A stretch of 64,000 nt of DNA from the IMG/VR virus record IMGVR_UViG_3300025592_000986, one strand, 5' to 3'. The notes under the pieces are model-generated. The model was not told the origin of the DNA and ran no database searches. It worked only from the letters and a program-made list of their open reading frames with translations. A program made the position numbers and the translations under genes. Positions 1 to 64,000 of the stretch are shown piece by piece. Each line of letters opens with the position of its first letter. Within the stretch, counting starts at the first letter, position 1. The stretch comes from a virus.

Positions 1-3000
1 GTTCATAGTTTCAGCATAAAAGTTATTGGCAGCCTCTGAGTAGAGAGTCTTTCCGAGCGCCCTCATAGCTGTCAAACTGAAGCTAGATGTCATCATAGAA
101 GAAGTGTTTGGCATCCCAAAGAATGCATAACCTCCTTCGGCAGCATCGGCTTTGGCGTCGTCCGTAGATACCGAAATTTTCCTGAAGTCTAATCCAGAAT
201 TAATCGCCGTCCTGTAGCCAAGCATAGCTTCCGGCACCACCCTAACAAAAGAACAGGGTTGGAGACTTGCGCTGGGGTGTGGCTCTGTTTCATACAGAAC
301 AAGAGTTTCATCAAATTGGCCCTCCGTGACCTCTCTTTGACCGTTAGAAAATAAAGACCTTGCTGGATCTACAATAGCTTCGAAAGGAATTCTTTCCACT
401 CTTTGAATACCATATTGGCCCGAACCTCTTTGCCAGGTGGTTAATGTCTGATCTTGATCTGAGTTGAAGAAGTTCGCCCAAGATGCAGAACCTATTCTCG
501 GTATGCCACCATCTGCAGTTTCATTAAACTGTGACCCGGTTATATATGATGGGTACTTAAACGCACCTGTTAACTGGTGCTGAGATGAAATAGATGACAA
601 CAGTGTTACACCATACCCGCCAGAGAACCCTCTAAACTTTGCCGTGGATAGTGAAGAAGAATAATCAGAACTCCCTATAAGTTGAGTTCCGTGAGGGTAT
701 TCTAAACCGTGGTCTGATATACTGTTTGTGCGGGTCTCCGAACCGGTGTTGTGATAACTCAGATTATTAAACGTTCTGTGTTTTCTCGAATAGTTCAGCC
801 AGGCCTTATTTGACATTGGCTTTCTATTTGTTCTGTTTGCATCGTCCGAAATTGTACCAGATAAGGTCATTATTCCAGTATCGTTGCCCATCCTATACCA
901 AGCGACCAAACTGTTTCTCATTCTTGGCCTAACGCACATATCTGGACGCCACGGGCCTCTATATCTTGATCCAGATCCATACAGACCCACCACATCTGCT
1001 GGTGCGAGCTTTTTGTTAAATATGCAAACCTCTGCGATGGACGCTTCTGGTGATCCAAATTCTCTACCAGAATACGAACCTGTTGACCAAGATCTAGAGT
1101 TACCTATTGTGCAGTTGTCGTAACCGTCTATGTCTAACTGATTTAAGTTCGGCATTGCGCCCGTTGATGACGCTGCTGTTATTTGAGACCCGGTAAAATT
1201 CAACCCGTTTATAAAAAATATCGGAGGCTCTCGTGAGCCGTCAGTTTTTAGTTTGCCTAGAGGCAACGTTACGCCTACATGGTTCCACGAATCACCTATG
1301 AGTCTCCTCTTAGCGGCAGCAGAGCCAGAAGATCCCATCGAGAAGTAGGCCTTCTTTCCGCTCGTGTCCCGGACATAAAGCTTGAGATTAGAGCCGGACA
1401 TATAAAAATTAAAACCGTTGTTTAGCTCTGTTTCCCCATCCTTGCCTCTGCCGCCGAACTGAACTAATGTTCCCTGAATCTGAGACAGCTCGCTCTTAGT
1501 CGAGGATGCAGGGTCTGGATAAATCCACATAGAAACAGATATCGCAGACGAGCTTAAAGAGGTTGCTGACCTTGCAGAGCCAGAAAAGACTTGTGCCCAT
1601 TCCAATCCGTCTCCGATTTCTACCCTATTTACAGCAGAGCCTGAAAACTTTGTACAAACCTCCATAAATGGTCGGTCTTTTTTCGGAACAAAGACGGGAT
1701 AGTCAACGGCAATGCCGGACTTTACTGAATTGAATCCGATACCGGGCGCGTAAAAAGGCGCGAGTGCTGTTCTAAAACTACCCATTGAGGTTCTAGTGTT
1801 GTCGTGATTCTCTTGCATAACTTGCGAACCAGGCCCGTAAGATTGACTAAACAATGTTGCTAATTGAGTCATTCTCTGCACTGGGTAGAATCCCTCATAG
1901 GGAAGCAATTTCTTCAGCCCCTTGCAACTCAGACTAAAGGTAGCAGGGTTTGTCCTAGAATCCATCTCTTCTAATTCATCCTGAACTACGTTAAAATACT
2001 TCATAAAATCAGAGTGACCATAAACTTCGTAAAATTTATCTTTAGAGCTATCTGAAAAATCGTTTTTGGAGCCGGTGACTGTCAAGAAATCTCTTTGCGG
2101 ACAATTAAAAAATGGGTCTTCTGAATCTGTACCAATGTAATTGTTCATTTCTTCACTGATTCTATACTCGGACACCAATGAATAATCTTGCCCCATCAAT
2201 CTTATCTGTTCTGCATAACTCTTGTAGTCGCTAAAGTTAAATGGATATCTTTTCGCCAGGTCTCCTGCAGTCCATTTTGTAGCGCCAGCAAGGTAGGTGC
2301 TGTTTGAAATCGATGCAGAGAAATAAGCATCACCAACCGGTCGTCTGTCCTCTAAAGGTGTAGGCGAACTTGATACTTTGTCCATCGTTGTGGGCATGTT
2401 GGCGCGGAGCGGGGTGATTCCAAATTCTTCTCCGTCGGTGAAATAACCAGAGTTGCCTATTGAGCCCTGAGCGCCAATATTTTTGCCAAACTCTTTTGCT
2501 GATGGTTTTCTAGAATTTTGATAAGATTGAAACATTTCTAATATTATTGTTCTTTTGTCAGCATCAAAAGTGGCCTTGCCTACGTCCTTAAACCTAAGCC
2601 CCATAGAAAAAGAGTCGTTTCCTTCGAAAGAGTTTAAGCCGTCCACGATTTGCTCAACTGCTTTTCCAGTCGTGGTGGCGCTTTCGGAAAGCTTGATATA
2701 TGCCAAAGTCTTGTCCGGGAAATTAGTCTCAGTATCTGGGTGGTGTGGGGGTACAATCGTTATATAGTTTATACTTTCTGCTCGGAAATCGGTGACAGCA
2801 GGCTTCATATAGAATGTGGCCTCCCTTAAAACGTTTAGTGATGCAGATGTTGTAGCATACCAAGATCTGAACTCACCTTTGTTATAACCGAATGGGCTGC
2901 CATCGTGATCGTGCAGTGGACTGTCCCCAACGTCTGGCAAGCCGTGGATGACAATTGGTAGATTGTCGGAAGTTACAGTCATATGCATCGAGTTCTTGAC

Positions 3001-6000
3001 AACATCTGTGCCGCCTATGTTTCCGATTGCATCGACCCATTTACCAGTGTTGGTGCCATAGTAGCTAGTAAAGTTTGGATTCCTAGTCAACGTTTGCGAC
3101 AAAGTGAACGAACCGGGTGTAGATCCAGATTCGTAGAGGAGCACTGCTCTGCTGCCCTCTGCGTCGTTGTTATCCGTGTCGTTCCCACTTACTGGTCTAG
3201 ATATTGAAATCCAGCTTGGAGTCGCAGATACAAATGCCCCAAAGTAATTCTTTTCCGTGGTTACTGGGTTGGTGATAGTCTGAACGTGTACCTTCGTTCC
3301 ATCATCTTTGAATCTCCAAATTTGTACCGAACCTGTTCCAGCGCCTGCGCCGCCTCGTATACCTTCAGGTTCACCGATAACAACGTGTTTGTTGCCCAGT
3401 CCAAACGAAACGTTTGCTCCAAATCTCGGACCAGTAGTGTGGGTTGGGTGGGACGATGTAAACACACAGACGGGTGCCCAGGAACCCGATGTAGATCCGT
3501 TGACAGGTGTTGAGCCCGACTTATATATATGAACGACGCCGCCTTGGACCATTTGGTCTGAACTGTTTGATTTTACATACTGCCCCGTGGCACTAATAGC
3601 AACATATGAACCTGAGAATCGTACCTCTCTACCAAAGTATTGACCAGTGCTCGGGTCATCTGAAACAATTTCCGCTTCTTGTTGCCAGCCGCCCACTGCA
3701 CCACTAGACACTATAAAGGCTTTACCAGTTCCAGAGGTCATCACGCCCGAGGAACTGCTCTTATACATACCGTAAATTAGAGAAGTTCCGTCCTTACCGA
3801 GTGCAAGGTTTTTGCCAACGGATTGTGCTGTGGCCTCACCTTTCAAGATAAGAGCTTCGTGCTGAGAGTTTCTAACTGTAGAGAGCTTATATATGTATAT
3901 ACCACCGGCTCCGTTAGTTGAGCCCTGACCCGATGACGACTGGCGACCGGGTGCTCCAACAGCAAGATAGTCCCCTTGAGTGTCTATATGCCAGCCAAAC
4001 TCTGCGTTGGCGGGACCAGTTTGGCTAGGAGCATCGCTCATTGTTAGCTCAAACGCCAAGTCCTCAACCCAAGGTATACCAGGGGCACCATTGGCTCTCG
4101 TGTCTCCGCTGTCTGGAGTGTAGTTAAATTTATGAACCCTGCCCCGGTTTGTGCCGGAGGCAGGTCCAGACCAGCCGCCGACATACAGAGTTGTCGCATC
4201 TGCCAAGCGTAAGGAGTGTCCAAAGTATGCTGCGTCTGAGCCCCCCTCTGATTCGTTTTCCCTATACGATTGTGCGCTTTCTGAGATTGTGTACAAGGGT
4301 GCCGAATAATTGTGCGTGCCTGACATATCAGCATAAGTAAATCCGTCCTGTTTTATGTGTATTTTAAAAACCTTCGGCGTCTCAGGAAACCTTCTAGCAT
4401 ACGTAGCTGAAGCACTTGGGAATGTTTGAGTATTCTGGAGGAAGCCGCTTTCAACACCAGAATCGGCGTGGCCCTCGATTCCCCTAAACAAACCAGTCGC
4501 AGAAACTAACTCACCTTCTCCAAACCTACCTGGATGGTCGACACCTAAACTAATTTCTTTAGAGGTTCCAAAGTTTTCCTGCGCGTCAAGAGGCCACTTT
4601 GAGGAGTTTCTTATAAGCTGACCTTGGGAGTTAAATGATTTCGTTTTAACTCTGTCGGATCTTTTCAGTGACCACCAATTAGTGTCGAAATCTTCTCTTT
4701 CCCTGGTACTCTTAAGGAACGCATTCTGTTCTTGAGGGAATAGAACCTCTTTGTAGGAGATGGAGTTCGCGTCCGCTACAGACTCTATTCCCTTAAAAGA
4801 CTGCAAATACTTCGGGTGCACTTCTTGATCGAGCCTTAAAAAGCTCTTCAAATTTAAATTGGAGAAGTTACTTACAAGGTTTCCGTAACTCACATCCGTA
4901 TATGATGTTGCCGTGGTGGATAACCTGTCTGGATTTCCTACTGGGATTGGAATAAAATTATTATTTTCATCTGTCGAGTAGTTCTTTATGAATCTTATCG
5001 GTATGTTTTGATTTGTTAAAGCAGACTCTGTAAATCTTGTTAGAGTGCTGTCTACACGCCTAGAGGATGTTCTCTTTGAGAATTCTATACTGTCTGGCCA
5101 GTTGTACGCGCTGACTGCGAAAGAATCCATTGCTCTTCTCTTGTACTTAGAAGGGTCGGAAGCCTCCAATATTGCAGGATTGCTTTCAAGTTCCGTTGCA
5201 ACGAAAGAGTAGATATTATTTCTTCTCAAACTAGTGGCTATCGGATGTTGCCCGGCCCTTAATTGTTTCCAAGAAGGGTATCCATATTGCCCGCCTCGGT
5301 TTGAGATTATAGCATTTAACAACAAATGAGATCCAATAGCGCCTTGAGAACCGGTTAGACCATCAATCATTTGTCCAGATGGGTCAACAGTCGATGCACC
5401 TTCGTTGACGGTTTGATTCGAATTCAAAAATTCGTCATTGATGTAATTGAAATCACTGAGGTCGAATTTGTTTGGTGATGGGCTCGTTCCAACATTTACT
5501 GTTGTTTTTGATGCAGCGTCATATCCAAGTATATTACTGTCTTTGTCAACATTATCCAAAATTATCGTTCTCAAGCCAGCAAAGTCAACCGGTGTGAAAT
5601 CAATGAATCTATTTTTATCGTTTTGGATGATCTGTTTCGTAGCCAAAAGCAATCTTGATTGTGGAGACGATTGTAATGCTCCATCCTGAATGGCAGCGCC
5701 AAATAAATCCATATTGATATTCGTTTTGAACGACCCAACTTCACTAGCACTTAAGAACAGTGGTGAAGAGGATGTTTGAGCACTTGTCCCAAACTCAACT
5801 GGCTCAGTAAAATCAGACTCGAACCTTCTGTAACTTCCTGTAGTCTCTATGGTCGAATTCCTAATCCAGGCGTAGCCAAGGTCAGTTTGCGGTATCTGAT
5901 GCTGAACAAAGAGGTTGTCAGACCTTACAAATATATCGTCGCTGCCTCCATTAGAAATCGCAGCGTATCTGTGGTTTCTGTTAGTCTTGTGGTAAGACGC

Positions 6001-9000
6001 ACTAGGTGTCGAAGAGCTTACAGAACTTAAAAACCTATGACCGAAAGCTTCTGATCTCTCCGCTGCGAAAACATCCAACATCATTCTTTGAGTTAGATTC
6101 CTGTAGTTTAGAGAACTGTATGCTGATATCTGATTTGTCGCAGTGTCTATGTGAGGGCCGCCGTGGGCTGTCCCTGCAGTCTCAGGGCCACCTGGCGATG
6201 AAAATCTGCTAGTAATTAAATGTTTTTTAACTTCTCTTTCTGGTCTCACTGTATCTTTATATCCATAAAAGTAGGATGAAGAGAACTCTTCTGTTAGTCC
6301 GAAGTTAGTGGCTACATACCCACCCTTATCGGAAGAGTGAGAGAGGAAGTGATCAACCGAATAAGTCTTCTTCTCATTCTCAACAATGTGATCTTTCGAC
6401 ATCTCAACAGAAGTGCCAAGAACGATCTGATAGTCGTGCTGGTAGTTGCCGAGATTCAAACTAGCTGTAGATGTTTTTATGTTTCGAATGTTGACTGGCC
6501 TCTTTGCAAGAGGATCTCTCAGTACGTTTGAACGACCAGCGTACGAACTAGTCAAAGATACTTTAAATAGAGATGGGGACTGCCCAGTAAAATTCGAACC
6601 TTCCATATCTGGGTTTAAAACATACAATTGATTGTGTGAGGCGCTTATAAAAAAAGCTTCCCTTCTGTCCGATCTCCCGTCTAGCCCAGTTTTGTATGTA
6701 CCTGCCTTTGACTTTCTCCCTATACTAACACTTGCGCTTCTGTTCAGTTCTATGTGCCTGTGGAAGTGGCCACCGACGTGATGCTGGGTGAACGGGCCCT
6801 GTATTGGTATCTCCCTGTCATCGCCGTAAGCGTCATCGTGAAGGTTTGTTATCTCAACACCCTTCTTGAAGTTGTCGTATATCTCTTTCTTATAATCTGT
6901 CGGAACGTCTATAGAACTACTGTAAAGGCTGAATGGAAGAACCGTACCAATATCAAAATCTCTGTTTGTGTCGCTTATATCAGCAGTGCCTCGGAACTTC
7001 TTCTTTTCAAATACCTGTCCGCCCTGCAATCTATACTTAGGAATATTAACATCATCACAAACTGGGCCCGCATCAATGTCTGATCCACTAACTCTTATGT
7101 AGTCGTTGCTGCCAGGGTTTGTCGTTCCCTTAAAGAAGTCCAACTTTTTGTTCAGGTGAAAGTTTGATCCGCCGTGAAGAACGTGCTGGATACCTGCCTC
7201 TAGTTTGTATGGTTTTGTAAGCCTTCTGAGAGTATAAGTCGACCCGGAGGCGACTGTATTTATCCTCTTTCTTAATGTCTCTCTTTGCGCGTCGACGGCA
7301 GCATCGCCTGTCGAGATTCTTGTTGCCTTTCTGTTGGTCCTGTCTTTCCACCATCGGCAGTTCTCACTTTGTTCCAGCAAGATGTCAGCGCCGCCTGTAA
7401 AGCTAACCGCCGTGCAGTCGGTAACGGTTTCTGTTATGGTAGTATTTCCGGTGTCCCCTGAGATTGCCTGAGTTAGCGTTAAAACATTATCAGTTCGGGA
7501 TACAGTAATTTTTCCATTGTGCCCACCAGCGCTTTCAATAGCTGTCTTTAGTGCTGCCGCCTTGTCATCAAATCCGTTATCCTGGTCGAAGTGTAGATCC
7601 GAAGCTGTTGCGTCAGACTTTGGGATATACACCCTGCTTGTTCCATCTGTAGATATTATTGTAATTGCACCGCCGTCAATACTGCCACCATCAACGTCAG
7701 CAAAGGTAATTGTAGCTGTAGCACTGACGGGCCCAACGGTCGAGGGAAGAGGCGCGTGACCGTGCTCCCAGTCATATGTCAGTTCGTTTATACCTAAGAT
7801 TCTACCTTCGGGATCAGCCTGCTTCATCTCCAAAGTAGGAAATTTAGCCCAATACTTATTTCTCTCTAGGGCGTGGGACTCGATAACATTCTTTATACCG
7901 TCAGTGAACGTCGTACTAGCTGGTTTGTACTGGTCCAAAATGGTGGACAACGAGTCGTCAATCCACCTATAGAACTCGATATATTTTTCTACGTCTGGGT
8001 CGTTTTCTACGTTTTGAAAAAACAACGCTCTCAGTTTGTCTAGTGGTTTATAGGTCTGGCGATACCTGTCTACAGGCTCCCCTATGACGTTGCCAAAATC
8101 TCTTATCGATGAAAAGAGATCGATCATTTCCTGTGAGATAGACTGGTACATACTCTTTTCAAAGGAGAAGACATAGTTTACGGGCCTGGAGCCTCTGGTA
8201 AAGGTCTTGTCATCATCCGAGAGAATTCTTATCATGTCCGATGAGACAATGTTCTCGAATTCCCTTTGTCTGTATGCCGGGACGTATTCCAATGCTATGC
8301 TGGATGTAGAACTCGCCTCAAAAAAATCACCTCTAGCTGGATGGTTGTACGCTACTATCTGACCTATATCTCCATAGCTCGTCACCTTATCAATTGAACC
8401 AGAAGAGAAATCTTGAACTACTAGCTGGCCTCCAGCAGTAGAGCCAGTAATCATTGCGAAGTCCCAATTCATCGCGAGAGTCTCTATATTCGGTATGTGA
8501 TTGTCTATACCCGGCTGCAGAGAGAATGCGCTCTCATAAGGATCTTTTACTCCATAATTTTTTGGGTCTACAGCGTGCTTTGTGATGGTCTCATCATCTA
8601 AGTACTTTACCCAATGTCGTACTGAAGATATCTTTACATCTGATTGTTGTAGGACTGATCCTGTAAAGTTTCTCCTATGTGCGCCCACAAATATTCTTTT
8701 AGAGAACTTATGAAAGTCTGCGCCTTGGGCCTTGGTTATGTCTTGAGATAGTTTAAATTTGTCTTTTACCTGTCCGGCTTCTACATTTACACCAAACAAT
8801 TCGACTGTATACGCAGCATTTGAACCACTAATTAAACTACCAAAGGAACTACCAGATGGAGCTATTCTAAAGGCAAAGTTCCATTTCTCGCCATCGTACA
8901 CATCTCTAAATACTTTGGTTTGTTGTTCAGATATTATCCCAGAGGTCGACTTTAATATAAACCTAGCATTCTTTGAGTCTTCTTCCTCTTTTGCAGCTAA

Positions 9001-11190
9001 GATTTCAAAGTTGGCAAAGTCTTTGTCAGAAGCTCTAAACGTAAGGTTACTTGTCGAGTCTCCCTGTTGAACCGTGTGTGCCCCAAACAAGGACGACGAT
9101 ATGGGCGTAGACTTATACCTTCCAGTGTTGTCATTTTCTGGAAACAAATGGGGAAATATTATTTCAGCTTGTGTAGTGAAGGATAAACCTGTGTCGCCAA
9201 GAGTTGATCCGGTTATGAACCCTCTTGTTGGCAACTCTGCAGATGTTGTATCCAAACCAAAACTTGAGCTGTATTGAAAAATTGTCGCTGACTTGTTCAC
9301 ACCTTGAAAGTTTGCATACCTTTTCTTGACAGAATCGGCCTCGTAGTTCGGTTTTAACTCGTAAGTAGCGTTATCGGAATACGCCTTGAGCTTTATAAGC
9401 TCTTCGTCCACACCGTGAGTCCTCAGTATGTTTCTGAATGCTTTTTCGGTTCCCTTCGACTTATTTATTGTTACTAGTGAATTGTAGAGATTTCTGTATA
9501 TAAAATTCTTTATATCGTGAAGCTTTTGCTCGAACTCGAACTCTTCTGTTTTATCGGCCAGTACTTCTAGGGCGGTGGCGTCTAAAAACATCTCCGTAGT
9601 ATCTAAACCGTGAGAGGCCAGTACTTGTGACATGAAAGGAAACGGCTTCACCTCATCATAATCGTTGTATTCTAGATGCTTAAGTTTTGGAAGCTGTCCA
9701 ATCTGAGCGTGAAGGACGTCGAAATAGGATCCTATTATTTGTAACAGTTTTCTTGTTTGGCCTCTCTCACCGTCCTCCTCCAAAACCCAAGCAGGGATTG
9801 TATGAATTAGACAACTAGAATTTGCCAAGTCTCTTTGTAGACCTGCATCAGTCTTCTCATCCACGAACTTGTTGAGTCGTGGGTTTTCTGTGTGTATTAT
9901 AGGATCTTTAAACTCGCTACTAGCAACACCAGACTTGACTATCGCAGAGTCAGTCGATCTATTGCTGTCTGTATACCCGACAAAAATACCGTTAGAAAGC
10001 CTGCCAGAGTAATCCAAAACCAAACTGTCCACGCTCGATGTTAAGGACACACCTTCATTGAATTTATAATAAACACCCAACTTGGAGTTTGCTTCGTCTG
10101 TATTAGTACCGCCATTGATTTGTGTAAACCAGTGTCTCGCGATCTCCTTCGGAGACCTTTTAGTCTTCCAGTATCTGAATTCGTCTAGTGATCCAGACAG
10201 CTTGCCCCATCCCAAGTTAGAGTTGCCGACTGTGTTATACGGAGGATCTTCAGCTTCGCCCTTTCCGGCCTTACCCGTTGCAAGAGCGCCGATCGTGCCC
10301 ACTAGTCTTCGATTTACCTTGTCAACCGTCGAACCAGACAAAACCGCTTTATCCAAAGCTCCGTCAACGTAGACACCCCAAGAAAGATTGCTACCTGTAT
10401 TTTGAACTGTGATTGCGTAATGATGCCACTTTCCATCGGAAGCGCTGGTCGCTAAGTGTGAGCTTCCCAATTCCGCTTGGTGAACACCTGCGGATCCAGA
10501 TTTGTAGGTGACTACAAAGGGTGTAGAACTAGCAGCAGCGTTTTGCTGGTCAAGCTCAATGGTAAATCTCGCATACTCGTGATGATCTGGCAATGAAGAC
10601 GAAGACCAAATGTCCAGTAAGACTTCTCTGCGATTGCTCGCACTGAAAGCGTCTTTCTTCAGCCAGAACTCTACAGTGTTGCCTTTGCTTGCGTTTATCT
10701 CAAGGTTTGAGGTCCTGTAACTGGAAGTGTTCCAGATATTGTCGATGTGAGGACCACCCTTTAAAGAGATATATTCTTTTACTGTCGGGTTTCTATGGTT
10801 ATTGACCGAACCTGAAGTAGAAACCGTTGATATACTACTTCCTGGGTTGAACCTAACAAAGCCGTTGGTTCTTGGATATTCCTTTTCAAAGAGGTAAATC
10901 TGGAGCGGATTTGAATCGTTTACCCACTCTAGCTTCTCTTTGGCGGATCCGTCGTATGGATAGTTCTGGTAAATAGATTCTATAGATGACTTGTAGTACT
11001 CTTCTGCGGAGCCGTACACTGCAAAGTTGGATGCAGTAGAATAGTCTACAACAGATTCATACTTATATTTGTTGCGAATATATTCTTCGATATAGTCAAT
11101 AGACTCAACATCTTCTAACAGTTGGTTAGAGTTTGTGGGCTTTTGGATATGTTTTGATTTATTTTTATCAAATAAATTATTTAAACTCAT
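1..11190 (-). CDS. Giant virion/baseplate protein, at least 3730 aa, 3' end outside the window. Baseplate-wedge-like core with two LamG domains and FG-GAP propeller repeats
   Basis: ATG at 11190 overlaps the upstream TAA (TAATG) and reads MSLNNLFDKNKSKH. Spot translations in the same frame are open and coherent: LamG GKWHHYAITV...LSGSLDEFRYWK (~10150-10700), INKSKGTEKAFRNIL (~9450), FG-GAP EFGWHIDTQGDYLAVGAPG (~3950-4000), second LamG SVSMWIYP...WNHVGVT...VAWYRMG (~880-1550), and KTLYSEAANNFYAETMN at the edge. Absence from the ORF track fits having no stop before position 1. Confidence 0.9.
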   Translation of the reverse strand, partial: MSLNNLFDKNKSKHIQKPTNSNQLLEDVESIDYIEEYIRNKYKYESVVDYSTASNFAVYGSAEEYYKSSIESIYQNYPYDGSAKEKLEWVNDSNPLQIYLFEKEYPRTNGFVRFNPGSSISTVSTSGSVNNHRNPTVKEYISLKGGPHIDNIWNTSSYRTSNLEINASKGNTVEFWLKKDAFSASNRREVLLDIWSSSSLPDHHEYARFTIELDQQNAAASSTPFVVTYKSGSAGVHQAELGSSHLATSASDGKWHHYAITVQNTGSNLSWGVYVDGALDKAVLSGSTVDKVNRRLVGTIGALATGKAGKGEAEDPPYNTVGNSNLGWGKLSGSLDEFRYWKTKRSPKEIARHWFTQINGGTNTDEANSKLGVYYKFNEGVSLTSSVDSLVLDYSGRLSNGIFVGYTDSNRSTDSAIVKSGVASSEFKDPIIHTENPRLNKFVDEKTDAGLQRDLANSSCLIHTIPAWVLEEDGERGQTRKLLQIIGSYFDVLHAQIGQLPKLKHLEYNDYDEVKPFPFMSQVLASHGLDTTEMFLDATALEVLADKTEEFEFEQKLHDIKNFIYRNLYNSLVTINKSKGTEKAFRNILRTHGVDEELIKLKAYSDNATYELKPNYEADSVKKRYANFQGVNKSATIFQYSSSFGLDTTSAELPTRGFITGSTLGDTGLSFTTQAEIIFPHLFPENDNTGRYKSTPISSSLFGAHTVQQGDSTSNLTFRASDKDFANFEILAAKEEEDSKNARFILKSTSGIISEQQTKVFRDVYDGEKWNFAFRIAPSGSSFGSLISGSNAAYTVELFGVNVEAGQVKDKFKLSQDITKAQGADFHKFSKRIFVGAHRRNFTGSVLQQSDVKISSVRHWVKYLDDETITKHAVDPKNYGVKDPYESAFSLQPGIDNHIPNIETLAMNWDFAMITGSTAGGQLVVQDFSSGSIDKVTSYGDIGQIVAYNHPARGDFFEASSTSSIALEYVPAYRQREFENIVSSDMIRILSDDDKTFTRGSRPVNYVFSFEKSMYQSISQEMIDLFSSIRDFGNVIGEPVDRYRQTYKPLDKLRALFFQNVENDPDVEKYIEFYRWIDDSLSTILDQYKPASTTFTDGIKNVIESHALERNKYWAKFPTLEMKQADPEGRILGINELTYDWEHGHAPLPSTVGPVSATATITFADVDGGSIDGGAITIISTDGTSRVYIPKSDATASDLHFDQDNGFDDKAAALKTAIESAGGHNGKITVSRTDNVLTLTQAISGDTGNTTITETVTDCTAVSFTGGADILLEQSENCRWWKDRTNRKATRISTGDAAVDAQRETLRKRINTVASGSTYTLRRLTKPYKLEAGIQHVLHGGSNFHLNKKLDFFKGTTNPGSNDYIRVSGSDIDAGPVCDDVNIPKYRLQGGQVFEKKKFRGTADISDTNRDFDIGTVLPFSLYSSSIDVPTDYKKEIYDNFKKGVEITNLHDDAYGDDREIPIQGPFTQHHVGGHFHRHIELNRSASVSIGRKSKAGTYKTGLDGRSDRREAFFISASHNQLYVLNPDMEGSNFTGQSPSLFKVSLTSSYAGRSNVLRDPLAKRPVNIRNIKTSTASLNLGNYQHDYQIVLGTSVEMSKDHIVENEKKTYSVDHFLSHSSDKGGYVATNFGLTEEFSSSYFYGYKDTVRPEREVKKHLITSRFSSPGGPETAGTAHGGPHIDTATNQISAYSSLNYRNLTQRMMLDVFAAERSEAFGHRFLSSVSSSTPSASYHKTNRNHRYAAISNGGSDDIFVRSDNLFVQHQIPQTDLGYAWIRNSTIETTGSYRRFESDFTEPVEFGTSAQTSSSPLFLSASEVGSFKTNINMDLFGAAIQDGALQSSPQSRLLLATKQIIQNDKNRFIDFTPVDFAGLRTIILDNVDKDSNILGYDAASKTTVNVGTSPSPNKFDLSDFNYINDEFLNSNQTVNEGASTVDPSGQMIDGLTGSQGAIGSHLLLNAIISNRGGQYGYPSWKQLRAGQHPIATSLRRNNIYSFVATELESNPAILEASDPSKYKRRAMDSFAVSAYNWPDSIEFSKRTSSRRVDSTLTRFTESALTNQNIPIRFIKNYSTDENNNFIPIPVGNPDRLSTTATSYTDVSYGNLVSNFSNLNLKSFLRLDQEVHPKYLQSFKGIESVADANSISYKEVLFPQEQNAFLKSTREREDFDTNWWSLKRSDRVKTKSFNSQGQLIRNSSKWPLDAQENFGTSKEISLGVDHPGRFGEGELVSATGLFRGIEGHADSGVESGFLQNTQTFPSASATYARRFPETPKVFKIHIKQDGFTYADMSGTHNYSAPLYTISESAQSYRENESEGGSDAAYFGHSLRLADATTLYVGGWSGPASGTNRGRVHKFNYTPDSGDTRANGAPGIPWVEDLAFELTMSDAPSQTGPANAEFGWHIDTQGDYLAVGAPGRQSSSGQGSTNGAGGIYIYKLSTVRNSQHEALILKGEATAQSVGKNLALGKDGTSLIYGMYKSSSSGVMTSGTGKAFIVSSGAVGGWQQEAEIVSDDPSTGQYFGREVRFSGSYVAISATGQYVKSNSSDQMVQGGVVHIYKSGSTPVNGSTSGSWAPVCVFTSSHPTHTTGPRFGANVSFGLGNKHVVIGEPEGIRGGAGAGTGSVQIWRFKDDGTKVHVQTITNPVTTEKNYFGAFVSATPSWISISRPVSGNDTDNNDAEGSRAVLLYESGSTPGSFTLSQTLTRNPNFTSYYGTNTGKWVDAIGNIGGTDVVKNSMHMTVTSDNLPIVIHGLPDVGDSPLHDHDGSPFGYNKGEFRSWYATTSASLNVLREATFYMKPAVTDFRAESINYITIVPPHHPDTETNFPDKTLAYIKLSESATTTGKAVEQIVDGLNSFEGNDSFSMGLRFKDVGKATFDADKRTIILEMFQSYQNSRKPSAKEFGKNIGAQGSIGNSGYFTDGEEFGITPLRANMPTTMDKVSSSPTPLEDRRPVGDAYFSASISNSTYLAGATKWTAGDLAKRYPFNFSDYKSYAEQIRLMGQDYSLVSEYRISEEMNNYIGTDSEDPFFNCPQRDFLTVTGSKNDFSDSSKDKFYEVYGHSDFMKYFNVVQDELEEMDSRTNPATFSLSCKGLKKLLPYEGFYPVQRMTQLATLFSQSYGPGSQVMQENHDNTRTSMGSFRTALAPFYAPGIGFNSVKSGIAVDYPVFVPKKDRPFMEVCTKFSGSAVNRVEIGDGLEWAQVFSGSARSATSLSSSAISVSMWIYPDPASSTKSELSQIQGTLVQFGGRGKDGETELNNGFNFYMSGSNLKLYVRDTSGKKAYFSMGSSGSAAAKRRLIGDSWNHVGVTLPLGKLKTDGSREPPIFFINGLNFTGSQITAASSTGAMPNLNQLDIDGYDNCTIGNSRSWSTGSYSGREFGSPEASIAEVCIFNKKLAPADVVGLYGSGSRYRGPWRPDMCVRPRMRNSLVAWYRMGNDTGIMTLSGTISDDANRTNRKPMSNKAWLNYSRKHRTFNNLSYHNTGSETRTNSISDHGLEYPHGTQLIGSSDYSSSLSTAKFRGFSGGYGVTLLSSISSQHQLTGAFKYPSYITGSQFNETADGGIPRIGSASWANFFNSDQDQTLTTWQRGSGQYGIQRVERIPFEAIVDPARSLFSNGQREVTEGQFDETLVLYETEPHPSASLQPCSFVRVVPEAMLGYRTAINSGLDFRKISVSTDDAKADAAEGGYAFFGMPNTSSMMTSSFSLTAMRALGKTLYSEAANNFYAETMN

Positions 11191-12728
11191 TACTTCCCTA
11201 CTCTAAACTTATGAACTTTATCCTGAACTGTGTTCTTGCCATCTGTCTCATACATAAACTGAATTCCGTAAGAATAACCAGATTCTAAATTAGAAAAATC
11301 TAAATCAAAATAGTTTCCATTCTTATCGTGAGAGAGTTTGGTGTAGTCGGTTTGCTGGCCACTGCCAGTACCGAACGGTATTATGTCAAGATCGTCAATA
11401 ATCCTGAAGATCCTGTAGTAACCGTTTTCTATCGTGTAACCCTCTATGTTATTTGATGCGACGGTATAAATATTCGGCTGCCAATTCTTTTCACGAACAA
11501 ATAACCTAATTCTAGTGTTGTCGGACTGTTGATACTCTGTCTTTAAATTTGTTATCGTAGTTGTATAACTTGTGCTTGGGTTGTAATCTGCCGCTGTGTG
11601 CGTCCTTACCCTGAAGTTTGACCCTGTTACGAGCTGCACACCTTGCACAACGCTAGTTGGCTTGCTCCACACATCAAATATTTCTTTTTCAGAGCCTGTG
11701 AAAGCAAAAGATGCCGAGTATATACCCGTAGAAACCCAACCCCCAGTGACTACAGTTGCTCCGGCGACGGTGACGCCACCTCCGATTGGAAGGGTTTTAG
11801 GCTTGATCACTTGATTTTTTATGTTGCCAGACGGAAATACTTGCAAATGTATCGATGTGTGTGCACTATTGCTTCCAGAATTCGCTCCGAGGGCGGGTAT
11901 GTTCTTGAGTCGACCCCTCACAACGTTGTACAAGTACAATGTATTCAAGTTATCCTCGCCCGACATTAAAGAACTGCTAAGATAAAAACTGTTTCTATCG
12001 TCGGGAATCGAATCATCCCATCTGGCTTCTATCATAGGCCGTTTGTAGAAGAACTCAGTCGATCTAGAAAAGAATTTCTTTGTGTAAAATGACCTGTTTT
12101 TTGAACCATCTTCGAACGTGCCAGACATTTTGAGCATCACGCCGTAATTCTCTCGATCTGGGTCTACTGTTGATTCTGCGACCAGCCATTCTTCGACTAA
12201 CGCAGTAACATTTACGCTTAGGTTTTCTACCCCTTTTGTGAAAGTTTGTTTGTAATGTGGGAGATTTCTTCCAGCAGTATACCCCACCTCGTGAAAGTCC
12301 CCACCTTGCGCTACCCAACTAGTTGCCTGAGTTGGTTTAATCCAATTTGATGCAAACTCGTCAGAGTAACCCTCCATATCCAACCCAGGGCCTTCGTCCC
12401 AAGACTTTGAAATTGGCAATACAGCCATATCAAAATTCTTTGGAAGGGTCTGACCGTGAGGGGCGTTGAACACTCTAAGAAAAAACTTCACGTTCCCAGA
12501 CAACGGCAAGTCGCCGCTGTTCCTCTTCGTAAGGATGTCGGAAACTGGAAAATTTAATAACGCTCTCGATTTTTCAACTGAGCTTGTTGATGCCTGGCCG
12601 AGAATAGAAAACACTTCCAAAACGTCAGAGGCCCCCATATTAGAACCCGTCCCCCTATTTATAAGGCCGTGCTTGAAGGCATTTGTGATTGTATTGTCCG
12701 CAGTGCAGAAAAATCTCTTAATCGCCAT
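11190..12728 (-). CDS. Virion structural protein, DNRLRE-like beta-sandwich (512 aa)
   Basis: ADNTITN...GASDVLE...SRALLNF...VTALVEEWL...NYGVMLK...RPMIEARW pattern. TAATG overlaps on both sides within the baseplate module. Confidence 0.6.
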   Translation of the reverse strand: MAIKRFFCTADNTITNAFKHGLINRGTGSNMGASDVLEVFSILGQASTSSVEKSRALLNFPVSDILTKRNSGDLPLSGNVKFFLRVFNAPHGQTLPKNFDMAVLPISKSWDEGPGLDMEGYSDEFASNWIKPTQATSWVAQGGDFHEVGYTAGRNLPHYKQTFTKGVENLSVNVTALVEEWLVAESTVDPDRENYGVMLKMSGTFEDGSKNRSFYTKKFFSRSTEFFYKRPMIEARWDDSIPDDRNSFYLSSSLMSGEDNLNTLYLYNVVRGRLKNIPALGANSGSNSAHTSIHLQVFPSGNIKNQVIKPKTLPIGGGVTVAGATVVTGGWVSTGIYSASFAFTGSEKEIFDVWSKPTSVVQGVQLVTGSNFRVRTHTAADYNPSTSYTTTITNLKTEYQQSDNTRIRLFVREKNWQPNIYTVASNNIEGYTIENGYYRIFRIIDDLDIIPFGTGSGQQTDYTKLSHDKNGNYFDLDFSNLESGYSYGIQFMYETDGKNTVQDKVHKFRVGK

Positions 12729-14521
12729 TATACAACCGTCCCTTTTATGTCCCTGTTCGGGTATTTCAACTCGAATATGTGGGTTTCGGGCAAAGTTATA
12801 ACTCTACCATCCAGGGAGGTGTTCCTTTCTACACTGAAAGAGACGCCAGAGTAGGGGTATCCGTTCTTGTTAATAACATCAATTGAAATAACATCAAGAA
12901 CTTGAGGGACTCTTTTCAACGCCTCATAGTACTCGGAGATGTATATAGGTTCTCCAATTTCTTTCTTAACGGTAAACAAATTTTTCAACTCTAGGTTTGC
13001 TGCACTTAATGCGTCAAACTTATTTTGGTCTCTTTTGACAATTATCTTGTACTCGACTCCATAGTTTATAATAAACGGATCAAGGATATCGATTGTATCA
13101 CTAATCATTCTTGCACCGTTTAGCCAAGTTTTTAAGTTATTTTTCAAAGTTCTGTTTGATACTGCTAATTTACCTTCGGTATCCTCCGACAATACGTAGA
13201 GATTCAAGTTCCTCTTGAAAGAATCTGCATCGCGAATGACAGTGCATCTCTTGATAGCGCCGAAGTTGCCAGGCATTGCATAAGTTAAATTAATGTAGTC
13301 CTGTTTTGTCACTGCCCTGTTTTGAGAGGAGAATGCACCCAGTGCCCGGATCTTGACCTCATCTACGGTCGGCAAACTAACATCTCCCACTATCGGTTCT
13401 TCGTTCAAGACCTCTATTCCGTTTATTACATAATCACGAACAGACTTGTTTAGTATTGTCAGGTTATCAAACTCTGCCAAAATCGAAGTCTTGTTCTTAA
13501 CGGATCCTGCCGACGCATTGACAAACTCTTGTGTATTTTCTCTGTAAGATATTGACAGTACCGTATTCGCTGGAGCTACTCCAAGTTTGTCATTTGATGT
13601 AAGTTTCGTCGGATCAAAGGTTGCGTCAGATATGTGTGGGCGGGCATGCCTCTTTAACACAACACTGGAGGGGTCTGCGACAGAACCGCTTAAGTCTTGA
13701 ATTGGAGATCCGTGGCCGAACTGCAAGATCGTGGAAGACCTGTTGTTCTCTACGGTATATCTTCTCGGTACTGTAACTGTTTTTAATAAATTAGGTATCC
13801 TGTCGGCGGAGAAGCCAGGGTTTGTAACCGGAACATACACTATTTCTTGAGTCAGGTCGTCCACTTGTGCGTATTCGTTTCCGTCTGAATCAATTACTGA
13901 TAATATTTCCGAGACGTTTTCGCCCGGTACTTCAACTTTTAGGAATCTCTGGAACGCTCCCACAGTCTGCGTGTAGGTTTTTGTAACCCCAGAGACGACC
14001 CGGCCATCGGATTTAACCGCGTAATATGTAGGAGTGCCGTTGGTCTCATCAACTTGGGCCACGACGAATTCACTTGTGGCGACGCTAAACCTCACGTCAT
14101 CCAATAAAGTAAAAACTGCGCCGGTGTCACTGGAGACCTGACTACCTTTCTTTATAGCTGGTAAATAATTTAAGTCAGGCTCGGCTGTGTTCGGTATCGC
14201 AGGCACTAAACAAAAGAACTGACAGACGCCATAAGAGGATGGGGCTTTACTAAACTTATACCCCATAGCCCTGGACAGTTTTATGACATTGTCATACTCT
14301 GCTGCCGTTTCTAGAAAGCTCTCATTTGCCTGATAGTCTAAATAGAACGACATTACGTCGCCAACGTAAGCAACTGTGTCAATCATCAACGAACCGAACG
14401 AGGCCTCATTGAAGTCCTTATAAGAGTTCGGGTAATATCTTTTTGCGTGCTGCAAGAGAGATTGTCTTATAGAACTGTAATCTCTATCAGTGTAATTTAT
14501 GGGAATAATTTTTTTAGCCAT
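12728..14521 (-). CDS. Baseplate wedge protein, T4 gp6 / baseplate J-like
   Basis: YTDRDYSSIRQSL, YKDFNEASFG, QANESFLETA, LQFGHG, QNRAVTKQDY motifs; directly follows the gp25-like gene. Confidence 0.9.
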   Translation of the reverse strand: MAKKIIPINYTDRDYSSIRQSLLQHAKRYYPNSYKDFNEASFGSLMIDTVAYVGDVMSFYLDYQANESFLETAAEYDNVIKLSRAMGYKFSKAPSSYGVCQFFCLVPAIPNTAEPDLNYLPAIKKGSQVSSDTGAVFTLLDDVRFSVATSEFVVAQVDETNGTPTYYAVKSDGRVVSGVTKTYTQTVGAFQRFLKVEVPGENVSEILSVIDSDGNEYAQVDDLTQEIVYVPVTNPGFSADRIPNLLKTVTVPRRYTVENNRSSTILQFGHGSPIQDLSGSVADPSSVVLKRHARPHISDATFDPTKLTSNDKLGVAPANTVLSISYRENTQEFVNASAGSVKNKTSILAEFDNLTILNKSVRDYVINGIEVLNEEPIVGDVSLPTVDEVKIRALGAFSSQNRAVTKQDYINLTYAMPGNFGAIKRCTVIRDADSFKRNLNLYVLSEDTEGKLAVSNRTLKNNLKTWLNGARMISDTIDILDPFIINYGVEYKIIVKRDQNKFDALSAANLELKNLFTVKKEIGEPIYISEYYEALKRVPQVLDVISIDVINKNGYPYSGVSFSVERNTSLDGRVITLPETHIFELKYPNRDIKGTVV

Positions 14522-14535
14522 AGGAAATTTCCTCT

Positions 14536-14931
14536 CTAATAAATAGTTTCAGTCAAATTTATTGCGAGAGTATTGACATCATCTGTTGGCAAAATAGTGT
14601 ATGTGACGTGAATACCCAAAAAACTATCATCAGTTCTAAATGTTCCGTCTGGACCTTCGAACATAATTTCCTCTATCCTGATGAAAGATAAATACTTTTT
14701 TACTTGAGTTCTTATTCTGGCGCTTATATCCCCGTAAAGCCCTTCGTCTATATTCCTGAATAGATAGTTTCTCAGGCCTACGCCAAAGGCTGGGTCCATA
14801 ACCCTCTCTCCTGGCGATGTCAACACGATCATCTTCAAATTTTGCTGAACGGTTTCTTTTATCGTCTTTGTTAATCTATACCCGTCAGTCTTATCTAGTT
14901 GAAGTGGTAGTTTTGGTGCTATACCTGGCAT
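14536..14931 (-). CDS. Baseplate wedge subunit, gp25/GPW family
   Basis: QNLKMIVLTSPGERVMDPAFGVGLRNYLF signature; 131 aa. Confidence 0.92.
   Translation of the reverse strand: MPGIAPKLPLQLDKTDGYRLTKTIKETVQQNLKMIVLTSPGERVMDPAFGVGLRNYLFRNIDEGLYGDISARIRTQVKKYLSFIRIEEIMFEGPDGTFRTDDSFLGIHVTYTILPTDDVNTLAINLTETIY
14540..14547 (-). promoter_or_regulatory. Putative phage late-promoter element ACTATTTA
   Basis: Lies 18 nt upstream of the gp6-like ATG with GAGGA SD in between; related octamers recur before other late genes. Confidence 0.45.
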
Positions 14932-14932
14932 A

Positions 14933-17900
14933 TTATTCTTCCTCCTCGCAAATCTCTACCGGTAGTCCTGCCGGGTTTGCCCCTTCGACCGTGCAGTTTG
15001 CTTGTTTTTGTCTTCTTCCTGGCTCTTCGCCTGGTAAGTGTGGTAACGAAAGTGCTAAAAATCCAACTGGACCGAGAAATGGTCCGTACGCATTGCCTGA
15101 TCTCTGGGAAACTGAGTTTACTGTATGGTTCACCGACTTTAATAAACTCGCTACACCTCGTCGGACTTTGCCTGCATTGGGCGGAAAGATGCCGCTGATT
15201 ATCTGAAGTACAGACAAAGAAATATCAACGGGTGCTGCCAAAGTCAGTGGTGCAACTGTATTGTCATCGGTGTTTAAATATCCAGACGTGAATGATCTGC
15301 TCGAATTTGAAGATAAATATGGAGGACTCTTTATGGAGCCCCAAGACAACCCATCTCTCAACTTACAGGGGTCTCTGTCGTATATCTTCTTCATCTGAGC
15401 GAATGCTGGGTCTACGAGTGCTGCCTGTCCCTTTATAGCGATTATAGGTGCCATTACCACCATCTTTGCTATCTGCGGAACCAGATCACCCAAGAGTGCT
15501 TCCGCTACGTTCCCAAAAGGACCAGAAGCGCCTTGGTTACCCTTCATCACAGCAGGATATTCATCGCCACTTATGAGGCCTTCATCGCCAGAACCTATAG
15601 ATTTTTTGTTTTGCAGTATCCTGTACATAGATCTTATCGACCCTCTAGTCCCACCAAGAAAGTCTCTAAATCCACGTTTTGAATCGAAAAAGTTTTCTTC
15701 ATTTATAAAATACAGTGCAGCCATACGATTTAGTGGGAAAATCTCTTCGAATAACATTTTGACGTCGGAATTGTAGTCTTCGCTTATAATTTTTCCATCT
15801 TTCAATCCAAGTAAAGAGTTTATTAGTGTGTCCTCATATGAATTAAATACGTTCTCCGCTGTTTCTCTTGGCTGTATTCTGCTGTTTGTGTATATGGCAA
15901 AATTGCCCATACAATCAACAAGGTTTTCTACCTTTGCTAACTCAAATACAAAGTGTTCAAATTGATCGACTCTGACTGGTCCGAGCTTCATAGATGATAA
16001 ATATTGAGAGTAATTAGACAGGTTTATTGGGATAGACCCACCCCCTTCGCCAATAACAACCTCTTTGCTAGACGTGCTACCAAAAATGCCGATGTCGCCT
16101 TGATATTCGTCGAAATTTGTAAACACAGGGGCGGTCAACTGAAACGTTTCATATCCAGGGATGTAAATCAATCGTAAACCAACTACAGTATTTTCCAAAA
16201 CATAATGCAGCGCATTTTGAAAACTTGTTCCGCTTTCATTGTTTATAAAATCCGGTGCGACTGGGGTGTTGAGAACCTCTAACAGTTGTTCATACTCGCC
16301 AAGTGTCATTCTCCTGCTTAAAGCGAAGTGCAAGTCTGGATTAACTAATCTATTATCTCTTTGTCCATCTTGCCTTTTAGCATAAAGCCTGTATCTGTTT
16401 TCGGACGAGTCTCTTTGACCGTTCGCGGTCGCCAAAGCATAATACAGAGCATCAATCGCTTTTGCCAAATAGTTTGGATCATTTTGCGGTGGCTTTACAT
16501 AAAAATACTGTTCTACCCTGAATTGTCCGTGAGGATTTTGCCGACCTAGGGTAGGATAGGATGAGTAGTCCAAGTACAAACTGTTAGGTCTGGAATCGCC
16601 AAAAATTTGAGAGCGGGACAAGACACTCTTGCTCGACTCATATTGATCAATTAATTGACTAAAGAATTCTTCTTTGTAAGATGAGAACTCTGGTTCAAAC
16701 AAATCCTCTGCCATTGTGATAACTTCCTGCTGAACGTCTTGCATTAGTTTAGCTATAACCGACACCAACGCATCCTTATTGTCAGATTGATTTGCTATTT
16801 TCTTAACTCTGTCATAAAAGTTTATCTTATATTGTTGAGAGTTTTGAAAATCTCTCTCAAGAGTCGTCTCCATATAATCATATAGGTACTGTACAATAAA
16901 ATCCTGACCTAGAATTTGTGAAGGTCTAAATCTAGAAAAAAGAAAGATACCCTTCAAAATAAACTCGATGACAAAAGTTCTGATATACAAAAATACTAGT
17001 TGATCAGAAAAGCTTTCTTCGAGAGGGCCTGGTTTGCTGAAGTCTCTATTTATTGGATTATTTTCTTCCCTACTTAACGAATCTTTATAGTCTTCCATTG
17101 CTTGTTGTCTTATCTTTTCGAAGTCTATTGGGCGATCTTTGTTCTTTATAAGACAAACCTTATCAGACCTTACATCTTCAAAATACTTTTCGGAGATTCT
17201 TGTTGATAATTCGCTTATTTGTCCTACATTAAAGTATCTGGAAGTCGAGACGCTTTCGGCAATCTTGTCCATAAAGTTTTGAGACAACATTGTAAAATGA
17301 GAAAGTTCGTAGCTCGATTCATCTGTATCTCCGTATGAAATCGCTTTCCATAGAATTGAGTCAGTGTTCCAGTTTTTTAACATTGGCTCTGTAAAGTATC
17401 TATTCTCCGCCAGGTCCCTGAAATATAGCCTGTTAATTTTTGATTCTTCCACGCTTTTCTCAAGGGAGTTCCTTACAAATTGCGCAAAGGCTTCTGGCCT
17501 TAAAAGCTTCTTTGTATCAGTGTTTTGCATATCCGGTGCAGACAATCTGAGGTCTCTTAATTGTTCAGACATCTCTTCGTGATAATTGAAGGTCTGCATT
17601 TGTCTCAACTCACTTTCAAAAACGCGAGCAGGTCTATCAACCTGAAAGCAGTCCTCTGGAGTGTGGACGAAGAACTGATCTACTATTTGACAATTGAATT
17701 GATCTTTAACACGATTGTCCACAACTGAATCAGTAAACTGCTCCAAATTATCTTGTGGAAACTTGGTTGTAGAGTTTATTCTATATTGTAATTGTGGGCC
17801 TTGCTTTTCGAGGTCGTATGTCCCAGCAAGATCGAACGCTAATTCAAGAAGGCCAGTAAACTCTATGCCTGTAAACTTTGGATATGGTCCAGAGGTTATT

Positions 17901-20900
17901 CCAACAAAGTTGTTTTTTGGCTCCAAAAGATAGTTCCTAAATGAGGGAAAGATACTCGCCTCCTGTCTGATGTTCTTTGAAGGGATTAGCATTATCTTTT
18001 CAAACAAGTCCGAGTCAATCTTGTCAGCTAAATTGAAAACTAAGTCAGGGGCTGGCTCTACATTTGTAACTCTCCCATTATCATCAATAGTGATGACGCC
18101 TGGTTTTTTAATTTTGGTAAAATGATCATCGGCCGGATTTGGTTCTTCGACCTGACGGCGTACAAACTCGTGTTGTGCCATACCAACGTGGTCATATTCT
18201 GGGTCATCTGGATTTAGCGGTCTTTGTGAAGCTTCATAAAATGTCGGGACATATCCAGATAGATCGTTGTCAAACACCATCTCTATGTTTCCAAACACGC
18301 CCTTAGAGGCCAATCCCGCCAGTTTGAGACTGTTTTCGTTCATATATGGGTTAGGCAAGCTTTGAGGCCCTAACTCCGCCACAAGGGCATCCATAGGGTT
18401 CTTTTTGAGCAAACCTCTCATCGCCTCCCTTCTTGCAGATGCGTCGGCAAGCGCTCTTGATATTTCATCCTCAGATGCATTCGCTGACTCTAAGGTTTCT
18501 CTAAGAAGTATATCGCCAGCGCCGATATCATCTGGACATCGAACATCGCCTAACACTATGTCTGGGTTTTGTGAAATCTTGTTTAAAAGGTCATCACTTA
18601 CAAAATCACCAACAGTTTCAAAAATTTCTTGAACGACTCCCGTATCTTGAACGTAATTCTTTAGGTCTGAGCAATCTGATTTTATTACAGTCAATATTAT
18701 GCCTAGAGTGTCTTTGTCCGCGTTGCCGGTTAATAACGAGGATATCTCGTTTGGAGTCAAGGCCAAGGATATGCTTTCAAATATGTTAGCGATATTGGCC
18801 AGCATATTTGTTGGAACCCCAACTCTTTCAAAAGACTTTATTGCAACCGTCGTTATTCTCGCTACTTCGCTGGGGCCTGTGCCCCCGTACACTTGAGAGT
18901 TTGAAATGCTAGGCATCAAGTCTTTTGATAGTTTACCGTTTATGAGATCATTTATCTTTATGTCTCCAACGGCACCTCCAAGAAGATCTGGCGCGTTCTT
19001 CGATAACGTCTTTAAAATATCCCTGATCAACCCACTTAAGAGACTTGTAAGTATATCTGAAATCGCGACCTCTAGATTCTTAACGATAAGTTTAATTGGA
19101 TCAAACGTTGGGAGCTTTGGTATTTCAGGTATTTTAAAATCAAAATCCCATTCCGACAAAACCTCTTCCGCATTCACGTCGGGCAATATTTTAAGATAGT
19201 CTATAAACAGTGCCCAGAAATCGTACCTATCGAAAAACTCAGCAAACAACTCTCCAAGATCTGAGAAGTCCATATCGTAGTTCAGTTTGTCAGTCACAGA
19301 GTAGGCACCTTCAATTGCATTTTTATAAAGCGTATTCTTCGCGTTTAAAAACCCAGGGTCTAAATCAACATTTAAAGATTTGGAAACAAGGTTGATAGGA
19401 CTATTCAACACCTGTCTTACGTCCACGTCTGCTAAATTAAAATCAATCTTCGGCGTAGGGTGATGGTGTTTCAACAGGAATGCGGACGCATTTCCATAAC
19501 TACTGGGGCTTTGAGAGATCGATGTGTTGTTTGATTGAACATTTCTTTGCTTCTTCAACAGTGGTAATTGCATTAAGTAACTGACTGTCGTAGAGTTTGT
19601 AATCGGACTAGAGTTGAGAAAACTTTCAAATCCAGATGTTAAAACACCAGGCACATCGTTTAAAGACACCAGTGCGATTTTCTTTATTTTTGCACCAGCG
19701 AATCCCCCTATGCCCTCACCCGGTCTTATGGTCGGCTCATAAGATATCAATAACGTTCCAGAATTTTCCTTGCTTATTATAAAATCGTTATCTTTTGCCA
19801 ACTTCTTTAGTTTACCAAGAAGTCGAGATAAACGATCGGCCTCCTTGTTCAATGACAAGTTCTCGGGCTTTATTTTAATTCCGGTTTCGGAGAATGACTT
19901 TACCTGTTTGTCGTACGACTTCATCAGTTTAATAGCAGCTTTGACATCCTGTTCAATATCTGAAATCTTGTACGGGATTGTCACCGGAAAAGGCTCGAAG
20001 TCCATCCTTTTCTTTGCAAAATCTGCGGCTTCCTTCGCAGATTCTAGATCCACTAACTCAGATGCAGATTTTATCCCCAAATCGTATTGTTGTCTCAGCA
20101 TTGACAACTCTCTCTCATACTTCTTAAGAAACTTTTTTACAGCCAGAGCATCTCTAGACTTCTGGATTAGAGCGTCCTCATCATAATTGCTTACATCCAA
20201 GCCTAGTGACTTTAACCTAAGCGCAACCTCTTCCAATACTGGGGCAATTTCCTCGTCTATATCCACCAGTTCAGTAAAGGCGGTAGTGCTTGTTATAGGG
20301 GCTCGCGGAATTAAGTCAAACATTTCTGTTCTAACACGAACAAGCGCTTTAAAGGTGGAGCTTGCGCGAGTCTCTGGTATGTATATTTTTTTTACGGCTG
20401 CAAAGATGGGCTGGTCACCTTCTGCAGTGCTTTGGCCAAATAAAACATTGATGGATTTTCCCGACTCATCTGCACCTACCGTTTCAAGAATGTTTAGGTC
20501 GTCGACAGTTAAGACACACCTTGTGTTCTCTAGTGGTCTTTTTTGGTATTTGATTATGGGCAAGAACGCTTTTCCCGCATCTGTAGATAAGTCTACTTCC
20601 CACTGGGTTTCTTTATTATAATATTTGAACATTTCCCTTACGCCGCGAGCAAGGATATCAGTTCCGTTGTTCTTAAGGTACGACTCGATGCTTGTGCCGC
20701 CGAGCTGGCTTCGAGTTACGCCGATTGAAGTAACAACGTAGTAATAATCTGGATCCTTAAACGGCTCGTTGACGACTTCTGACGGTCTCAAGCTTTCTAA
20801 TATATTGTCCGGTTCCAGAATCGCTTCTGGTGTTACTGATTCCAGTTCCCTCAAGACCGGATCAACACAGTCAGCAAGGGTGATCCCCCCCTCTGGTAGC

Positions 20901-21301
20901 GTTACCGATGGTAGTGTGACTACAGTGTGAGGGTCACTGTAAAAGAAATCTGAGGTTAGGGGGCTCAGGCCAGCGACGGACATTGCGCTAAATGTTGCTG
21001 GGCCAAGAGAACCAAGCTCAAAGTCAAATTCAGCAGGAGTATCTAGACTGCTGTTGTCGAGTGGTGACCAGCCCGCAATCTTACTTATAGTATCAACGTT
21101 CTGCCTCTGCCACCTCATAAGGTGGCTTTTCGTGTCCGCGTCAAACAGGGCATTACTGTCAGGCAGTCCAAGAAACTTTTTTAGGACCAAAATATTAGTG
21201 TCTTTGGCTCCCATTGACAGAGGCAAGTGAAAGTTTACACTCGTACCGACGTCTGAAACGAGGAGAAAGTCTTTTTGAGTTAGTAGTTTTTTATTAATCA
21301 T
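14933..21301 (-). CDS. Large tail/baseplate-associated protein (2122 aa) with an N-terminal peptidoglycan-binding-like domain
   Basis: N-terminus LSMGAKDTNILVLKKFLG...FDADTKSHLMRWQRQN...GSLGPAT resembles PG_binding_1. Largely helical, and lies between the spike-like and gp25-like genes. Confidence 0.55.
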   Translation of the reverse strand: MINKKLLTQKDFLLVSDVGTSVNFHLPLSMGAKDTNILVLKKFLGLPDSNALFDADTKSHLMRWQRQNVDTISKIAGWSPLDNSSLDTPAEFDFELGSLGPATFSAMSVAGLSPLTSDFFYSDPHTVVTLPSVTLPEGGITLADCVDPVLRELESVTPEAILEPDNILESLRPSEVVNEPFKDPDYYYVVTSIGVTRSQLGGTSIESYLKNNGTDILARGVREMFKYYNKETQWEVDLSTDAGKAFLPIIKYQKRPLENTRCVLTVDDLNILETVGADESGKSINVLFGQSTAEGDQPIFAAVKKIYIPETRASSTFKALVRVRTEMFDLIPRAPITSTTAFTELVDIDEEIAPVLEEVALRLKSLGLDVSNYDEDALIQKSRDALAVKKFLKKYERELSMLRQQYDLGIKSASELVDLESAKEAADFAKKRMDFEPFPVTIPYKISDIEQDVKAAIKLMKSYDKQVKSFSETGIKIKPENLSLNKEADRLSRLLGKLKKLAKDNDFIISKENSGTLLISYEPTIRPGEGIGGFAGAKIKKIALVSLNDVPGVLTSGFESFLNSSPITNSTTVSYLMQLPLLKKQRNVQSNNTSISQSPSSYGNASAFLLKHHHPTPKIDFNLADVDVRQVLNSPINLVSKSLNVDLDPGFLNAKNTLYKNAIEGAYSVTDKLNYDMDFSDLGELFAEFFDRYDFWALFIDYLKILPDVNAEEVLSEWDFDFKIPEIPKLPTFDPIKLIVKNLEVAISDILTSLLSGLIRDILKTLSKNAPDLLGGAVGDIKINDLINGKLSKDLMPSISNSQVYGGTGPSEVARITTVAIKSFERVGVPTNMLANIANIFESISLALTPNEISSLLTGNADKDTLGIILTVIKSDCSDLKNYVQDTGVVQEIFETVGDFVSDDLLNKISQNPDIVLGDVRCPDDIGAGDILLRETLESANASEDEISRALADASARREAMRGLLKKNPMDALVAELGPQSLPNPYMNENSLKLAGLASKGVFGNIEMVFDNDLSGYVPTFYEASQRPLNPDDPEYDHVGMAQHEFVRRQVEEPNPADDHFTKIKKPGVITIDDNGRVTNVEPAPDLVFNLADKIDSDLFEKIMLIPSKNIRQEASIFPSFRNYLLEPKNNFVGITSGPYPKFTGIEFTGLLELAFDLAGTYDLEKQGPQLQYRINSTTKFPQDNLEQFTDSVVDNRVKDQFNCQIVDQFFVHTPEDCFQVDRPARVFESELRQMQTFNYHEEMSEQLRDLRLSAPDMQNTDTKKLLRPEAFAQFVRNSLEKSVEESKINRLYFRDLAENRYFTEPMLKNWNTDSILWKAISYGDTDESSYELSHFTMLSQNFMDKIAESVSTSRYFNVGQISELSTRISEKYFEDVRSDKVCLIKNKDRPIDFEKIRQQAMEDYKDSLSREENNPINRDFSKPGPLEESFSDQLVFLYIRTFVIEFILKGIFLFSRFRPSQILGQDFIVQYLYDYMETTLERDFQNSQQYKINFYDRVKKIANQSDNKDALVSVIAKLMQDVQQEVITMAEDLFEPEFSSYKEEFFSQLIDQYESSKSVLSRSQIFGDSRPNSLYLDYSSYPTLGRQNPHGQFRVEQYFYVKPPQNDPNYLAKAIDALYYALATANGQRDSSENRYRLYAKRQDGQRDNRLVNPDLHFALSRRMTLGEYEQLLEVLNTPVAPDFINNESGTSFQNALHYVLENTVVGLRLIYIPGYETFQLTAPVFTNFDEYQGDIGIFGSTSSKEVVIGEGGGSIPINLSNYSQYLSSMKLGPVRVDQFEHFVFELAKVENLVDCMGNFAIYTNSRIQPRETAENVFNSYEDTLINSLLGLKDGKIISEDYNSDVKMLFEEIFPLNRMAALYFINEENFFDSKRGFRDFLGGTRGSIRSMYRILQNKKSIGSGDEGLISGDEYPAVMKGNQGASGPFGNVAEALLGDLVPQIAKMVVMAPIIAIKGQAALVDPAFAQMKKIYDRDPCKLRDGLSWGSIKSPPYLSSNSSRSFTSGYLNTDDNTVAPLTLAAPVDISLSVLQIISGIFPPNAGKVRRGVASLLKSVNHTVNSVSQRSGNAYGPFLGPVGFLALSLPHLPGEEPGRRQKQANCTVEGANPAGLPVEICEEEE

Positions 21302-21315
21302 AGTCTACAAAAAAT

Positions 21316-22926
21316 TCAATTTACGTTGTTGAATTTACTCCTTATCGAGCGTGCTGAGCCTTGTCTTAAATATTTCCATTTAAAAGAATTTATGTTCCAT
21401 TTCATTGCAGAATTAGAAAAGGTCTCCACACTTACAAATTCAATAAGCGATGCGACGCACTGTGGTCCTCCGTTTGGAGATGGTAACGTCGGGACACCGT
21501 AAAACGGAGAAGGGTGAACGTGAGTGGACAGCGCTACGTCAAGTTGGGCTACGTTATTTACAGTAGTCTGCAGCGCTCCAACCAAAGAATCAACGATGTT
21601 GGCAAGATCGTTGATGCATTCTGCAGTGTTGTCGCCAAGTGTCATTGGCTGGAGGTTTTTGTCATCGTTGTTTGCTATGATGTCGACGCCGCGTATCTTC
21701 TTAATTCTACCACCCTGCGAATTCATCTTATCCGTTTTAGTGACGAGTTTTATACCCTCGTTGGCCACCAACCTCACTGAATCTGCCTTTATGCCCACTG
21801 CCGATCTCGCCTCGCTACTTCCAATCGTGCCTTCAACTATATTAAAGTAGGAATCGATATCAGACTTTTGAGAAATGTATATTCTAGCTGCATCAACAAG
21901 GGTACCATATTCAGTTTCCACAGGCACAAACATCGGTGAAACTTCTAGAGGTGAGTCTTTGTCGTCTACTGCTCTAGGGCTCGGTGACATTCGACCGCAT
22001 ACTATGTCTATTGCTGCTGCTTGGGAATTGCCCTTACCACCGTAACCAGATGTCAATACAGAGTTCCTGTCCCTAGTCAATACTATTGAAGCATTGTTGC
22101 TATTTGATATTATCTTATCTCCCTTGAACGGTTTGAAATTTGGCACCGGCTCGGCCATATGATCGCCGGCGACCCCCTTTCTTCCGTCAGAAGCGTCTTT
22201 AGCTCCGACTGAGCCTTGTTTTGAAAAACCAGGCATACCGGTCAAATCAATCAAGGGTTTAGTGCTGGGTAATATACCAGTAGCCCGATTGAGAAGACGG
22301 CCATAAGTGGCATTAATCGTAGAGTCTATCGAATGTCTGGACAGCGCCTCTTGGTTTAGATCTAAATCTGCTTCAATGTCTGTCGGTATCAGGCTGTCTG
22401 CAGTGTCCGGTGCTCGGGTTGAGTATTCTACACCACTGATAGTAGATATCGATCCATCTAACCCCTGCCGCAATTGAACCGTCTCCGTATCCGAACACTC
22501 TTCTTCGGTGTCAGGACGCTGGTTGGCGACACCTGAAAGTCCAGATTGTTTAATGAACTCATTATACCCTTGCAGAGATAGTCGGATCTCTGCTGGCGAG
22601 GCAACCGAGAGAGTGTTTTGCTGAACATATTCTTCGAATGTGACTATTGAAGATGACGCTGATGGATTAAATGTTGTGCTCTTTTCTCTTAATTTCCCGC
22701 TGGAGTTGAACTTATTTTTGGTTATGTTTCCTGAAAACCCCTGAGTTGATATATCGATATTCAAGTATTTCGAATTTATCCAGTCGTAGGCCTCGCGTAA
22801 GGTCTCTTCGGACGGCTTCCTCTGTATCTCGTAAGTCTCAAATACCGCTCCGGTGTGTCGCCCCAAGATGCGGACCAACACAGACTCGTAATTGTTGTTC
22901 TCAATGTGTGCTCTAACCGTAAGCAT
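21316..22926 (-). CDS. Baseplate central spike-like protein (gp5 C-terminal / gpV-like)
   Basis: Beta-helix-like stretch (AARIYISQKSD, IKADSVRLVANEGIKLVT), PMTLGDNT, and a C-terminal THVHP metal-binding HxH typical of spike tips. Confidence 0.6.
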   Translation of the reverse strand: MLTVRAHIENNNYESVLVRILGRHTGAVFETYEIQRKPSEETLREAYDWINSKYLNIDISTQGFSGNITKNKFNSSGKLREKSTTFNPSASSSIVTFEEYVQQNTLSVASPAEIRLSLQGYNEFIKQSGLSGVANQRPDTEEECSDTETVQLRQGLDGSISTISGVEYSTRAPDTADSLIPTDIEADLDLNQEALSRHSIDSTINATYGRLLNRATGILPSTKPLIDLTGMPGFSKQGSVGAKDASDGRKGVAGDHMAEPVPNFKPFKGDKIISNSNNASIVLTRDRNSVLTSGYGGKGNSQAAAIDIVCGRMSPSPRAVDDKDSPLEVSPMFVPVETEYGTLVDAARIYISQKSDIDSYFNIVEGTIGSSEARSAVGIKADSVRLVANEGIKLVTKTDKMNSQGGRIKKIRGVDIIANNDDKNLQPMTLGDNTAECINDLANIVDSLVGALQTTVNNVAQLDVALSTHVHPSPFYGVPTLPSPNGGPQCVASLIEFVSVETFSNSAMKWNINSFKWKYLRQGSARSIRSKFNNVN

Positions 22927-22943
22927 TTAGTTTATCACCATTC

Positions 22944-24623
22944 TCAAAAAAAGTTTATTCCATATATGACATCCTTCATTTCTTGAAGGGATCTGTTCAT
23001 TCTTCGTCGTCCTCCGCCAAGCTTAGATTGGATAGTTTTTCCGCTAGCGAAGTAGTTCCTGGTGTATCCGAATCCGTAAACTTTTAAAAACTCGTCTGCA
23101 AAGTTAGATTTTCGTCGCACCAAATCTTTTGTAAACTGGTAGTGCCACCACTCAGCTTGCTGTTTTGGATCACCGTAACCCTTCACTAGCCGACCACCTT
23201 CGCTCAATGCGCCGCCATAAAATTGAAGCGGATTTCTGGTTCCTGGGAAGCCTTTTAAGGATCCTATTCTGCTAAACCCGTAAAGTTCTAAATAGTGTGT
23301 CATGTCTACAAACGGACCTTCGACATACTCCAGGTAGTGACCCCCACGAGTATTACTTGGAATCCAAGCAAGTATACGTTTGTTTGGAACTGCAGGGGTG
23401 GAAGGTGCCCCAGGGTTCAAAAAGTCTGAAAAAGCTTGTCTTACTCCAGCCCTAGCGTAAAATCTAAATTTACCAGAATTGCCAGGTTCAGGGGACGCTA
23501 TGTACAAAACCTGATTATCTTGATAATTTCCCTTGTGTTCTATCAATAGATTTGTATTAAAATCAATCGCTCTGCCCAAAGTGTGCAAACTAGTGCTGCC
23601 AGGCCTACCCCCGCCGCGCTGCACAAGTCCGCCTGACGTACAAATTGGGACGCCAAGTTCGCGTGGTACCTTCATTGCCTTTTGAAATTGAGCTTCAATA
23701 TCAGCCCTTAATTTGTTCGTCTCTGGCTTTCGATTTGCTTTTGATGGTTTGAAGTAGTATCTGTTAGTTTTCGGATTGACTCCTCTTTTGACGTCAGCTA
23801 TATATGCAGGTGGCAAAGGGATCCCCTCTGGGATCGGATCTGTTTTAAAACTTTTGGAGCCAGGGATTGGACCGATAGAAGCGAAGTCTTCCATATTGAA
23901 CATTGTTGCAGGAGTGATTCGGGCGGAGCCACCGACAAAAGCACCCGACGGTGAGGGTACACTAGGTCCTCCTGGACCACCTGACCCTCCTCCACCAGAG
24001 GCTGGTCCTTGGGACGTTTCACCTACCAATCCTTTGAAGACACCGTATCTGTGTTCATCTCTGTCCAGAAACTCAACGCGAGCAGTTTTGCCGACGGCGG
24101 CAGTTAACACATCCCCGAAATCACTAGAAACAGGATTTAGTATGGAGTAAAATCTTGGATAGTTTATTATCTTTGCGTAGTCTATTTCATTTGGGGAGCC
24201 CCCAGATGATAGGGCGCTTGGAATTTCATTAGAGGTCGCAGTTCCGCCAGCGGGGATACAATAGAATACGTATACTAGTCCGTCGCCGGACTCGAACTCT
24301 TGTTTTTGTTCCTCTGTTAGCATTTCCTTTAGTTCGTTTATGGTCTCTATATCCGGGCAAGAGGCTGGGTCTTTCTTTTCTACGTGTATTATTCTGGCAA
24401 CACGTTCGCCGGTGACACCATCATCAATTCTTAAAGGGGTAGAGTTCCTAGACAAGTCTTGAAACAATAAAGAAAACATATCCACACCGTTAGCTAGGCC
24501 GGGTGCGGGATCTAGACCATATTTGGCGTCAAACGTGCTAAACCTTCTACCGGAAAGACCTGCATCTGGGTTGGCTATAAGCTTGAGTTCTTCAATCTCT
24601 TTTTCAGTGAGAGCCAAAATCAA
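22944..24623 (-). CDS. Baseplate hub-associated peptidoglycan peptidase with an M15-like Zn domain
   Basis: SLHTLGRAIDF (SxHxxGxAxD) and EWWHYQF motifs after a G/P-rich linker; baseplate context. Confidence 0.7.
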   Translation of the reverse strand: MILALTEKEIEELKLIANPDAGLSGRRFSTFDAKYGLDPAPGLANGVDMFSLLFQDLSRNSTPLRIDDGVTGERVARIIHVEKKDPASCPDIETINELKEMLTEEQKQEFESGDGLVYVFYCIPAGGTATSNEIPSALSSGGSPNEIDYAKIINYPRFYSILNPVSSDFGDVLTAAVGKTARVEFLDRDEHRYGVFKGLVGETSQGPASGGGGSGGPGGPSVPSPSGAFVGGSARITPATMFNMEDFASIGPIPGSKSFKTDPIPEGIPLPPAYIADVKRGVNPKTNRYYFKPSKANRKPETNKLRADIEAQFQKAMKVPRELGVPICTSGGLVQRGGGRPGSTSLHTLGRAIDFNTNLLIEHKGNYQDNQVLYIASPEPGNSGKFRFYARAGVRQAFSDFLNPGAPSTPAVPNKRILAWIPSNTRGGHYLEYVEGPFVDMTHYLELYGFSRIGSLKGFPGTRNPLQFYGGALSEGGRLVKGYGDPKQQAEWWHYQFTKDLVRRKSNFADEFLKVYGFGYTRNYFASGKTIQSKLGGGRRRMNRSLQEMKDVIYGINFF

Positions 24624-24919
24624 TCCTCCGCTTCGTCGTCGTCCAATTGTATTAGATCGAAGAGTTCATCCTTCTCCTTATCAGTAATACCTTCGTGTCT
24701 AGATACCTGCTTTTGTAAAATCGCTGTCAACTTAACAAGCTGCTCGTTGGACCTTTGCAGGGTTTCTACGTATTTGGCCGCTATCATTCCCACCTTCTCG
24801 TGACGCTCTTCAGTGACCATCATATATTTCATAAGATTGGTTAAGAGCGTCTTGGTCGCTGCGCGATCATCTTTAATATTCTTAATAGAATTTGCTATAA
24901 AAGTTTCTAAGTCATTCAT
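24620..24919 (-). CDS. Hypothetical helical protein (99 aa)
   Basis: Clean ORF with ATGA coupling to the next gene, preceded by a late-type motif. Confidence 0.7.
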   Translation of the reverse strand: MNDLETFIANSIKNIKDDRAATKTLLTNLMKYMMVTEERHEKVGMIAAKYVETLQRSNEQLVKLTAILQKQVSRHEGITDKEKDELFDLIQLDDDEAED

Positions 24920-24927
24920 CGTACTAA

Positions 24928-24935
24928 TAATTAGA
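24928..24935 (-). promoter_or_regulatory. Putative late-promoter element TCTAATTA heading the baseplate operon
   Basis: Lies 8 nt upstream of ATG 24919, in the short gap after the sigma factor gene. Confidence 0.45.
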
Positions 24936-24946
24936 CAAGATAGAAA

Positions 24947-25648
24947 TTATATCCTATCATAGTCCCCTCGATCCCATCTCGTCTTAAAGATTCTATACTT
25001 GTCCCTAAGTTTATTGAGATTGTTAACGACTTGTTTGGTGTTCAACCCTGTTAATTCTCTAAGATAAAGATATACAGCTTTCTTGTTGAATATCTCAATC
25101 TGTTCAGCACTATTCAGCAAGATCTTTATAGCCTCTACTACTTTTTTCTCGTTCTCTTTTAAATTAACAGAATCCCACCTGTCGATCTCTGTCATGAGTG
25201 AGTGCCAGAACTCCTGCTGCTCTCTTCTCTCGATATAATAGTTACGGTCTTCAATTAGAGTTTCGTGATTCGCCTCTTGTATCACCTCATCATAGCTTAT
25301 TTCTTTTTTATTTCTGCTTGAGTTCTTCTTTATCTTGTGAATAAACCAATGCTTTGTTATAACAGAAAAGTAAGAAAACGCCTTGGAGCCTTTGTCTGGA
25401 TTATATTTGTCTAGAACAGTAGTTAGCCAAACCTTGCACTCTTCCTTCAACGGATCTATGTTTGGCAGGTTAGTAAATTTATAAGTGTAGATGATCTTCT
25501 CAACCATTTCACTGAACGCAGGTTGGATGAACTCGATATAGAGTTGCGACCTCGTAGAAAGATCATTTGCCTCATTGTATTGGATTATGGCATTTTCGTG
25601 ATCCTTGGTGAAATAATGGTTTTTAGTTTTAGCTTTCCTCTTCTTCAA
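24947..25648 (-). CDS. Phage sigma factor, T4 gp55-like late sigma
   Basis: Region-2-like LDKYNPDKGSKAFSYFSVI, N-terminal HYFT, C-terminal helical LRELTGLNTKQV segment; directly upstream of structural genes. Confidence 0.75.
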   Translation of the reverse strand: MKKRKAKTKNHYFTKDHENAIIQYNEANDLSTRSQLYIEFIQPAFSEMVEKIIYTYKFTNLPNIDPLKEECKVWLTTVLDKYNPDKGSKAFSYFSVITKHWFIHKIKKNSSRNKKEISYDEVIQEANHETLIEDRNYYIERREQQEFWHSLMTEIDRWDSVNLKENEKKVVEAIKILLNSAEQIEIFNKKAVYLYLRELTGLNTKQVVNNLNKLRDKYRIFKTRWDRGDYDRI

Positions 25649-25937
25649 GTTCCTCTTCCTCCGTTAAGGACTCTAAAGAAAATATGCTTTCAAATTCTTG
25701 CAAGTCGACTATTATGTCTTTTGTTTGTTCCATTAGAGTCTGAAGTGACTGGTCTCCATAATACATCTCTGATTCGTGCATAGCCTGCACCGACGCTAGG
25801 AAAGATTCAAAAGTCTCCTTCAACATATCGGTGTTAGTGCTCGCGATCATTAACCTCTTGGCCACTTTTGCTGCGTAGTATATCAAAATAATATTAAGAG
25901 TTATTGAAACTGCTAAGAACAGATACTCCATAGTCAC
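25629..25937 (-). CDS. Membrane-anchored coiled-coil protein
   Basis: Hydrophobic N-terminus YLFLAVSITLNIILIYYA followed by a helical acidic region. Confidence 0.65.
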   Translation of the reverse strand: MTMEYLFLAVSITLNIILIYYAAKVAKRLMIASTNTDMLKETFESFLASVQAMHESEMYYGDQSLQTLMEQTKDIIVDLQEFESIFSLESLTEEEELEEEES

Positions 25938-26188
25938 ATCTCCTTCTTCTTGATAGTTTTCTTTTCCTGTCGAATTTCTCTTTTGGCGTCTTTAATAAAG
26001 TTCTCCACCACATCTCCGACCTTGGCCGTCACAACAGGTACGGTAAGTTTACTAACCAACATAGATGGAATCTTTTCGATTGTATCGACTTGCTCACACA
26101 AAGAACAGACTTCTAGTGCCTCACTCATTAAGTGAAAAGCTTCAAAAACACCCTCACAGCATTGACACTTATAGGTATAAATGGGCAC
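25934..26188 (-). CDS. FmdB-family zinc-ribbon protein
   Basis: MPIYTYKCQCC...CSLC pattern. Confidence 0.85.
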   Translation of the reverse strand: MPIYTYKCQCCEGVFEAFHLMSEALEVCSLCEQVDTIEKIPSMLVSKLTVPVVTAKVGDVVENFIKDAKREIRQEKKTIKKKEM

Positions 26189-26391
26189 TAATCACTACCC
26201 GAGGTTGCTTTGGTTTCCGAAAGGTACTCTTCGGGTACTTCAAAGGTTGGTGGGTTGACAACTTGAAGCTCTTCGTCGTCAGAGACCGAAAAGTCGAATG
26301 ACTTTAAAATTGGAACGATGTCCGTCTCTGATAAGATGCTTTTTTGCAAGGCCATCATGACTGCACCTAGCGCTTGGTTTGAAAGTTTCAT
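26188..26391 (-). CDS. Hypothetical protein (67 aa)
   Basis: TAATG overlaps at both ends. Confidence 0.7.
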   Translation of the reverse strand: MKLSNQALGAVMMALQKSILSETDIVPILKSFDFSVSDDEELQVVNPPTFEVPEEYLSETKATSGSD

Positions 26392-26933
26392 TAGTCTTCT
26401 CCTATGTTTTTCAGAATGAAATTGACTAAATTGTCAACGGATTCATCTACTGTCTGGTTCATTGTGTTGATCACGAGGTCTGGGCTCCTTGGTTCTTCGA
26501 AAGGGTCCGATATTCCCGTAAAATTGTTTATTCTGTTTGGGTCGCCGATGGGAAGAAGTGCCTTGGCGTACAGTCCTTTCGGGTCTCTTTCGATCAGCTT
26601 CTCGATATCGCATTCGACATACACCGTTCTCGCGAGGCTGTTCTGCTGGGTAACCTCTTTGCGAACATTGTCATATGGATTGATCGCAGACATGATGCAG
26701 ATTACATTGTTTCTGGATAACACTTTTCCTACAAAAGATAGTCTTCTAATGTTTGTGTTCCTGTCCTCTTTTGAGAAACCTAGGTCCTTGCACAAACCTT
26801 CTCTATATTCGTCGCCATCAATAATTTCTACATTATGGCCCATCTCTTTTAACCTACTAACCGCCTTGAATCCCATTGTAGATTTCCCAGCGCCGGACAT
26901 ACCCGTCATTTGAACAAAAATACCACTCATCAC
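26391..26933 (-). CDS. cysC: Adenylyl-sulfate (APS) kinase
   Basis: TGMSGAGKST P-loop, DGDEYR, DLGFSKEDRNTNIRR, RDPKGLY, FTGISDPFEEP. Confidence 0.95.
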   Translation of the reverse strand: MMSGIFVQMTGMSGAGKSTMGFKAVSRLKEMGHNVEIIDGDEYREGLCKDLGFSKEDRNTNIRRLSFVGKVLSRNNVICIMSAINPYDNVRKEVTQQNSLARTVYVECDIEKLIERDPKGLYAKALLPIGDPNRINNFTGISDPFEEPRSPDLVINTMNQTVDESVDNLVNFILKNIGED

Positions 26934-27331
26934 ATATCCCCTAAATACTTAACAACCAAATTATGAATTGAAGAATCTACATTGTCTTTCCAAGAATCGT
27001 TACCAATTCTAACGCCTTCTCGTATGCTTGTTGCAGATATAAAACCAATGTTCTGCGGAGGGACGTGCTCGTTAAGTTGGTACCCAACGCCGCGTCCCCA
27101 ATTGACACTTTCAATGTCTGGGATGGTAACAACTTCAACATCGTTATCTTTGTAGACTTTTTTGATCATCTCTACTGTCTGCTGGGTTGTAAACGGGTTT
27201 TTTTCATCTGGTGGTATATCTCTCACTGCGATGAGGATCGGTTTGTTTTGAGATAACTTTTCATTAATCAGCCACTTGTGTCCGTTGTGAAATGGTTGCC
27301 ATCTGCCTATAAACATTGCTCTTTTATCCAT
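26930..27331 (-). CDS. HIGH-superfamily nucleotidyltransferase, NMNAT/cytidyltransferase-like; candidate minimal sulfate adenylyltransferase
   Basis: FIGRWQPFHNGH, KNPFT, ISATSIRE; overlaps cysC. Confidence 0.75.
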   Translation of the reverse strand: MDKRAMFIGRWQPFHNGHKWLINEKLSQNKPILIAVRDIPPDEKNPFTTQQTVEMIKKVYKDNDVEVVTIPDIESVNWGRGVGYQLNEHVPPQNIGFISATSIREGVRIGNDSWKDNVDSSIHNLVVKYLGDM

Positions 27332-28184
27332 CTGAAACTGCCCTTCCTTTTAATTTTTCCCAGTCTTTCTCTGGTCTTACATTTAAATTTGTTTTCCAAG
27401 CCCCCTTGAGGACGTTCATATTTATTCCGATTGAGTCTGCGTAAGTCATAAATGCATTAATATCTTTTGGAAAGCAGGAACCGCCAAACCCTCTACGCCC
27501 GTCGGGCCCAGGTACTTGTAAATGGGAGTCCCCAACGCGGCCGTCAGATACAAAACCTTCAACTGCCTTGTCCCAGTCGACATCTAACAGTTTATCAGCT
27601 ACTAACTTCATCTCGTTCATAAAAGAAACCTTGACAGCAAAAAAGAGATTGTTGAAATACTTTATCATCTCGGCTGTCTCGTACGTTGTTTCAATAAAAT
27701 AATTTGAACTAAACCTAGTTTCATAAAGCTCTTTCACTTTTGCAGAGCCTTGTCCGGCGGTTGAACCAAGAATAATTCTGCTCTGGTTGAGAAAGTCGAA
27801 CCTAGCGTGGCGTTCAGTCAAAAACTCTGGGTTGAAAACAACATTGATGTCTGGGTATTTTTCTGTCAGCCTGCGGGTTGTACCCGGTGTAACTGTGGAC
27901 TTGAGCACAAATACTGTTTGGCTCTCTGGGTGCTTCAGTCTTTTTATATCGTCGAATACACTCTCAACAATAGACAAGTCTATCAAGCCATCACTTGTCA
28001 TCGGAGTTGGGACGCAGACGAACACCACATCAGAATCATTAACCACCCCTGCAAGGCCTTGCGTAAAGCCGTCACCTGAGCACTTGTCTGGATCTTTGTC
28101 GTAGACTTTGACCTCCATAAACGGAATAAATGCGTGTGCGATCGCATTCCCAACAAAGCCGTTCCCAATAATACCTAACTTCAT
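27324..28184 (-). CDS. ugd: UDP-glucose/GDP-mannose 6-dehydrogenase family, short form lacking the C-terminal domain
   Basis: GNGFVG, FVCVPTP, KSTVTPGTT, FNPEFL, AEMIKY, GFGGSCFPKD. Confidence 0.85.
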   Translation of the reverse strand: MKLGIIGNGFVGNAIAHAFIPFMEVKVYDKDPDKCSGDGFTQGLAGVVNDSDVVFVCVPTPMTSDGLIDLSIVESVFDDIKRLKHPESQTVFVLKSTVTPGTTRRLTEKYPDINVVFNPEFLTERHARFDFLNQSRIILGSTAGQGSAKVKELYETRFSSNYFIETTYETAEMIKYFNNLFFAVKVSFMNEMKLVADKLLDVDWDKAVEGFVSDGRVGDSHLQVPGPDGRRGFGGSCFPKDINAFMTYADSIGINMNVLKGAWKTNLNVRPEKDWEKLKGRAVSDG

Positions 28185-28211
28185 ACCTCTAACCCTTCTT
28201 TGACATTTAAA

Positions 28212-29084
28212 CTATTTTGTCAAATCTTCTTTTAATCTCTCAAAAACATTTTTAAGTCCACTCTTGAGTGAGACCTTCGGGACCCACCCTAGAGCTTTAA
28301 ACTTCCCTAGATCTGCCTCGGTATACATAACATCGCCTTCTCTTGGTTCGACAAAATTAAATTTAACCTCTGGAAAATATTCCTTAACAACGTCTGCCAG
28401 TTCTAGTAAACTTATGTTGTCACCAGAACCAATATCATACCACGTACCCCACAGTTTTTTATCACTTATATTCTCGGCACAAAAGATGTTTGCAGAAACG
28501 ATGTCATCAACGTGTGTCATGTCCCTCCTCTGCTTTCCGTCACCAGTGATGAATGGGATTTTACCTTCAGTTATAAACTTTTTCCAATTACAGACCACAG
28601 TAGCATACTCACTATTGGCCTCTTGGTCGTAAGAATAAACATTGAAATACCTAAGAGCGACAGTCTTTAAACCATAAAGCTTGTTGTAGAGCAGGGTTTC
28701 CATCTCACCAACATATTTAGAAAGGGCATATGGGCTTGCAGGGCCATCACCATTCCCTATAACGGACGATGAACTACTGTATATTACTGGTATGTCTTTC
28801 TTTTTTGCCCAATCCAATATAACAGTTGTAGAGTTTACATTGTTTTCCATAACTAGACGGGGAAACTCTACACTAAAAGCCACCCTAGGTATTGCGGCGA
28901 AATGCACTACGACATCTATCGCGTTTGCCTCGTGCCCAACGTGGATACCCTTTATACCGCTACAAATGTCAAATGCGTGATTATTCTTGTAATCGTATCC
29001 GACCCAGGTGTGACCAAGCTCTTCCCACTTTTTAACAAAGTTTCCACCAATATAGCCGAGGTGTCCCGTGACTAGTGCTCTCAT
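28212..29084 (-). CDS. NAD-dependent nucleotide-sugar epimerase/dehydratase
   Basis: TGHLGYIG, SSSS, YALSK, LRYFNVY, GDGKQRRD. Confidence 0.92.
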   Translation of the reverse strand: MRALVTGHLGYIGGNFVKKWEELGHTWVGYDYKNNHAFDICSGIKGIHVGHEANAIDVVVHFAAIPRVAFSVEFPRLVMENNVNSTTVILDWAKKKDIPVIYSSSSSVIGNGDGPASPYALSKYVGEMETLLYNKLYGLKTVALRYFNVYSYDQEANSEYATVVCNWKKFITEGKIPFITGDGKQRRDMTHVDDIVSANIFCAENISDKKLWGTWYDIGSGDNISLLELADVVKEYFPEVKFNFVEPREGDVMYTEADLGKFKALGWVPKVSLKSGLKNVFERLKEDLTK

Positions 29085-29767
29085 AGATATCCCAATTCCT
29101 TTAGATATTTTTCAAAAACTGGTAATTCTTCAGGTGTACAGATAGATTTGTAGGCTTCCGAATCTTTGCCAATAGCTTTGTCGCTGACTTTTCTTTTGCC
29201 GTACTTCTTTTCGTTACCCAAACCCGCCCGAGCCAGAACCGAAACATTCCAGTCAAAAACCCAATCCTCTACATAATCAGGATATTCCGAAAAGGAGCTT
29301 TTAGATTTCAATCCAAACTTGGCCTCTATTTTTTTCTGCACCTGGTTAGGTGTTCTAACCAGGTCTTCGTAGGAAATTTCCAAATCTACAAGGTTGCCAA
29401 ACAAAACTTTATCCCTTTGCTCGATGCAGCTAATCCACCTTTCCGGCTTTACATAGTTACCATCTGACAAGATAACATCTCGACCGTCGCGAACAACGTT
29501 GATTATGCTGATATTGTCTTTAAGAACCTTGGCTGCTTGATATTGAGCGGATTTGTGGTAAGTCGTACTGAGAAATGCTGGTGGGTGTCTCTTTCCTATA
29601 ACGAAGTCTTGGTTGCTTTTGTATTCTAGAAACTCTTCAAAGCTTAGCTCGTGGCCATCAAAACCTTCTTTGTAAACGACCTCAGTGTCCCTGAAGGCGT
29701 AACACATCCTTAATAACAGTGTGGTGCCCGACTTTGCGCAACCTGTGATAAAAATCTTTTTACTCAT
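29081..29767 (-). CDS. PAPS-dependent sulfotransferase
   Basis: 5'-PSB loop GCAKSGTTLL, 3'-PB VRDGRDVILS, ISYEDLV. Start set at ATG 29767 (TAATG overlap). Confidence 0.85.
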   Translation of the reverse strand: MSKKIFITGCAKSGTTLLLRMCYAFRDTEVVYKEGFDGHELSFEEFLEYKSNQDFVIGKRHPPAFLSTTYHKSAQYQAAKVLKDNISIINVVRDGRDVILSDGNYVKPERWISCIEQRDKVLFGNLVDLEISYEDLVRTPNQVQKKIEAKFGLKSKSSFSEYPDYVEDWVFDWNVSVLARAGLGNEKKYGKRKVSDKAIGKDSEAYKSICTPEELPVFEKYLKELGYL

Positions 29768-30384
29768 TATATCTCCCAAGTCTTGTACTCTGGTTCTTTT
29801 GTTTTGTTTGAGTCGTGCATTCTATACCTATAAAATGGAATCCTCAAGTGGTGGATTTTGTATTCTTCTCCCAGTCTTTTCCTCAGTTCCTCTTCTTCTC
29901 TATGTCTCATTTTACCATTGTAGCCGCCAGAGGACAAAAAAAGATCAGTTCTGTACATTATACCACAAGAGATGTTGTTTTTTTCTGCATATTTCCTGTC
30001 GATCGTATCTTCAAAATTGTTGACTATCAGGTAGTCGGAAGAGACGCAAAAAGCGTCATGATTAGCCTCAAGATATTTAGACATTATAAAAGACATATCT
30101 TTATTTATGTAATCATCCGCATCTACACGAAAGAAGAATTGGCCACGAGCCTTTGAAATTCCTAAATTTGCTGCTGTGGCAACTCCAGAATTCGTGTTTG
30201 TCTTGAATGTCTTTATCTGATCTCCGAAGGGTTCTATCTTTGAGAGACTGTCATCAGTACTGCAATCATCAACCAATATAACCTCAGTGCCGGTGCCGTG
30301 TTGATCTAGACAACTCCTTAGACATCTTGGTAAATATTTTCCATAATTGTAATTTGTAACGATGATCGAAACCTTTGGACTCAT
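29767..30384 (-). CDS. Glycosyltransferase family 2
   Basis: VSIIVTNYNY, LVDDCSTD, RVDADD, YRYRMH. Confidence 0.92.
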   Translation of the reverse strand: MSPKVSIIVTNYNYGKYLPRCLRSCLDQHGTGTEVILVDDCSTDDSLSKIEPFGDQIKTFKTNTNSGVATAANLGISKARGQFFFRVDADDYINKDMSFIMSKYLEANHDAFCVSSDYLIVNNFEDTIDRKYAEKNNISCGIMYRTDLFLSSGGYNGKMRHREEEELRKRLGEEYKIHHLRIPFYRYRMHDSNKTKEPEYKTWEI

Positions 30385-31088
30385 ACCGCCTCCATAATAT
30401 CAAATTGTCTGATCAAATCTTTAAATTGTTTTAGAGACTCGTAGTCGAAAGACCCAAGGTGACCTTTTTCTCTATTTGACTGTGAAAAAATACTGCTTGT
30501 GTAGTGCTTCTCTAATATCTTTGCGCCGTTCAAGTAGGCCTTGAGTGCAGGCACTATTCCGATCGCGTGGTCACTGTAGCCGTGGTATCCACTCTCAGAA
30601 AACCTGCTTGGCATAATCTTCAACAGAGGGTCATCTAAATAAGTAGGATATTTAGAAACGCAGAACAAGTACCTTATGTTCTCCGAAAACCCAAATGGAA
30701 ATTCGTTAAGGGCGCAGGCACCTGTAGAAATAATCGTTGGTATGTCTAAACCAAGTATGGATTCACACAGAGACCTGTCTTCTCTGACTGTTCTGCTAGC
30801 TATCTTCATCCTTTTGATTCCGGCATCGAGTATCCACTTCAGTCTTTCTGAATCGAAAGGGGTCGCCATCAGTTCAATTGAGTGTTGGTCACAGAACTCT
30901 GTAAGTTCAAAAAACTGTGTTTTAGTCACATCTCGATATTTCTTGTCTTTTGTTCCGAAGTGTTTTTCGGAGTCTATCAATTGCACTTTCACGACGTCAG
31001 CACCCGAAATAGAAGCATTCAATGCCATTCGTTTTAGTTCAGACAAAGAACCATGGTGCTGATTGCATAAATCGACTATTATTTCCAA
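30381..31088 (-). CDS. neuB: NeuB-family nonulosonate synthase lacking the C-terminal SAF domain
   Basis: NQHHGS, GADVVKVQ, TPFD, KIAS, ISTG, CVSKYP, GYSDH, LEKHYT; TTG start with AGGAG SD. Confidence 0.88.
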   Translation of the reverse strand: MEIIVDLCNQHHGSLSELKRMALNASISGADVVKVQLIDSEKHFGTKDKKYRDVTKTQFFELTEFCDQHSIELMATPFDSERLKWILDAGIKRMKIASRTVREDRSLCESILGLDIPTIISTGACALNEFPFGFSENIRYLFCVSKYPTYLDDPLLKIMPSRFSESGYHGYSDHAIGIVPALKAYLNGAKILEKHYTSSIFSQSNREKGHLGSFDYESLKQFKDLIRQFDIMEAV

Positions 31089-31194
31089 TTAAGTACTCCT
31101 TGTTATTAGTAATATTATACAGACCATCTTTTGATAACTCAGACTCAACTTGACAAGAGCCGCATTATAAAACAGTTTTACTGGAATGTTCATA

Positions 31195-31860
31195 CTACCA
31201 CCAATACAAGCTTATGTTTTCGTTTTTATAACTTTCTAACACGTTAGCTTTTAGTTGGCGAAAAACGTTACTAGGCATTTTTCTCGAATGATCCTCGAAA
31301 TATATTGATTTAACGTTCTTATACGCGCCAGATTCATATAATCTTTGTAATATCTCATATTCCGCGCCCTCTACGTCCATTTTCAACACGTCTATGGGCT
31401 TGTCGATGGTGGCAATAAGCTCGGAAACATCCAGGCAGGTCACTTCCACGTTTAAACTCAAATCTGTTATATTGGTTTTTTCAGACATGAGTGTAGCTCC
31501 GCCGTTAAGCGCTGAAGCTGCCCTCTTGAAATAGAAAGTCTTTTTCTCGTTAGTTTTCCATATCGCAGAATTAGACAATACAATATTGTCGTTATCTGCA
31601 TAATTCTTCTCAAGCATAGAAAAGAACAGTGGGTGGGGTTCAAAAGCATACACCTTGCAGCCAACGGGCGACAAAACCCTCTCTACTTCGCCGTAGTTGG
31701 CCCCAATATCAAGAACGATCGAATCTGAGTTTAGGGACTCTATTTCTATCAACTCTTTAGTCTGCATTGCAGTCTTTTCTCGATCCGAATATTTGTCTGA
31801 TAAAACTTCTTCAGAAAATCTAAACTTTAAAAAATTAATCCCATCTAGGCCGTGCTTCAT
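31195..31860 (-). CDS. FkbM-family methyltransferase
   Basis: VLDIGANYG, YAFEP, LKMDVEGAE. Confidence 0.9.
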   Translation of the reverse strand: MKHGLDGINFLKFRFSEEVLSDKYSDREKTAMQTKELIEIESLNSDSIVLDIGANYGEVERVLSPVGCKVYAFEPHPLFFSMLEKNYADNDNIVLSNSAIWKTNEKKTFYFKRAASALNGGATLMSEKTNITDLSLNVEVTCLDVSELIATIDKPIDVLKMDVEGAEYEILQRLYESGAYKNVKSIYFEDHSRKMPSNVFRQLKANVLESYKNENISLYWW

Positions 31861-32405
31861 CTCTGGGTTCTCCCTTCTATTAGTTTTATGTCGTCGATGG
31901 TGTGTATATCGTGCACATCACAAACAAAGACACCGGTCTTTGTACTCAACTCTTTCTGGTTTACATACCAGGGCCTCATAATCCTAAAAGCAGCGTTCAT
32001 CATAAGATTCTTGTCAACGCTTATCAGCTCATTTCTGTCATATTTAAAGAACGTGTCTATTGCCTCGTCTAAAATGTCTCCGGTTATCTCTGGTGAGTTT
32101 GCTTGCAGCGAAACAACAGCGCTGCCGCTAAACTCTATAGAGTTGAAACAATTTCTAATCGCAACCATTTTGTACGTGTTGTCGTCTGAAAACTTTGGAT
32201 TTCTTTTGAACAGGTTCGCTCCAGATTCTACAGCAACCTCTGCTATCTCATCATCTTCTGTCGTGACCCAGACGGCATCTACCTTCTTGCTGTCCAGTGC
32301 GGCTTTTATAGACCAGTGCAGGAGGGGCTTACCCCAAATAGGGTAAATGTTCTTTTTACGTAGCCTTTTGGAGCCGCCTCGGGCGGGTATAATAGCTATT
32401 ATCAT
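31857..32405 (-). CDS. neuA: CMP-nonulosonate synthetase (acylneuraminate cytidylyltransferase)
   Basis: IIPARGGSKRLRKKNI, GKPLL, LQANSP, DIHTIDD. Confidence 0.88.
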   Translation of the reverse strand: MIIAIIPARGGSKRLRKKNIYPIWGKPLLHWSIKAALDSKKVDAVWVTTEDDEIAEVAVESGANLFKRNPKFSDDNTYKMVAIRNCFNSIEFSGSAVVSLQANSPEITGDILDEAIDTFFKYDRNELISVDKNLMMNAAFRIMRPWYVNQKELSTKTGVFVCDVHDIHTIDDIKLIEGRTQR

Positions 32406-32411
32406 TTATAA

Positions 32412-32440
32412 ATACTACCCTAAATTCATCTTAATGTCAA
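32412..32440 (-). promoter_or_regulatory. Sigma70-type promoter TTGACA-N17-TAGTAT, probably giving a leaderless neuA mRNA
   Basis: Perfect -35, 17-nt spacer, -10 ends 6 nt before ATG 32405, no SD. Confidence 0.75.
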
Positions 32441-32478
32441 GTAAAAAATCACCCGAACAGGTTACTAGTGATACTAGA

Positions 32479-33501
32479 TTAATTTTTGACATTTTTGACC
32501 AACCTTTCTATGATTCTCATACTCACATTCTTGTTATCAAACAGATGTTCTAATCTAGCTTTTGCAAACTCATCTGCAAAATCATTCGATGTAAGATGAA
32601 GTATTGCTGCTCGTAGGTCAACGTTTGAATTATTTGCTTCTATGCAGTACTTATATTTATACAAATAGTCGTGTGTCACCCTGTATTGTTTCTTAACCCC
32701 GTGTCTAACTTCTGGCTTTACATCAAAATTCAGTATTGGGGTGTCGTTCATCACACTTTCTTCTATCGTGGTTGATCCAAAATTAATAACAAAGTCGCTA
32801 ACCTCTAAAAGTTCTTGTGTTGTGTGTGGGTGCCAGGAATCGTCTTCAAAGTAATAATCCCCGTTATCTCTAAGTGTCTTAATAGCGGTGGCGTTCAAAG
32901 GGTCTTTGCCTCTGGTTTTTACAAGTAAGGTATAACCCATTGATTTGACAGTGTTCAAAATGTTATCCACATCTACATTGTTTGCATCTCGCGTTTTAGG
33001 CCACACTATGAGCGCATTTTTCGAGTCGCTCAGATTATACTTCTCCAAGACTTCCTGTTTTGATATTTTTATGTCATATTTTGGAATCCCAAGATACAGG
33101 TTCTTTTTACTAGCAAGTCCGTAATATTCAGATATTGCTTTGCTTGGCATCAGTATATGATCAACAAAAGGCTCATACAGGTGGTGACTTTCAATAAAAT
33201 CAGTTTGATAAGTTAGGACCGCTTTTTTAGCTACCTCGTTTGCCCTAACCAGGTCGATGCCCGTCTTTTCACTAGAAAACAACACACCTGCGCAAGCTGT
33301 GACTGCCGAAAAATGACCAAGACTAACTCTGTTTTCTGACGTGAATGCTGATAATTCTTTTTTATGTCGCAAGGGGCAGTTGTATTTACCTGAAGGTCCG
33401 ACAAAGAAAGTTGATTTCAAGCCCATATCGTTGCCCGCTTTGACTAGCGGTGCAAAATATCTAAGGTGAGTCATCTCAAGAAGTAAGAAATTAAGATTCA
33501 A
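32479..33501 (-). CDS. GT-B fold transferase, TagF/sialyltransferase-like; candidate nonulosonate transferase
   Basis: LGIPKYD, LLVKTR, ELLEVSDFVINFGSTTIEES; adjacent to neuA. Confidence 0.6.
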   Translation of the reverse strand: MNLNFLLLEMTHLRYFAPLVKAGNDMGLKSTFFVGPSGKYNCPLRHKKELSAFTSENRVSLGHFSAVTACAGVLFSSEKTGIDLVRANEVAKKAVLTYQTDFIESHHLYEPFVDHILMPSKAISEYYGLASKKNLYLGIPKYDIKISKQEVLEKYNLSDSKNALIVWPKTRDANNVDVDNILNTVKSMGYTLLVKTRGKDPLNATAIKTLRDNGDYYFEDDSWHPHTTQELLEVSDFVINFGSTTIEESVMNDTPILNFDVKPEVRHGVKKQYRVTHDYLYKYKYCIEANNSNVDLRAAILHLTSNDFADEFAKARLEHLFDNKNVSMRIIERLVKNVKN

Positions 33502-34102
33502 TCTTCAACTCCGCCAAAGTGTAGAACCTGTGTTTAACTGTATCTCGAAACGTCAGCAGGTTTTCTAAATGTATCCCATCGTCAGTGAGCATGGTTTGGG
33601 TGATAATTTGATCTTGATGGTTTGATTGGACTCCAAAGTCTTCTCCATACAGGTCGGGAAAGAATGGCAATATTGTCTTGCTGTTGTTCTTCTTCACAAA
33701 GACTGTCTTGCCCCCTATTAATTCGGGATTACCGGTCATGAAGTCAAATACAACCCTGTCATTTTTACTGCAGGTATGCTTAATGTTGGAGACCAACATC
33801 TTAGCCGAGCTACATAAAAATAATATTCTTAACCCCACAACCAGGTCATACCCTTCGATATTCCAAGGACCGTGTACATCCCATTTAAAAGAATTACCAC
33901 CCTGATCATTGTCAATATCATAAAAGTGGTGTTCTAACCCATCTATGTCAGTCTTCGAAACAATACCGTCGAACATTTCTGTGTAATTCCTGTCCTGTTG
34001 TCCGAGCCAGGCGATCCTGTGACCCTCTTCTAGATTTTCGTTTATGTACTCAGAAACTTTCTGCGAGTACAACGGCATAACTACTTTATCGCTCATTCCC
34101 AT
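33491..34102 (-). CDS. Putative SAM-dependent methyltransferase-like protein
   Basis: RIAWLGQ / FYDID / WDV / YDLVVGLR spacing resembles a degenerate class I MTase. Confidence 0.4.
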   Translation of the reverse strand: MGMSDKVVMPLYSQKVSEYINENLEEGHRIAWLGQQDRNYTEMFDGIVSKTDIDGLEHHFYDIDNDQGGNSFKWDVHGPWNIEGYDLVVGLRILFLCSSAKMLVSNIKHTCSKNDRVVFDFMTGNPELIGGKTVFVKKNNSKTILPFFPDLYGEDFGVQSNHQDQIITQTMLTDDGIHLENLLTFRDTVKHRFYTLAELKIES

Positions 34103-34809
34103 TATAAATTCTCCATAAAAACAAAATCAATGTTATTCTCGTGACTTTCTAAAAAATCTGACAGATTCACCATATGGTCCTCGCTGAGATAGTTCCTGTC
34201 CCATTCGCAGGCGTGATAAACTATGCCACAACTTTCTTTAATTTCTAGTTCTCTGAATGGTGGGAACACAGTGGAATAGTTCGACCTGTATTCTTTGTCT
34301 TTCCCTTGATAACTTTCTAGCGCATAATCTATGTCTGAAACAGCGAACAACTCGATTCCCTGCTCACTTAGCGCGTCCCAGGCTCGTGGGCCCATTCGCC
34401 AAGCGGGTGGTCTGAATATTGGTTTAAACACATCTGACAATCCTGCCTTCTCCACTTGATTCTTCATACTTTTAGTTCTTTTTACAGCCTCGTCGTACGT
34501 AATATCTAAAAACTCGTTGTTGTCGTTTTCGCCTGGGATCCCGTGATAGTACCCGTGGTAGCAAATTTCATAATTTTCTTTTGGAAGATTTTTTATCTCT
34601 TCGCAAAATTCTGGGTATTTCCAAATCACCAGCGGGTGTTGTGTTATTACTCCCGGTCTCTTCGTTCTCCAATATGCTATCGGAACAAACAGACTAAACT
34701 TTATGTTTGGAAATCTCCGAATCAGCTTCTCACACATCTTTAAAACTTTTGTTGACGCTTTTGGGTGCGGAGAAACGTCATCAATGCTTATGTTTACTCT
34801 GTATTTCAT
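34102..34809 (-). CDS. Polysaccharide deacetylase-like protein (CE4/DUF2334-type)
   Basis: ISIDDVSP, EICYHGYYH, FRPPAW, VYH. Confidence 0.8.
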   Translation of the reverse strand: MKYRVNISIDDVSPHPKASTKVLKMCEKLIRRFPNIKFSLFVPIAYWRTKRPGVITQHPLVIWKYPEFCEEIKNLPKENYEICYHGYYHGIPGENDNNEFLDITYDEAVKRTKSMKNQVEKAGLSDVFKPIFRPPAWRMGPRAWDALSEQGIELFAVSDIDYALESYQGKDKEYRSNYSTVFPPFRELEIKESCGIVYHACEWDRNYLSEDHMVNLSDFLESHENNIDFVFMENL

Positions 34810-35714
34810 ATGTTATTAATCACCTCCAGGTACTTGGATACAACATCATCGTTGTTCCTATCGTAGGACATAGCCCTATTCTTATAAGTACTATATGAGG
34901 AGGCTACAAGCCTAACTGATTCCAACAAGCTTTCGAAAGTGTTAAACGACTCTCCGTAATCTTTGCAGTAATTATTTATGCTACCACCTTCGTCGTGATA
35001 AACGATCGGCAAGCCACAACCTAAAGCCTCCACTACGTGATTCGCGCCCGCTTCCTCGATGCTAGCTGTGATATATATTTCGCTTTTCGGCAATTCCAAA
35101 GACAGGTCTATAGCTGCTATCGGGGCAGTGTGATTCTTGATCAGCACTTCTTCTGGTAATCTGCCGATGTATCTAAAGTCAAACTCAAATGTCTTGTCGA
35201 TGTGATTCTGCAGGAAACTGTAAAAATGAAATCCTTTTTTGGGATTCTTGGACCAGTGGTGGGTCACGAGGCGCGGTCTATTGGATATATCAAGCTCTGG
35301 CTGTCTGTTTGCATAAAATATCGACATTGGCGCGTTGTGAACGACCTCACAGTTATCCCCTTTGAAACCTATCCAGTCTCTTGCCCACTCGCTTGGAAAT
35401 ATCATAAAGTCGGATATTTCCAAAGTTTGAGCCACCAACTTCGTCAACTCCGGCTTACTGTGGGTGCCAAGATCTCCGACTCGCTGGATGATTCTTGTGT
35501 TTGGATTGGCGTTACGATAATTTATGAAGTGTTGATACCATTCTCCGTAATCATTTGGTCGCGGATCAATACAGAATATAACATCTATGTTTTCCTCAAG
35601 CCTGAAACATACGGTGTGGCCTTCTTGGCTAAGTTGTTTAACCAACTTGTTGACGGTCTTTATTCCGCCGCCCCAGGGGCCCTGCTTTGGTTGCCTGTTT
35701 ATATAGATCTTCAT
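34806..35714 (-). CDS. Glycosyltransferase, GT4-like
   Basis: GPWGGG, IFPSEW, KKG, EEAGANHVVEALGCGLPIV. Start moved to ATG 35714 with GGAGG SD. Confidence 0.85.
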   Translation of the reverse strand: MKIYINRQPKQGPWGGGIKTVNKLVKQLSQEGHTVCFRLEENIDVIFCIDPRPNDYGEWYQHFINYRNANPNTRIIQRVGDLGTHSKPELTKLVAQTLEISDFMIFPSEWARDWIGFKGDNCEVVHNAPMSIFYANRQPELDISNRPRLVTHHWSKNPKKGFHFYSFLQNHIDKTFEFDFRYIGRLPEEVLIKNHTAPIAAIDLSLELPKSEIYITASIEEAGANHVVEALGCGLPIVYHDEGGSINNYCKDYGESFNTFESLLESVRLVASSYSTYKNRAMSYDRNNDDVVSKYLEVINNI

Positions 35715-35716
35715 AG

Positions 35717-35794
35717 TTAGCCTCCGTAAGCTACGTAACCTATAATGTAGCAAGAGCCGAAAAATATACCTGCAATCCGCAACGCTTCGAGCAT
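35717..35794 (-). CDS. Putative 25-aa single-pass membrane peptide MLEALRIAGIFFGSCYIIGYVAYGG
   Basis: Fills the gap between two GT genes (1 nt after the upstream stop, 2 nt before the next ATG); GGAG upstream; hydrophobic. Confidence 0.5.
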   Translation of the reverse strand: MLEALRIAGIFFGSCYIIGYVAYGG

Positions 35795-35795
35795 C

Positions 35796-36725
35796 TTAAA
35801 TCTGGGCTCCGACTAAATTAGGGTCGGACTTAAGCTTTATCCATTGGCCGTGGTCATCGATGGGTAGTTTCCAGCCGTTGGAAATAGCTATCTCCTCTAT
35901 ACCCACAGGTACAGTTGCATCTTCGTGAACCTCCACTAAGGTTTCATAATCGTGTATTTCGTAATACAGGACGCCGTTTGGGTCATTGGGGGGAGTCCAG
36001 TAATCACCGTATCTCAAATCGCCTCTAACTCTTGCGTTCCCGCCTTGCTCATTAAAAATGCCAATCGAAACAGGGATCATCCCGGACGCATAGTACTTTA
36101 CAGTACCCTTACTTTTAAAGAGTTCTTGCATCTTTTTAAGCATTTTTGTCTCAGAATCTTGGCCACCTTCGTGCGAGTCGTTGTTGGTCGACCACGGAGC
36201 CATCTGCTGTAGTGTTTCTTTCGAAATCATACAATTCATTGCTCCCATAACTGGGGGGCGATTGTAATGATAAGTGAACTTGAAATCATCACCTAGGATG
36301 TTTGAAAACACTCCAGACTGATTTCTTACTGTCCTTTGGGCGTCGAAAGAAACACAGCCAGTCGTATCATCAAATTTTTGAAAGAACTCAACGTATTCAT
36401 TCAGCCAACCGCCGCGAATGACAAACTGTACGTCTGCGGGTATCATAGCGACATAGTCTCCAGTGGAGTTCTCTGCCAAGATATTTAACGCCCTAGCATA
36501 TTCGTTCGAAGGGTCTCTTTCTTTTTGTTTATATACTTTAAAGCCTCGATCCCTCAATTCTTCTAAGTATTCGTCTGTACCATCTTCCGTCGAAGCATTG
36601 TCTACGACCAATATTTCTTTGTTTTTGTAATCTTCTGTACATAAAAGAAAAGATTCCACACAACTTCTCAAGTAGTGTAGCCTATTGCAATTGACAAAAC
36701 CAAATGACACTTTAGGTTGACTCAT
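35796..36725 (-). CDS. Glycosyltransferase family 2
   Basis: VSFGFVNCNR, EILVVDNASTEDGT, GGQDSE. Confidence 0.85.
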   Translation of the reverse strand: MSQPKVSFGFVNCNRLHYLRSCVESFLLCTEDYKNKEILVVDNASTEDGTDEYLEELRDRGFKVYKQKERDPSNEYARALNILAENSTGDYVAMIPADVQFVIRGGWLNEYVEFFQKFDDTTGCVSFDAQRTVRNQSGVFSNILGDDFKFTYHYNRPPVMGAMNCMISKETLQQMAPWSTNNDSHEGGQDSETKMLKKMQELFKSKGTVKYYASGMIPVSIGIFNEQGGNARVRGDLRYGDYWTPPNDPNGVLYYEIHDYETLVEVHEDATVPVGIEEIAISNGWKLPIDDHGQWIKLKSDPNLVGAQI

Positions 36726-37402
36726 ATTTTTACTCCTACAAATTCTCCATTTAAGAGATTTGGATATTCTTGATTTCTGTATATAATAATTGGCTCGTGG
36801 TCGGACAGTGGTTTGTATTTCGCTGCGCTCCAGTCCTTGTTCTCTCTTAAAAACTCATCAACTGCAGGTTTAACACCTTTTTTTTCAGACTCGGTTTCGA
36901 TTCTTTTTGTTGCATCAGGATTGTCTTTGTATTCTTCAAAGTCTGCAAAGTACTCGTCTTTTTCAGACCACCTACCGTCATAATCATCGAATATAACAAT
37001 ACCTCCTTGCAAAAGAAGATCGTTGATTTGTTCAAGCTCTCTCTTTACAGTATAGTAATTATGATCCCCATCGATAAGCATCAGGTGGAAATACCCGTTA
37101 GTCGCACCCATATCTCGCAGCTCGGATGTCATATTCGGCAAATACTCCAGACTCGACATACGATAAAAATCAAACGATTGCTCGGCTGTCGTACTATTTT
37201 TCATCAATTCCAATTGAACAAGAAGCTCGTCGCGTGTAATAATGTCATTTCCCACAAGGTGAAATTTATCTTTATTGATAGACAACCAGTTCAACAAGGG
37301 TAAAAGCATCTGCCCTTTGTCCACTCCAACTTCCAGGACCCTTGGATTTTCTATATCTCTTAGAAACACTTTGATAACATCGAAATAACCCCAGTATGCC
37401 AT
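36722..37402 (-). CDS. Class I SAM methyltransferase (Methyltransf_24-like)
   Basis: VLEVGVDKG, LIDGDHNY, GGIVIFDDY, GVKPAVDEF. Confidence 0.88.
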   Translation of the reverse strand: MAYWGYFDVIKVFLRDIENPRVLEVGVDKGQMLLPLLNWLSINKDKFHLVGNDIITRDELLVQLELMKNSTTAEQSFDFYRMSSLEYLPNMTSELRDMGATNGYFHLMLIDGDHNYYTVKRELEQINDLLLQGGIVIFDDYDGRWSEKDEYFADFEEYKDNPDATKRIETESEKKGVKPAVDEFLRENKDWSAAKYKPLSDHEPIIIYRNQEYPNLLNGEFVGVKI

Positions 37403-38367
37403 TATATTACCCCCCTTGCGATCAAGTTATCACCATCTTTTAAACCTAACTTCTTGAACAATTCGTCTGCCCAGTATTCTTGACCTTCAAAGCCTACCCT
37501 GTGCAAAACTATTGCAGAAAACCAACCAGTCTTGACCACAACCCCGTTAAAGTCCGTCCTGACGATTGTACCCGGTTCGAAACTGGTGGCACACCTTGTG
37601 GTACTAATCGTCCACAATCTCAAATCGCCAAATTCCAGAGGAACAAAGGCTCCAGGATATGGATGTGTCAACCCTCTAACGTAATCTGAGATCTTTGTAG
37701 CTTGCCAGCTTAGATCCACTATACCATCTTTTGGCGTTCTTTTATAATATCTTGTGGCCCCACTTTCGTCCTGGTGGTTTAGCACCTCCGAATTTGAAGC
37801 TATTCTTGGGATCGTCCTCTTTATCATCTTTATAGCTGTCTCATCAACCTTATGGTAGGCGGTTCTTATGTCGTCTCTCGACCTTATAACAAACGGCTCA
37901 AAGTCAACAATATCGCCAGTGTCAGTCTTTGATTCCATAACAAAAAGACTATTACCCCACTCAAATTCACAACCGTTACTTTCAATTATTTTCCAATTCA
38001 TTATGGCTGCGCCTCGGCCGGCGGGTAATGGCGAGGGGTGTATTCCAAGACAATACCTTTTGGGAATGTCTAGTATGCTTTGTTTGAAAATTTGGGACCA
38101 TCCGCACTGTATGATCAAATCACAGTCAGTCCCTTTAATCCATTCTTGTTCGGAGTTTATATCACCAGTCCACAGCATTCTGTATTTAGATTCAAAGTCT
38201 CCAAGGCTGTCGTAATTTGATTTAGACCTCCCCTTAGATTCATCTAGGCCTATGACGCCAGCAATCTCGCATATACCCTCTAAACAATTTATTACTTTTC
38301 TGGCTAATGGTGTGCAGCCGACAACAACTACCCTTAAGTCTGGCCTGACAGTATCTTGCTTGCCCAT
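37402..38367 (-). CDS. N10-formyl-THF-dependent formyltransferase, probably a nucleotide-sugar N-formyltransferase (ArnA N-domain-like)
   Basis: HPSPLPAGRGAA, DTGDI, KRTPKDG, VRGLTHPYPGAF. Confidence 0.85.
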   Translation of the reverse strand: MGKQDTVRPDLRVVVVGCTPLARKVINCLEGICEIAGVIGLDESKGRSKSNYDSLGDFESKYRMLWTGDINSEQEWIKGTDCDLIIQCGWSQIFKQSILDIPKRYCLGIHPSPLPAGRGAAIMNWKIIESNGCEFEWGNSLFVMESKTDTGDIVDFEPFVIRSRDDIRTAYHKVDETAIKMIKRTIPRIASNSEVLNHQDESGATRYYKRTPKDGIVDLSWQATKISDYVRGLTHPYPGAFVPLEFGDLRLWTISTTRCATSFEPGTIVRTDFNGVVVKTGWFSAIVLHRVGFEGQEYWADELFKKLGLKDGDNLIARGVI

Positions 38368-38891
38368 CTTCTCGCTATCTCCTTGTGACCTTTGTTAGTA
38401 AAGTGAACATTGTCAATGTAGTCCACCTCTACACCAGACATATCACAAACGGAAAAGCCCATTTCCACACTCAATTTGTGTATAACAGAATTGTAAACCT
38501 CTATTTTGTCAGTGTTCTTATAATACAAGGGTGTGAAGCCTAGTCTTGGAAGGGTTCCAACCATAACATGCATTCCGTGGATCTTGCACATATTGATGAT
38601 CTGTCTTAAATTGTCTTCATAGACTTCACTGGGTGTGTTTTTTTGAGTGTCGTTTGTACCAATAAGTATTAGGGCTATTTTTGAATCTTTGTGGGACTTA
38701 CAAGCCCCCCAAGTTCTTTTAAGGAGGTCTACACTGGTCTCACCACTGATGCCGTAGTTATGGCATATGTAGTGTTCGCCAGTGTGTCCAGTCAATATCC
38801 TGGATAGTTCTATAGTTGGGGACCTCCCGAACTCGTCTCTCGCGCCATATGTGATCGAATCACCAAGACAAAGTATTTCATTCCAAATCAT
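38334..38891 (-). CDS. SGNH/GDSL hydrolase or acyltransferase
   Basis: LGDSITYG, GISG, GTND, DNVH. Confidence 0.92.
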   Translation of the reverse strand: MIWNEILCLGDSITYGARDEFGRSPTIELSRILTGHTGEHYICHNYGISGETSVDLLKRTWGACKSHKDSKIALILIGTNDTQKNTPSEVYEDNLRQIINMCKIHGMHVMVGTLPRLGFTPLYYKNTDKIEVYNSVIHKLSVEMGFSVCDMSGVEVDYIDNVHFTNKGHKEIARRWASKILSGQT

Positions 38892-39835
38892 AATCTATAA
38901 TGCTCTTTCATCCATTGCACTGTTTCCCAAACACCTTCTTCCAGTGATACTGTATCTTTGTGATCTAAATCTCTTACCGATTTTGAATTATCCACCAGTT
39001 TGTGCTTGGTTGTCAAGATCTCGCTATGCGCCTTATAGGTGACGAGGTTTGGATCCGCTTGTGTGAATTTGACCAGTAACTCAGCAAGATGCTCGATTGT
39101 GTGTTCTGATTTAGAAGCAATATTATAAACCTCCCCATCAATAAAATTGTCAGCTATATTGGCGAGCGTTCTAACACTGTCGTATATGTATGTGCTCGTT
39201 CTAGAATGGCCTTTATACACGGTAATTGGCTTGCCGGTCAGCAGGTCGTATGTAAACAGGCAGTTGACACTTCTGAACGGATGATACCATTCTCCAGGAC
39301 CGTAGGTATTAAAAAACCTGACTAGGACAGTCTCTGTACTGAATTGTTGTCGAGAATTGAATGCCTGCATCTCGTTGACCCTCTTACTCATAGCATAGTC
39401 GTTCATTTGAGGAATAGGGGTTTTCTCAAGCACGTCTTCATACATAACACCCTCATAGTCGCCGTAAACCTCTGACGAAGAACAGTGGACCAATTTAAAC
39501 CCAAGCTTCTCTTGCAATCTAATTATATTTTTCATTCCAATGACATTGGATTTCCAAACTTTTTCATAAAAATGTTCACCGTTCCAGCGACCAAATTCTG
39601 CGGCACAGTTGTAGACCAGATCAGGCTTAACATACTCAATAACCTCTTGTATTTGCCTGTACTCTCCAATGTCACATCGGAAGTAATCGTCATCCTTGAT
39701 TTTTCCCATACCATGGCCGTATTTTCTATCTGTATGAAACAAGTCAACACCAAAAACTTTATGTCCTCGGATTTTTAGTATCTCCTCCAATTTACTACCA
39801 ATGACGCCTTGGACGCCTGTCACCAAAATCTTCAC
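38888..39835 (-). CDS. NAD-dependent nucleotide-sugar epimerase/dehydratase
   Basis: TGVQGVIG, SSSEVYG, YAMSK, RFFNTYGP. Confidence 0.92.
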   Translation of the reverse strand: MKILVTGVQGVIGSKLEEILKIRGHKVFGVDLFHTDRKYGHGMGKIKDDDYFRCDIGEYRQIQEVIEYVKPDLVYNCAAEFGRWNGEHFYEKVWKSNVIGMKNIIRLQEKLGFKLVHCSSSEVYGDYEGVMYEDVLEKTPIPQMNDYAMSKRVNEMQAFNSRQQFSTETVLVRFFNTYGPGEWYHPFRSVNCLFTYDLLTGKPITVYKGHSRTSTYIYDSVRTLANIADNFIDGEVYNIASKSEHTIEHLAELLVKFTQADPNLVTYKAHSEILTTKHKLVDNSKSVRDLDHKDTVSLEEGVWETVQWMKEHYRL

Positions 39836-41455
39836 TTATTTTCTCCTCACTAACAAATCGAGATCATAAAAATATAAATAATCTATTTCTGTACCTAGGA
39901 AGCAACTTATCGCGTGCTCTGGTGTTTCGCAGATGGGTTCTCTGTCGTTGAAGCTCGTGTTCAAAAGGACGGGGACACCACTTTTTTCGTGCCACTTCGT
40001 CAAAAGGTCGAAATACCACTCGTTATCATTCTTGGTCACTGTCTGGAGTCTTGCTGAGCCATCAAAATGAACCACAGCAGGAACCTTGTCTCTGACTTCT
40101 TCCTTGAATTTTATAACAAAGCTCATATATGGGCTGTCTTCCTCTCTCTCGAACCACTTGGAGACTTCGCTTCTAAGAATCGAGGGAGCAAAAGGTCGGA
40201 ACCATTGGCGGTGTTTCACCTTTTCGTTTATAATATCCTTCATCTTTTTGCTTCTCGGGTCAGCAAGAATGCTCCTGTTGCCAAGTGCACGGCGGCCGGA
40301 CTCCGAACCACCTCCATAGACTGCCACGATTTTTTGATCGTCAAGAAGATCTACAACCTCTGAGACACTCGACTGAGAAGTCTCGATCTTATCTTTCATC
40401 GTCTCGATAGTTGGCAAAATTTTACTCTTGTGGTCAGCACCAAGGTATGGAGTGTAATTATCTTCCCAAGTTATTCTCGGATTGTCCAAGATAGAATGCC
40501 ACAAAAACTGGGCTGCGCCGATGGTTAAGCCACCATCGTGTGGTGTGGGGGTTACGTATAAACTTTGGTCAGCAAACCACTCAAGGCATTTGCCCATAAC
40601 AACTGAGTTGAGTGAGACGCCGCCTGCAAAACATATATTATCGCACTGGTGCTGGTCTACGAACTCGGACAACAAGGAGTGCAGATACCTTTCCGTTGCG
40701 GCTTGAAGCCCAGCAGCCAAATCAAACTTCTCCTGCTCGCTTGAATTGGCAAGGTCTGTCCACTTGCCGAGATATGGATGACGAGGGTCTGTGCCTACAT
40801 TTGCGCCTCGTGGTTGACCGGATGGTTTATAAGAAGCGGCCTGTGAGTCTCTCTCAAGCATATTGTAGAAGTCGAAAAAGTACTTATGCTTATCTCCCAT
40901 AGCGGCCATCGCCATAACTGTTCCAGCCTGATGGCCCGTTGGCCATCCAGACTGCATTCCAAAAACATATCTAGTTACGCGGGTCCAAACGCCGCCGATG
41001 TTAACTTGGCTGATAGGAAACACTTTTATCGGCTTTATCTTGTTCCCCTCACCTTCCCAGACAGTAAATGCGGTGATTGAACCATTCTCGTCTTCCATTC
41101 CGCCGCCGTCCATAGTGAATATCAGGGCCTTATCGAAGTTGCTGGAATAGAAAGCATTCGCCGCGTGGGCTTGATGGTGACTTATTACGTGCATCTTTCC
41201 GCCGTTATCTGCGATGATGCCCTCTAGTTTGCTTAGAGAATCCGGGTGTTGCTTCAGTTTTTTGAAAGAAAAGTTTGTAATAAAGTGCTTGACGTCGCTA
41301 ACGTCGCCCATTTCGTCAAACATAAATTGCACACCGTCACCGGCAGGCTCTTTCTCCCTAATGTATCTTTCATATTCTGCGTGGATTACAGGTCGTCCAC
41401 CATCCAAAATACAAAAAGAGCAGTCGTGACCTGACCAGGCGCTTGCAATCTTCAT
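39836..41455 (-). CDS. O-carbamoyltransferase (NodU/CmcH/TobZ family)
   Basis: GHDCS, ERYIREK, HHQAHAA, AGGVSLN, GRRALGNRSIL, RPFAP, HFDGSARLQTV, LLNTSFN. Confidence 0.93.
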   Translation of the reverse strand: MKIASAWSGHDCSFCILDGGRPVIHAEYERYIREKEPAGDGVQFMFDEMGDVSDVKHFITNFSFKKLKQHPDSLSKLEGIIADNGGKMHVISHHQAHAANAFYSSNFDKALIFTMDGGGMEDENGSITAFTVWEGEGNKIKPIKVFPISQVNIGGVWTRVTRYVFGMQSGWPTGHQAGTVMAMAAMGDKHKYFFDFYNMLERDSQAASYKPSGQPRGANVGTDPRHPYLGKWTDLANSSEQEKFDLAAGLQAATERYLHSLLSEFVDQHQCDNICFAGGVSLNSVVMGKCLEWFADQSLYVTPTPHDGGLTIGAAQFLWHSILDNPRITWEDNYTPYLGADHKSKILPTIETMKDKIETSQSSVSEVVDLLDDQKIVAVYGGGSESGRRALGNRSILADPRSKKMKDIINEKVKHRQWFRPFAPSILRSEVSKWFEREEDSPYMSFVIKFKEEVRDKVPAVVHFDGSARLQTVTKNDNEWYFDLLTKWHEKSGVPVLLNTSFNDREPICETPEHAISCFLGTEIDYLYFYDLDLLVRRK

Positions 41456-41833
41456 CTAATCTCCCTTTATCACTCTGTGTGAGTCTTCGTCAAAATGTTC
41501 CGTAGAGAATTCAAACAATTCGCTATCTTCTATCGCATACATTTGGTGTCTAAGACCCCTATATACGTGAAAAGCTTGTCCAGGTAATAGTGTTAACTCT
41601 TCAGCATTGTTTATATCATCTTCTTCGGAATATTTTATCAACATTTTTCCAGATTGTAAGTAGAAGACTTCATCTTTTTTTACGTGATAATGCCAAGAGC
41701 ATCTCTTACCAATTTCAAAGTATAACAATTTGCCGCAATATTCGGATTTGTTCACTATCCATTTTTCGAAACCCCAGCCTTTTTTTACGAATTTGATATC
41801 TTGTATGTGCGTATCACTCACTGAAGTAGGCAT
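41456..41833 (-). CDS. Cupin protein, sugar isomerase-like
   Basis: KGWGFEKW, YCGKLL, CSWHYHVKKDEVFY, LRHQM, FEFST. Confidence 0.8.
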   Translation of the reverse strand: MPTSVSDTHIQDIKFVKKGWGFEKWIVNKSEYCGKLLYFEIGKRCSWHYHVKKDEVFYLQSGKMLIKYSEEDDINNAEELTLLPGQAFHVYRGLRHQMYAIEDSELFEFSTEHFDEDSHRVIKGD

Positions 41834-42134
41834 CGTGATTTACCCCCTTATCATCTATGTAAATATCTCCAGATGGTTTGCCAAGAAACAAGCTGTGATA
41901 TTTAACACCCCAAGAATTTAACTGCTCTCTGGTGAAATCATAAAAAAGTTTTGTCGCCGTGACTGGATCATCTTTTGTTCTGCCCATACCCCTGGCGGTA
42001 TAGAAAACTATTTCGTTTCCCCGTTCAAAAAGATCGTTGATGTGTCGTATTCTTCTTTCGTACGGCGATGCCTTGGAATAGTCACCCTCAGTGGTAGTAC
42101 AAATTGTACCATCAATATCAAAAACGTACTTCAC
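41814..42134 (-). CDS. Small HAD-superfamily phosphatase (capsule-biosynthesis phosphatase-like)
   Basis: FDIDGTIC, YTARG, GKP, YIDDK. Confidence 0.88.
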   Translation of the reverse strand: MKYVFDIDGTICTTTEGDYSKASPYERRIRHINDLFERGNEIVFYTARGMGRTKDDPVTATKLFYDFTREQLNSWGVKYHSLFLGKPSGDIYIDDKGVNHDAYFSE

Positions 42135-42934
42135 GACACTTCCCCCAGGCTTGGTGCATAGTTTCCAAACTTTTGTACAGAGATGGCTGCGACTTTGTTC
42201 GCAAAATCAATCGCAGTTGAGATGCTAGAGAAAGACATATAGTGCGTCACGAAGGCAGACAAAAAAGTGTCTCCTGCGCCGCAGACGTCAAAAACTTCTG
42301 TTTTGACCGTAGAATATATATCGTCCCTGTACATTGCGCCCATTGCGCCCAAGGTCGTCACCATTTCACAGTTAGTAGGGTACTTAGTGATCTTTTCATA
42401 TTCTGACTGGTTTAGTTTTATCACGCAACCTTCGAAACAAGTTAGATCCGTCTTTTTCGTGTCAACAAATATCGGCTTGTTGTAGTGTCTGGCCAAATCG
42501 ACTAGATCCCTACAAGCACTGCTGGGTAGAAAACCTTTGTTATAGTCGGATATAACCAAACAATCGTAGTCTTCCAGACTGCCAACTCGGTCATCGAACG
42601 CATCGAATCCTGAATTTATCCTTAGAGGTTCTATCTTTTCACTCTCCCCCCTGTCGACTCGGAGGATATGCTGCATATTCCTACTGCAAACGTACCTCTC
42701 CTTTCTTATCTCTTCTAGATTCGTGATTATGGTGGTTTCGTTGCCCAAACTATTTAAGTTCGTGGCTACGTTTAGTGCCATCCCAGGCTTGGATTCTGAT
42801 TTTTCGATCTTCAGTATAGGTACTGGTGCTTCAGGGCTTATTCTATCGCAAGTGCCGTAATTGTAGACATCAATGCAGGAGTCACCTACCACCAAAATTT
42901 TTGATTGCTTTAGTTGATGAATATCCTTCAACAT
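42131..42934 (-). CDS. hldA: Heptose-7-phosphate kinase, HldE/RfaE domain I (PfkB family)
   Basis: VVGDSCID, RISPEAPVPIL, ISDYNKG, FVDTK, DVCGAGDTF. Confidence 0.9.
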   Translation of the reverse strand: MLKDIHQLKQSKILVVGDSCIDVYNYGTCDRISPEAPVPILKIEKSESKPGMALNVATNLNSLGNETTIITNLEEIRKERYVCSRNMQHILRVDRGESEKIEPLRINSGFDAFDDRVGSLEDYDCLVISDYNKGFLPSSACRDLVDLARHYNKPIFVDTKKTDLTCFEGCVIKLNQSEYEKITKYPTNCEMVTTLGAMGAMYRDDIYSTVKTEVFDVCGAGDTFLSAFVTHYMSFSSISTAIDFANKVAAISVQKFGNYAPSLGEVS

Positions 42935-43274
42935 AATTAAAAATAATTGTCGTCCCTACCTCTGCGTAGCCAACGACATCCTCCTTCTTGTAATCTCCAC
43001 CTTTCACAAGTATATCGGGTTTTACTTGATTAATCAAGTTTAATGGTGTATCCTCGCTAAAAAGTATTACCTCGTCAACATACTTACAAGACTCTAAAAG
43101 AAACTTTCGATCTTTTTGATTATTGAATGGTCTATTTTCGCCTTTTAAACGCCGTATGCTGCTGTCAGAGTTTAACCCTACCACGACATACCCCAGAGAC
43201 TTACAGTGCCTCAGAAGCTCGATATGGCCCCTGTGAAGCACGTCAAAACACCCATTAGTGAACACTGTCTTCAT
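42882..43274 (-). CDS. hldC: Heptose-1-phosphate nucleotidyltransferase, HldE/RfaE domain II
   Basis: VFTNGCFDVLHRGH, GLNSDSSIRRLKGENRP, LVKGGDY, GYSST. Confidence 0.92.
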   Translation of the reverse strand: MKTVFTNGCFDVLHRGHIELLRHCKSLGYVVVGLNSDSSIRRLKGENRPFNNQKDRKFLLESCKYVDEVILFSEDTPLNLINQVKPDILVKGGDYKKEDVVGYAEVGTTIIFNYVEGYSSTKAIKNFGGR

Positions 43275-44104
43275 ATGCTGATAAGTTTTCTCGTTTTAGT
43301 AATAATTTCTGAATAATTATGATTCATTACTTCTGAAAAACACTCATCACACTTCACTTTCAAGCCACAAGGGCCGTGCTTGCCAAGATTGATATTTACA
43401 TTCTGAGGGTATGCGACCATATCAGGGTGCTGATATCCGGTTATGACAACGACCGAAGTCGTGTCTACTGTGGTGGCAGCGTGAACTAGCCCACCTTCAG
43501 AGCTTAGAAAAGCCTTTGATTCTCCGATGACCAGGGCAGCTTCCCTGAAGCTCGTCTTGCCTCTGAAATCTGTGACATTGTTCAGAAGTCTCGATGCAGG
43601 TGCCCCAAGCTGTACCATAGTCACATCTCTTGAAAGATCATTTACAACCTTCTGCCATTTAGCAAAGGGGTATTCTCTATTCGGAGTGTAATTTGTTTTA
43701 GATACGGGCTCGATAGTAATAAAGACGCCAAGATCAGATACGAGATTTTTCACCTTGTCTCTTTCATAATTAGTGAAATACATTTCACACTTTAGCTCAG
43801 GGCTCTCAATTCCATAAAATTCACACATCTGCGCGATCATATGCTTGTCATACCTGTGGTGGGCCATCAGTGGGGTATCGGTTTTGCAATAGTTTGCTTG
43901 CGGATTGTTTAGAAACAGAGGAAACAGTCTAGACTTTTCGTCCGTTTTTGCGATATACGGGTTGTTTTCGAATACTGGGCTTCTGACAAACTTTGTTATG
44001 TTTTTGCCGTCACCCTCGCAAGGCAATATTTTTATATCTTCGTCAATCTTTTTCTTAACTTCTCTAGCGACGGCTGTCCAAGCCAAATAGCCTCCAAGAC
44101 CCAT
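43271..44104 (-). CDS. Glycosyltransferase family 9 (heptosyltransferase-like)
   Basis: MGLGGYL start, REYPFAKW, DFRGKTSFREAA, SSEGGLVHAA; adjacent to hldA/hldC. Confidence 0.8.
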   Translation of the reverse strand: MGLGGYLAWTAVAREVKKKIDEDIKILPCEGDGKNITKFVRSPVFENNPYIAKTDEKSRLFPLFLNNPQANYCKTDTPLMAHHRYDKHMIAQMCEFYGIESPELKCEMYFTNYERDKVKNLVSDLGVFITIEPVSKTNYTPNREYPFAKWQKVVNDLSRDVTMVQLGAPASRLLNNVTDFRGKTSFREAALVIGESKAFLSSEGGLVHAATTVDTTSVVVITGYQHPDMVAYPQNVNINLGKHGPCGLKVKCDECFSEVMNHNYSEIITKTRKLISI

Positions 44105-44113
44105 AGTAAAACC

Positions 44114-45073
44114 TCAACAATATTTATTCAAAAGAGTGTAGGCGTCGGCCGCATACCTCTTATAACCAGCGTGCCTAAGTATGTATTCTCTCGGCGATTC
44201 TTCAATGTTTAGAGTACCGTCTAAAAAGCTTTTAATTTTGTTAAAATACTCTTTGGCAGACCCCTCGTTCCTCTTTAGATAGAGATCCGTCATTCTATCC
44301 GTCCCGTGTACCCAAAACCTTTGGTCGAAGATGCTTGGCGTATTATGAGGAGATCCGATAATTGGAACGTCTAAGAACATCGCTTCGTACGTTGCGATGC
44401 CAGGACATTCATCAAGACTTAGATTTATGCAACATTTTGATTGCAAGAGTTTATCAAAGTACTCTTCCCTCTTATACTCGCCATAGTGAACTCTGGTAAA
44501 CGAAATATCGTTGTCTTCCAACATATCAATAAGATCATCGTGAAATTCCAGATAATTGTCGTCGTATCTCCTCTTCTTGGAATAAATAAGGCAATCATAC
44601 TTGATGTTCTTGTTTTCTATAAGGGATGGGTCTATATCGAAAGTGACGCACTTGTCTAAATAGTCAGCTTTGTGAACAAGGTCTTTCCTCAAGAACTTTT
44701 TTACGTGGTCGTTATAAAACTGAACCTGATCGATGTACAGATCAAATTCTACATTCTCAACGAACCACTTGTCCCATTGGTCGTGTGGGCCATAATCTGG
44801 ATAATCCAAAAGAACGTTTGGGCCAAAAACAAACTTTTTGTCTGGGCAATGGTGCTTTAGTTGATTATAAAGATTTGGATCAAAACCCTTTGCATAAAAC
44901 CAAAAAACATCATACCTCTGTAATCCTTGAACACCTATTTGTCCAATGTCCCACAATTCATCAACAGAAATATTCTTGTGCTTGCTCAGTGCATCAACGT
45001 GGTGACTGAAAGTTAGGCCAGGGCCACGATCGCCGCCTGGTTTGGCGCACATTAATATATTATAGTTCTTCAA
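44114..45073 (-). CDS. Putative GT-B glycosyltransferase
   Basis: RGPG N-terminus, DECPGIATYEAMFLDVPII. Confidence 0.7.
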   Translation of the reverse strand: MKNYNILMCAKPGGDRGPGLTFSHHVDALSKHKNISVDELWDIGQIGVQGLQRYDVFWFYAKGFDPNLYNQLKHHCPDKKFVFGPNVLLDYPDYGPHDQWDKWFVENVEFDLYIDQVQFYNDHVKKFLRKDLVHKADYLDKCVTFDIDPSLIENKNIKYDCLIYSKKRRYDDNYLEFHDDLIDMLEDNDISFTRVHYGEYKREEYFDKLLQSKCCINLSLDECPGIATYEAMFLDVPIIGSPHNTPSIFDQRFWVHGTDRMTDLYLKRNEGSAKEYFNKIKSFLDGTLNIEESPREYILRHAGYKRYAADAYTLLNKYC

Positions 45074-45824
45074 TCTGCAATACTCTCAGTTTATCATAGG
45101 GTTGCTTCGACACGAGGACACTCTCTATCCTAAGCTGTTCACTTCTGTGAACCTTGTCAACGGATATGGGATTTTCTTTGTTGTATATATACATCACCTT
45201 TCCGATAGCGATGAAGTGTTCTTTACCGGACATCTCGATCATCGGATACATTATAACCCTATCCCAAGTAAATTTAAAAAAGTCACCGTCTTCATCCAGA
45301 AAATCCTGTTTTTGGATTGACATAAACAACTCTCTTTTAAATGTTCTCAAATGAGAGAAGGACCAATGTTGTTGTCTAATGTTTTTATCCCAGTAGTCTT
45401 TTGGTATGCTTGGCCTAACTATCCTGCCGCCCACACTCTCAAGGTAGGATCCTGCAGTTATCCAAACGCTTTCATCTTGGTATACAGAATTCAGTTCTGA
45501 CAGTACGTTCTTGTTCGCCAACCAATCGTCGCCATCAAGAGCTACAATAATTGAGCCCGGTTTGGCGCAATCCACTGCGGTGTATAGATTCGGGAGCGCT
45601 CTTAAGTTTTCAGAATTGTTGTAATATTTGAGAATACCCTTTTTCGAGTCCCAAGATTTTAAGCACTTGTCAACAATATTTTTAGTGTTGTCAGTCGAAG
45701 CATCGTCGATGTATACCAAATCATAATTGTCGTAGGCTTGGTTTATCGCAGAGTTCACGTTCTTCTCTGCCCAGCGCTCATTGTTGTAAGACAATATAAT
45801 TATAGTAAAGTGTTTACTCTTCAA
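45060..45824 (-). CDS. Glycosyltransferase family 2
   Basis: IIILSYNN, YIDDASTD, LDGDDWL. Start moved to TTG 45824 after GGGAG. Confidence 0.88.
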   Translation of the reverse strand: MKSKHFTIIILSYNNERWAEKNVNSAINQAYDNYDLVYIDDASTDNTKNIVDKCLKSWDSKKGILKYYNNSENLRALPNLYTAVDCAKPGSIIVALDGDDWLANKNVLSELNSVYQDESVWITAGSYLESVGGRIVRPSIPKDYWDKNIRQQHWSFSHLRTFKRELFMSIQKQDFLDEDGDFFKFTWDRVIMYPMIEMSGKEHFIAIGKVMYIYNKENPISVDKVHRSEQLRIESVLVSKQPYDKLRVLQIEEL

Positions 45825-47904
45825 ATGCATTCTCCCAGAAAAATGCAGGTCTAGACAATAAATGCTCCACAATACTATTTGGGGCGGTCGACTCGAACCA
45901 AGACTCGGTTGCGTGCTGAACGTTATCATTGAGTTCTAATTCACAGCCAAGAAGCTTCGCTTCAATCACGAGTCTCGGGCAGGTGTCTAACCCTCCAGGC
46001 TTAAAACACAGGCCTTTAGCTTGTGCCAATTTTTCAAGGAACTCTTCTGGCTTAAGGCCATCCACTACCTCGTACTCTAGACTGTTTTGGATACACCAAT
46101 CTTCCGATTCTTGTACACCCTTCACCCAGGAGGTTGAGCCCATAACGAGCCATTTTGTCTTTTTCTTGTTTTTGTACTTGTCTCTAAGTAAATCAACATA
46201 TCTAAAGAAATCTTTATCAAAAAGAGAGGACAATACGTGAAAATTATCACTCCTGATATCTGGCAATGAAGCCTTATGTATTGCCATTTGCTTTTCCGAC
46301 ATAAAGAATACAGCAGAAGCATTGTTACAGAATTCCAGCATCATTTTGCCTTGGTCTGTAGACTCATATTTGCAGGCTTCTCCCTCTACCATTTCATACA
46401 ATGCTGGGTTTCTATGCTTGCAGAACTTATAGTCAAACTCTAAAAATGAATACTGTATATCATACTTCTTAACCAACTCAAATGATTCCGCAGACATTCT
46501 AGATGTGTTTCCAAAAATCCACTTTTTGCTTTTGTGCATTTTAAATATATCTTCGTTTAACAGTTCCGAGTTTACAGCACCTACGTGTTTGCTGGGGGAG
46601 CTTTGCATAACTGTCTGTAAGCTCAACTCTGCCCCGCCAGAATACTGACCTGCAAACATATCACTAACAAAGATGTAATCCGGCTCGTGTACCAAGTTGC
46701 TCGGCAGCACTGCCTCCACCATTCTTTTCTTTATCGCTTCTTCACTATGGTTCTTTAAGATGTTGTCTTTTAGGATCTTGGCCCAAGACTTATACATACC
46801 ATTGTTTTGATGCATCGCTCTTAGCTTCTTTTTGAAATCAACCTTGTTGGGGAAACACCACATACTGCTTGCGATGATTATGTCGCTCCAGACAGCCTCT
46901 TTTTGGACTGGTGCCAAGACGTAATCGACTCTTGCGAATAAAGGTTTCTTCCTGACCTTCCCATTTTTTCCTTTAATTGGCCCATACAGAAAATCCAAGT
47001 GACCGCTCCAACCAGGTGCAACCACAGGTAAGCCGTTGTAAGACGCTTCAAATAGCGGCAAACCGTAACCTTCCCCGTGAGTAGCACTCACCAGAGCTTT
47101 GATCTTTGGATGCTGATAAAGGGAATTCAATTCCTTCTTACTCATGTTGCCGTGCAAGAGGTATATACTACACAGACACCCTTCGCCAACATCATCGATT
47201 AGTTCGTTCAGCTTCCTGATAGTGTTTAATCGATCCATTACAGAATTCTTTGCAAGACTAGTTTTGATTACAAGTCCTACCTCCTGGTCCTTAAACTCTT
47301 CAGCAAACCACCTTATCGTGTTTTCAAGGTTCTTCCTAATCGACCACTGAGCTACAATAAGAAAATTAAAGTCATCTTTCAATTCTATATCGAACTCTGG
47401 GTCTAGTTCCAGTGTCCTATGCGGGTACGGAACTACTTTGACGGGGGCACCGCAGGCTACTTCCTGTACGCCGCCGCCTTCAACATCGAAAGGATGCTTT
47501 GTGTTTTCAAAAGCCCATTTAGCGAACTCAGAAGGAACAACTATTGCATCCATCTGATGTGAATTTTCAATCCACTTCTTTGCGACCTTGGTAGTCTCGA
47601 TTCCAGCAGTGACGTGAACCGCATACTTACCTTTTCTCTGAAATTCGTTTGGAATTCCTACGTGGACGTGTATATCGAAAAAATTAGCATCTTTCGGGTC
47701 ATATTCCTTATTAACCAAGGAGTCGATCCAATTTCTCTCCTCTTTGTTGCCCAAAATCCAATTTGTGGAGCCCCAGTTTAAAGGACTAACATATATGTCC
47801 AGGACATCTTCTCGGTCCCTCAAAGATCTCAGCACGAGACGTGCGTGTTCTCCGTATCCCGACTGAGTGAGGACTGGACCTTCTAATAAAATTTTATATC
47901 TCAT
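45814..47904 (-). CDS. Two-domain glycosyltransferase (GT4-like fused to a second GT-B domain)
   Basis: SGYGEHAR, RKN, GEGYGLPLFEA, WSGHLDF; second domain GGAELS...DTCPRLVIEAKLLG. Start at ATG 47904 (ATGA overlap). Confidence 0.85.
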   Translation of the reverse strand: MRYKILLEGPVLTQSGYGEHARLVLRSLRDREDVLDIYVSPLNWGSTNWILGNKEERNWIDSLVNKEYDPKDANFFDIHVHVGIPNEFQRKGKYAVHVTAGIETTKVAKKWIENSHQMDAIVVPSEFAKWAFENTKHPFDVEGGGVQEVACGAPVKVVPYPHRTLELDPEFDIELKDDFNFLIVAQWSIRKNLENTIRWFAEEFKDQEVGLVIKTSLAKNSVMDRLNTIRKLNELIDDVGEGCLCSIYLLHGNMSKKELNSLYQHPKIKALVSATHGEGYGLPLFEASYNGLPVVAPGWSGHLDFLYGPIKGKNGKVRKKPLFARVDYVLAPVQKEAVWSDIIIASSMWCFPNKVDFKKKLRAMHQNNGMYKSWAKILKDNILKNHSEEAIKKRMVEAVLPSNLVHEPDYIFVSDMFAGQYSGGAELSLQTVMQSSPSKHVGAVNSELLNEDIFKMHKSKKWIFGNTSRMSAESFELVKKYDIQYSFLEFDYKFCKHRNPALYEMVEGEACKYESTDQGKMMLEFCNNASAVFFMSEKQMAIHKASLPDIRSDNFHVLSSLFDKDFFRYVDLLRDKYKNKKKTKWLVMGSTSWVKGVQESEDWCIQNSLEYEVVDGLKPEEFLEKLAQAKGLCFKPGGLDTCPRLVIEAKLLGCELELNDNVQHATESWFESTAPNSIVEHLLSRPAFFWENAFEE

Positions 47905-49163
47905 AATACCTTCAAAAACTCCCAACTTTTGTGCTTTCTATTCGACCAAGACCCCTTGCTTTCGAAAACTCTTGTCAATTCCTGGTCCCACTGGCTTACA
48001 TAGGAGTCGAAACCGTAATTATTTAAAACGTGCTGACGGCCCTTCTTGCCAAGCTCTTCTCTGTCTTCTTTCGAGGTGTTGTACATCTTATCCAGTGCCG
48101 CTGTAAAATCTTCTTTAGAAACCCTGTCCTCATAGATGTACGGAACATCCTGAGAGCCTATGATCGCTTTCGAGGCGGGCTCTATTCCAATACCAAACCA
48201 CTCGTTGCCGTCAGTGACCTGTTCTTGCATACCACCTGTCATATTTACGATTATTGGTGTCTCTGTAGCTAAAGACTCCAAGGTGCCTAGCCCAAAACCT
48301 TCTGCATCGGAAATGTTTACTGTGCAGTCTGCAACGTTGTACAATACGGACAGTTCAGGCATACCGACCTTTTGTACGGACAATACGACGTCATTTTCGG
48401 CGTTTAGTTCGTGAATTATTGCATTAAGATCTTGCCCGTTTGAATCGTTCGGTTCTGTGTGCATAATAAACAAAACTTTGTCTTCGCCAATCTTCTTGGC
48501 CCACTCGGCGAACCACCACAGAACCGAGCCAGACATTTTTCTTCTAGCGTTTCTATTATTCCAAAAGAATATAAACTTCTTGTCACCGTTCTCGTCCAAA
48601 AAGGTTTCGTTCGCATTTATAAACTCTTGTGCTTCTTTTTCTGGTATCTTTGTAAAAATATCTGTGTTTACTGTGTGTGGTATGCGGACACAATCGACTT
48701 CTGGCGCTACAGTCCTAACAATTTCGTCCGTGACCTTACTTATGGTTGCGATCATATCATTGGACAGGTAGTATTGCCTGTTAAACTTCGGATGCGGAAA
48801 GTTGTCCCAAACGTGATAATAAACCAGGGATGCTACTGACCTTATTTCGTTCTCAATATCCCACAACCAGCCCCAAAATCTAGGGTCTGTCATAATCCAT
48901 ACAATATCCGGTTTAAAGTTCTGAACGAAAGATCTCAGTTGGTCCTGATTCCCATAACCATCAACTGGGTATATTATCCAGTCATCTCCATATTCTTCAA
49001 CTCTGATAGGCGTATAATCTGGGTGCCTAATTGCACCACCCATACAGACAAATTGATATTTTCCCGTCTTAAGCAATCCTTCAATCATATACCTAGTCTG
49101 CCCTGCCACACCAGAGGGTGCCAGGGGACTATCAGCTAGTACAAGAATCTTCATTTTGTCCAT
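47901..49163 (-). CDS. Glycosyltransferase family 4
   Basis: DSPLAPSGV, NRNARRK, EGFGLGTLES, TGGMQEQ. Confidence 0.9.
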   Translation of the reverse strand: MDKMKILVLADSPLAPSGVAGQTRYMIEGLLKTGKYQFVCMGGAIRHPDYTPIRVEEYGDDWIIYPVDGYGNQDQLRSFVQNFKPDIVWIMTDPRFWGWLWDIENEIRSVASLVYYHVWDNFPHPKFNRQYYLSNDMIATISKVTDEIVRTVAPEVDCVRIPHTVNTDIFTKIPEKEAQEFINANETFLDENGDKKFIFFWNNRNARRKMSGSVLWWFAEWAKKIGEDKVLFIMHTEPNDSNGQDLNAIIHELNAENDVVLSVQKVGMPELSVLYNVADCTVNISDAEGFGLGTLESLATETPIIVNMTGGMQEQVTDGNEWFGIGIEPASKAIIGSQDVPYIYEDRVSKEDFTAALDKMYNTSKEDREELGKKGRQHVLNNYGFDSYVSQWDQELTRVFESKGSWSNRKHKSWEFLKVL

Positions 49164-49175
49164 ATTTTGTTTTCC

Positions 49176-49961
49176 TTAAGTGCAGTGACTGGTTTTGTGG
49201 AACTCACAATAACCACATGATAACCTATTTTTTATATAATTTTTATTATTAATGTTCGTAATTGCCTTGTTTAAAAGTTCCACAGCATTTGACACTCGTT
49301 TCTTCCCATTTGTGACTTCAAAAATTTCAACTTTCTTGCCCTTGGCGGTCCTTTTCAGCAGGGCAAAATGAGTCCTCACATCGTTGGGGTCGATGCTGTA
49401 CTTATTCGAAAAATAATTTTTATACAAACTTAATTGATAGGATGTCATAGAGTCGCTTTTCTTATCTGTTCTCCAGCCCCAAGAGCAAGTCTTCCAATCT
49501 ATTACGTGGTACTTTCCATCTTTTGTTTTCAGAATTAAATCCACAAAGCCCTTAAAGTTGTAATCAGTGTTGAATTCTATGATTTCTTCGAATAGCGGTT
49601 CTTCTATTTTAAAAACTTCATATTCTCCAAAGTATTCCCGCAACTCTGGTACAATAAAATCAAAAAGGTCTTTGGCCTGGTTGCTCATATCTACAACTAG
49701 TTTCTTGTTTATTGATTCGAAGTTTGGTAGGGATTTTATTTCGTTTACAAAGTTTTTCTTAAACTCTGCTTGAGTGTCTATCGTCTGGTCTAAAACCAGG
49801 CTCTCGCAGACGGTGTGTACCGCCTTTCCAAATGCCGTGTATTCATTGCCGGCGAAACCACTGATTTTGTCTAGATAAGACAGTTTATGTTTGAACGCAC
49901 AATCATTCCAAATTTTGAGTTCCGAGAAGCTTATTTTCTTGTTGTTTTTTTGTTGAGACAC
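49176..49961 (-). CDS. PD-(D/E)XK nuclease, Cas4/AddB-like with an Fe-S cysteine staple
   Basis: ISFSEL...C, FGKAVH, GFVDLI, IDWKT, QLSLY, CGYCEF...C. Probable GTG start at 49961. Confidence 0.85.
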   Translation of the reverse strand: MSQQKNNKKISFSELKIWNDCAFKHKLSYLDKISGFAGNEYTAFGKAVHTVCESLVLDQTIDTQAEFKKNFVNEIKSLPNFESINKKLVVDMSNQAKDLFDFIVPELREYFGEYEVFKIEEPLFEEIIEFNTDYNFKGFVDLILKTKDGKYHVIDWKTCSWGWRTDKKSDSMTSYQLSLYKNYFSNKYSIDPNDVRTHFALLKRTAKGKKVEIFEVTNGKKRVSNAVELLNKAITNINNKNYIKNRLSCGYCEFHKTSHCT

Positions 49962-50352
49962 GACTTCTCTTTCTTGTTGTTGGTGCAGGCGGTGAAGCCG
50001 GCGCTGGTGCAGGCGTGGTGCCATTTTCAGACTCAACTTGAACTATATCAGTCTTTTGTGTCTCGGTCAAGACTCTTTTGACTTTTGTTACGGGGGTTTT
50101 CTTCGGACGAGGCTTTTCAAAAACAAAGTCCGTTTCGAGAAGTGGTGGTTCAGTGTAGTTGCACAAGACATTTTGTTTTGAGCATTTGAACGATGAAAAG
50201 TCTAGCTCTGGTCTCTCTTTCAACAGCTCTGCTCTTAGGTTATCAGCACTAGCCGTGATATAAGGGTCTTTGGCCATTCTGCGTCTTTCGATCCTCGCTC
50301 TAACAACCACTCTGGTTTCAGAGTCTTCTATAATCTTAATATCTCTAAACAT
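49903..50352 (-). CDS. Hypothetical protein with a low-complexity K/P-rich tail
   Basis: ORF coupled to its neighbours; AAGG SD. Confidence 0.6.
   Translation of the reverse strand: MFRDIKIIEDSETRVVVRARIERRRMAKDPYITASADNLRAELLKERPELDFSSFKCSKQNVLCNYTEPPLLETDFVFEKPRPKKTPVTKVKRVLTETQKTDIVQVESENGTTPAPAPASPPAPTTRKRSRVSTKKQQENKLLGTQNLE
50042..50070 (-). promoter_or_regulatory. Sigma70-type promoter TTGACC-N17-TATAGT (extended TG) inside the upstream CDS
   Basis: Canonical spacing; points into the nuclease and glycosyltransferase run. Confidence 0.65.
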
Positions 50353-51040
50353 CCTTATTCTCCTCTTGGTGAAGTTCTTGTAATTTTTTAAATAAGACCG
50401 GGCTAATTCTGTTTATCTTGTCGTGGTCTTTGTGATGATAGAAAGCCTCGAAGCCGTTTGCGAAGTACTCTCTGAGTGACGTTATCGCGTAAGGTGAGTA
50501 AAACAAGTTCATCGATACTGATGACAGGTACGAATACCCAATGTCAAAATACAAGAGATTGTCAAAGTTGTTTGAATATTCCGGGTTCTTAAAATCTTGA
50601 TAATTTAAATCAACCAACCCCTCTGTGTCAAGCAGGTGAAACAACCTTTCCCTCTTGCCTAAAAACTCAACCTCCAGGATTCCATCGGAATATATAGATA
50701 GGAACTGTTCCTCCTCTACTGAGTGGGCGATTTCGTGTATTATATCGTCCGCCATATCCCCCTCATCTTCCTGCTTGTTTGTAACGTATATAGCACCCTC
50801 CATATACAGAGCGTTTACGCTCCTCTCCTTAAAGACGTCGAAGTCTCCAACAAAAATGTAGTCTATGTTGTCTAGGAACCTAACAGGTATTGTCGAACCG
50901 ACACGAAACAGAACCCTATCGATATTCAAGTTGTCTGGAAGTTCGTCTTTTATTATAACCTGTATGTTTCCCAGGCTTTTTTCTTTAAAAGATTTCTTAA
51001 ACTTCTTGCTGGATTCTTTTATGTACTCTCTATTCGACAT
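50345..51040 (-). CDS. Zincin-like metallopeptidase domain protein
   Basis: IIHEIAHSVE and a downstream REYFANGFE third ligand. Start moved to ATG 51040. Confidence 0.65.
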   Translation of the reverse strand: MSNREYIKESSKKFKKSFKEKSLGNIQVIIKDELPDNLNIDRVLFRVGSTIPVRFLDNIDYIFVGDFDVFKERSVNALYMEGAIYVTNKQEDEGDMADDIIHEIAHSVEEEQFLSIYSDGILEVEFLGKRERLFHLLDTEGLVDLNYQDFKNPEYSNNFDNLLYFDIGYSYLSSVSMNLFYSPYAITSLREYFANGFEAFYHHKDHDKINRISPVLFKKLQELHQEENKDV

Positions 51041-51356
51041 CTGGGTTTGATAGTTGCGGTAAGTCAGGGTTGCCGCAGAATTCCTCATCTTCTTTTTCAC
51101 TTGTGGCGTCCCAGGATCGAGTGTCTGTTATGGCCTGCTTGTAGCCTCGAATAAAGTTCTCTTCTGCAACTGCAAACAAAAACTCAGGAAACTCTTCAGC
51201 CATAGTATCGACTATCATTTCCAGCGTCACAGCGTCTCCTTCTGGATTGTTTTTTTCGCCGACGTAATCAACTAACCAAGACTTCATTTCTCCGTCCTCA
51301 TTAACTACGACCTTAAGATCTTCGTTTCCATTTTCCTCATTATACGTGATTTTCAT
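51030..51356 (-). CDS. Hypothetical acidic protein
   Basis: Clean ORF with AAGG SD; AEEFPEFL...AEENFIRGY. Confidence 0.7.
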   Translation of the reverse strand: MKITYNEENGNEDLKVVVNEDGEMKSWLVDYVGEKNNPEGDAVTLEMIVDTMAEEFPEFLFAVAEENFIRGYKQAITDTRSWDATSEKEDEEFCGNPDLPQLSNPDVE

Positions 51357-51370
51357 ACTGTGCCTTTCTT

Positions 51371-52693
51371 TTATAGTATTCTAGCTGAGACTGATGCTAC
51401 TTTGGATCTTTCTCCCTTTAGTAGTGTAACGTGCCCCGCTATTTCTTGGTCTTTAAACTTTTCTACGAGATATGACAAACCATTGTTTGTAGAATCTATG
51501 TAAATATTATCTATCTGCTCTATGTCTCCAGTTAGGACTATCTTGGTGCCTTCGCCAACTCTCGTAAGAACTGTCTTGATTTCGTGTCTGTTCATATTCT
51601 GAGCTTCGTCTATGATTATGAACGAGTTGCATATGGATCTACCCCTTATGTAAGTCATAGCCTCGACCTCTATTCTACCCTCATCAATGTGCATATCTAA
51701 AGTCATCTTATCATTCCCAAAAAGAAATTGTAAATTATCTTGTATCGGTGCCAGCCAAGGTAGCATTTTTTCATCTCTAGTTCCTGGCAAAAACCCAATA
51801 TCTTTACCTACTGGCTCAACAGGCTTGGTTACAACTATTCTGTTGTATATCCTGTCATTGGCCGTTTCTCCAAAAGTTTGCTGTAGTGCTGCAGCTAGCG
51901 CCAACAAAGTCTTTCCAGACCCTGCTTTTCCGATCAACGTAACAACTGGGACGGTCGGGTCCATCAAGAGATCTAGAGCAAATGTTTGCTCTTTGTTTCT
52001 TGGCTTCAATCCCCAAATCTTCCTCTTTAAGTTTTCGACCTTCTTCACAGGTCTCGTGTAATCCAAAAATCTTACTAGTGCAGACTTTTTTTCATTAAAA
52101 TTTGATACCAACATCACAAACTGATTGTTGCCAAGCTTTATTTCCTGCTCGTCTAAATATATTTCTTCGTCATTGTAGACAGAATCTATAATCTGGTCGT
52201 CGACCAAATGCTCGGTCGTGCCAGTATAAAGACCACTTATGTCTTCCACAACTTGTTCTGCGTTATAGTCCTCACACAAGATATCTAGAGAATCGCATTT
52301 GACTCTCATATTGATATCCCGAGAAACTAAAATAACCTTGGTGTCAGGGTTTCGGTTCTTCTCTGTAAGCGCGGTTGCAATTATCTGATTGTCTGGATTT
52401 GCCAGCTCTAAATCGCTTGGCAGTACGGACGAATCAAAAGATTTTACCCATACGAGGCCCTTACCCTTAGCGACCCTAACACCGTTGCTTAGGTTGCCAG
52501 ACTCCCTTAGTTTGTCTAATTTTCTTATTATGTTTCTAGCGTGCGAGCCGACCGGATCTTGACGCTTTTTGTGTTTGTCAATCTCATCTAAAACTTTTAG
52601 AGGAATGACTATATCATTCGCGTTGAACGATTCTATCGAATTCGCATCACTGAGGTAAACATTTGTGTCTAGTACGTATATTTTTTTAGCCAA
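51371..52693 (-). CDS. phoH: PIN-domain PhoH-family ATPase (PhoH2-type)
   Basis: YVLDTNV (PIN), GKAGSGKT, YIRGRS, IIDEAQN, TGDIEQID. TTG 52693 is the likely start (alternative 52711). Confidence 0.93.
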   Translation of the reverse strand: MAKKIYVLDTNVYLSDANSIESFNANDIVIPLKVLDEIDKHKKRQDPVGSHARNIIRKLDKLRESGNLSNGVRVAKGKGLVWVKSFDSSVLPSDLELANPDNQIIATALTEKNRNPDTKVILVSRDINMRVKCDSLDILCEDYNAEQVVEDISGLYTGTTEHLVDDQIIDSVYNDEEIYLDEQEIKLGNNQFVMLVSNFNEKKSALVRFLDYTRPVKKVENLKRKIWGLKPRNKEQTFALDLLMDPTVPVVTLIGKAGSGKTLLALAAALQQTFGETANDRIYNRIVVTKPVEPVGKDIGFLPGTRDEKMLPWLAPIQDNLQFLFGNDKMTLDMHIDEGRIEVEAMTYIRGRSICNSFIIIDEAQNMNRHEIKTVLTRVGEGTKIVLTGDIEQIDNIYIDSTNNGLSYLVEKFKDQEIAGHVTLLKGERSKVASVSARIL

Positions 52694-52717
52694 AACAAAA
52701 CTCTCTTTCAATTATAG

Positions 52718-52725
52718 TAATTAGT
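52718..52725 (-). promoter_or_regulatory. Putative late-promoter element ACTAATTA
   Basis: Immediately upstream of phoH; matches the recurring motif. Confidence 0.4.
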
Positions 52726-52915
52726 CGGTTGCGGTCTCTTTTTTCCATTTAGTTGGTACTCTTGAATATTCAACGTTGTTAATTTTGTATTTTTTAACAC
52801 TGTAGTTGAATTGTTTCTCGCTGAGGCTTTCGGTGGGCTTCTTGTGCCCTGCTTCTGTTGTTTGTGATAATCCGTTAAACAGAACCAAGACAAAAGGCAT
52901 TAGTGAATAAAGCAT
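52721..52915 (-). CDS. Small exported protein (64 aa)
   Basis: AAGGAG SD and hydrophobic N-terminus. Confidence 0.55.
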   Translation of the reverse strand: MLYSLMPFVLVLFNGLSQTTEAGHKKPTESLSEKQFNYSVKKYKINNVEYSRVPTKWKKETATD

Positions 52916-52963
52916 TAAAGTGCTCCTTTTTAAAAATATATTCTTTCAACATATATTTATTAT

Positions 52964-53716
52964 ATGAGAGGGAATATGAACAACTTTTTTTCAATTTTAA
53001 TATTTTATTTTTTTATTGCATCTTGTGCCTCGCCTTCTTGGGTTAGAGAATCAGGGCGAAGAGCACCAATAGAATCATTTGTGTTTATAAAAGCCACGGT
53101 AAAATTACAAAGGTGCGCGTCGATTGATTCACAAAGTATTTGCACTGTTGAGAACCACGGATCAACAGCGTCGGGAATCTCCATAGGTAACATAGGAAAC
53201 TCTTCTGTTATTCTGACCGCAGGACATCTGTGTGAAGTTGACAGCGCAAGCTTGCCCCCGGATGTGCAAGGATACAAAGTTGAGATAGAAGTCTACAACT
53301 ACAGGGGAAGGTCAAAGGTGGGTAAAATAATAAAGAGTATATATAAAGATCCAGATATGTGCTCTATTTTGGTCAAGGATTTTATGATACCTGGTGTAAA
53401 GTTCTCGATGTCTGCACCTGAAGTTGGTGAAAGGGTATACGCCCTGTCCGCACCGGTCGGGATATTTCACCCGCCAGCAGTACCAATACTAGAGGGGCTC
53501 TACAGTGGGGACAGATTTGAAAGGGATTTCTCGATTGTAACTATAAGGGCGACTGGGGGTTCTTCCGGTAGCGGTATCTTAAACGAGAGGATGGAACTGA
53601 TTGGGATATTGTTTGCGACGCACCCTGCTTTTAACAGCGTGACTCTAATTTCCACCTATTCATTAACCAGAAAATTCATATTCGACACGCTCCTACAACT
53701 CAAGGTTATGCGTTAG
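52964..53716 (+). CDS. Trypsin-like serine protease, probable lipoprotein
   Basis: ILTAGHLC, PDMC, GGSSGSG triad; lipobox IASC. True start may be ATG 52976. Confidence 0.88.
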   Translation: MRGNMNNFFSILIFYFFIASCASPSWVRESGRRAPIESFVFIKATVKLQRCASIDSQSICTVENHGSTASGISIGNIGNSSVILTAGHLCEVDSASLPPDVQGYKVEIEVYNYRGRSKVGKIIKSIYKDPDMCSILVKDFMIPGVKFSMSAPEVGERVYALSAPVGIFHPPAVPILEGLYSGDRFERDFSIVTIRATGGSSGSGILNERMELIGILFATHPAFNSVTLISTYSLTRKFIFDTLLQLKVMR

Positions 53717-53876
53717 AAAGCCAACTAGTTAATAGGCCCTCTTTTTTATCTTTCATCATTTCCAAACGGCGGGCGAAGGCGAACTTCTTGGCTCGCTTAG
53801 CCGTATCGACAGATTTGTTGATCTCTTCAATCTCAACCCTCAACAAATAAATTTTGTTTCTACTTTTCTTCATCAT
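53706..53876 (-). CDS. Small basic helical protein (56 aa), not in the ORF track
   Basis: MMKKSRNKIYLLRVEIEEINKSVDTAKRAKKFAFARRLEMMKDKKEGLLTSWLSNA; ATGA overlap with the upstream gene; GGAGG SD. Confidence 0.6.
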   Translation of the reverse strand: MMKKSRNKIYLLRVEIEEINKSVDTAKRAKKFAFARRLEMMKDKKEGLLTSWLSNA

Positions 53877-54196
53877 TTTTTAACCGCCTCCTTCTTCTTG
53901 CCTATCTTTACTTTACCGTAAACGACGTAAATTCTGTACCTGAGAGATATCCCATAACCCTGTGGGGCTACCAAGGGGTGATAGTACACATCTTTTATGT
54001 TGTAACTTGACCAGGTTTTAATTCTTTCGATTATTGTATTTGACAATTTATCTATGGTAAATTGGTAGGTGTCCTGCGTTCTGAGCGCTTTCTTGTGATT
54101 CTCCAGGTTGGCACCTAGATGATCGAATCCGGCAAGGACACTTTTTAAGAATTCTAAAGATTCTTTACTTGTTATTGATCTTTCACTTGTAGCCAT
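53873..54196 (-). CDS. Hypothetical protein (107 aa)
   Basis: Overlaps both neighbours; GGGAG SD. Confidence 0.6.
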   Translation of the reverse strand: MATSERSITSKESLEFLKSVLAGFDHLGANLENHKKALRTQDTYQFTIDKLSNTIIERIKTWSSYNIKDVYYHPLVAPQGYGISLRYRIYVVYGKVKIGKKKEAVKK

Positions 54197-54371
54197 CTTT
54201 CTCCCAACCGCCCCCTTTTAAGCGAAACGAGGATGGAGAAATCTGTTCAAATATTTCTTTTTCTCCACACTCAGCGCATTCAGATTCAAGTAATACAAGC
54301 TTCTGTTTGTAAGAATGAATCTTGAAAAACTCAGCTTCGCAGGTTTTGCACCTGTAACGATAAATAGGCAT
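54183..54371 (-). CDS. FmdB-family zinc-ribbon protein
   Basis: MPIYRYRCKTC...CAECG...FRLKGGGW. Confidence 0.9.
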   Translation of the reverse strand: MPIYRYRCKTCEAEFFKIHSYKQKLVLLESECAECGEKEIFEQISPSSFRLKGGGWEKDGYK

Positions 54372-54375
54372 CGCG

Positions 54376-55008
54376 TCAAATAATCTCGTCGACTAATCCA
54401 TACTCAAGACACTTTTCGGCATCCCACCACAAATCGTGTTTCAGGATGTCATTCATTTTATGTTCAGGGATCTTAGTGTACTCTCTATAAATGTTCTTGA
54501 TCTTCTTCATAAGCATTTTAGAATTTTCCATATCATCCCTCATCGCAGCGTACTTGCCCCACATCACACCAGAAAGCTGATGAACTAGCATACAAGCGTT
54601 CTTTTGAATATACCTTTTATCAGCTACTATCGACATTAAAGTTGCGGCAGATGCTGCGCAGCCGTCAACCACACTGTGTATAGGCAATTCAGAATTTATA
54701 ATATGATCAACAGCAGAAAGGCCTGCAAAAACCGACCCTCCGTAACTGTTAATGTGAAGCTTGATAACAGGCTTTCCACAATCGTAAAAATGGCTCTTTG
54801 GCAATAAGTTGTAGTTCAGGTTGAAAATCAGCTTATTCATTTTTAAAACTTTTGGGCGAGACACGCCAGAATAAAAATAAATCCTATTTCCAGAATGATC
54901 AACTTGATTAAAGTCAGCGTTATCAGATAACTCCAGATCCATCGGTGATGTCACCTTCTTTGTGACTTCCTCTTTCTCCTTTTCAGAACCCCAGTATTGA
55001 TCTCTCAC
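54376..55008 (-). CDS. clpP: ClpP-family protease subunit
   Basis: LHINSYGGSV, GCAASAAT, MLVHQ, DLWWDAEKCLEYGLVDEI. Probable GTG start at 55008 after AGGAG. Confidence 0.88.
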   Translation of the reverse strand: MRDQYWGSEKEKEEVTKKVTSPMDLELSDNADFNQVDHSGNRIYFYSGVSRPKVLKMNKLIFNLNYNLLPKSHFYDCGKPVIKLHINSYGGSVFAGLSAVDHIINSELPIHSVVDGCAASAATLMSIVADKRYIQKNACMLVHQLSGVMWGKYAAMRDDMENSKMLMKKIKNIYREYTKIPEHKMNDILKHDLWWDAEKCLEYGLVDEII

Positions 55009-55037
55009 GAACGTACTCCTTTTTTTATGTTTGTATT

Positions 55038-55568
55038 TTACCAGTTTACGCCAGTAGTGATTGCAGTCGCCCAATAGTCATTGACGTCGGGTACGAAACT
55101 AAAGTGTACTGGTACGCTGAACATACCAGCATTCATAGTGTATCCGACTGCGCCGATCAGGTGAATGAATTTATCCTCCCCTGATGGATCGTGGAATGAT
55201 AAATTTGGACCTACAGCGATCTGTAAAGACTTGTCAATCTCAAACCCGATCAAAGCACGCACGGATGGTGAAACAACGCTCTGATCCAACCCAGACAGAC
55301 TCAAGTTCTGAATAAACAACACGTCTAACCAGTCGCCGCCTGGCATCGTCTGTTGTAACTCCAGTCCCATTGTAAACATATGCGGACTTTGGAGTTCCGA
55401 TTCTTTACCTTCCGAGTTTGGTTTGTGTGCCTTATTGGCGTAAACATACCCGAATCTAATTCCCGAACGCTTGGTCCATTTACCAGCCTCATCGGATGTA
55501 TCGCGTGCGATAGCTAGTGATGGCACAATCAATGCAAGTGTCAATAGTGTTAAAATAACTTTCTTCAT
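55038..55568 (-). CDS. Exported protein, probable small outer-membrane beta-barrel
   Basis: Signal peptide MKKVILTLLTLALIVPSLAIA, amphipathic strands, terminal ITTGVNW. Start moved to ATG 55568 because the track start lies inside the tRNA. Confidence 0.6.
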   Translation of the reverse strand: MKKVILTLLTLALIVPSLAIARDTSDEAGKWTKRSGIRFGYVYANKAHKPNSEGKESELQSPHMFTMGLELQQTMPGGDWLDVLFIQNLSLSGLDQSVVSPSVRALIGFEIDKSLQIAVGPNLSFHDPSGEDKFIHLIGAVGYTMNAGMFSVPVHFSFVPDVNDYWATAITTGVNW

Positions 55569-55589
55569 TTTTTTCTCCCTTTTAGTTTG

Positions 55590-55663
55590 TGGGCCCACCT
55601 GGATTTGAACCAGAAACCTTCTGTTTATGAGACAGATGCTCTAACCGATTGAGCTATAGGCCC
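55590..55663 (-). tRNA. tRNA with CAT anticodon, most likely tRNA-Ile2 (lysidine type); CCA not encoded
   Basis: GGGCCTATAGCTCAATCGGTTAGAGCATCTGTCTCATAAACAGAAGGTTTCTGGTTCAAATCCAGGTGGGCCCA folds as a cloverleaf with loop CTCATAA, C4-G69, C5-G68 and A73. Lies 24 nt downstream of tilS. Confidence 0.9.
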
Positions 55664-55687
55664 GAATGACTAATACCATAGCACACA

Positions 55688-56290
55688 TTACAAATATGTT
55701 TCAATCAATTTCTTTCTTATCGTAGTTCTTATTCCTGGATTTACTTTAAGTACTTGTGGGATGATTTTGTGGCGCACCCTGTTTCTCATAAAGTTGGTTA
55801 GTTGATTTGATGGGTCTTCTGTCCACTTGACGTCTTTGTTTCTAGCGTACTGCTTTATCGCTGTCTTACTGGTCATCAGGAAGGGCCTAAAAATATTGGT
55901 ATTTCTTTGAAACGGGATCAGCTTTGTTTGACCGTGAAATGCAGACATCAGCCAAGTCTCAACGCAATCGTCCAGGTGATGACAGGTGATAATAAAGTCG
56001 CTGTCTAATTTCTGGAGGAAACCATACCTCTCATCTCTCCAGAACTCTTCTAGGGAGCGCTTCTCTTTTCTACCCACAACTCTACCGACGTGCAATTTTA
56101 GTTTGTTCTTTTCGGCATACCCCTTTACAAAGTCTTCAGACTTTCTCGCAAAAGCGGTGTCGTGATTAAAATAAGCTAATTCTATGTCTTTCTTCCCTTG
56201 GAGCAAGAAGCTAGTAAAGACCATCGAGTCGATACCGCCGGAGCAAGCAATTGTCACTTTTTTGGGAATCTTTTTAATTATCCTGATCAT
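55688..56290 (-). CDS. tilS: tRNA(Ile)-lysidine synthase, catalytic domain only (~200 aa)
   Basis: ACSGGIDSM, FNH, RDERY, TCHHLDDCVET, RPFL, EDPSN, RNRVRH. Confidence 0.9.
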   Translation of the reverse strand: MIRIIKKIPKKVTIACSGGIDSMVFTSFLLQGKKDIELAYFNHDTAFARKSEDFVKGYAEKNKLKLHVGRVVGRKEKRSLEEFWRDERYGFLQKLDSDFIITCHHLDDCVETWLMSAFHGQTKLIPFQRNTNIFRPFLMTSKTAIKQYARNKDVKWTEDPSNQLTNFMRNRVRHKIIPQVLKVNPGIRTTIRKKLIETYL

Positions 56291-56297
56291 AGAAAGC

Positions 56298-56326
56298 ACA
56301 GTATCACATTCTAATGCAGAAGTCTA
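56298..56326 (-). promoter_or_regulatory. Sigma70-type promoter TAGACT-N17-TACTGT (extended TG) for tilS, probably leaderless
   Basis: -10 ends 7 nt before ATG 56290; no SD. Confidence 0.5.
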
Positions 56327-56332
56327 TCTATT

Positions 56333-57433
56333 TTATGAGGCGCTAAAATCTACCAAAGTCACTGTTTTGGTAGCACCGGCTGACGTAATCTTGATCATAA
56401 CATCTCCATCGTCGCCAGAGCCCTGACCACTTGACATCCAAATAACAGAACTTCCTTCTTCGGGGTTGTCTGGATCATATGTTCTTTCTTTCAAGATAAG
56501 TGGCCCTTCTAGCTTTGTATTTCCGTATACGTGTAAGGCCTCTTCGGGAATCTTGATTCCTATGCCCAAACTACCAGAAGCATTAGTGTTCAAAGAATCC
56601 AAAGTATCACTAGGGATCTCTGTCTGATCAATAATTGCAGCACCATTAGTTAATGTTCCGTGATAACCTGAAACGTAATCTCTTATACCATTTGATCCCT
56701 CAACATCCTGGTCATCTCCCATTTTCCACCAAGAAACAACATTTGCAAAGGCAGAGTGGTTGCGCACATTCATAACATTTCCAGAGTTGTAGATTTCTGC
56801 AACTTCTGCTGATGACAATTCTTTATTAAAAACTACACAATCTGCAATTCTATCTTCAAAGACCCTATTAGCATTTGCTAAGTCTTGCGTAGCGCCGATT
56901 ACAACAGGAGTAGATGTGTTTCTAAGTCTAGAATAACTACCATTTGCGCTCTGAGTGGAAGTAGTTTGAGATCCGTCAGTATATACTTTTATACCTGTTT
57001 GAGAACCGTTGCCACTGTAAGTTGCAACTACGTGATGCCAAGTTGCATCAGATAAGGTTGCTGAAGGCGCTTGTGTTCTTATTGAATCACCAGCAGCAGA
57101 AGAAATGTTATCATACAAGAAGAACTGTAGTTTACCATTAGCGTGTTTGAAGATAAACTCGTTACCTCCAGTTGTAAAGTTTGCTTTTGATATAAAAGGT
57201 CCGTCATCAGAAGAGATATCTCCCACGTAAACCCACAGCGACAAAGAAAAAGGAAGATCGTTTGATCCATTTGTAAAACTAAAATCATCCTGATCTGATA
57301 CTAATACGTGATCGTTAGTTCCATCTAAACTTATTGCTTTTTTGTTTATTTTTTCTTCTGCGTTGACCTTGATTGAGGAGTCAATAGCTTCAGACCAGCC
57401 AATCTGATTTACATCAATTTTACTTCTAGCCAT
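56333..57433 (-). CDS. LamG/concanavalin-domain virion surface or fibre protein
   Basis: SLDGTNDHV, FSLSLWV, WHHVVATY, IYNSG, VSWWKMGD; fibre-type GSLGIGIKIPEEALHVYG. Confidence 0.8.
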   Translation of the reverse strand: MARSKIDVNQIGWSEAIDSSIKVNAEEKINKKAISLDGTNDHVLVSDQDDFSFTNGSNDLPFSLSLWVYVGDISSDDGPFISKANFTTGGNEFIFKHANGKLQFFLYDNISSAAGDSIRTQAPSATLSDATWHHVVATYSGNGSQTGIKVYTDGSQTTSTQSANGSYSRLRNTSTPVVIGATQDLANANRVFEDRIADCVVFNKELSSAEVAEIYNSGNVMNVRNHSAFANVVSWWKMGDDQDVEGSNGIRDYVSGYHGTLTNGAAIIDQTEIPSDTLDSLNTNASGSLGIGIKIPEEALHVYGNTKLEGPLILKERTYDPDNPEEGSSVIWMSSGQGSGDDGDVMIKITSAGATKTVTLVDFSAS

Positions 57434-57436
57434 CTG

Positions 57437-57550
57437 TTACCACTTCCTACAAGACCAGTATCTTGCCTTGGTCTTGGGGCCTGGGTTCTTGCAGTTGTGC
57501 CTTGCTCTAAAGCTTTTTCTCGCCTTTGGGTTAGACTTTCTAATCTTCAT
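57437..57550 (-). CDS. Small basic two-Cys peptide (37 aa) MKIRKSNPKARKSFRARHNCKNPGPKTKARYWSCRKW
   Basis: Resembles a basic module I recall from T4-like environmental phages; overlaps the upstream gene end. May be a truncated remnant. Confidence 0.55.
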   Translation of the reverse strand: MKIRKSNPKARKSFRARHNCKNPGPKTKARYWSCRKW

Positions 57551-58136
57551 TGTTTTTTCCCTGCCTTCCAACATATGCTTTAATTTTTGTTGGATTAAAT
57601 TTAATCTCTCCAGTGTTGTCAGTTTCACTATTTTTAAGAAAAGCAGCAAAAACTCTGTGGCGGCCGCCCAAGATATCTACAACTTTATCGCCTTCCATTT
57701 TAACTATAACAGGTTCGTGATCGCCACTACCCAATCCTGGGAGAGTATCGATAATACGCTGAATTTTTTCTCTATACTTGTCCATAGGAAAGTTTGGATT
57801 TAATCCCAAATGCTTATCCATTAAAAACTTCCTTTCTTCTGGTTCTATATCTTCCCACTGTAATTTCAAGATAACAGGTTTTTTGGCCCAATTTAAATTG
57901 TATCTATCGTAAACGCTTCTCGCAAACTCATCTGTTTTAAAAAACTTCTCTAATCCTATTTTATTAATATCTTCAGACCTATCAATAGCATAATCTTTTG
58001 TCCCTTCATGACCGTACATATCATTAAATACAAAATCTGGTAAATGAGGAAATACTTTACTTTTAAGTTCTCTTTCGAATCCCTTAAATCTAGATTCGCT
58101 TAGATACCGTCTCCAATTTTCTATTATAAGTTTCAT
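57540..58136 (-). CDS. Putative head-internal protein with a ParB/Srx-like motif
   Basis: Leader MKLIIENWRRYLSE; EPVIV...ILGGRHRVFAA. Confidence 0.55.
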   Translation of the reverse strand: MKLIIENWRRYLSESRFKGFERELKSKVFPHLPDFVFNDMYGHEGTKDYAIDRSEDINKIGLEKFFKTDEFARSVYDRYNLNWAKKPVILKLQWEDIEPEERKFLMDKHLGLNPNFPMDKYREKIQRIIDTLPGLGSGDHEPVIVKMEGDKVVDILGGRHRVFAAFLKNSETDNTGEIKFNPTKIKAYVGRQGKNNED

Positions 58137-58816
58137 TTCTTTTGTTTTACGTTTTTCGCTTTACCCCTGCGATTTGGGTTGGGATCTTCTTTTCTCTTCT
58201 TCTCATTGAGGTAGAGGTCAATCTCTTCGTCGATAATTTCATCTATCTCCTTGTTATTTCTTTTTGCTAACATCTCAGCATTACGTTGATGTTGAATAAC
58301 ATTATGGTAATAGTCGGATGCTTCGCGGACCTCCTCTCGTGTTGGTAGATCCGCCTGTTCAGGTGGTACTTGAATACCCAATCGGTTCTCAACTCTCTCT
58401 AAGGCAGATAATTGCTTTTCACTTAAATGAGGTTTAGAGAATCTGGTCCCTGGTCTACTCTTGGTCATAAGTTGCCTGATCATACTATTCATAAAGTCAG
58501 ATGTTCTTTCGTCGTTTGTGGCGGCAAGAACTGCCTTCATTCGATTGACTGCTGCGTCTCTGTGCATAGTGAAAAGTTTTATCTTTTCTAATTGTTTCAC
58601 TCCGCTATGTATGTTTGGATCGATTTTAAAATCTTCTTCGACAATTTCTGATAACGAAACTTTACCTTCATCAGCTTTTACACAGTTTCTGTATGTCTTA
58701 CCGTACATCTTTTTTGTTTTAGTGGTTGAATGAGTTTTGTAACCCTTCTGACAGCGTTCATTCAAGAATCCCTGTAACTCTTCTTCAATAATATTTAAAA
58801 GTTCTTTATTGGTCAT
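58133..58816 (-). CDS. Putative head-internal modular protein
   Basis: FLNE followed by the basic module RCQKGYK...YRNCVKA; YLNE followed by KKRKEDPNPNRRGKAK. Confidence 0.55.
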   Translation of the reverse strand: MTNKELLNIIEEELQGFLNERCQKGYKTHSTTKTKKMYGKTYRNCVKADEGKVSLSEIVEEDFKIDPNIHSGVKQLEKIKLFTMHRDAAVNRMKAVLAATNDERTSDFMNSMIRQLMTKSRPGTRFSKPHLSEKQLSALERVENRLGIQVPPEQADLPTREEVREASDYYHNVIQHQRNAEMLAKRNNKEIDEIIDEEIDLYLNEKKRKEDPNPNRRGKAKNVKQKK

Positions 58817-59541
58817 TTCTCACCCTTCCAGATCTTGCCTTGGCGACATCTCACTACAGCACCTGAAGCATAAGCAGATGGCCATACATCATACTTTCTT
58901 TTCGCTATTCTGGTACAACGATCATCTTTTTTCTTTTTCTTTTTCTTTTCGGCTAGTCTACTTCCATCTTCCTCTTCTAGCATTCCAAAATTTTGGCCGT
59001 ATCCTTGCACCAAACATGTTAGAGTTATTGCACCACTTTGTAGACAATCATCACCTGCCGCAGCCAGTAATCCTGTTTTTACTATATCTGGTAGTTTATC
59101 TAAGATCTTTTTAGCAATTGGGTTTTGCAACAGGTCGCCTTTGGATAGGTTATGCGCGACTGTCGATGCCATCACGTCTTGTTCTTCTTTTTCTTTTCTT
59201 GTAAGTGATAATTTTGTCTGTTTATACAACTCATTCTGTTCTGGAGTGAAGTCTGTTAGCTTGATACCATTTAAGCCTGCCAGTTTTTTAATCTCTTTTG
59301 TACGCTGAATTCTTTCTTTCCTGCGCGATCGTGACCGACGTGTCTCCTCTATTTCACCTTGCCTCTCTGCAAGTTCGCTATCTGCGTCTGCTGCTGCAGC
59401 GTCGGCACCTAACTGTAGTGCTATGAGTTGCTTTATCGCTTCCTCTGCCTGTTTTTTATCTTTCGTGGATAGTTGTGCTGGCGTTGAACTGTAGTCAGAT
59501 TCATTCAAAAACTTTTTCCAATTTTCCATTATGAGCTTCAT
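58813..59541 (-). CDS. Putative head-internal modular protein
   Basis: Leader MKLIMENWKKFLNE; C-terminal module DRCTRIAKRKYDVWPSAYASGAVVRCR after LAE. Confidence 0.55.
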   Translation of the reverse strand: MKLIMENWKKFLNESDYSSTPAQLSTKDKKQAEEAIKQLIALQLGADAAAADADSELAERQGEIEETRRSRSRRKERIQRTKEIKKLAGLNGIKLTDFTPEQNELYKQTKLSLTRKEKEEQDVMASTVAHNLSKGDLLQNPIAKKILDKLPDIVKTGLLAAAGDDCLQSGAITLTCLVQGYGQNFGMLEEEDGSRLAEKKKKKKKDDRCTRIAKRKYDVWPSAYASGAVVRCRQGKIWKGEK

Positions 59542-59542
59542 T

Positions 59543-59956
59543 TTATAGACTCCTCAGTAGGTCGTTGAGTGACGCAAGTGCTTTTTCGTACTTGCCACCA
59601 ACCAATTGATCCTGCATTTGATATAAAGCATTATACATCTTTTCCACTCTTTGTTTTGCACGGGCAGAGGAGAACTTTTGCTGATCACCAAACACCTCTG
59701 GGTACATTTGTTTGATTTTTTCAATATTGTCGACAAACTTGTCTAGAGGCACTACGCTTCCTGGTTTTTTCTTATCATATTCTTTTGAAAAATCTTGGTA
59801 GTGCTGAAGAGTTAAATTTAACTTATTTAACTTTTCTAAATATCCTGGATACTTTTTGTTGTACATAGATTGGTTAAGACCTGATAAATCAAAGGCCCTA
59901 GGGTCAATATCTGCTTCGTTTATGAATTTAGTCCAGTGCTCAAATATCTTTTTCAT
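59543..59956 (-). CDS. Putative head-internal protein
   Basis: Leader MKKIFEHWTKFINE. Confidence 0.55.
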   Translation of the reverse strand: MKKIFEHWTKFINEADIDPRAFDLSGLNQSMYNKKYPGYLEKLNKLNLTLQHYQDFSKEYDKKKPGSVVPLDKFVDNIEKIKQMYPEVFGDQQKFSSARAKQRVEKMYNALYQMQDQLVGGKYEKALASLNDLLRSL

Positions 59957-59961
59957 ACTAG

Positions 59962-59969
59962 TATGTAGT
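59962..59969 (-). promoter_or_regulatory. Putative late-promoter element ACTACATA
   Basis: Lies 5 nt before ATG 59956; no SD. Confidence 0.4.
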
Positions 59970-59987
59970 ACGAAAAAATAGCTTTTC

Positions 59988-60317
59988 CTACTCTAAATCT
60001 TGTTCTGAGTTGTATTTTTTACAAAATAAGCGAAGATCTTTAACAGTTATACCTAGCATAGCTGCTGCTTCTTTTTGAGACTTTGTTGCAGATAGAGAAA
60101 ATTTTACTAAAGAATCTTTTATAATATAATCAATAGTTTTAAAAATAGGAAAACCAAACAACTTTCCTTTAACTATTCTAGAAGATAGCTCTAACTTTAA
60201 AGCTATTATTTGTTCTAATGTAAGAGAGTTTAATATAGATTCAAATTGTTCATTAGTTACCTTCTCTTTTAGTAACTTCTTTGATATACTATAGTAGTGG
60301 TTTTTTCCAAGATTCAT
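59988..60317 (-). CDS. Fis-like helix-turn-helix protein
   Basis: SQKEAAAMLGITVKDLRLFCKKY; AT-rich upstream region containing TTGACT-N17-TATTAA. Confidence 0.65.
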   Translation of the reverse strand: MNLGKNHYYSISKKLLKEKVTNEQFESILNSLTLEQIIALKLELSSRIVKGKLFGFPIFKTIDYIIKDSLVKFSLSATKSQKEAAAMLGITVKDLRLFCKKYNSEQDLE

Positions 60318-60380
60318 AACTTATTACTTTTAATAAATTAATTAATATCATACTTTTAGATACTAGTCAAACTTATTTTT

Positions 60381-61715
60381 TTATTTATTTTGGCTCAATA
60401 TGTTCTTGACAACTGCTGCAATTTCTGGTGTAATAGGTGTGTAGTTAGGGTTTAGCTTTCGGAGTTCACTAGATAATGATTTTGCAAACACTTCTGTTTC
60501 TTCCTCTGGGTTTACTTCTAAATTTCTGGCTAAGACCGCTAGTATTTCTTCGTCGCCCTCACCCACCTCCTCTTTAACCAATAGATTAAAAGCTTGATCG
60601 CCCCAAGTTTCAATGACTGGGTTGTCATCTAACAGTTCCTCTAAAGGTGCTTCTTGGTCTATAACAGGCGATTCTAGATCACCCTTAGCTTTTTCGTATT
60701 CAGGAGTAGTAGGTTCCTCGATTTCAGGGGTCATCGCATCTTCAAACACATCGAAGTGAAGTTTTAAATTTGTTATGAGGTAGTCATAAAATATCTCACG
60801 ATCTTTTTCATTTGTATAGTTCCCAGAAGCCAATTTATAGGCTTTTCCAATTTGAGTGTCGATCTTGTTGATTGTTTCATATGCGGCCAAAGCTCCAGCT
60901 TGGTCTCTGTCCGGCATACTGAACTTTTTAAAATCAGGATCCTCTCCGTCATCTTCGTCTTCTTTTTGATCCTTTGTCCCTAAAACGTCGATGAACTTGT
61001 CTTCGTCTTCTATATTTATAGAAACTTCACCTTCCTCAGATAGACTTGAAACTTCTTCTGGCTCTTCGTCATCAGGAGTACCACCGGTAGCTAGCTCTAG
61101 AATGTTCCTGACAGCGTTAATTAAATGTTCTCTGAACGACTCTCTCTGGTTCTGGTCCGTGGTAAGCTTTTCATAGTCTATTTTTATAGTTGGTATTATA
61201 TTATCTAAAAGTTCTTCTAAATAATTTATAGCAGTTGAATTATGGACTTTTCTTTCAGTAGCGGCTTCGATTATGATATTTTGTATCAGTCCTCGGAACT
61301 CAGTTAAGTTCTTTATGTTTTTAAAGTCTTCATCAAACTTTTTCTTCTTTTCAAATTTGATAAGTTGATCAAGTTCTTCTTTGAATAACAACATTTCTGC
61401 TATCGCTTCTCTTTTAATCATTTGTGTATCCCTCTTGTGCTTTTCGTTATCTTCATCATCAAAGTTTGCAAAAGCTCCTGGGGTGCCTTCGACTGAACCG
61501 CCAGACATTGAAGAAACCTCTTCTAACTCCTTGTCTTCGTTTGCGAAAAAAGCATTTGATTTGTCTTTTGGGCGAGCTTGGTTAAAAGGTGCGCCGTGTT
61601 TTACTAAATCTTGTCTACCGCCGTCGAGAAGTCTTGCGTGCCCTCGGCTAGCTCTAGGCTTAGCGACGCTACTTTGAAAACTCTCTTTTATCACTTCTTT
61701 GATGAATTCTAGCAT
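60381..61715 (-). CDS. Acidic hypothetical protein, possibly head-associated
   Basis: 444 aa, E/D-rich, several [LI]-x-E sites. Confidence 0.55.
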   Translation of the reverse strand: MLEFIKEVIKESFQSSVAKPRASRGHARLLDGGRQDLVKHGAPFNQARPKDKSNAFFANEDKELEEVSSMSGGSVEGTPGAFANFDDEDNEKHKRDTQMIKREAIAEMLLFKEELDQLIKFEKKKKFDEDFKNIKNLTEFRGLIQNIIIEAATERKVHNSTAINYLEELLDNIIPTIKIDYEKLTTDQNQRESFREHLINAVRNILELATGGTPDDEEPEEVSSLSEEGEVSINIEDEDKFIDVLGTKDQKEDEDDGEDPDFKKFSMPDRDQAGALAAYETINKIDTQIGKAYKLASGNYTNEKDREIFYDYLITNLKLHFDVFEDAMTPEIEEPTTPEYEKAKGDLESPVIDQEAPLEELLDDNPVIETWGDQAFNLLVKEEVGEGDEEILAVLARNLEVNPEEETEVFAKSLSSELRKLNPNYTPITPEIAAVVKNILSQNK

Positions 61716-61716
61716 C

Positions 61717-63054
61717 TTACTTCGTACACCATTCCATCAAAAGTTTATTGAGGCGCGTTTGCTTTGTTTCGTAAAGTTTGGAAGTAGCTTTGATATCAGC
61801 AAACTTGTTCTCATACTCCTCCTTGACTCCGCCTTCTTCAACCTCTTCGTCCTCTAAAGGCCCACCAAGGACTGGATTTTCACCTGACATCATTGCGTAT
61901 TCATCTTCAATGGATGGAGCACCAGTACTAAGGCGGTCACGTCTTTCCTTATCGTCACGTTCTTTCTTTTTTGCTGCTGGTGTTTCAAATTTGGAGCCTG
62001 CAAACTTCTCATCAAGTTCTTTTTCCGGCTCTGCGCCTCCGTCACCAAGCATTCCGCGAACTTTTTCCATTGCCATATTGATGTATCTAGTGACGCTGCC
62101 TTGTGCAAGATTACCTTGCTGAGCAGCCTGTAAAAGTAGTTGGCTGATTTGTTGAACTAGTGCTCTCTCTTGTGCAGTAACTCCACCCGCTGCGCCCGTT
62201 TTCGCTTGTTCTATGCCACCTTTTTTAAAGTCTGTCGTAGAAGCTCTCGCTTTCATATCAAGTTCTTGCTCGCTTACGTTTCCGTCGTCGTCAAAGTCGT
62301 AGCTGTAAACAGGGCTGAATCCTTTCTTACCACTAGGCATTGTGCCACCAACATCGGTTGGTTTTGGTTCTGGCTTCTTGAAAGGTTTACGTAGGTTGGC
62401 TTGACCGGTCATTGACTTGTCGGTCCTTGGACCATCGTATTTCGTCTCCGGTAGGCTTTTATCTTCCGTTTCATTGCCGCCAAGACAATGACCTTCGCTC
62501 TTTTCGCGATCATCCTTTCCAGGCTTCTTATCTGCCCAATCAGGTACGCCATCACCATCTTGGTCTGGCTTTTTTTCCTCTTGTTGCATTTTTTTGGCGA
62601 TTGCCTCTTTGACCATAGTTCTTACAGTTTCTTTTAATCTAGATGTGTTCATTTTCTTGTTCTCCTTAATTTTTTTGTTATCTTCCCAGTCCCTGAAAAG
62701 TATATTTCCAAGTAAGTAGGCTTCTTTTTCCATATTTCTTAGGTGTGGATCTTTTTGTGCGTAACCATCGCCTGTTTCCGTTGGCCTATTAAAATCGCCG
62801 CGAGTGTTTTGAAGATGGTGCACCAATTCGTGCGCAACTGACCGAAGAACATCTTTGGTGTGCCGTCCTGAGATATAGACTACCACTTTGGATTCTTCTG
62901 GTGAATAGTGTGCGGTTTTTCCGAGCGGATTTACAGAATTTTCTTCATCTTCTTGAAAATACAATTCTGGTTTAGACTCGTAACCGAGTTCTTTTTGACA
63001 GTACGACATCAGGTCGTCAGCCAGTGGTTGGAGGTTTTCTTTCAAAATCTTCAT
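61717..63054 (-). CDS. Zincin-domain protein with a low-complexity C-terminus, possibly head-associated
   Basis: LRSVAHELVHHLQ...EKEAY; DQDGDGVPD Ca-binding-like motif. Confidence 0.65.
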   Translation of the reverse strand: MKILKENLQPLADDLMSYCQKELGYESKPELYFQEDEENSVNPLGKTAHYSPEESKVVVYISGRHTKDVLRSVAHELVHHLQNTRGDFNRPTETGDGYAQKDPHLRNMEKEAYLLGNILFRDWEDNKKIKENKKMNTSRLKETVRTMVKEAIAKKMQQEEKKPDQDGDGVPDWADKKPGKDDREKSEGHCLGGNETEDKSLPETKYDGPRTDKSMTGQANLRKPFKKPEPKPTDVGGTMPSGKKGFSPVYSYDFDDDGNVSEQELDMKARASTTDFKKGGIEQAKTGAAGGVTAQERALVQQISQLLLQAAQQGNLAQGSVTRYINMAMEKVRGMLGDGGAEPEKELDEKFAGSKFETPAAKKKERDDKERRDRLSTGAPSIEDEYAMMSGENPVLGGPLEDEEVEEGGVKEEYENKFADIKATSKLYETKQTRLNKLLMEWCTK

Positions 63055-63088
63055 AGTTTAAACCTAAAAAATACACAATTGTATACAT

Positions 63089-63096
63089 TAAATAGT
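63089..63096 (-). promoter_or_regulatory. Putative late-promoter element ACTATTTA
   Basis: Intergenic, upstream of the gene starting at 63054; identical to the copy at 14540. Confidence 0.45.
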
Positions 63097-63999
63097 TTAA
63101 ATAGATGCTTTATCCCCTGAAAACATAATATCAACCTGTTTATGTTCTAAGGACTCTCTAATCCAACACTCTATATCTTCTCTGCTTTCAAATTCAAACA
63201 AATTTAAGCCGTCGTAAACCTTCCACTCTTGTACTTCATCGAGTATATCCATCTTATTTATTACTAGCTTGTTCACGCCGTTAATATCTATGGCCATCTT
63301 CATCAGATCAAAGTCTAACCAGTTGATTTGTCTAGGCCTGCCAGTTGTGGCACCATACTCGTCACCAACTTCTCTTATGAGTTCGAAAACTTCACCTTTG
63401 CCGTGAAAGTCTTTTGCCCCGACGTAAGTTTCGTAAATCTTGGCAACACCCCAAACATCTCTAATTGCTCTGGGCGGTACGCCGTTTAAGATTGCCCCAC
63501 CCACAGTGCAATGCGAAGAAGTAACATAAGGGTAGTCACCCCAATCAACATCGAGGCCAAATCCTTGGGCACCTTCAAAAAGTATCTCAATATTGTCAAA
63601 TTCCTCATTGTTGTGAAGCTCCGTGTACATATCAATGACGTATGGGGCTAGTTCTGGGCACTCTATGGCTCTGACGCCCTTTCTTGCATACTTGTCTCTA
63701 TAAGCAGGTCCGTTGCCCCTCTTCGTGGTTCCGATCTTGGAGTCCTTCTTATCTTCAGCAATGTGAAAGTCTGTTATGATGTGAGCATTCGAAGCAATCC
63801 TTAGATACTTTGATACTTCGATTCCGTGATCTTGTAGTTGTCGTACTTCTTTGAATAATTGATCGACGTTGACAACACAGCCAGGTCCTATGACAGACCT
63901 GACTCCAAAAAAGACACCACAGGGGATATGGTGTGTTACAAACTTAACACCTTCGTGAAATATGGTATGCCCAGCGTTACATCCCCCATTATATCTTAT
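63097..63999 (-). CDS. purA: Adenylosuccinate synthetase, 5' end outside the window
   Basis: The frame stays open upstream of the track start: YNGGCNAGHT, IGTTKRGNGPAYRDK, then EGAQG, YPYVTSS, GATTGRPR, NKMD. Confidence 0.92.
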   Translation of the reverse strand: MRYNGGCNAGHTIFHEGVKFVTHHIPCGVFFGVRSVIGPGCVVNVDQLFKEVRQLQDHGIEVSKYLRIASNAHIITDFHIAEDKKDSKIGTTKRGNGPAYRDKYARKGVRAIECPELAPYVIDMYTELHNNEEFDNIEILFEGAQGFGLDVDWGDYPYVTSSHCTVGGAILNGVPPRAIRDVWGVAKIYETYVGAKDFHGKGEVFELIREVGDEYGATTGRPRQINWLDFDLMKMAIDINGVNKLVINKMDILDEVQEWKVYDGLNLFEFESREDIECWIRESLEHKQVDIMFSGDKASI

Positions 64000-64000
64000 A

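Follow-up and report, generated by a model that had tools for sequence, protein, structure and literature searches.

Gene organisation at the locus

The window, by which we mean the entire 64-kb stretch of DNA that was analysed, comes from an uncultured T4-like marine myovirus. Identity of its baseplate wedge does not exceed 33%, with the best matches found in Microcystis and Flavobacterium myophages, and a Megablast search of positions 24000-32000 against cultured phages gave zero matches, indicating that the virus has no close cultured relative.

All the genes considered at the locus lie on the minus strand. A 133-aa nucleotidyltransferase with the HIGH signature (NT, P0001; 26930..27331), recognised by PF01467 and its motifs, is our candidate minimal sulfate adenylyltransferase. 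It is translationally coupled to the 180-aa APS kinase CysC (P0002; 26391..26933; PF01583 and TIGR00455), the cysC start overlapping the NT stop (ATGTGATG). The NT start is in turn overlapped by the gene for a short (286 aa) nucleotide-sugar dehydrogenase (27324..28184; PF03721, PF00984, and TIGR03026 with 195.5 bits against a cut-off of 189.8), which has no C-terminal domain and is kept at 289 aa in related phage contigs. There follow an NAD-dependent nucleotide-sugar epimerase/dehydratase (28212..29084; PF01370, E 4.5e-39), found at the same position in the related contigs, a sulfotransferase (29081..29779, or from the ATG at 29767) and, directly upstream of the latter, a family-2 glycosyltransferase (29767..30384; PF00535, E 3.7e-28). 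Elsewhere the window encodes a NeuA-like CMP-sugar synthetase (31857-32405) and a small HldC-like nucleotidyltransferase (42882-43274) accompanied by its PfkB kinase. Among the window ORFs scanned, neither NadV nor any other gene for NAD salvage was noticed.

The kinase matches PF01583 with an E value of 7.9e-44 and reaches the equivalog level of TIGR00455 (166.5 bits, cut-off 138.7), its closest PDB match being the Synechocystis APS kinase 5cb6 (E 6e-39). Across 15 aligned NT-linked kinases the DGDxxR, LGF, DR, NIRR and KGLY residues are invariant. Judged by its sequence, through the curated cut-off and the conserved APS-site motifs, the kinase of the window is a true APS kinase. The sulfotransferase, presumed to be the PAPS consumer, scores above the cut-offs of both Sulfotransfer_1 (PF00685; 33.6 bits against 22) and Sulfotransfer_3 (PF13469; 33.4 bits against 27) and carries a 5'-PSB-like loop, CAKSGTT, at residues 13-19. 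The position of its gene is unchanged in related phage contigs, and a Sulfotransfer_2 enzyme replaces it in a sister phage lineage.

The first-pass annotation had described a small HIGH-motif protein next to cysC, together with a sulfotransferase, in a window without Sat or CysD/CysN, and this picture holds. The ORFs and their Pfam/TIGRFAM matches place all three genes on the minus strand, GRWQPFHNGH and ISATSIR occur as quoted in the 133-aa ORF overlapping cysC, and Sat and CysD HMMs built here found nothing at E <= 10 in the six-frame translation of the 64-kb window, in line with the claimed absence of Sat and CysD.

Ancestry of the nucleotidyltransferase

The NT belongs to the HIGH superfamily, matching PF01467 (CTP_transf_like) with 28.4 bits against a cut-off of 21. 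In an alignment of 34 relatives His15, His18, Ser99 and Arg104 are nearly invariant, and across the family the HxGH motif, the arginine of GRxQP and the ISxTxxR motif are near-invariant, as expected of an active transferase. A GR(G)VGY loop, specific to the family, is equally well kept.

An AF2 model (pLDDT 95) is Rossmann-like and resembles the structures of NMNAT, PPAT and Sat. The best fold match is the archaeal NMNAT 1f9a (Z 14.1, rmsd 2.6, 129 residues, 29% identity), with PPAT second (Z 13.8). Sat from T. thermophilus with APS (1v47) aligns over 125 residues (Z 10.4, rmsd 2.7), five other Sat structures reach Z 7.3-9.0, and cytidylyltransferases and HldC reach Z 6-7.7. The fold of the Sat catalytic domain is thus present in the NT, this fold being common to the whole superfamily. 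For its part, the ESM Atlas returned only viral clusters named 'cytidyltransferase'.

Profile comparison gives the same nearest relative, since the family profile matches 1f9a with an E value of 8e-18. The alignment comes in two pieces, joining profile positions 8-81 to NMNAT residues 5-79 and positions 82-131 to NMNAT residues 108-155, and skips NMNAT residues 80-107; in the M. thermautotrophicus structure, the stretch corresponding to approximately these residues of MJ0541 includes residues that contact nicotinamide. Scores against the NMNAT equivalogs TIGR01527 (42.7 bits, cut-off 181.2) and NF002243 (56.4 bits, cut-off 127) lie far below threshold, with the matching confined to NT residues 3-77. 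The NT is a derivative of an archaeal NMNAT from which a helix-strand segment of about 28 residues, located after the conserved DIE motif, has been lost, and the earlier label of an NMNAT-fold protein was right in both sequence and fold. It is not a housekeeping NMNAT, because only 5 of the 81 genomes of an order-level sample contain it.

Kinship with Sat, which the first-pass annotation had argued from shared motifs, finds no such backing: HxxH and ISxTxxR are common to the whole superfamily rather than specific to Sat, and at the sulfate site the profile alignment sets a tryptophan opposite Sat's arginine. Using hhalign, only the HxxH region of the two families could be aligned (probability 89.6%), pairing WQPFHNGH with RNPxHRAH so that Trp11 of the NT faces the arginine, and the QxR of Sat is not conserved in the NT. 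In the yeast Sat structure, the Gln and Arg of QxRN bind sulfate. We considered GRGVGY as the counterpart of Sat's GRDHAG loop, an equivalence that is not supported because the alignment is limited to the HxxH region and ends before GRDHAG. PF01747 does not match P0001 at E <= 0.1; weak matches occur in 16 of 34 relatives (best E 6.4e-6), and one relative (P0371) scores 26 bits against a cut-off of 24.3. We rejected these matches as a sign of Sat kinship and regard them as similarity at the superfamily level, since HIGH_NTase1 and citrate-lyase ligase match about as often.

Linkage to APS kinase and occurrence of known sulfurylases

Searches for longer relatives of the NT gave 131 matches, and about nine-tenths of the 120 listed carry PF01583 (APS_kinase), which is also present in 4 of 10 further forms of the 'unknown-NT' type. 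Among the matches listed, the NT domains of the kinase-fused relatives are 55-72% identical to the phage NT. Fusions to the kinase are known from viruses, bacteria and archaea alike. The best 150 representatives at 50% identity include 48 kinase fusions, 35 in the order kinase-NT and 13 in the order NT-kinase. Other fusions are to Sulfotransfer_2 (in the relative P0169) and, in two relatives, to HAD or cupin/PMI-type sugar-pathway domains.

The two genes also travel as neighbours. In phages they adjoin each other in both orders, one lineage having Sulfotransfer_1/3 and another Sulfotransfer_2. Across 80 IMG/VR loci with the NT, a same-strand CysC lies at most 5 kb away in 53; five of the other 27 were checked, and a shorter APS-kinase-like domain immediately adjoins the NT in every one of them. 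In cellular genomes the NT is fused to CysC or adjoins it in 46 of 80 species genomes, and the pair is accompanied by two sulfotransferases in Omnitrophota, by Sulfotransfer_1 in Planctomycetota, by Sulfotransfer_3 in the haloarchaeon Halocatena, and by a CysQ-like Inositol_P phosphatase with Wzx in Flavobacteriales. The survey of homologues for cysC linkage or fusion that had been proposed with the annotation is thus strongly positive, with both fusion orders, conserved adjacency in phages, and sulfotransferase and CysQ linkage in cells.

Fusions to the kinase are also found in genomes and contexts where glycan genes are not nearby, L015 being one example. Some relatives depart from the general scheme. 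In SAR11, NT homologues with 35-40% identity sit in glycan islands lacking CysC, in one case flanked by a kinase-like gene and a GT2 gene, and the genome has Sat. Cultured Xylella and Stenotrophomonas phages encode a truncated kinase fused to the NT, and the 4-kb flanks that were read contain no gene annotated as a sulfotransferase; in the Xylella phage Bacata a COG3236/NADAR-like gene adjoins the fusion.

Among the 46 genomes carrying NT and CysC together, Sat or CysD scores above cut-off in seven (G003, G004, G009, G102, G103, G110 and G112) and weak CysD-like matches occur in four more, which leaves 35-39 genomes where neither was found, although some of these absences may reflect incomplete MAGs. 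APS kinase was present in each of the 20 genomes tested for it. In none of 24 viral records with the NT was Sat or CysD found, five of these records being at least 90% complete. Three Dadabacteria-type genomes (G002, G013 and G014) possess a stand-alone NT that is 62-64% identical to the phage protein. They also encode a CysH-like reductase, which in G002 adjoins a PHO4/PiT-family transporter, and a canonical CysC (E ~1e-70); Sat and CysD were not found in the three, one of which (G002) is labelled a complete chromosome.

In the 81-genome order sample, Sat is present in each of the 32 genomes that have CysC but not the NT, and is missing from four of the five NT-positive genomes. This complementarity (Fisher p = 7.6e-5) is partly circular, the sole 'CysC' in three of the five NT-positive genomes being the shortened kinase linked to the NT. 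The same pattern would also be expected of a module unrelated to sulfate.

Candidate function and comparison with known systems

The kinase fusions occur mostly in genomes without a known ATP sulfurylase, and the NT is therefore probably a new, small ATP sulfurylase. More precisely, we regard it as a putative minimal, non-canonical sulfate adenylyltransferase feeding CysC, descended from NMNAT and not from Sat. The first-pass annotation had proposed such an enzyme, and comparative genomics (fusions, synteny, missing Sat and CysD) speaks for this reading, with the activity still putative. Mechanistically, the NT, in which the GRxQPxHxGH and ISxTxxR motifs for ATP handling are retained, would bind ATP, and attack of sulfate on the alpha-phosphate would then form APS and release PPi. 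The coupled kinase would then phosphorylate the 3'-OH of APS to yield PAPS, a step backed by homology, and would pull the unfavourable sulfurylase reaction forward as in fused PAPS synthases. In turn, the sulfotransferase three genes upstream would sulfate a glycan that the adjacent dehydrogenase, epimerase and GT2 genes, part of a large phage glycan island, may build. With these three steps the phage would thus possess a self-sufficient module leading from sulfate through PAPS to a sulfated glycan, and the NT-kinase unit may serve sulfate activation in many bacteria and archaea that lack Sat and CysDN.

The linkage data indicate a common pathway rather than which of its steps the NT performs. 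The NT could accordingly be an accessory part, either a regulator binding APS or PAPS or an enzyme whose substrate is APS, PAP or AMP, with APS supplied by host Sat or CysDN or by an unrecognised enzyme. Seven carriers do have Sat or CysD, and fungal ATP sulfurylase offers a precedent for a degenerate partner domain in regulation. We nevertheless consider this unlikely, as the catalytic HxGH, GRxQP arginine and ISxTxxR are near-invariant and no other sulfurylase was found in most carriers. A slightly less probable alternative is that the pair makes some other 3'-phosphorylated or adenylylated nucleotide, serving NAD salvage or providing a PAPS-like donor. The first would resemble NadR, with nicotinamide riboside as the kinase substrate and NMNAT activity in the NT; the second would resemble the CDP-amidate pathway of Campylobacter, which employs a CysC homologue. 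The N-terminal motif of the NT and its top PDB and NCBIfam matches are those of NMNAT, the siphophage fusions with a truncated kinase show no annotated sulfotransferase in the flanks read, Bacata has its NADAR-like neighbour, and a kinase of some other specificity would make the absence of Sat from carrier genomes a trivial consequence. Yet the kinase of the window exceeds the APS-kinase equivalog cut-off and retains the APS-site motifs, and in the Dadabacteria-type genomes canonical CysC occurs with CysH and no sulfurylase was found. Sulfotransferases from three Pfam families adjoin these genes or are fused to them in phages, bacteria and an archaeon, a CysQ-like gene is linked to the pair, NMNAT segment 80-107 is absent from the NT, and the scanned window ORFs revealed no NAD-salvage gene.

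The size of the NT would also suit the class of TagD (CDP-glycerol) and HldC (ADP-heptose), and its gene lies in a glycan island, so that it might activate a sugar- or polyol-phosphate for the phage glycan and adjoin cysC simply by sharing that island. The HAD and cupin/PMI-type fusions, and the SAR11 homologue between a kinase-like gene and GT2, fit this idea. It is nonetheless very improbable: cytidylyltransferases and HldC match the fold much more weakly than NMNAT, and the window already encodes the HldC-like nucleotidyltransferase with its PfkB kinase, which has no detectable similarity to P0001, as well as the NeuA-like synthetase. Moreover, kinase fusions occur where glycan genes are not nearby (as in L015), and the NT-CysC pairing persists when gene order flips.

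Two types of sulfate-activating enzyme are known, Sat and CysDN. On the reading of the NT as a sulfate adenylyltransferase, the family would likely constitute a third class of ATP sulfurylase: NMNAT-derived, about 130 residues long, stand-alone or kinase-fused in either order, carried by large phages, and the sole sulfate activator in many lineages. These lineages would include many Omnitrophota, Planctomycetota, Dadabacteria, Acidobacteriota, Flavobacteriales and CPR/DPANN and some haloarchaea, and in phages the enzyme would confer host-independent glycan sulfation; we hold this broader proposal, taken as a whole and drawn from comparative sequence data, a little less firmly than the role of the NT itself. 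Our search of the literature for non-canonical ATP sulfurylases or phage NT-cysC modules found nothing relevant. A third and much smaller sulfurylase, if true, would fill pathway holes in the many genomes where APS kinase, sulfotransferases or PAPS reductase are present and the sulfurylase is missing, and thousands of genes now labelled wholesale 'cytidyltransferase-like protein' or 'adenylylsulfate kinase' could be annotated correctly. It would supply biocatalysis with a compact means of regenerating PAPS, and would illustrate clearly how an enzyme of NAD synthesis was recruited to sulfur chemistry by losing a segment that binds substrate. Viral cysC genes, treated as auxiliary metabolic genes of assimilatory sulfate reduction (PMC10914622), would have to be read differently, since here viral cysC is accompanied by sulfotransferases but not by cysH, a context that points to the sulfation of glycans.

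Compared with known systems, the NT is closest to the archaeal NadM-type NMNATs (MJ0541, 1f9a; M. thermautotrophicus 1ej2), with which it has in common GRxQPFHxGH, NPFT, DIE, GY, S-x-T-x-x-R and a C-terminal W...V helix; unlike them, it is patchy in distribution and partnered by APS kinase and sulfotransferases instead of NAD genes. PPAT-DPCK (CoaD/CoaE) likewise couples a HIGH-fold adenylyltransferase to a P-loop kinase acting on an adenosine 3'-OH, whereas the phage kinase is of the APS-kinase family and its context is sulfotransferases, not CoA genes. CysDN catalyses the reaction proposed for the NT and frequently has CysC as a fusion partner or linked gene, but its fold (a PP-loop ATPase plus a GTPase) is unrelated, and it is absent from the window and most carrier genomes. 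Sat/MET3 (PF01747; 1v47, yeast 1j70) shares the superfamily, the fold, the proposed reaction and the habit of fusing to APS kinase; the NT, however, is about one third of its full-length size, without the PUA-like N-domain or the QxRN sulfate site (Trp for Arg), and with no alignable GRDHAG loop. Metazoan PAPSS1/2 (1x6v) joins an N-terminal APS kinase to a C-terminal adenylyltransferase, as do the commonest NT fusions (the reverse order also being found among these), and the common logic would be the coupling of an unfavourable sulfurylase step to the kinase. The transferase domain of PAPSS is a canonical Sat, while that of the NT fusions is NMNAT-derived and about 130 residues long.

A coupled, putative sulfation cluster in a phage genome

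The 133-aa HIGH-signature nucleotidyltransferase (NT, or P0001; 26930-27331) lies in a tightly packed cluster of ORFs, all on the minus strand and all assigned by Pfam or NCBIfam matches: a GT2 glycosyltransferase (29767-30384), a sulfotransferase (29081-29779), an NAD-dependent epimerase (28212-29084), a short nucleotide-sugar dehydrogenase (27324-28184), NT itself and the APS kinase CysC (P0002, 26391-26933). The stop of the dehydrogenase gene overlaps the NT start, and the cysC start overlaps the NT stop (ATGTGATG); with start-stop overlaps at both ends of NT, the three genes are translationally coupled. The first-pass annotation, which had noted NT, cysC and sulfotransferase genes with neither Sat nor CysD and had proposed NT as a minimal ATP sulfurylase, was borne out in these observations: the NT sequence was identical on re-reading, the genes are present, and a six-frame search of the 64-kb window found neither Sat nor CysD.

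Two proteins of this region are unusually short. The dehydrogenase (286 aa) matches the NAD domain at profile positions 66-187 together with the central domain and lacks the C-terminal UDP-binding domain; conservation of a 289-aa form among related phage contigs shows that the gene is no pseudogene. Likewise, a NeuB-family protein (30381-31088, minus strand, 235 aa) covers only positions 73-256 of the 329-position TIGR03569, and a short form of 237 aa is conserved in related phages.

Judged from its sequence, the window is viral. PHROG matches include a baseplate wedge protein, PhoH, a carbamoyltransferase and glycosyltransferases, and there are giant structural ORFs; the baseplate shows only distant similarity (~30%), to Microcystis and Flavobacterium myophages. 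Two giant ORFs on the minus strand flank the baseplate genes: the larger, which extends past the window edge (1-11190), exceeds 3730 aa, and the other (14933-21301) has 2122 aa. The counterpart giant protein in related contigs contains a Laminin_G_3 domain. A compact heptose-type module (41456-44104, minus strand) encodes a GT9-like protein, a 130-aa HldC-like nucleotidyltransferase, a PfkB kinase and a cupin. This HldC-like protein (42882-43274, accompanied by the PfkB kinase and GT9) gives the window a second small nucleotidyltransferase, with no detectable similarity to P0001, and the window also encodes a NeuA-like synthetase, which together argue against a sugar-activating role for P0001.

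Linkage to APS kinase across viruses and cells

The NT family is large, with 2428 near-length matches, mostly marine. In every related phage contig examined (120-195 kb) NT lies beside CysC. One lineage places NT before CysC and carries a Sulfotransfer_1/3 enzyme; another places CysC before NT and has a DUF2061-CysC fusion together with a Sulfotransfer_2 enzyme. Since both lineages keep the pair, the association survives swaps of gene order and of sulfotransferase family. DUF2061, a predicted membrane domain, is found at the N-terminus of the phage CysC in one lineage (L007 5263-5988) and as a gene just downstream of a kinase-NT fusion in another contig (L016 9218-9442); it may recur as a third component of the module.

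The original proposal had named linkage of homologues to cysC, or fusion with it, as a check, and the outcome strongly favours the proposal. Of the best 150 representatives of 50%-identity clusters from an exhaustive HMMER scan, 48 are fusions of NT and APS kinase, with the kinase first in 35 and NT first in 13. A search for longer relatives returned 131 matches; of the 120 listed, roughly 90% join NT to PF01583; APS_kinase was also present in 4 of 10 other relatives checked. Rarer fusion partners are Sulfotransfer_2, a HAD domain and a cupin (one each). Among 80 IMG/VR loci, CysC lies within 5 kb on the same strand in 53, and in the remainder a shortened APS-kinase-like domain stands right beside NT in all five checked. 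In cells, 46 of 80 species genomes carry NT either next to CysC or fused to it.

Cellular carriers of the family are found in Acidobacteriota, Bacteroidota, Dadabacteria/Thermodesulfobacteriota, Omnitrophota, Planctomycetota, CPR, DPANN, a haloarchaeon and SAR11. The predicted functions of the neighbours confirm the sulfation theme: two sulfotransferases lie upstream of the fusion gene in an Omnitrophota genome, a Planctomycetota genome has Sulfotransfer_1 immediately downstream, Halocatena pleomorpha has Sulfotransfer_3 upstream, and in a Flavobacteriales MAG CysC and NT are followed by an unknown gene, then by a CysQ-like Inositol_P phosphatase and by Wzx.

Two subfamilies fit less well and may do something else. 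SAR11 homologues (35-40% identity) lack the last helix and lie in a glycan island beside a kinase-like gene and GT2, with no CysC nearby; a SAR11 genome with such a homologue encodes Sat and CysC elsewhere. One example, from a Pelagibacteraceae SAG (L088 5950-6342), is a 130-aa protein with GRGVGY and ISATKIR motifs, placed between a kinase-like gene, GT2 and a formate-dehydrogenase-like gene in a surface-glycan island; some 15 loci are similar (L078-L097). Cultured phages of Xylella, Stenotrophomonas and Xanthomonas encode a ~245-aa fusion of NT to a truncated APS-kinase-like P-loop part (profile positions ~4-91 of 152), as in Xylella phage Bacata (L013 3590-4330) and Stenotrophomonas phage DLP6 (L014 3593-4324). 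These fusions are annotated as 'kinase', 'adenylylsulfate kinase' or hypothetical, and no annotated sulfotransferase was found in the 4-kb flanks read. The Bacata fusion follows a COG3236/NADAR-like gene, and this form possibly plays some other role, for instance in NAD-related counter-defence.

Carrier genomes and the source of APS

APS kinase is encoded in all 20 NT genomes first examined; Sat was found in 2 of them and CysD above cut-off in 2, with weak CysD-like matches in 2 more. Thirty further fusion carriers yielded Sat in 3, CysD above cut-off in 1 and four weak CysD-like matches, two of these in Sat-positive genomes. No known sulfurylase was found in 35-39 of 46 carriers of fused or adjacent NT-CysC, the range covering the weak matches. 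The CysD-like protein of ~280 aa, present in six Omnitrophota/Planctomycetes-type MAGs (G017, G018, G108, G110, G112 and G116), scores 185-228 bits against the TIGR02039 cut-off of 396, aligns over positions 1-205 only and co-occurs with Sat twice; the candidates are a divergent CysD and a different PP-loop enzyme.

As a control we sampled 81 genomes from the order of the NT carrier G001, in which CysC was found in 37, Sat in 33, CysD in none and NT in 5. Sat is present in all 32 CysC-positive, NT-negative genomes and absent from 4 of the 5 NT carriers (Fisher p = 7.6e-5). Two genomes of the sample carry an unpublished flag: G052, which has NT and lacks Sat, and G075, which has Sat and lacks NT. 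Without them the table becomes (3, 1, 0, 31), with a hand-calculated p of ~6e-4. In G021, G052 and G076 the sole CysC match is to the shortened kinase linked to NT, and the test on its own therefore fits both a replacement of Sat by NT and a module with no connection to sulfate. What ties the module to sulfur is its sulfotransferase, CysQ and CysH contexts.

The most telling pathway holes are in three Dadabacteria-type genomes, where neither Sat nor CysD was found. Alongside a stand-alone NT that is 62-64% identical to P0001, they encode a canonical CysC (E ~1e-70) and also a CysH-like reductase; the record of one, G002 (1.78 Mb), bears the label of a complete chromosome. In G002 a PHO4/PiT-family transporter (L191 5744-6757) adjoins the CysH-like PAPS reductase (4783-5526). 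B. subtilis has the same arrangement in cysH-cysP, CysP being a PiT-family sulfate permease, and the G002 transporter is probably a CysP-type sulfate permease.

Among 24 viral records (five at least 90% complete) we found no Sat and no PAPS_reduct-family protein above cut-off. This gene content argues that phage cysC in NT-bearing viruses would serve sulfation and not assimilatory reduction, the usual assumption for phage cysC (PMC10914622).

Descent and predicted activity of NT

The top PDB match of NT is an archaeal NMNAT (E 2e-6 with the single sequence, 8e-18 with the family profile), followed by PPAT, and Sat is absent among the 60 matches listed. The family profile aligns to the archaeal NMNAT MJ0541 (PDB 1f9a) in two blocks that skip residues 80-107, and on this alignment the family is an NMNAT minus ~28 residues after the DIE motif. 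The AlphaFold model (pLDDT 95.1) gives the same order of fold matches, with Z scores of 14.1 for NMNAT, 13.8 for PPAT and at most 10.4 for Sat. In profile-profile alignment with ten Sat catalytic domains the HxxH region alone aligns, and Trp11 falls opposite the conserved Arg of Sat. The motif argument for Sat in the first-pass annotation is therefore non-discriminating, NT being closer to NMNAT and PPAT. By membership tests NT falls outside both NMNAT and Sat and within the superfamily common to the two.

Across 34 diverse relatives, residues G9, R10, P13, H15, H18, P46, D72, R80, G83, Y84, S99, R104, W114 and V118 are nearly invariant, and the predicted catalytic apparatus is intact. We infer that R80, which lies in the GR(G)VGY loop, is a family-specific candidate anion site.

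Taken globally, a functional place for NT in the PAPS pathway is very likely. The most economical reading, which seems probable, makes NT the sulfate adenylyltransferase itself, because an adenylyltransferase whose catalytic apparatus appears intact is joined to APS kinase in lineages without another source of APS. Our searches found no description of an NT-type sulfurylase in the searchable literature, itself incomplete in coverage. NT stands outside the Sat family; it would be a sulfate-activating adenylyltransferase recruited from NMNAT, an analogue of Sat by function and not by family.
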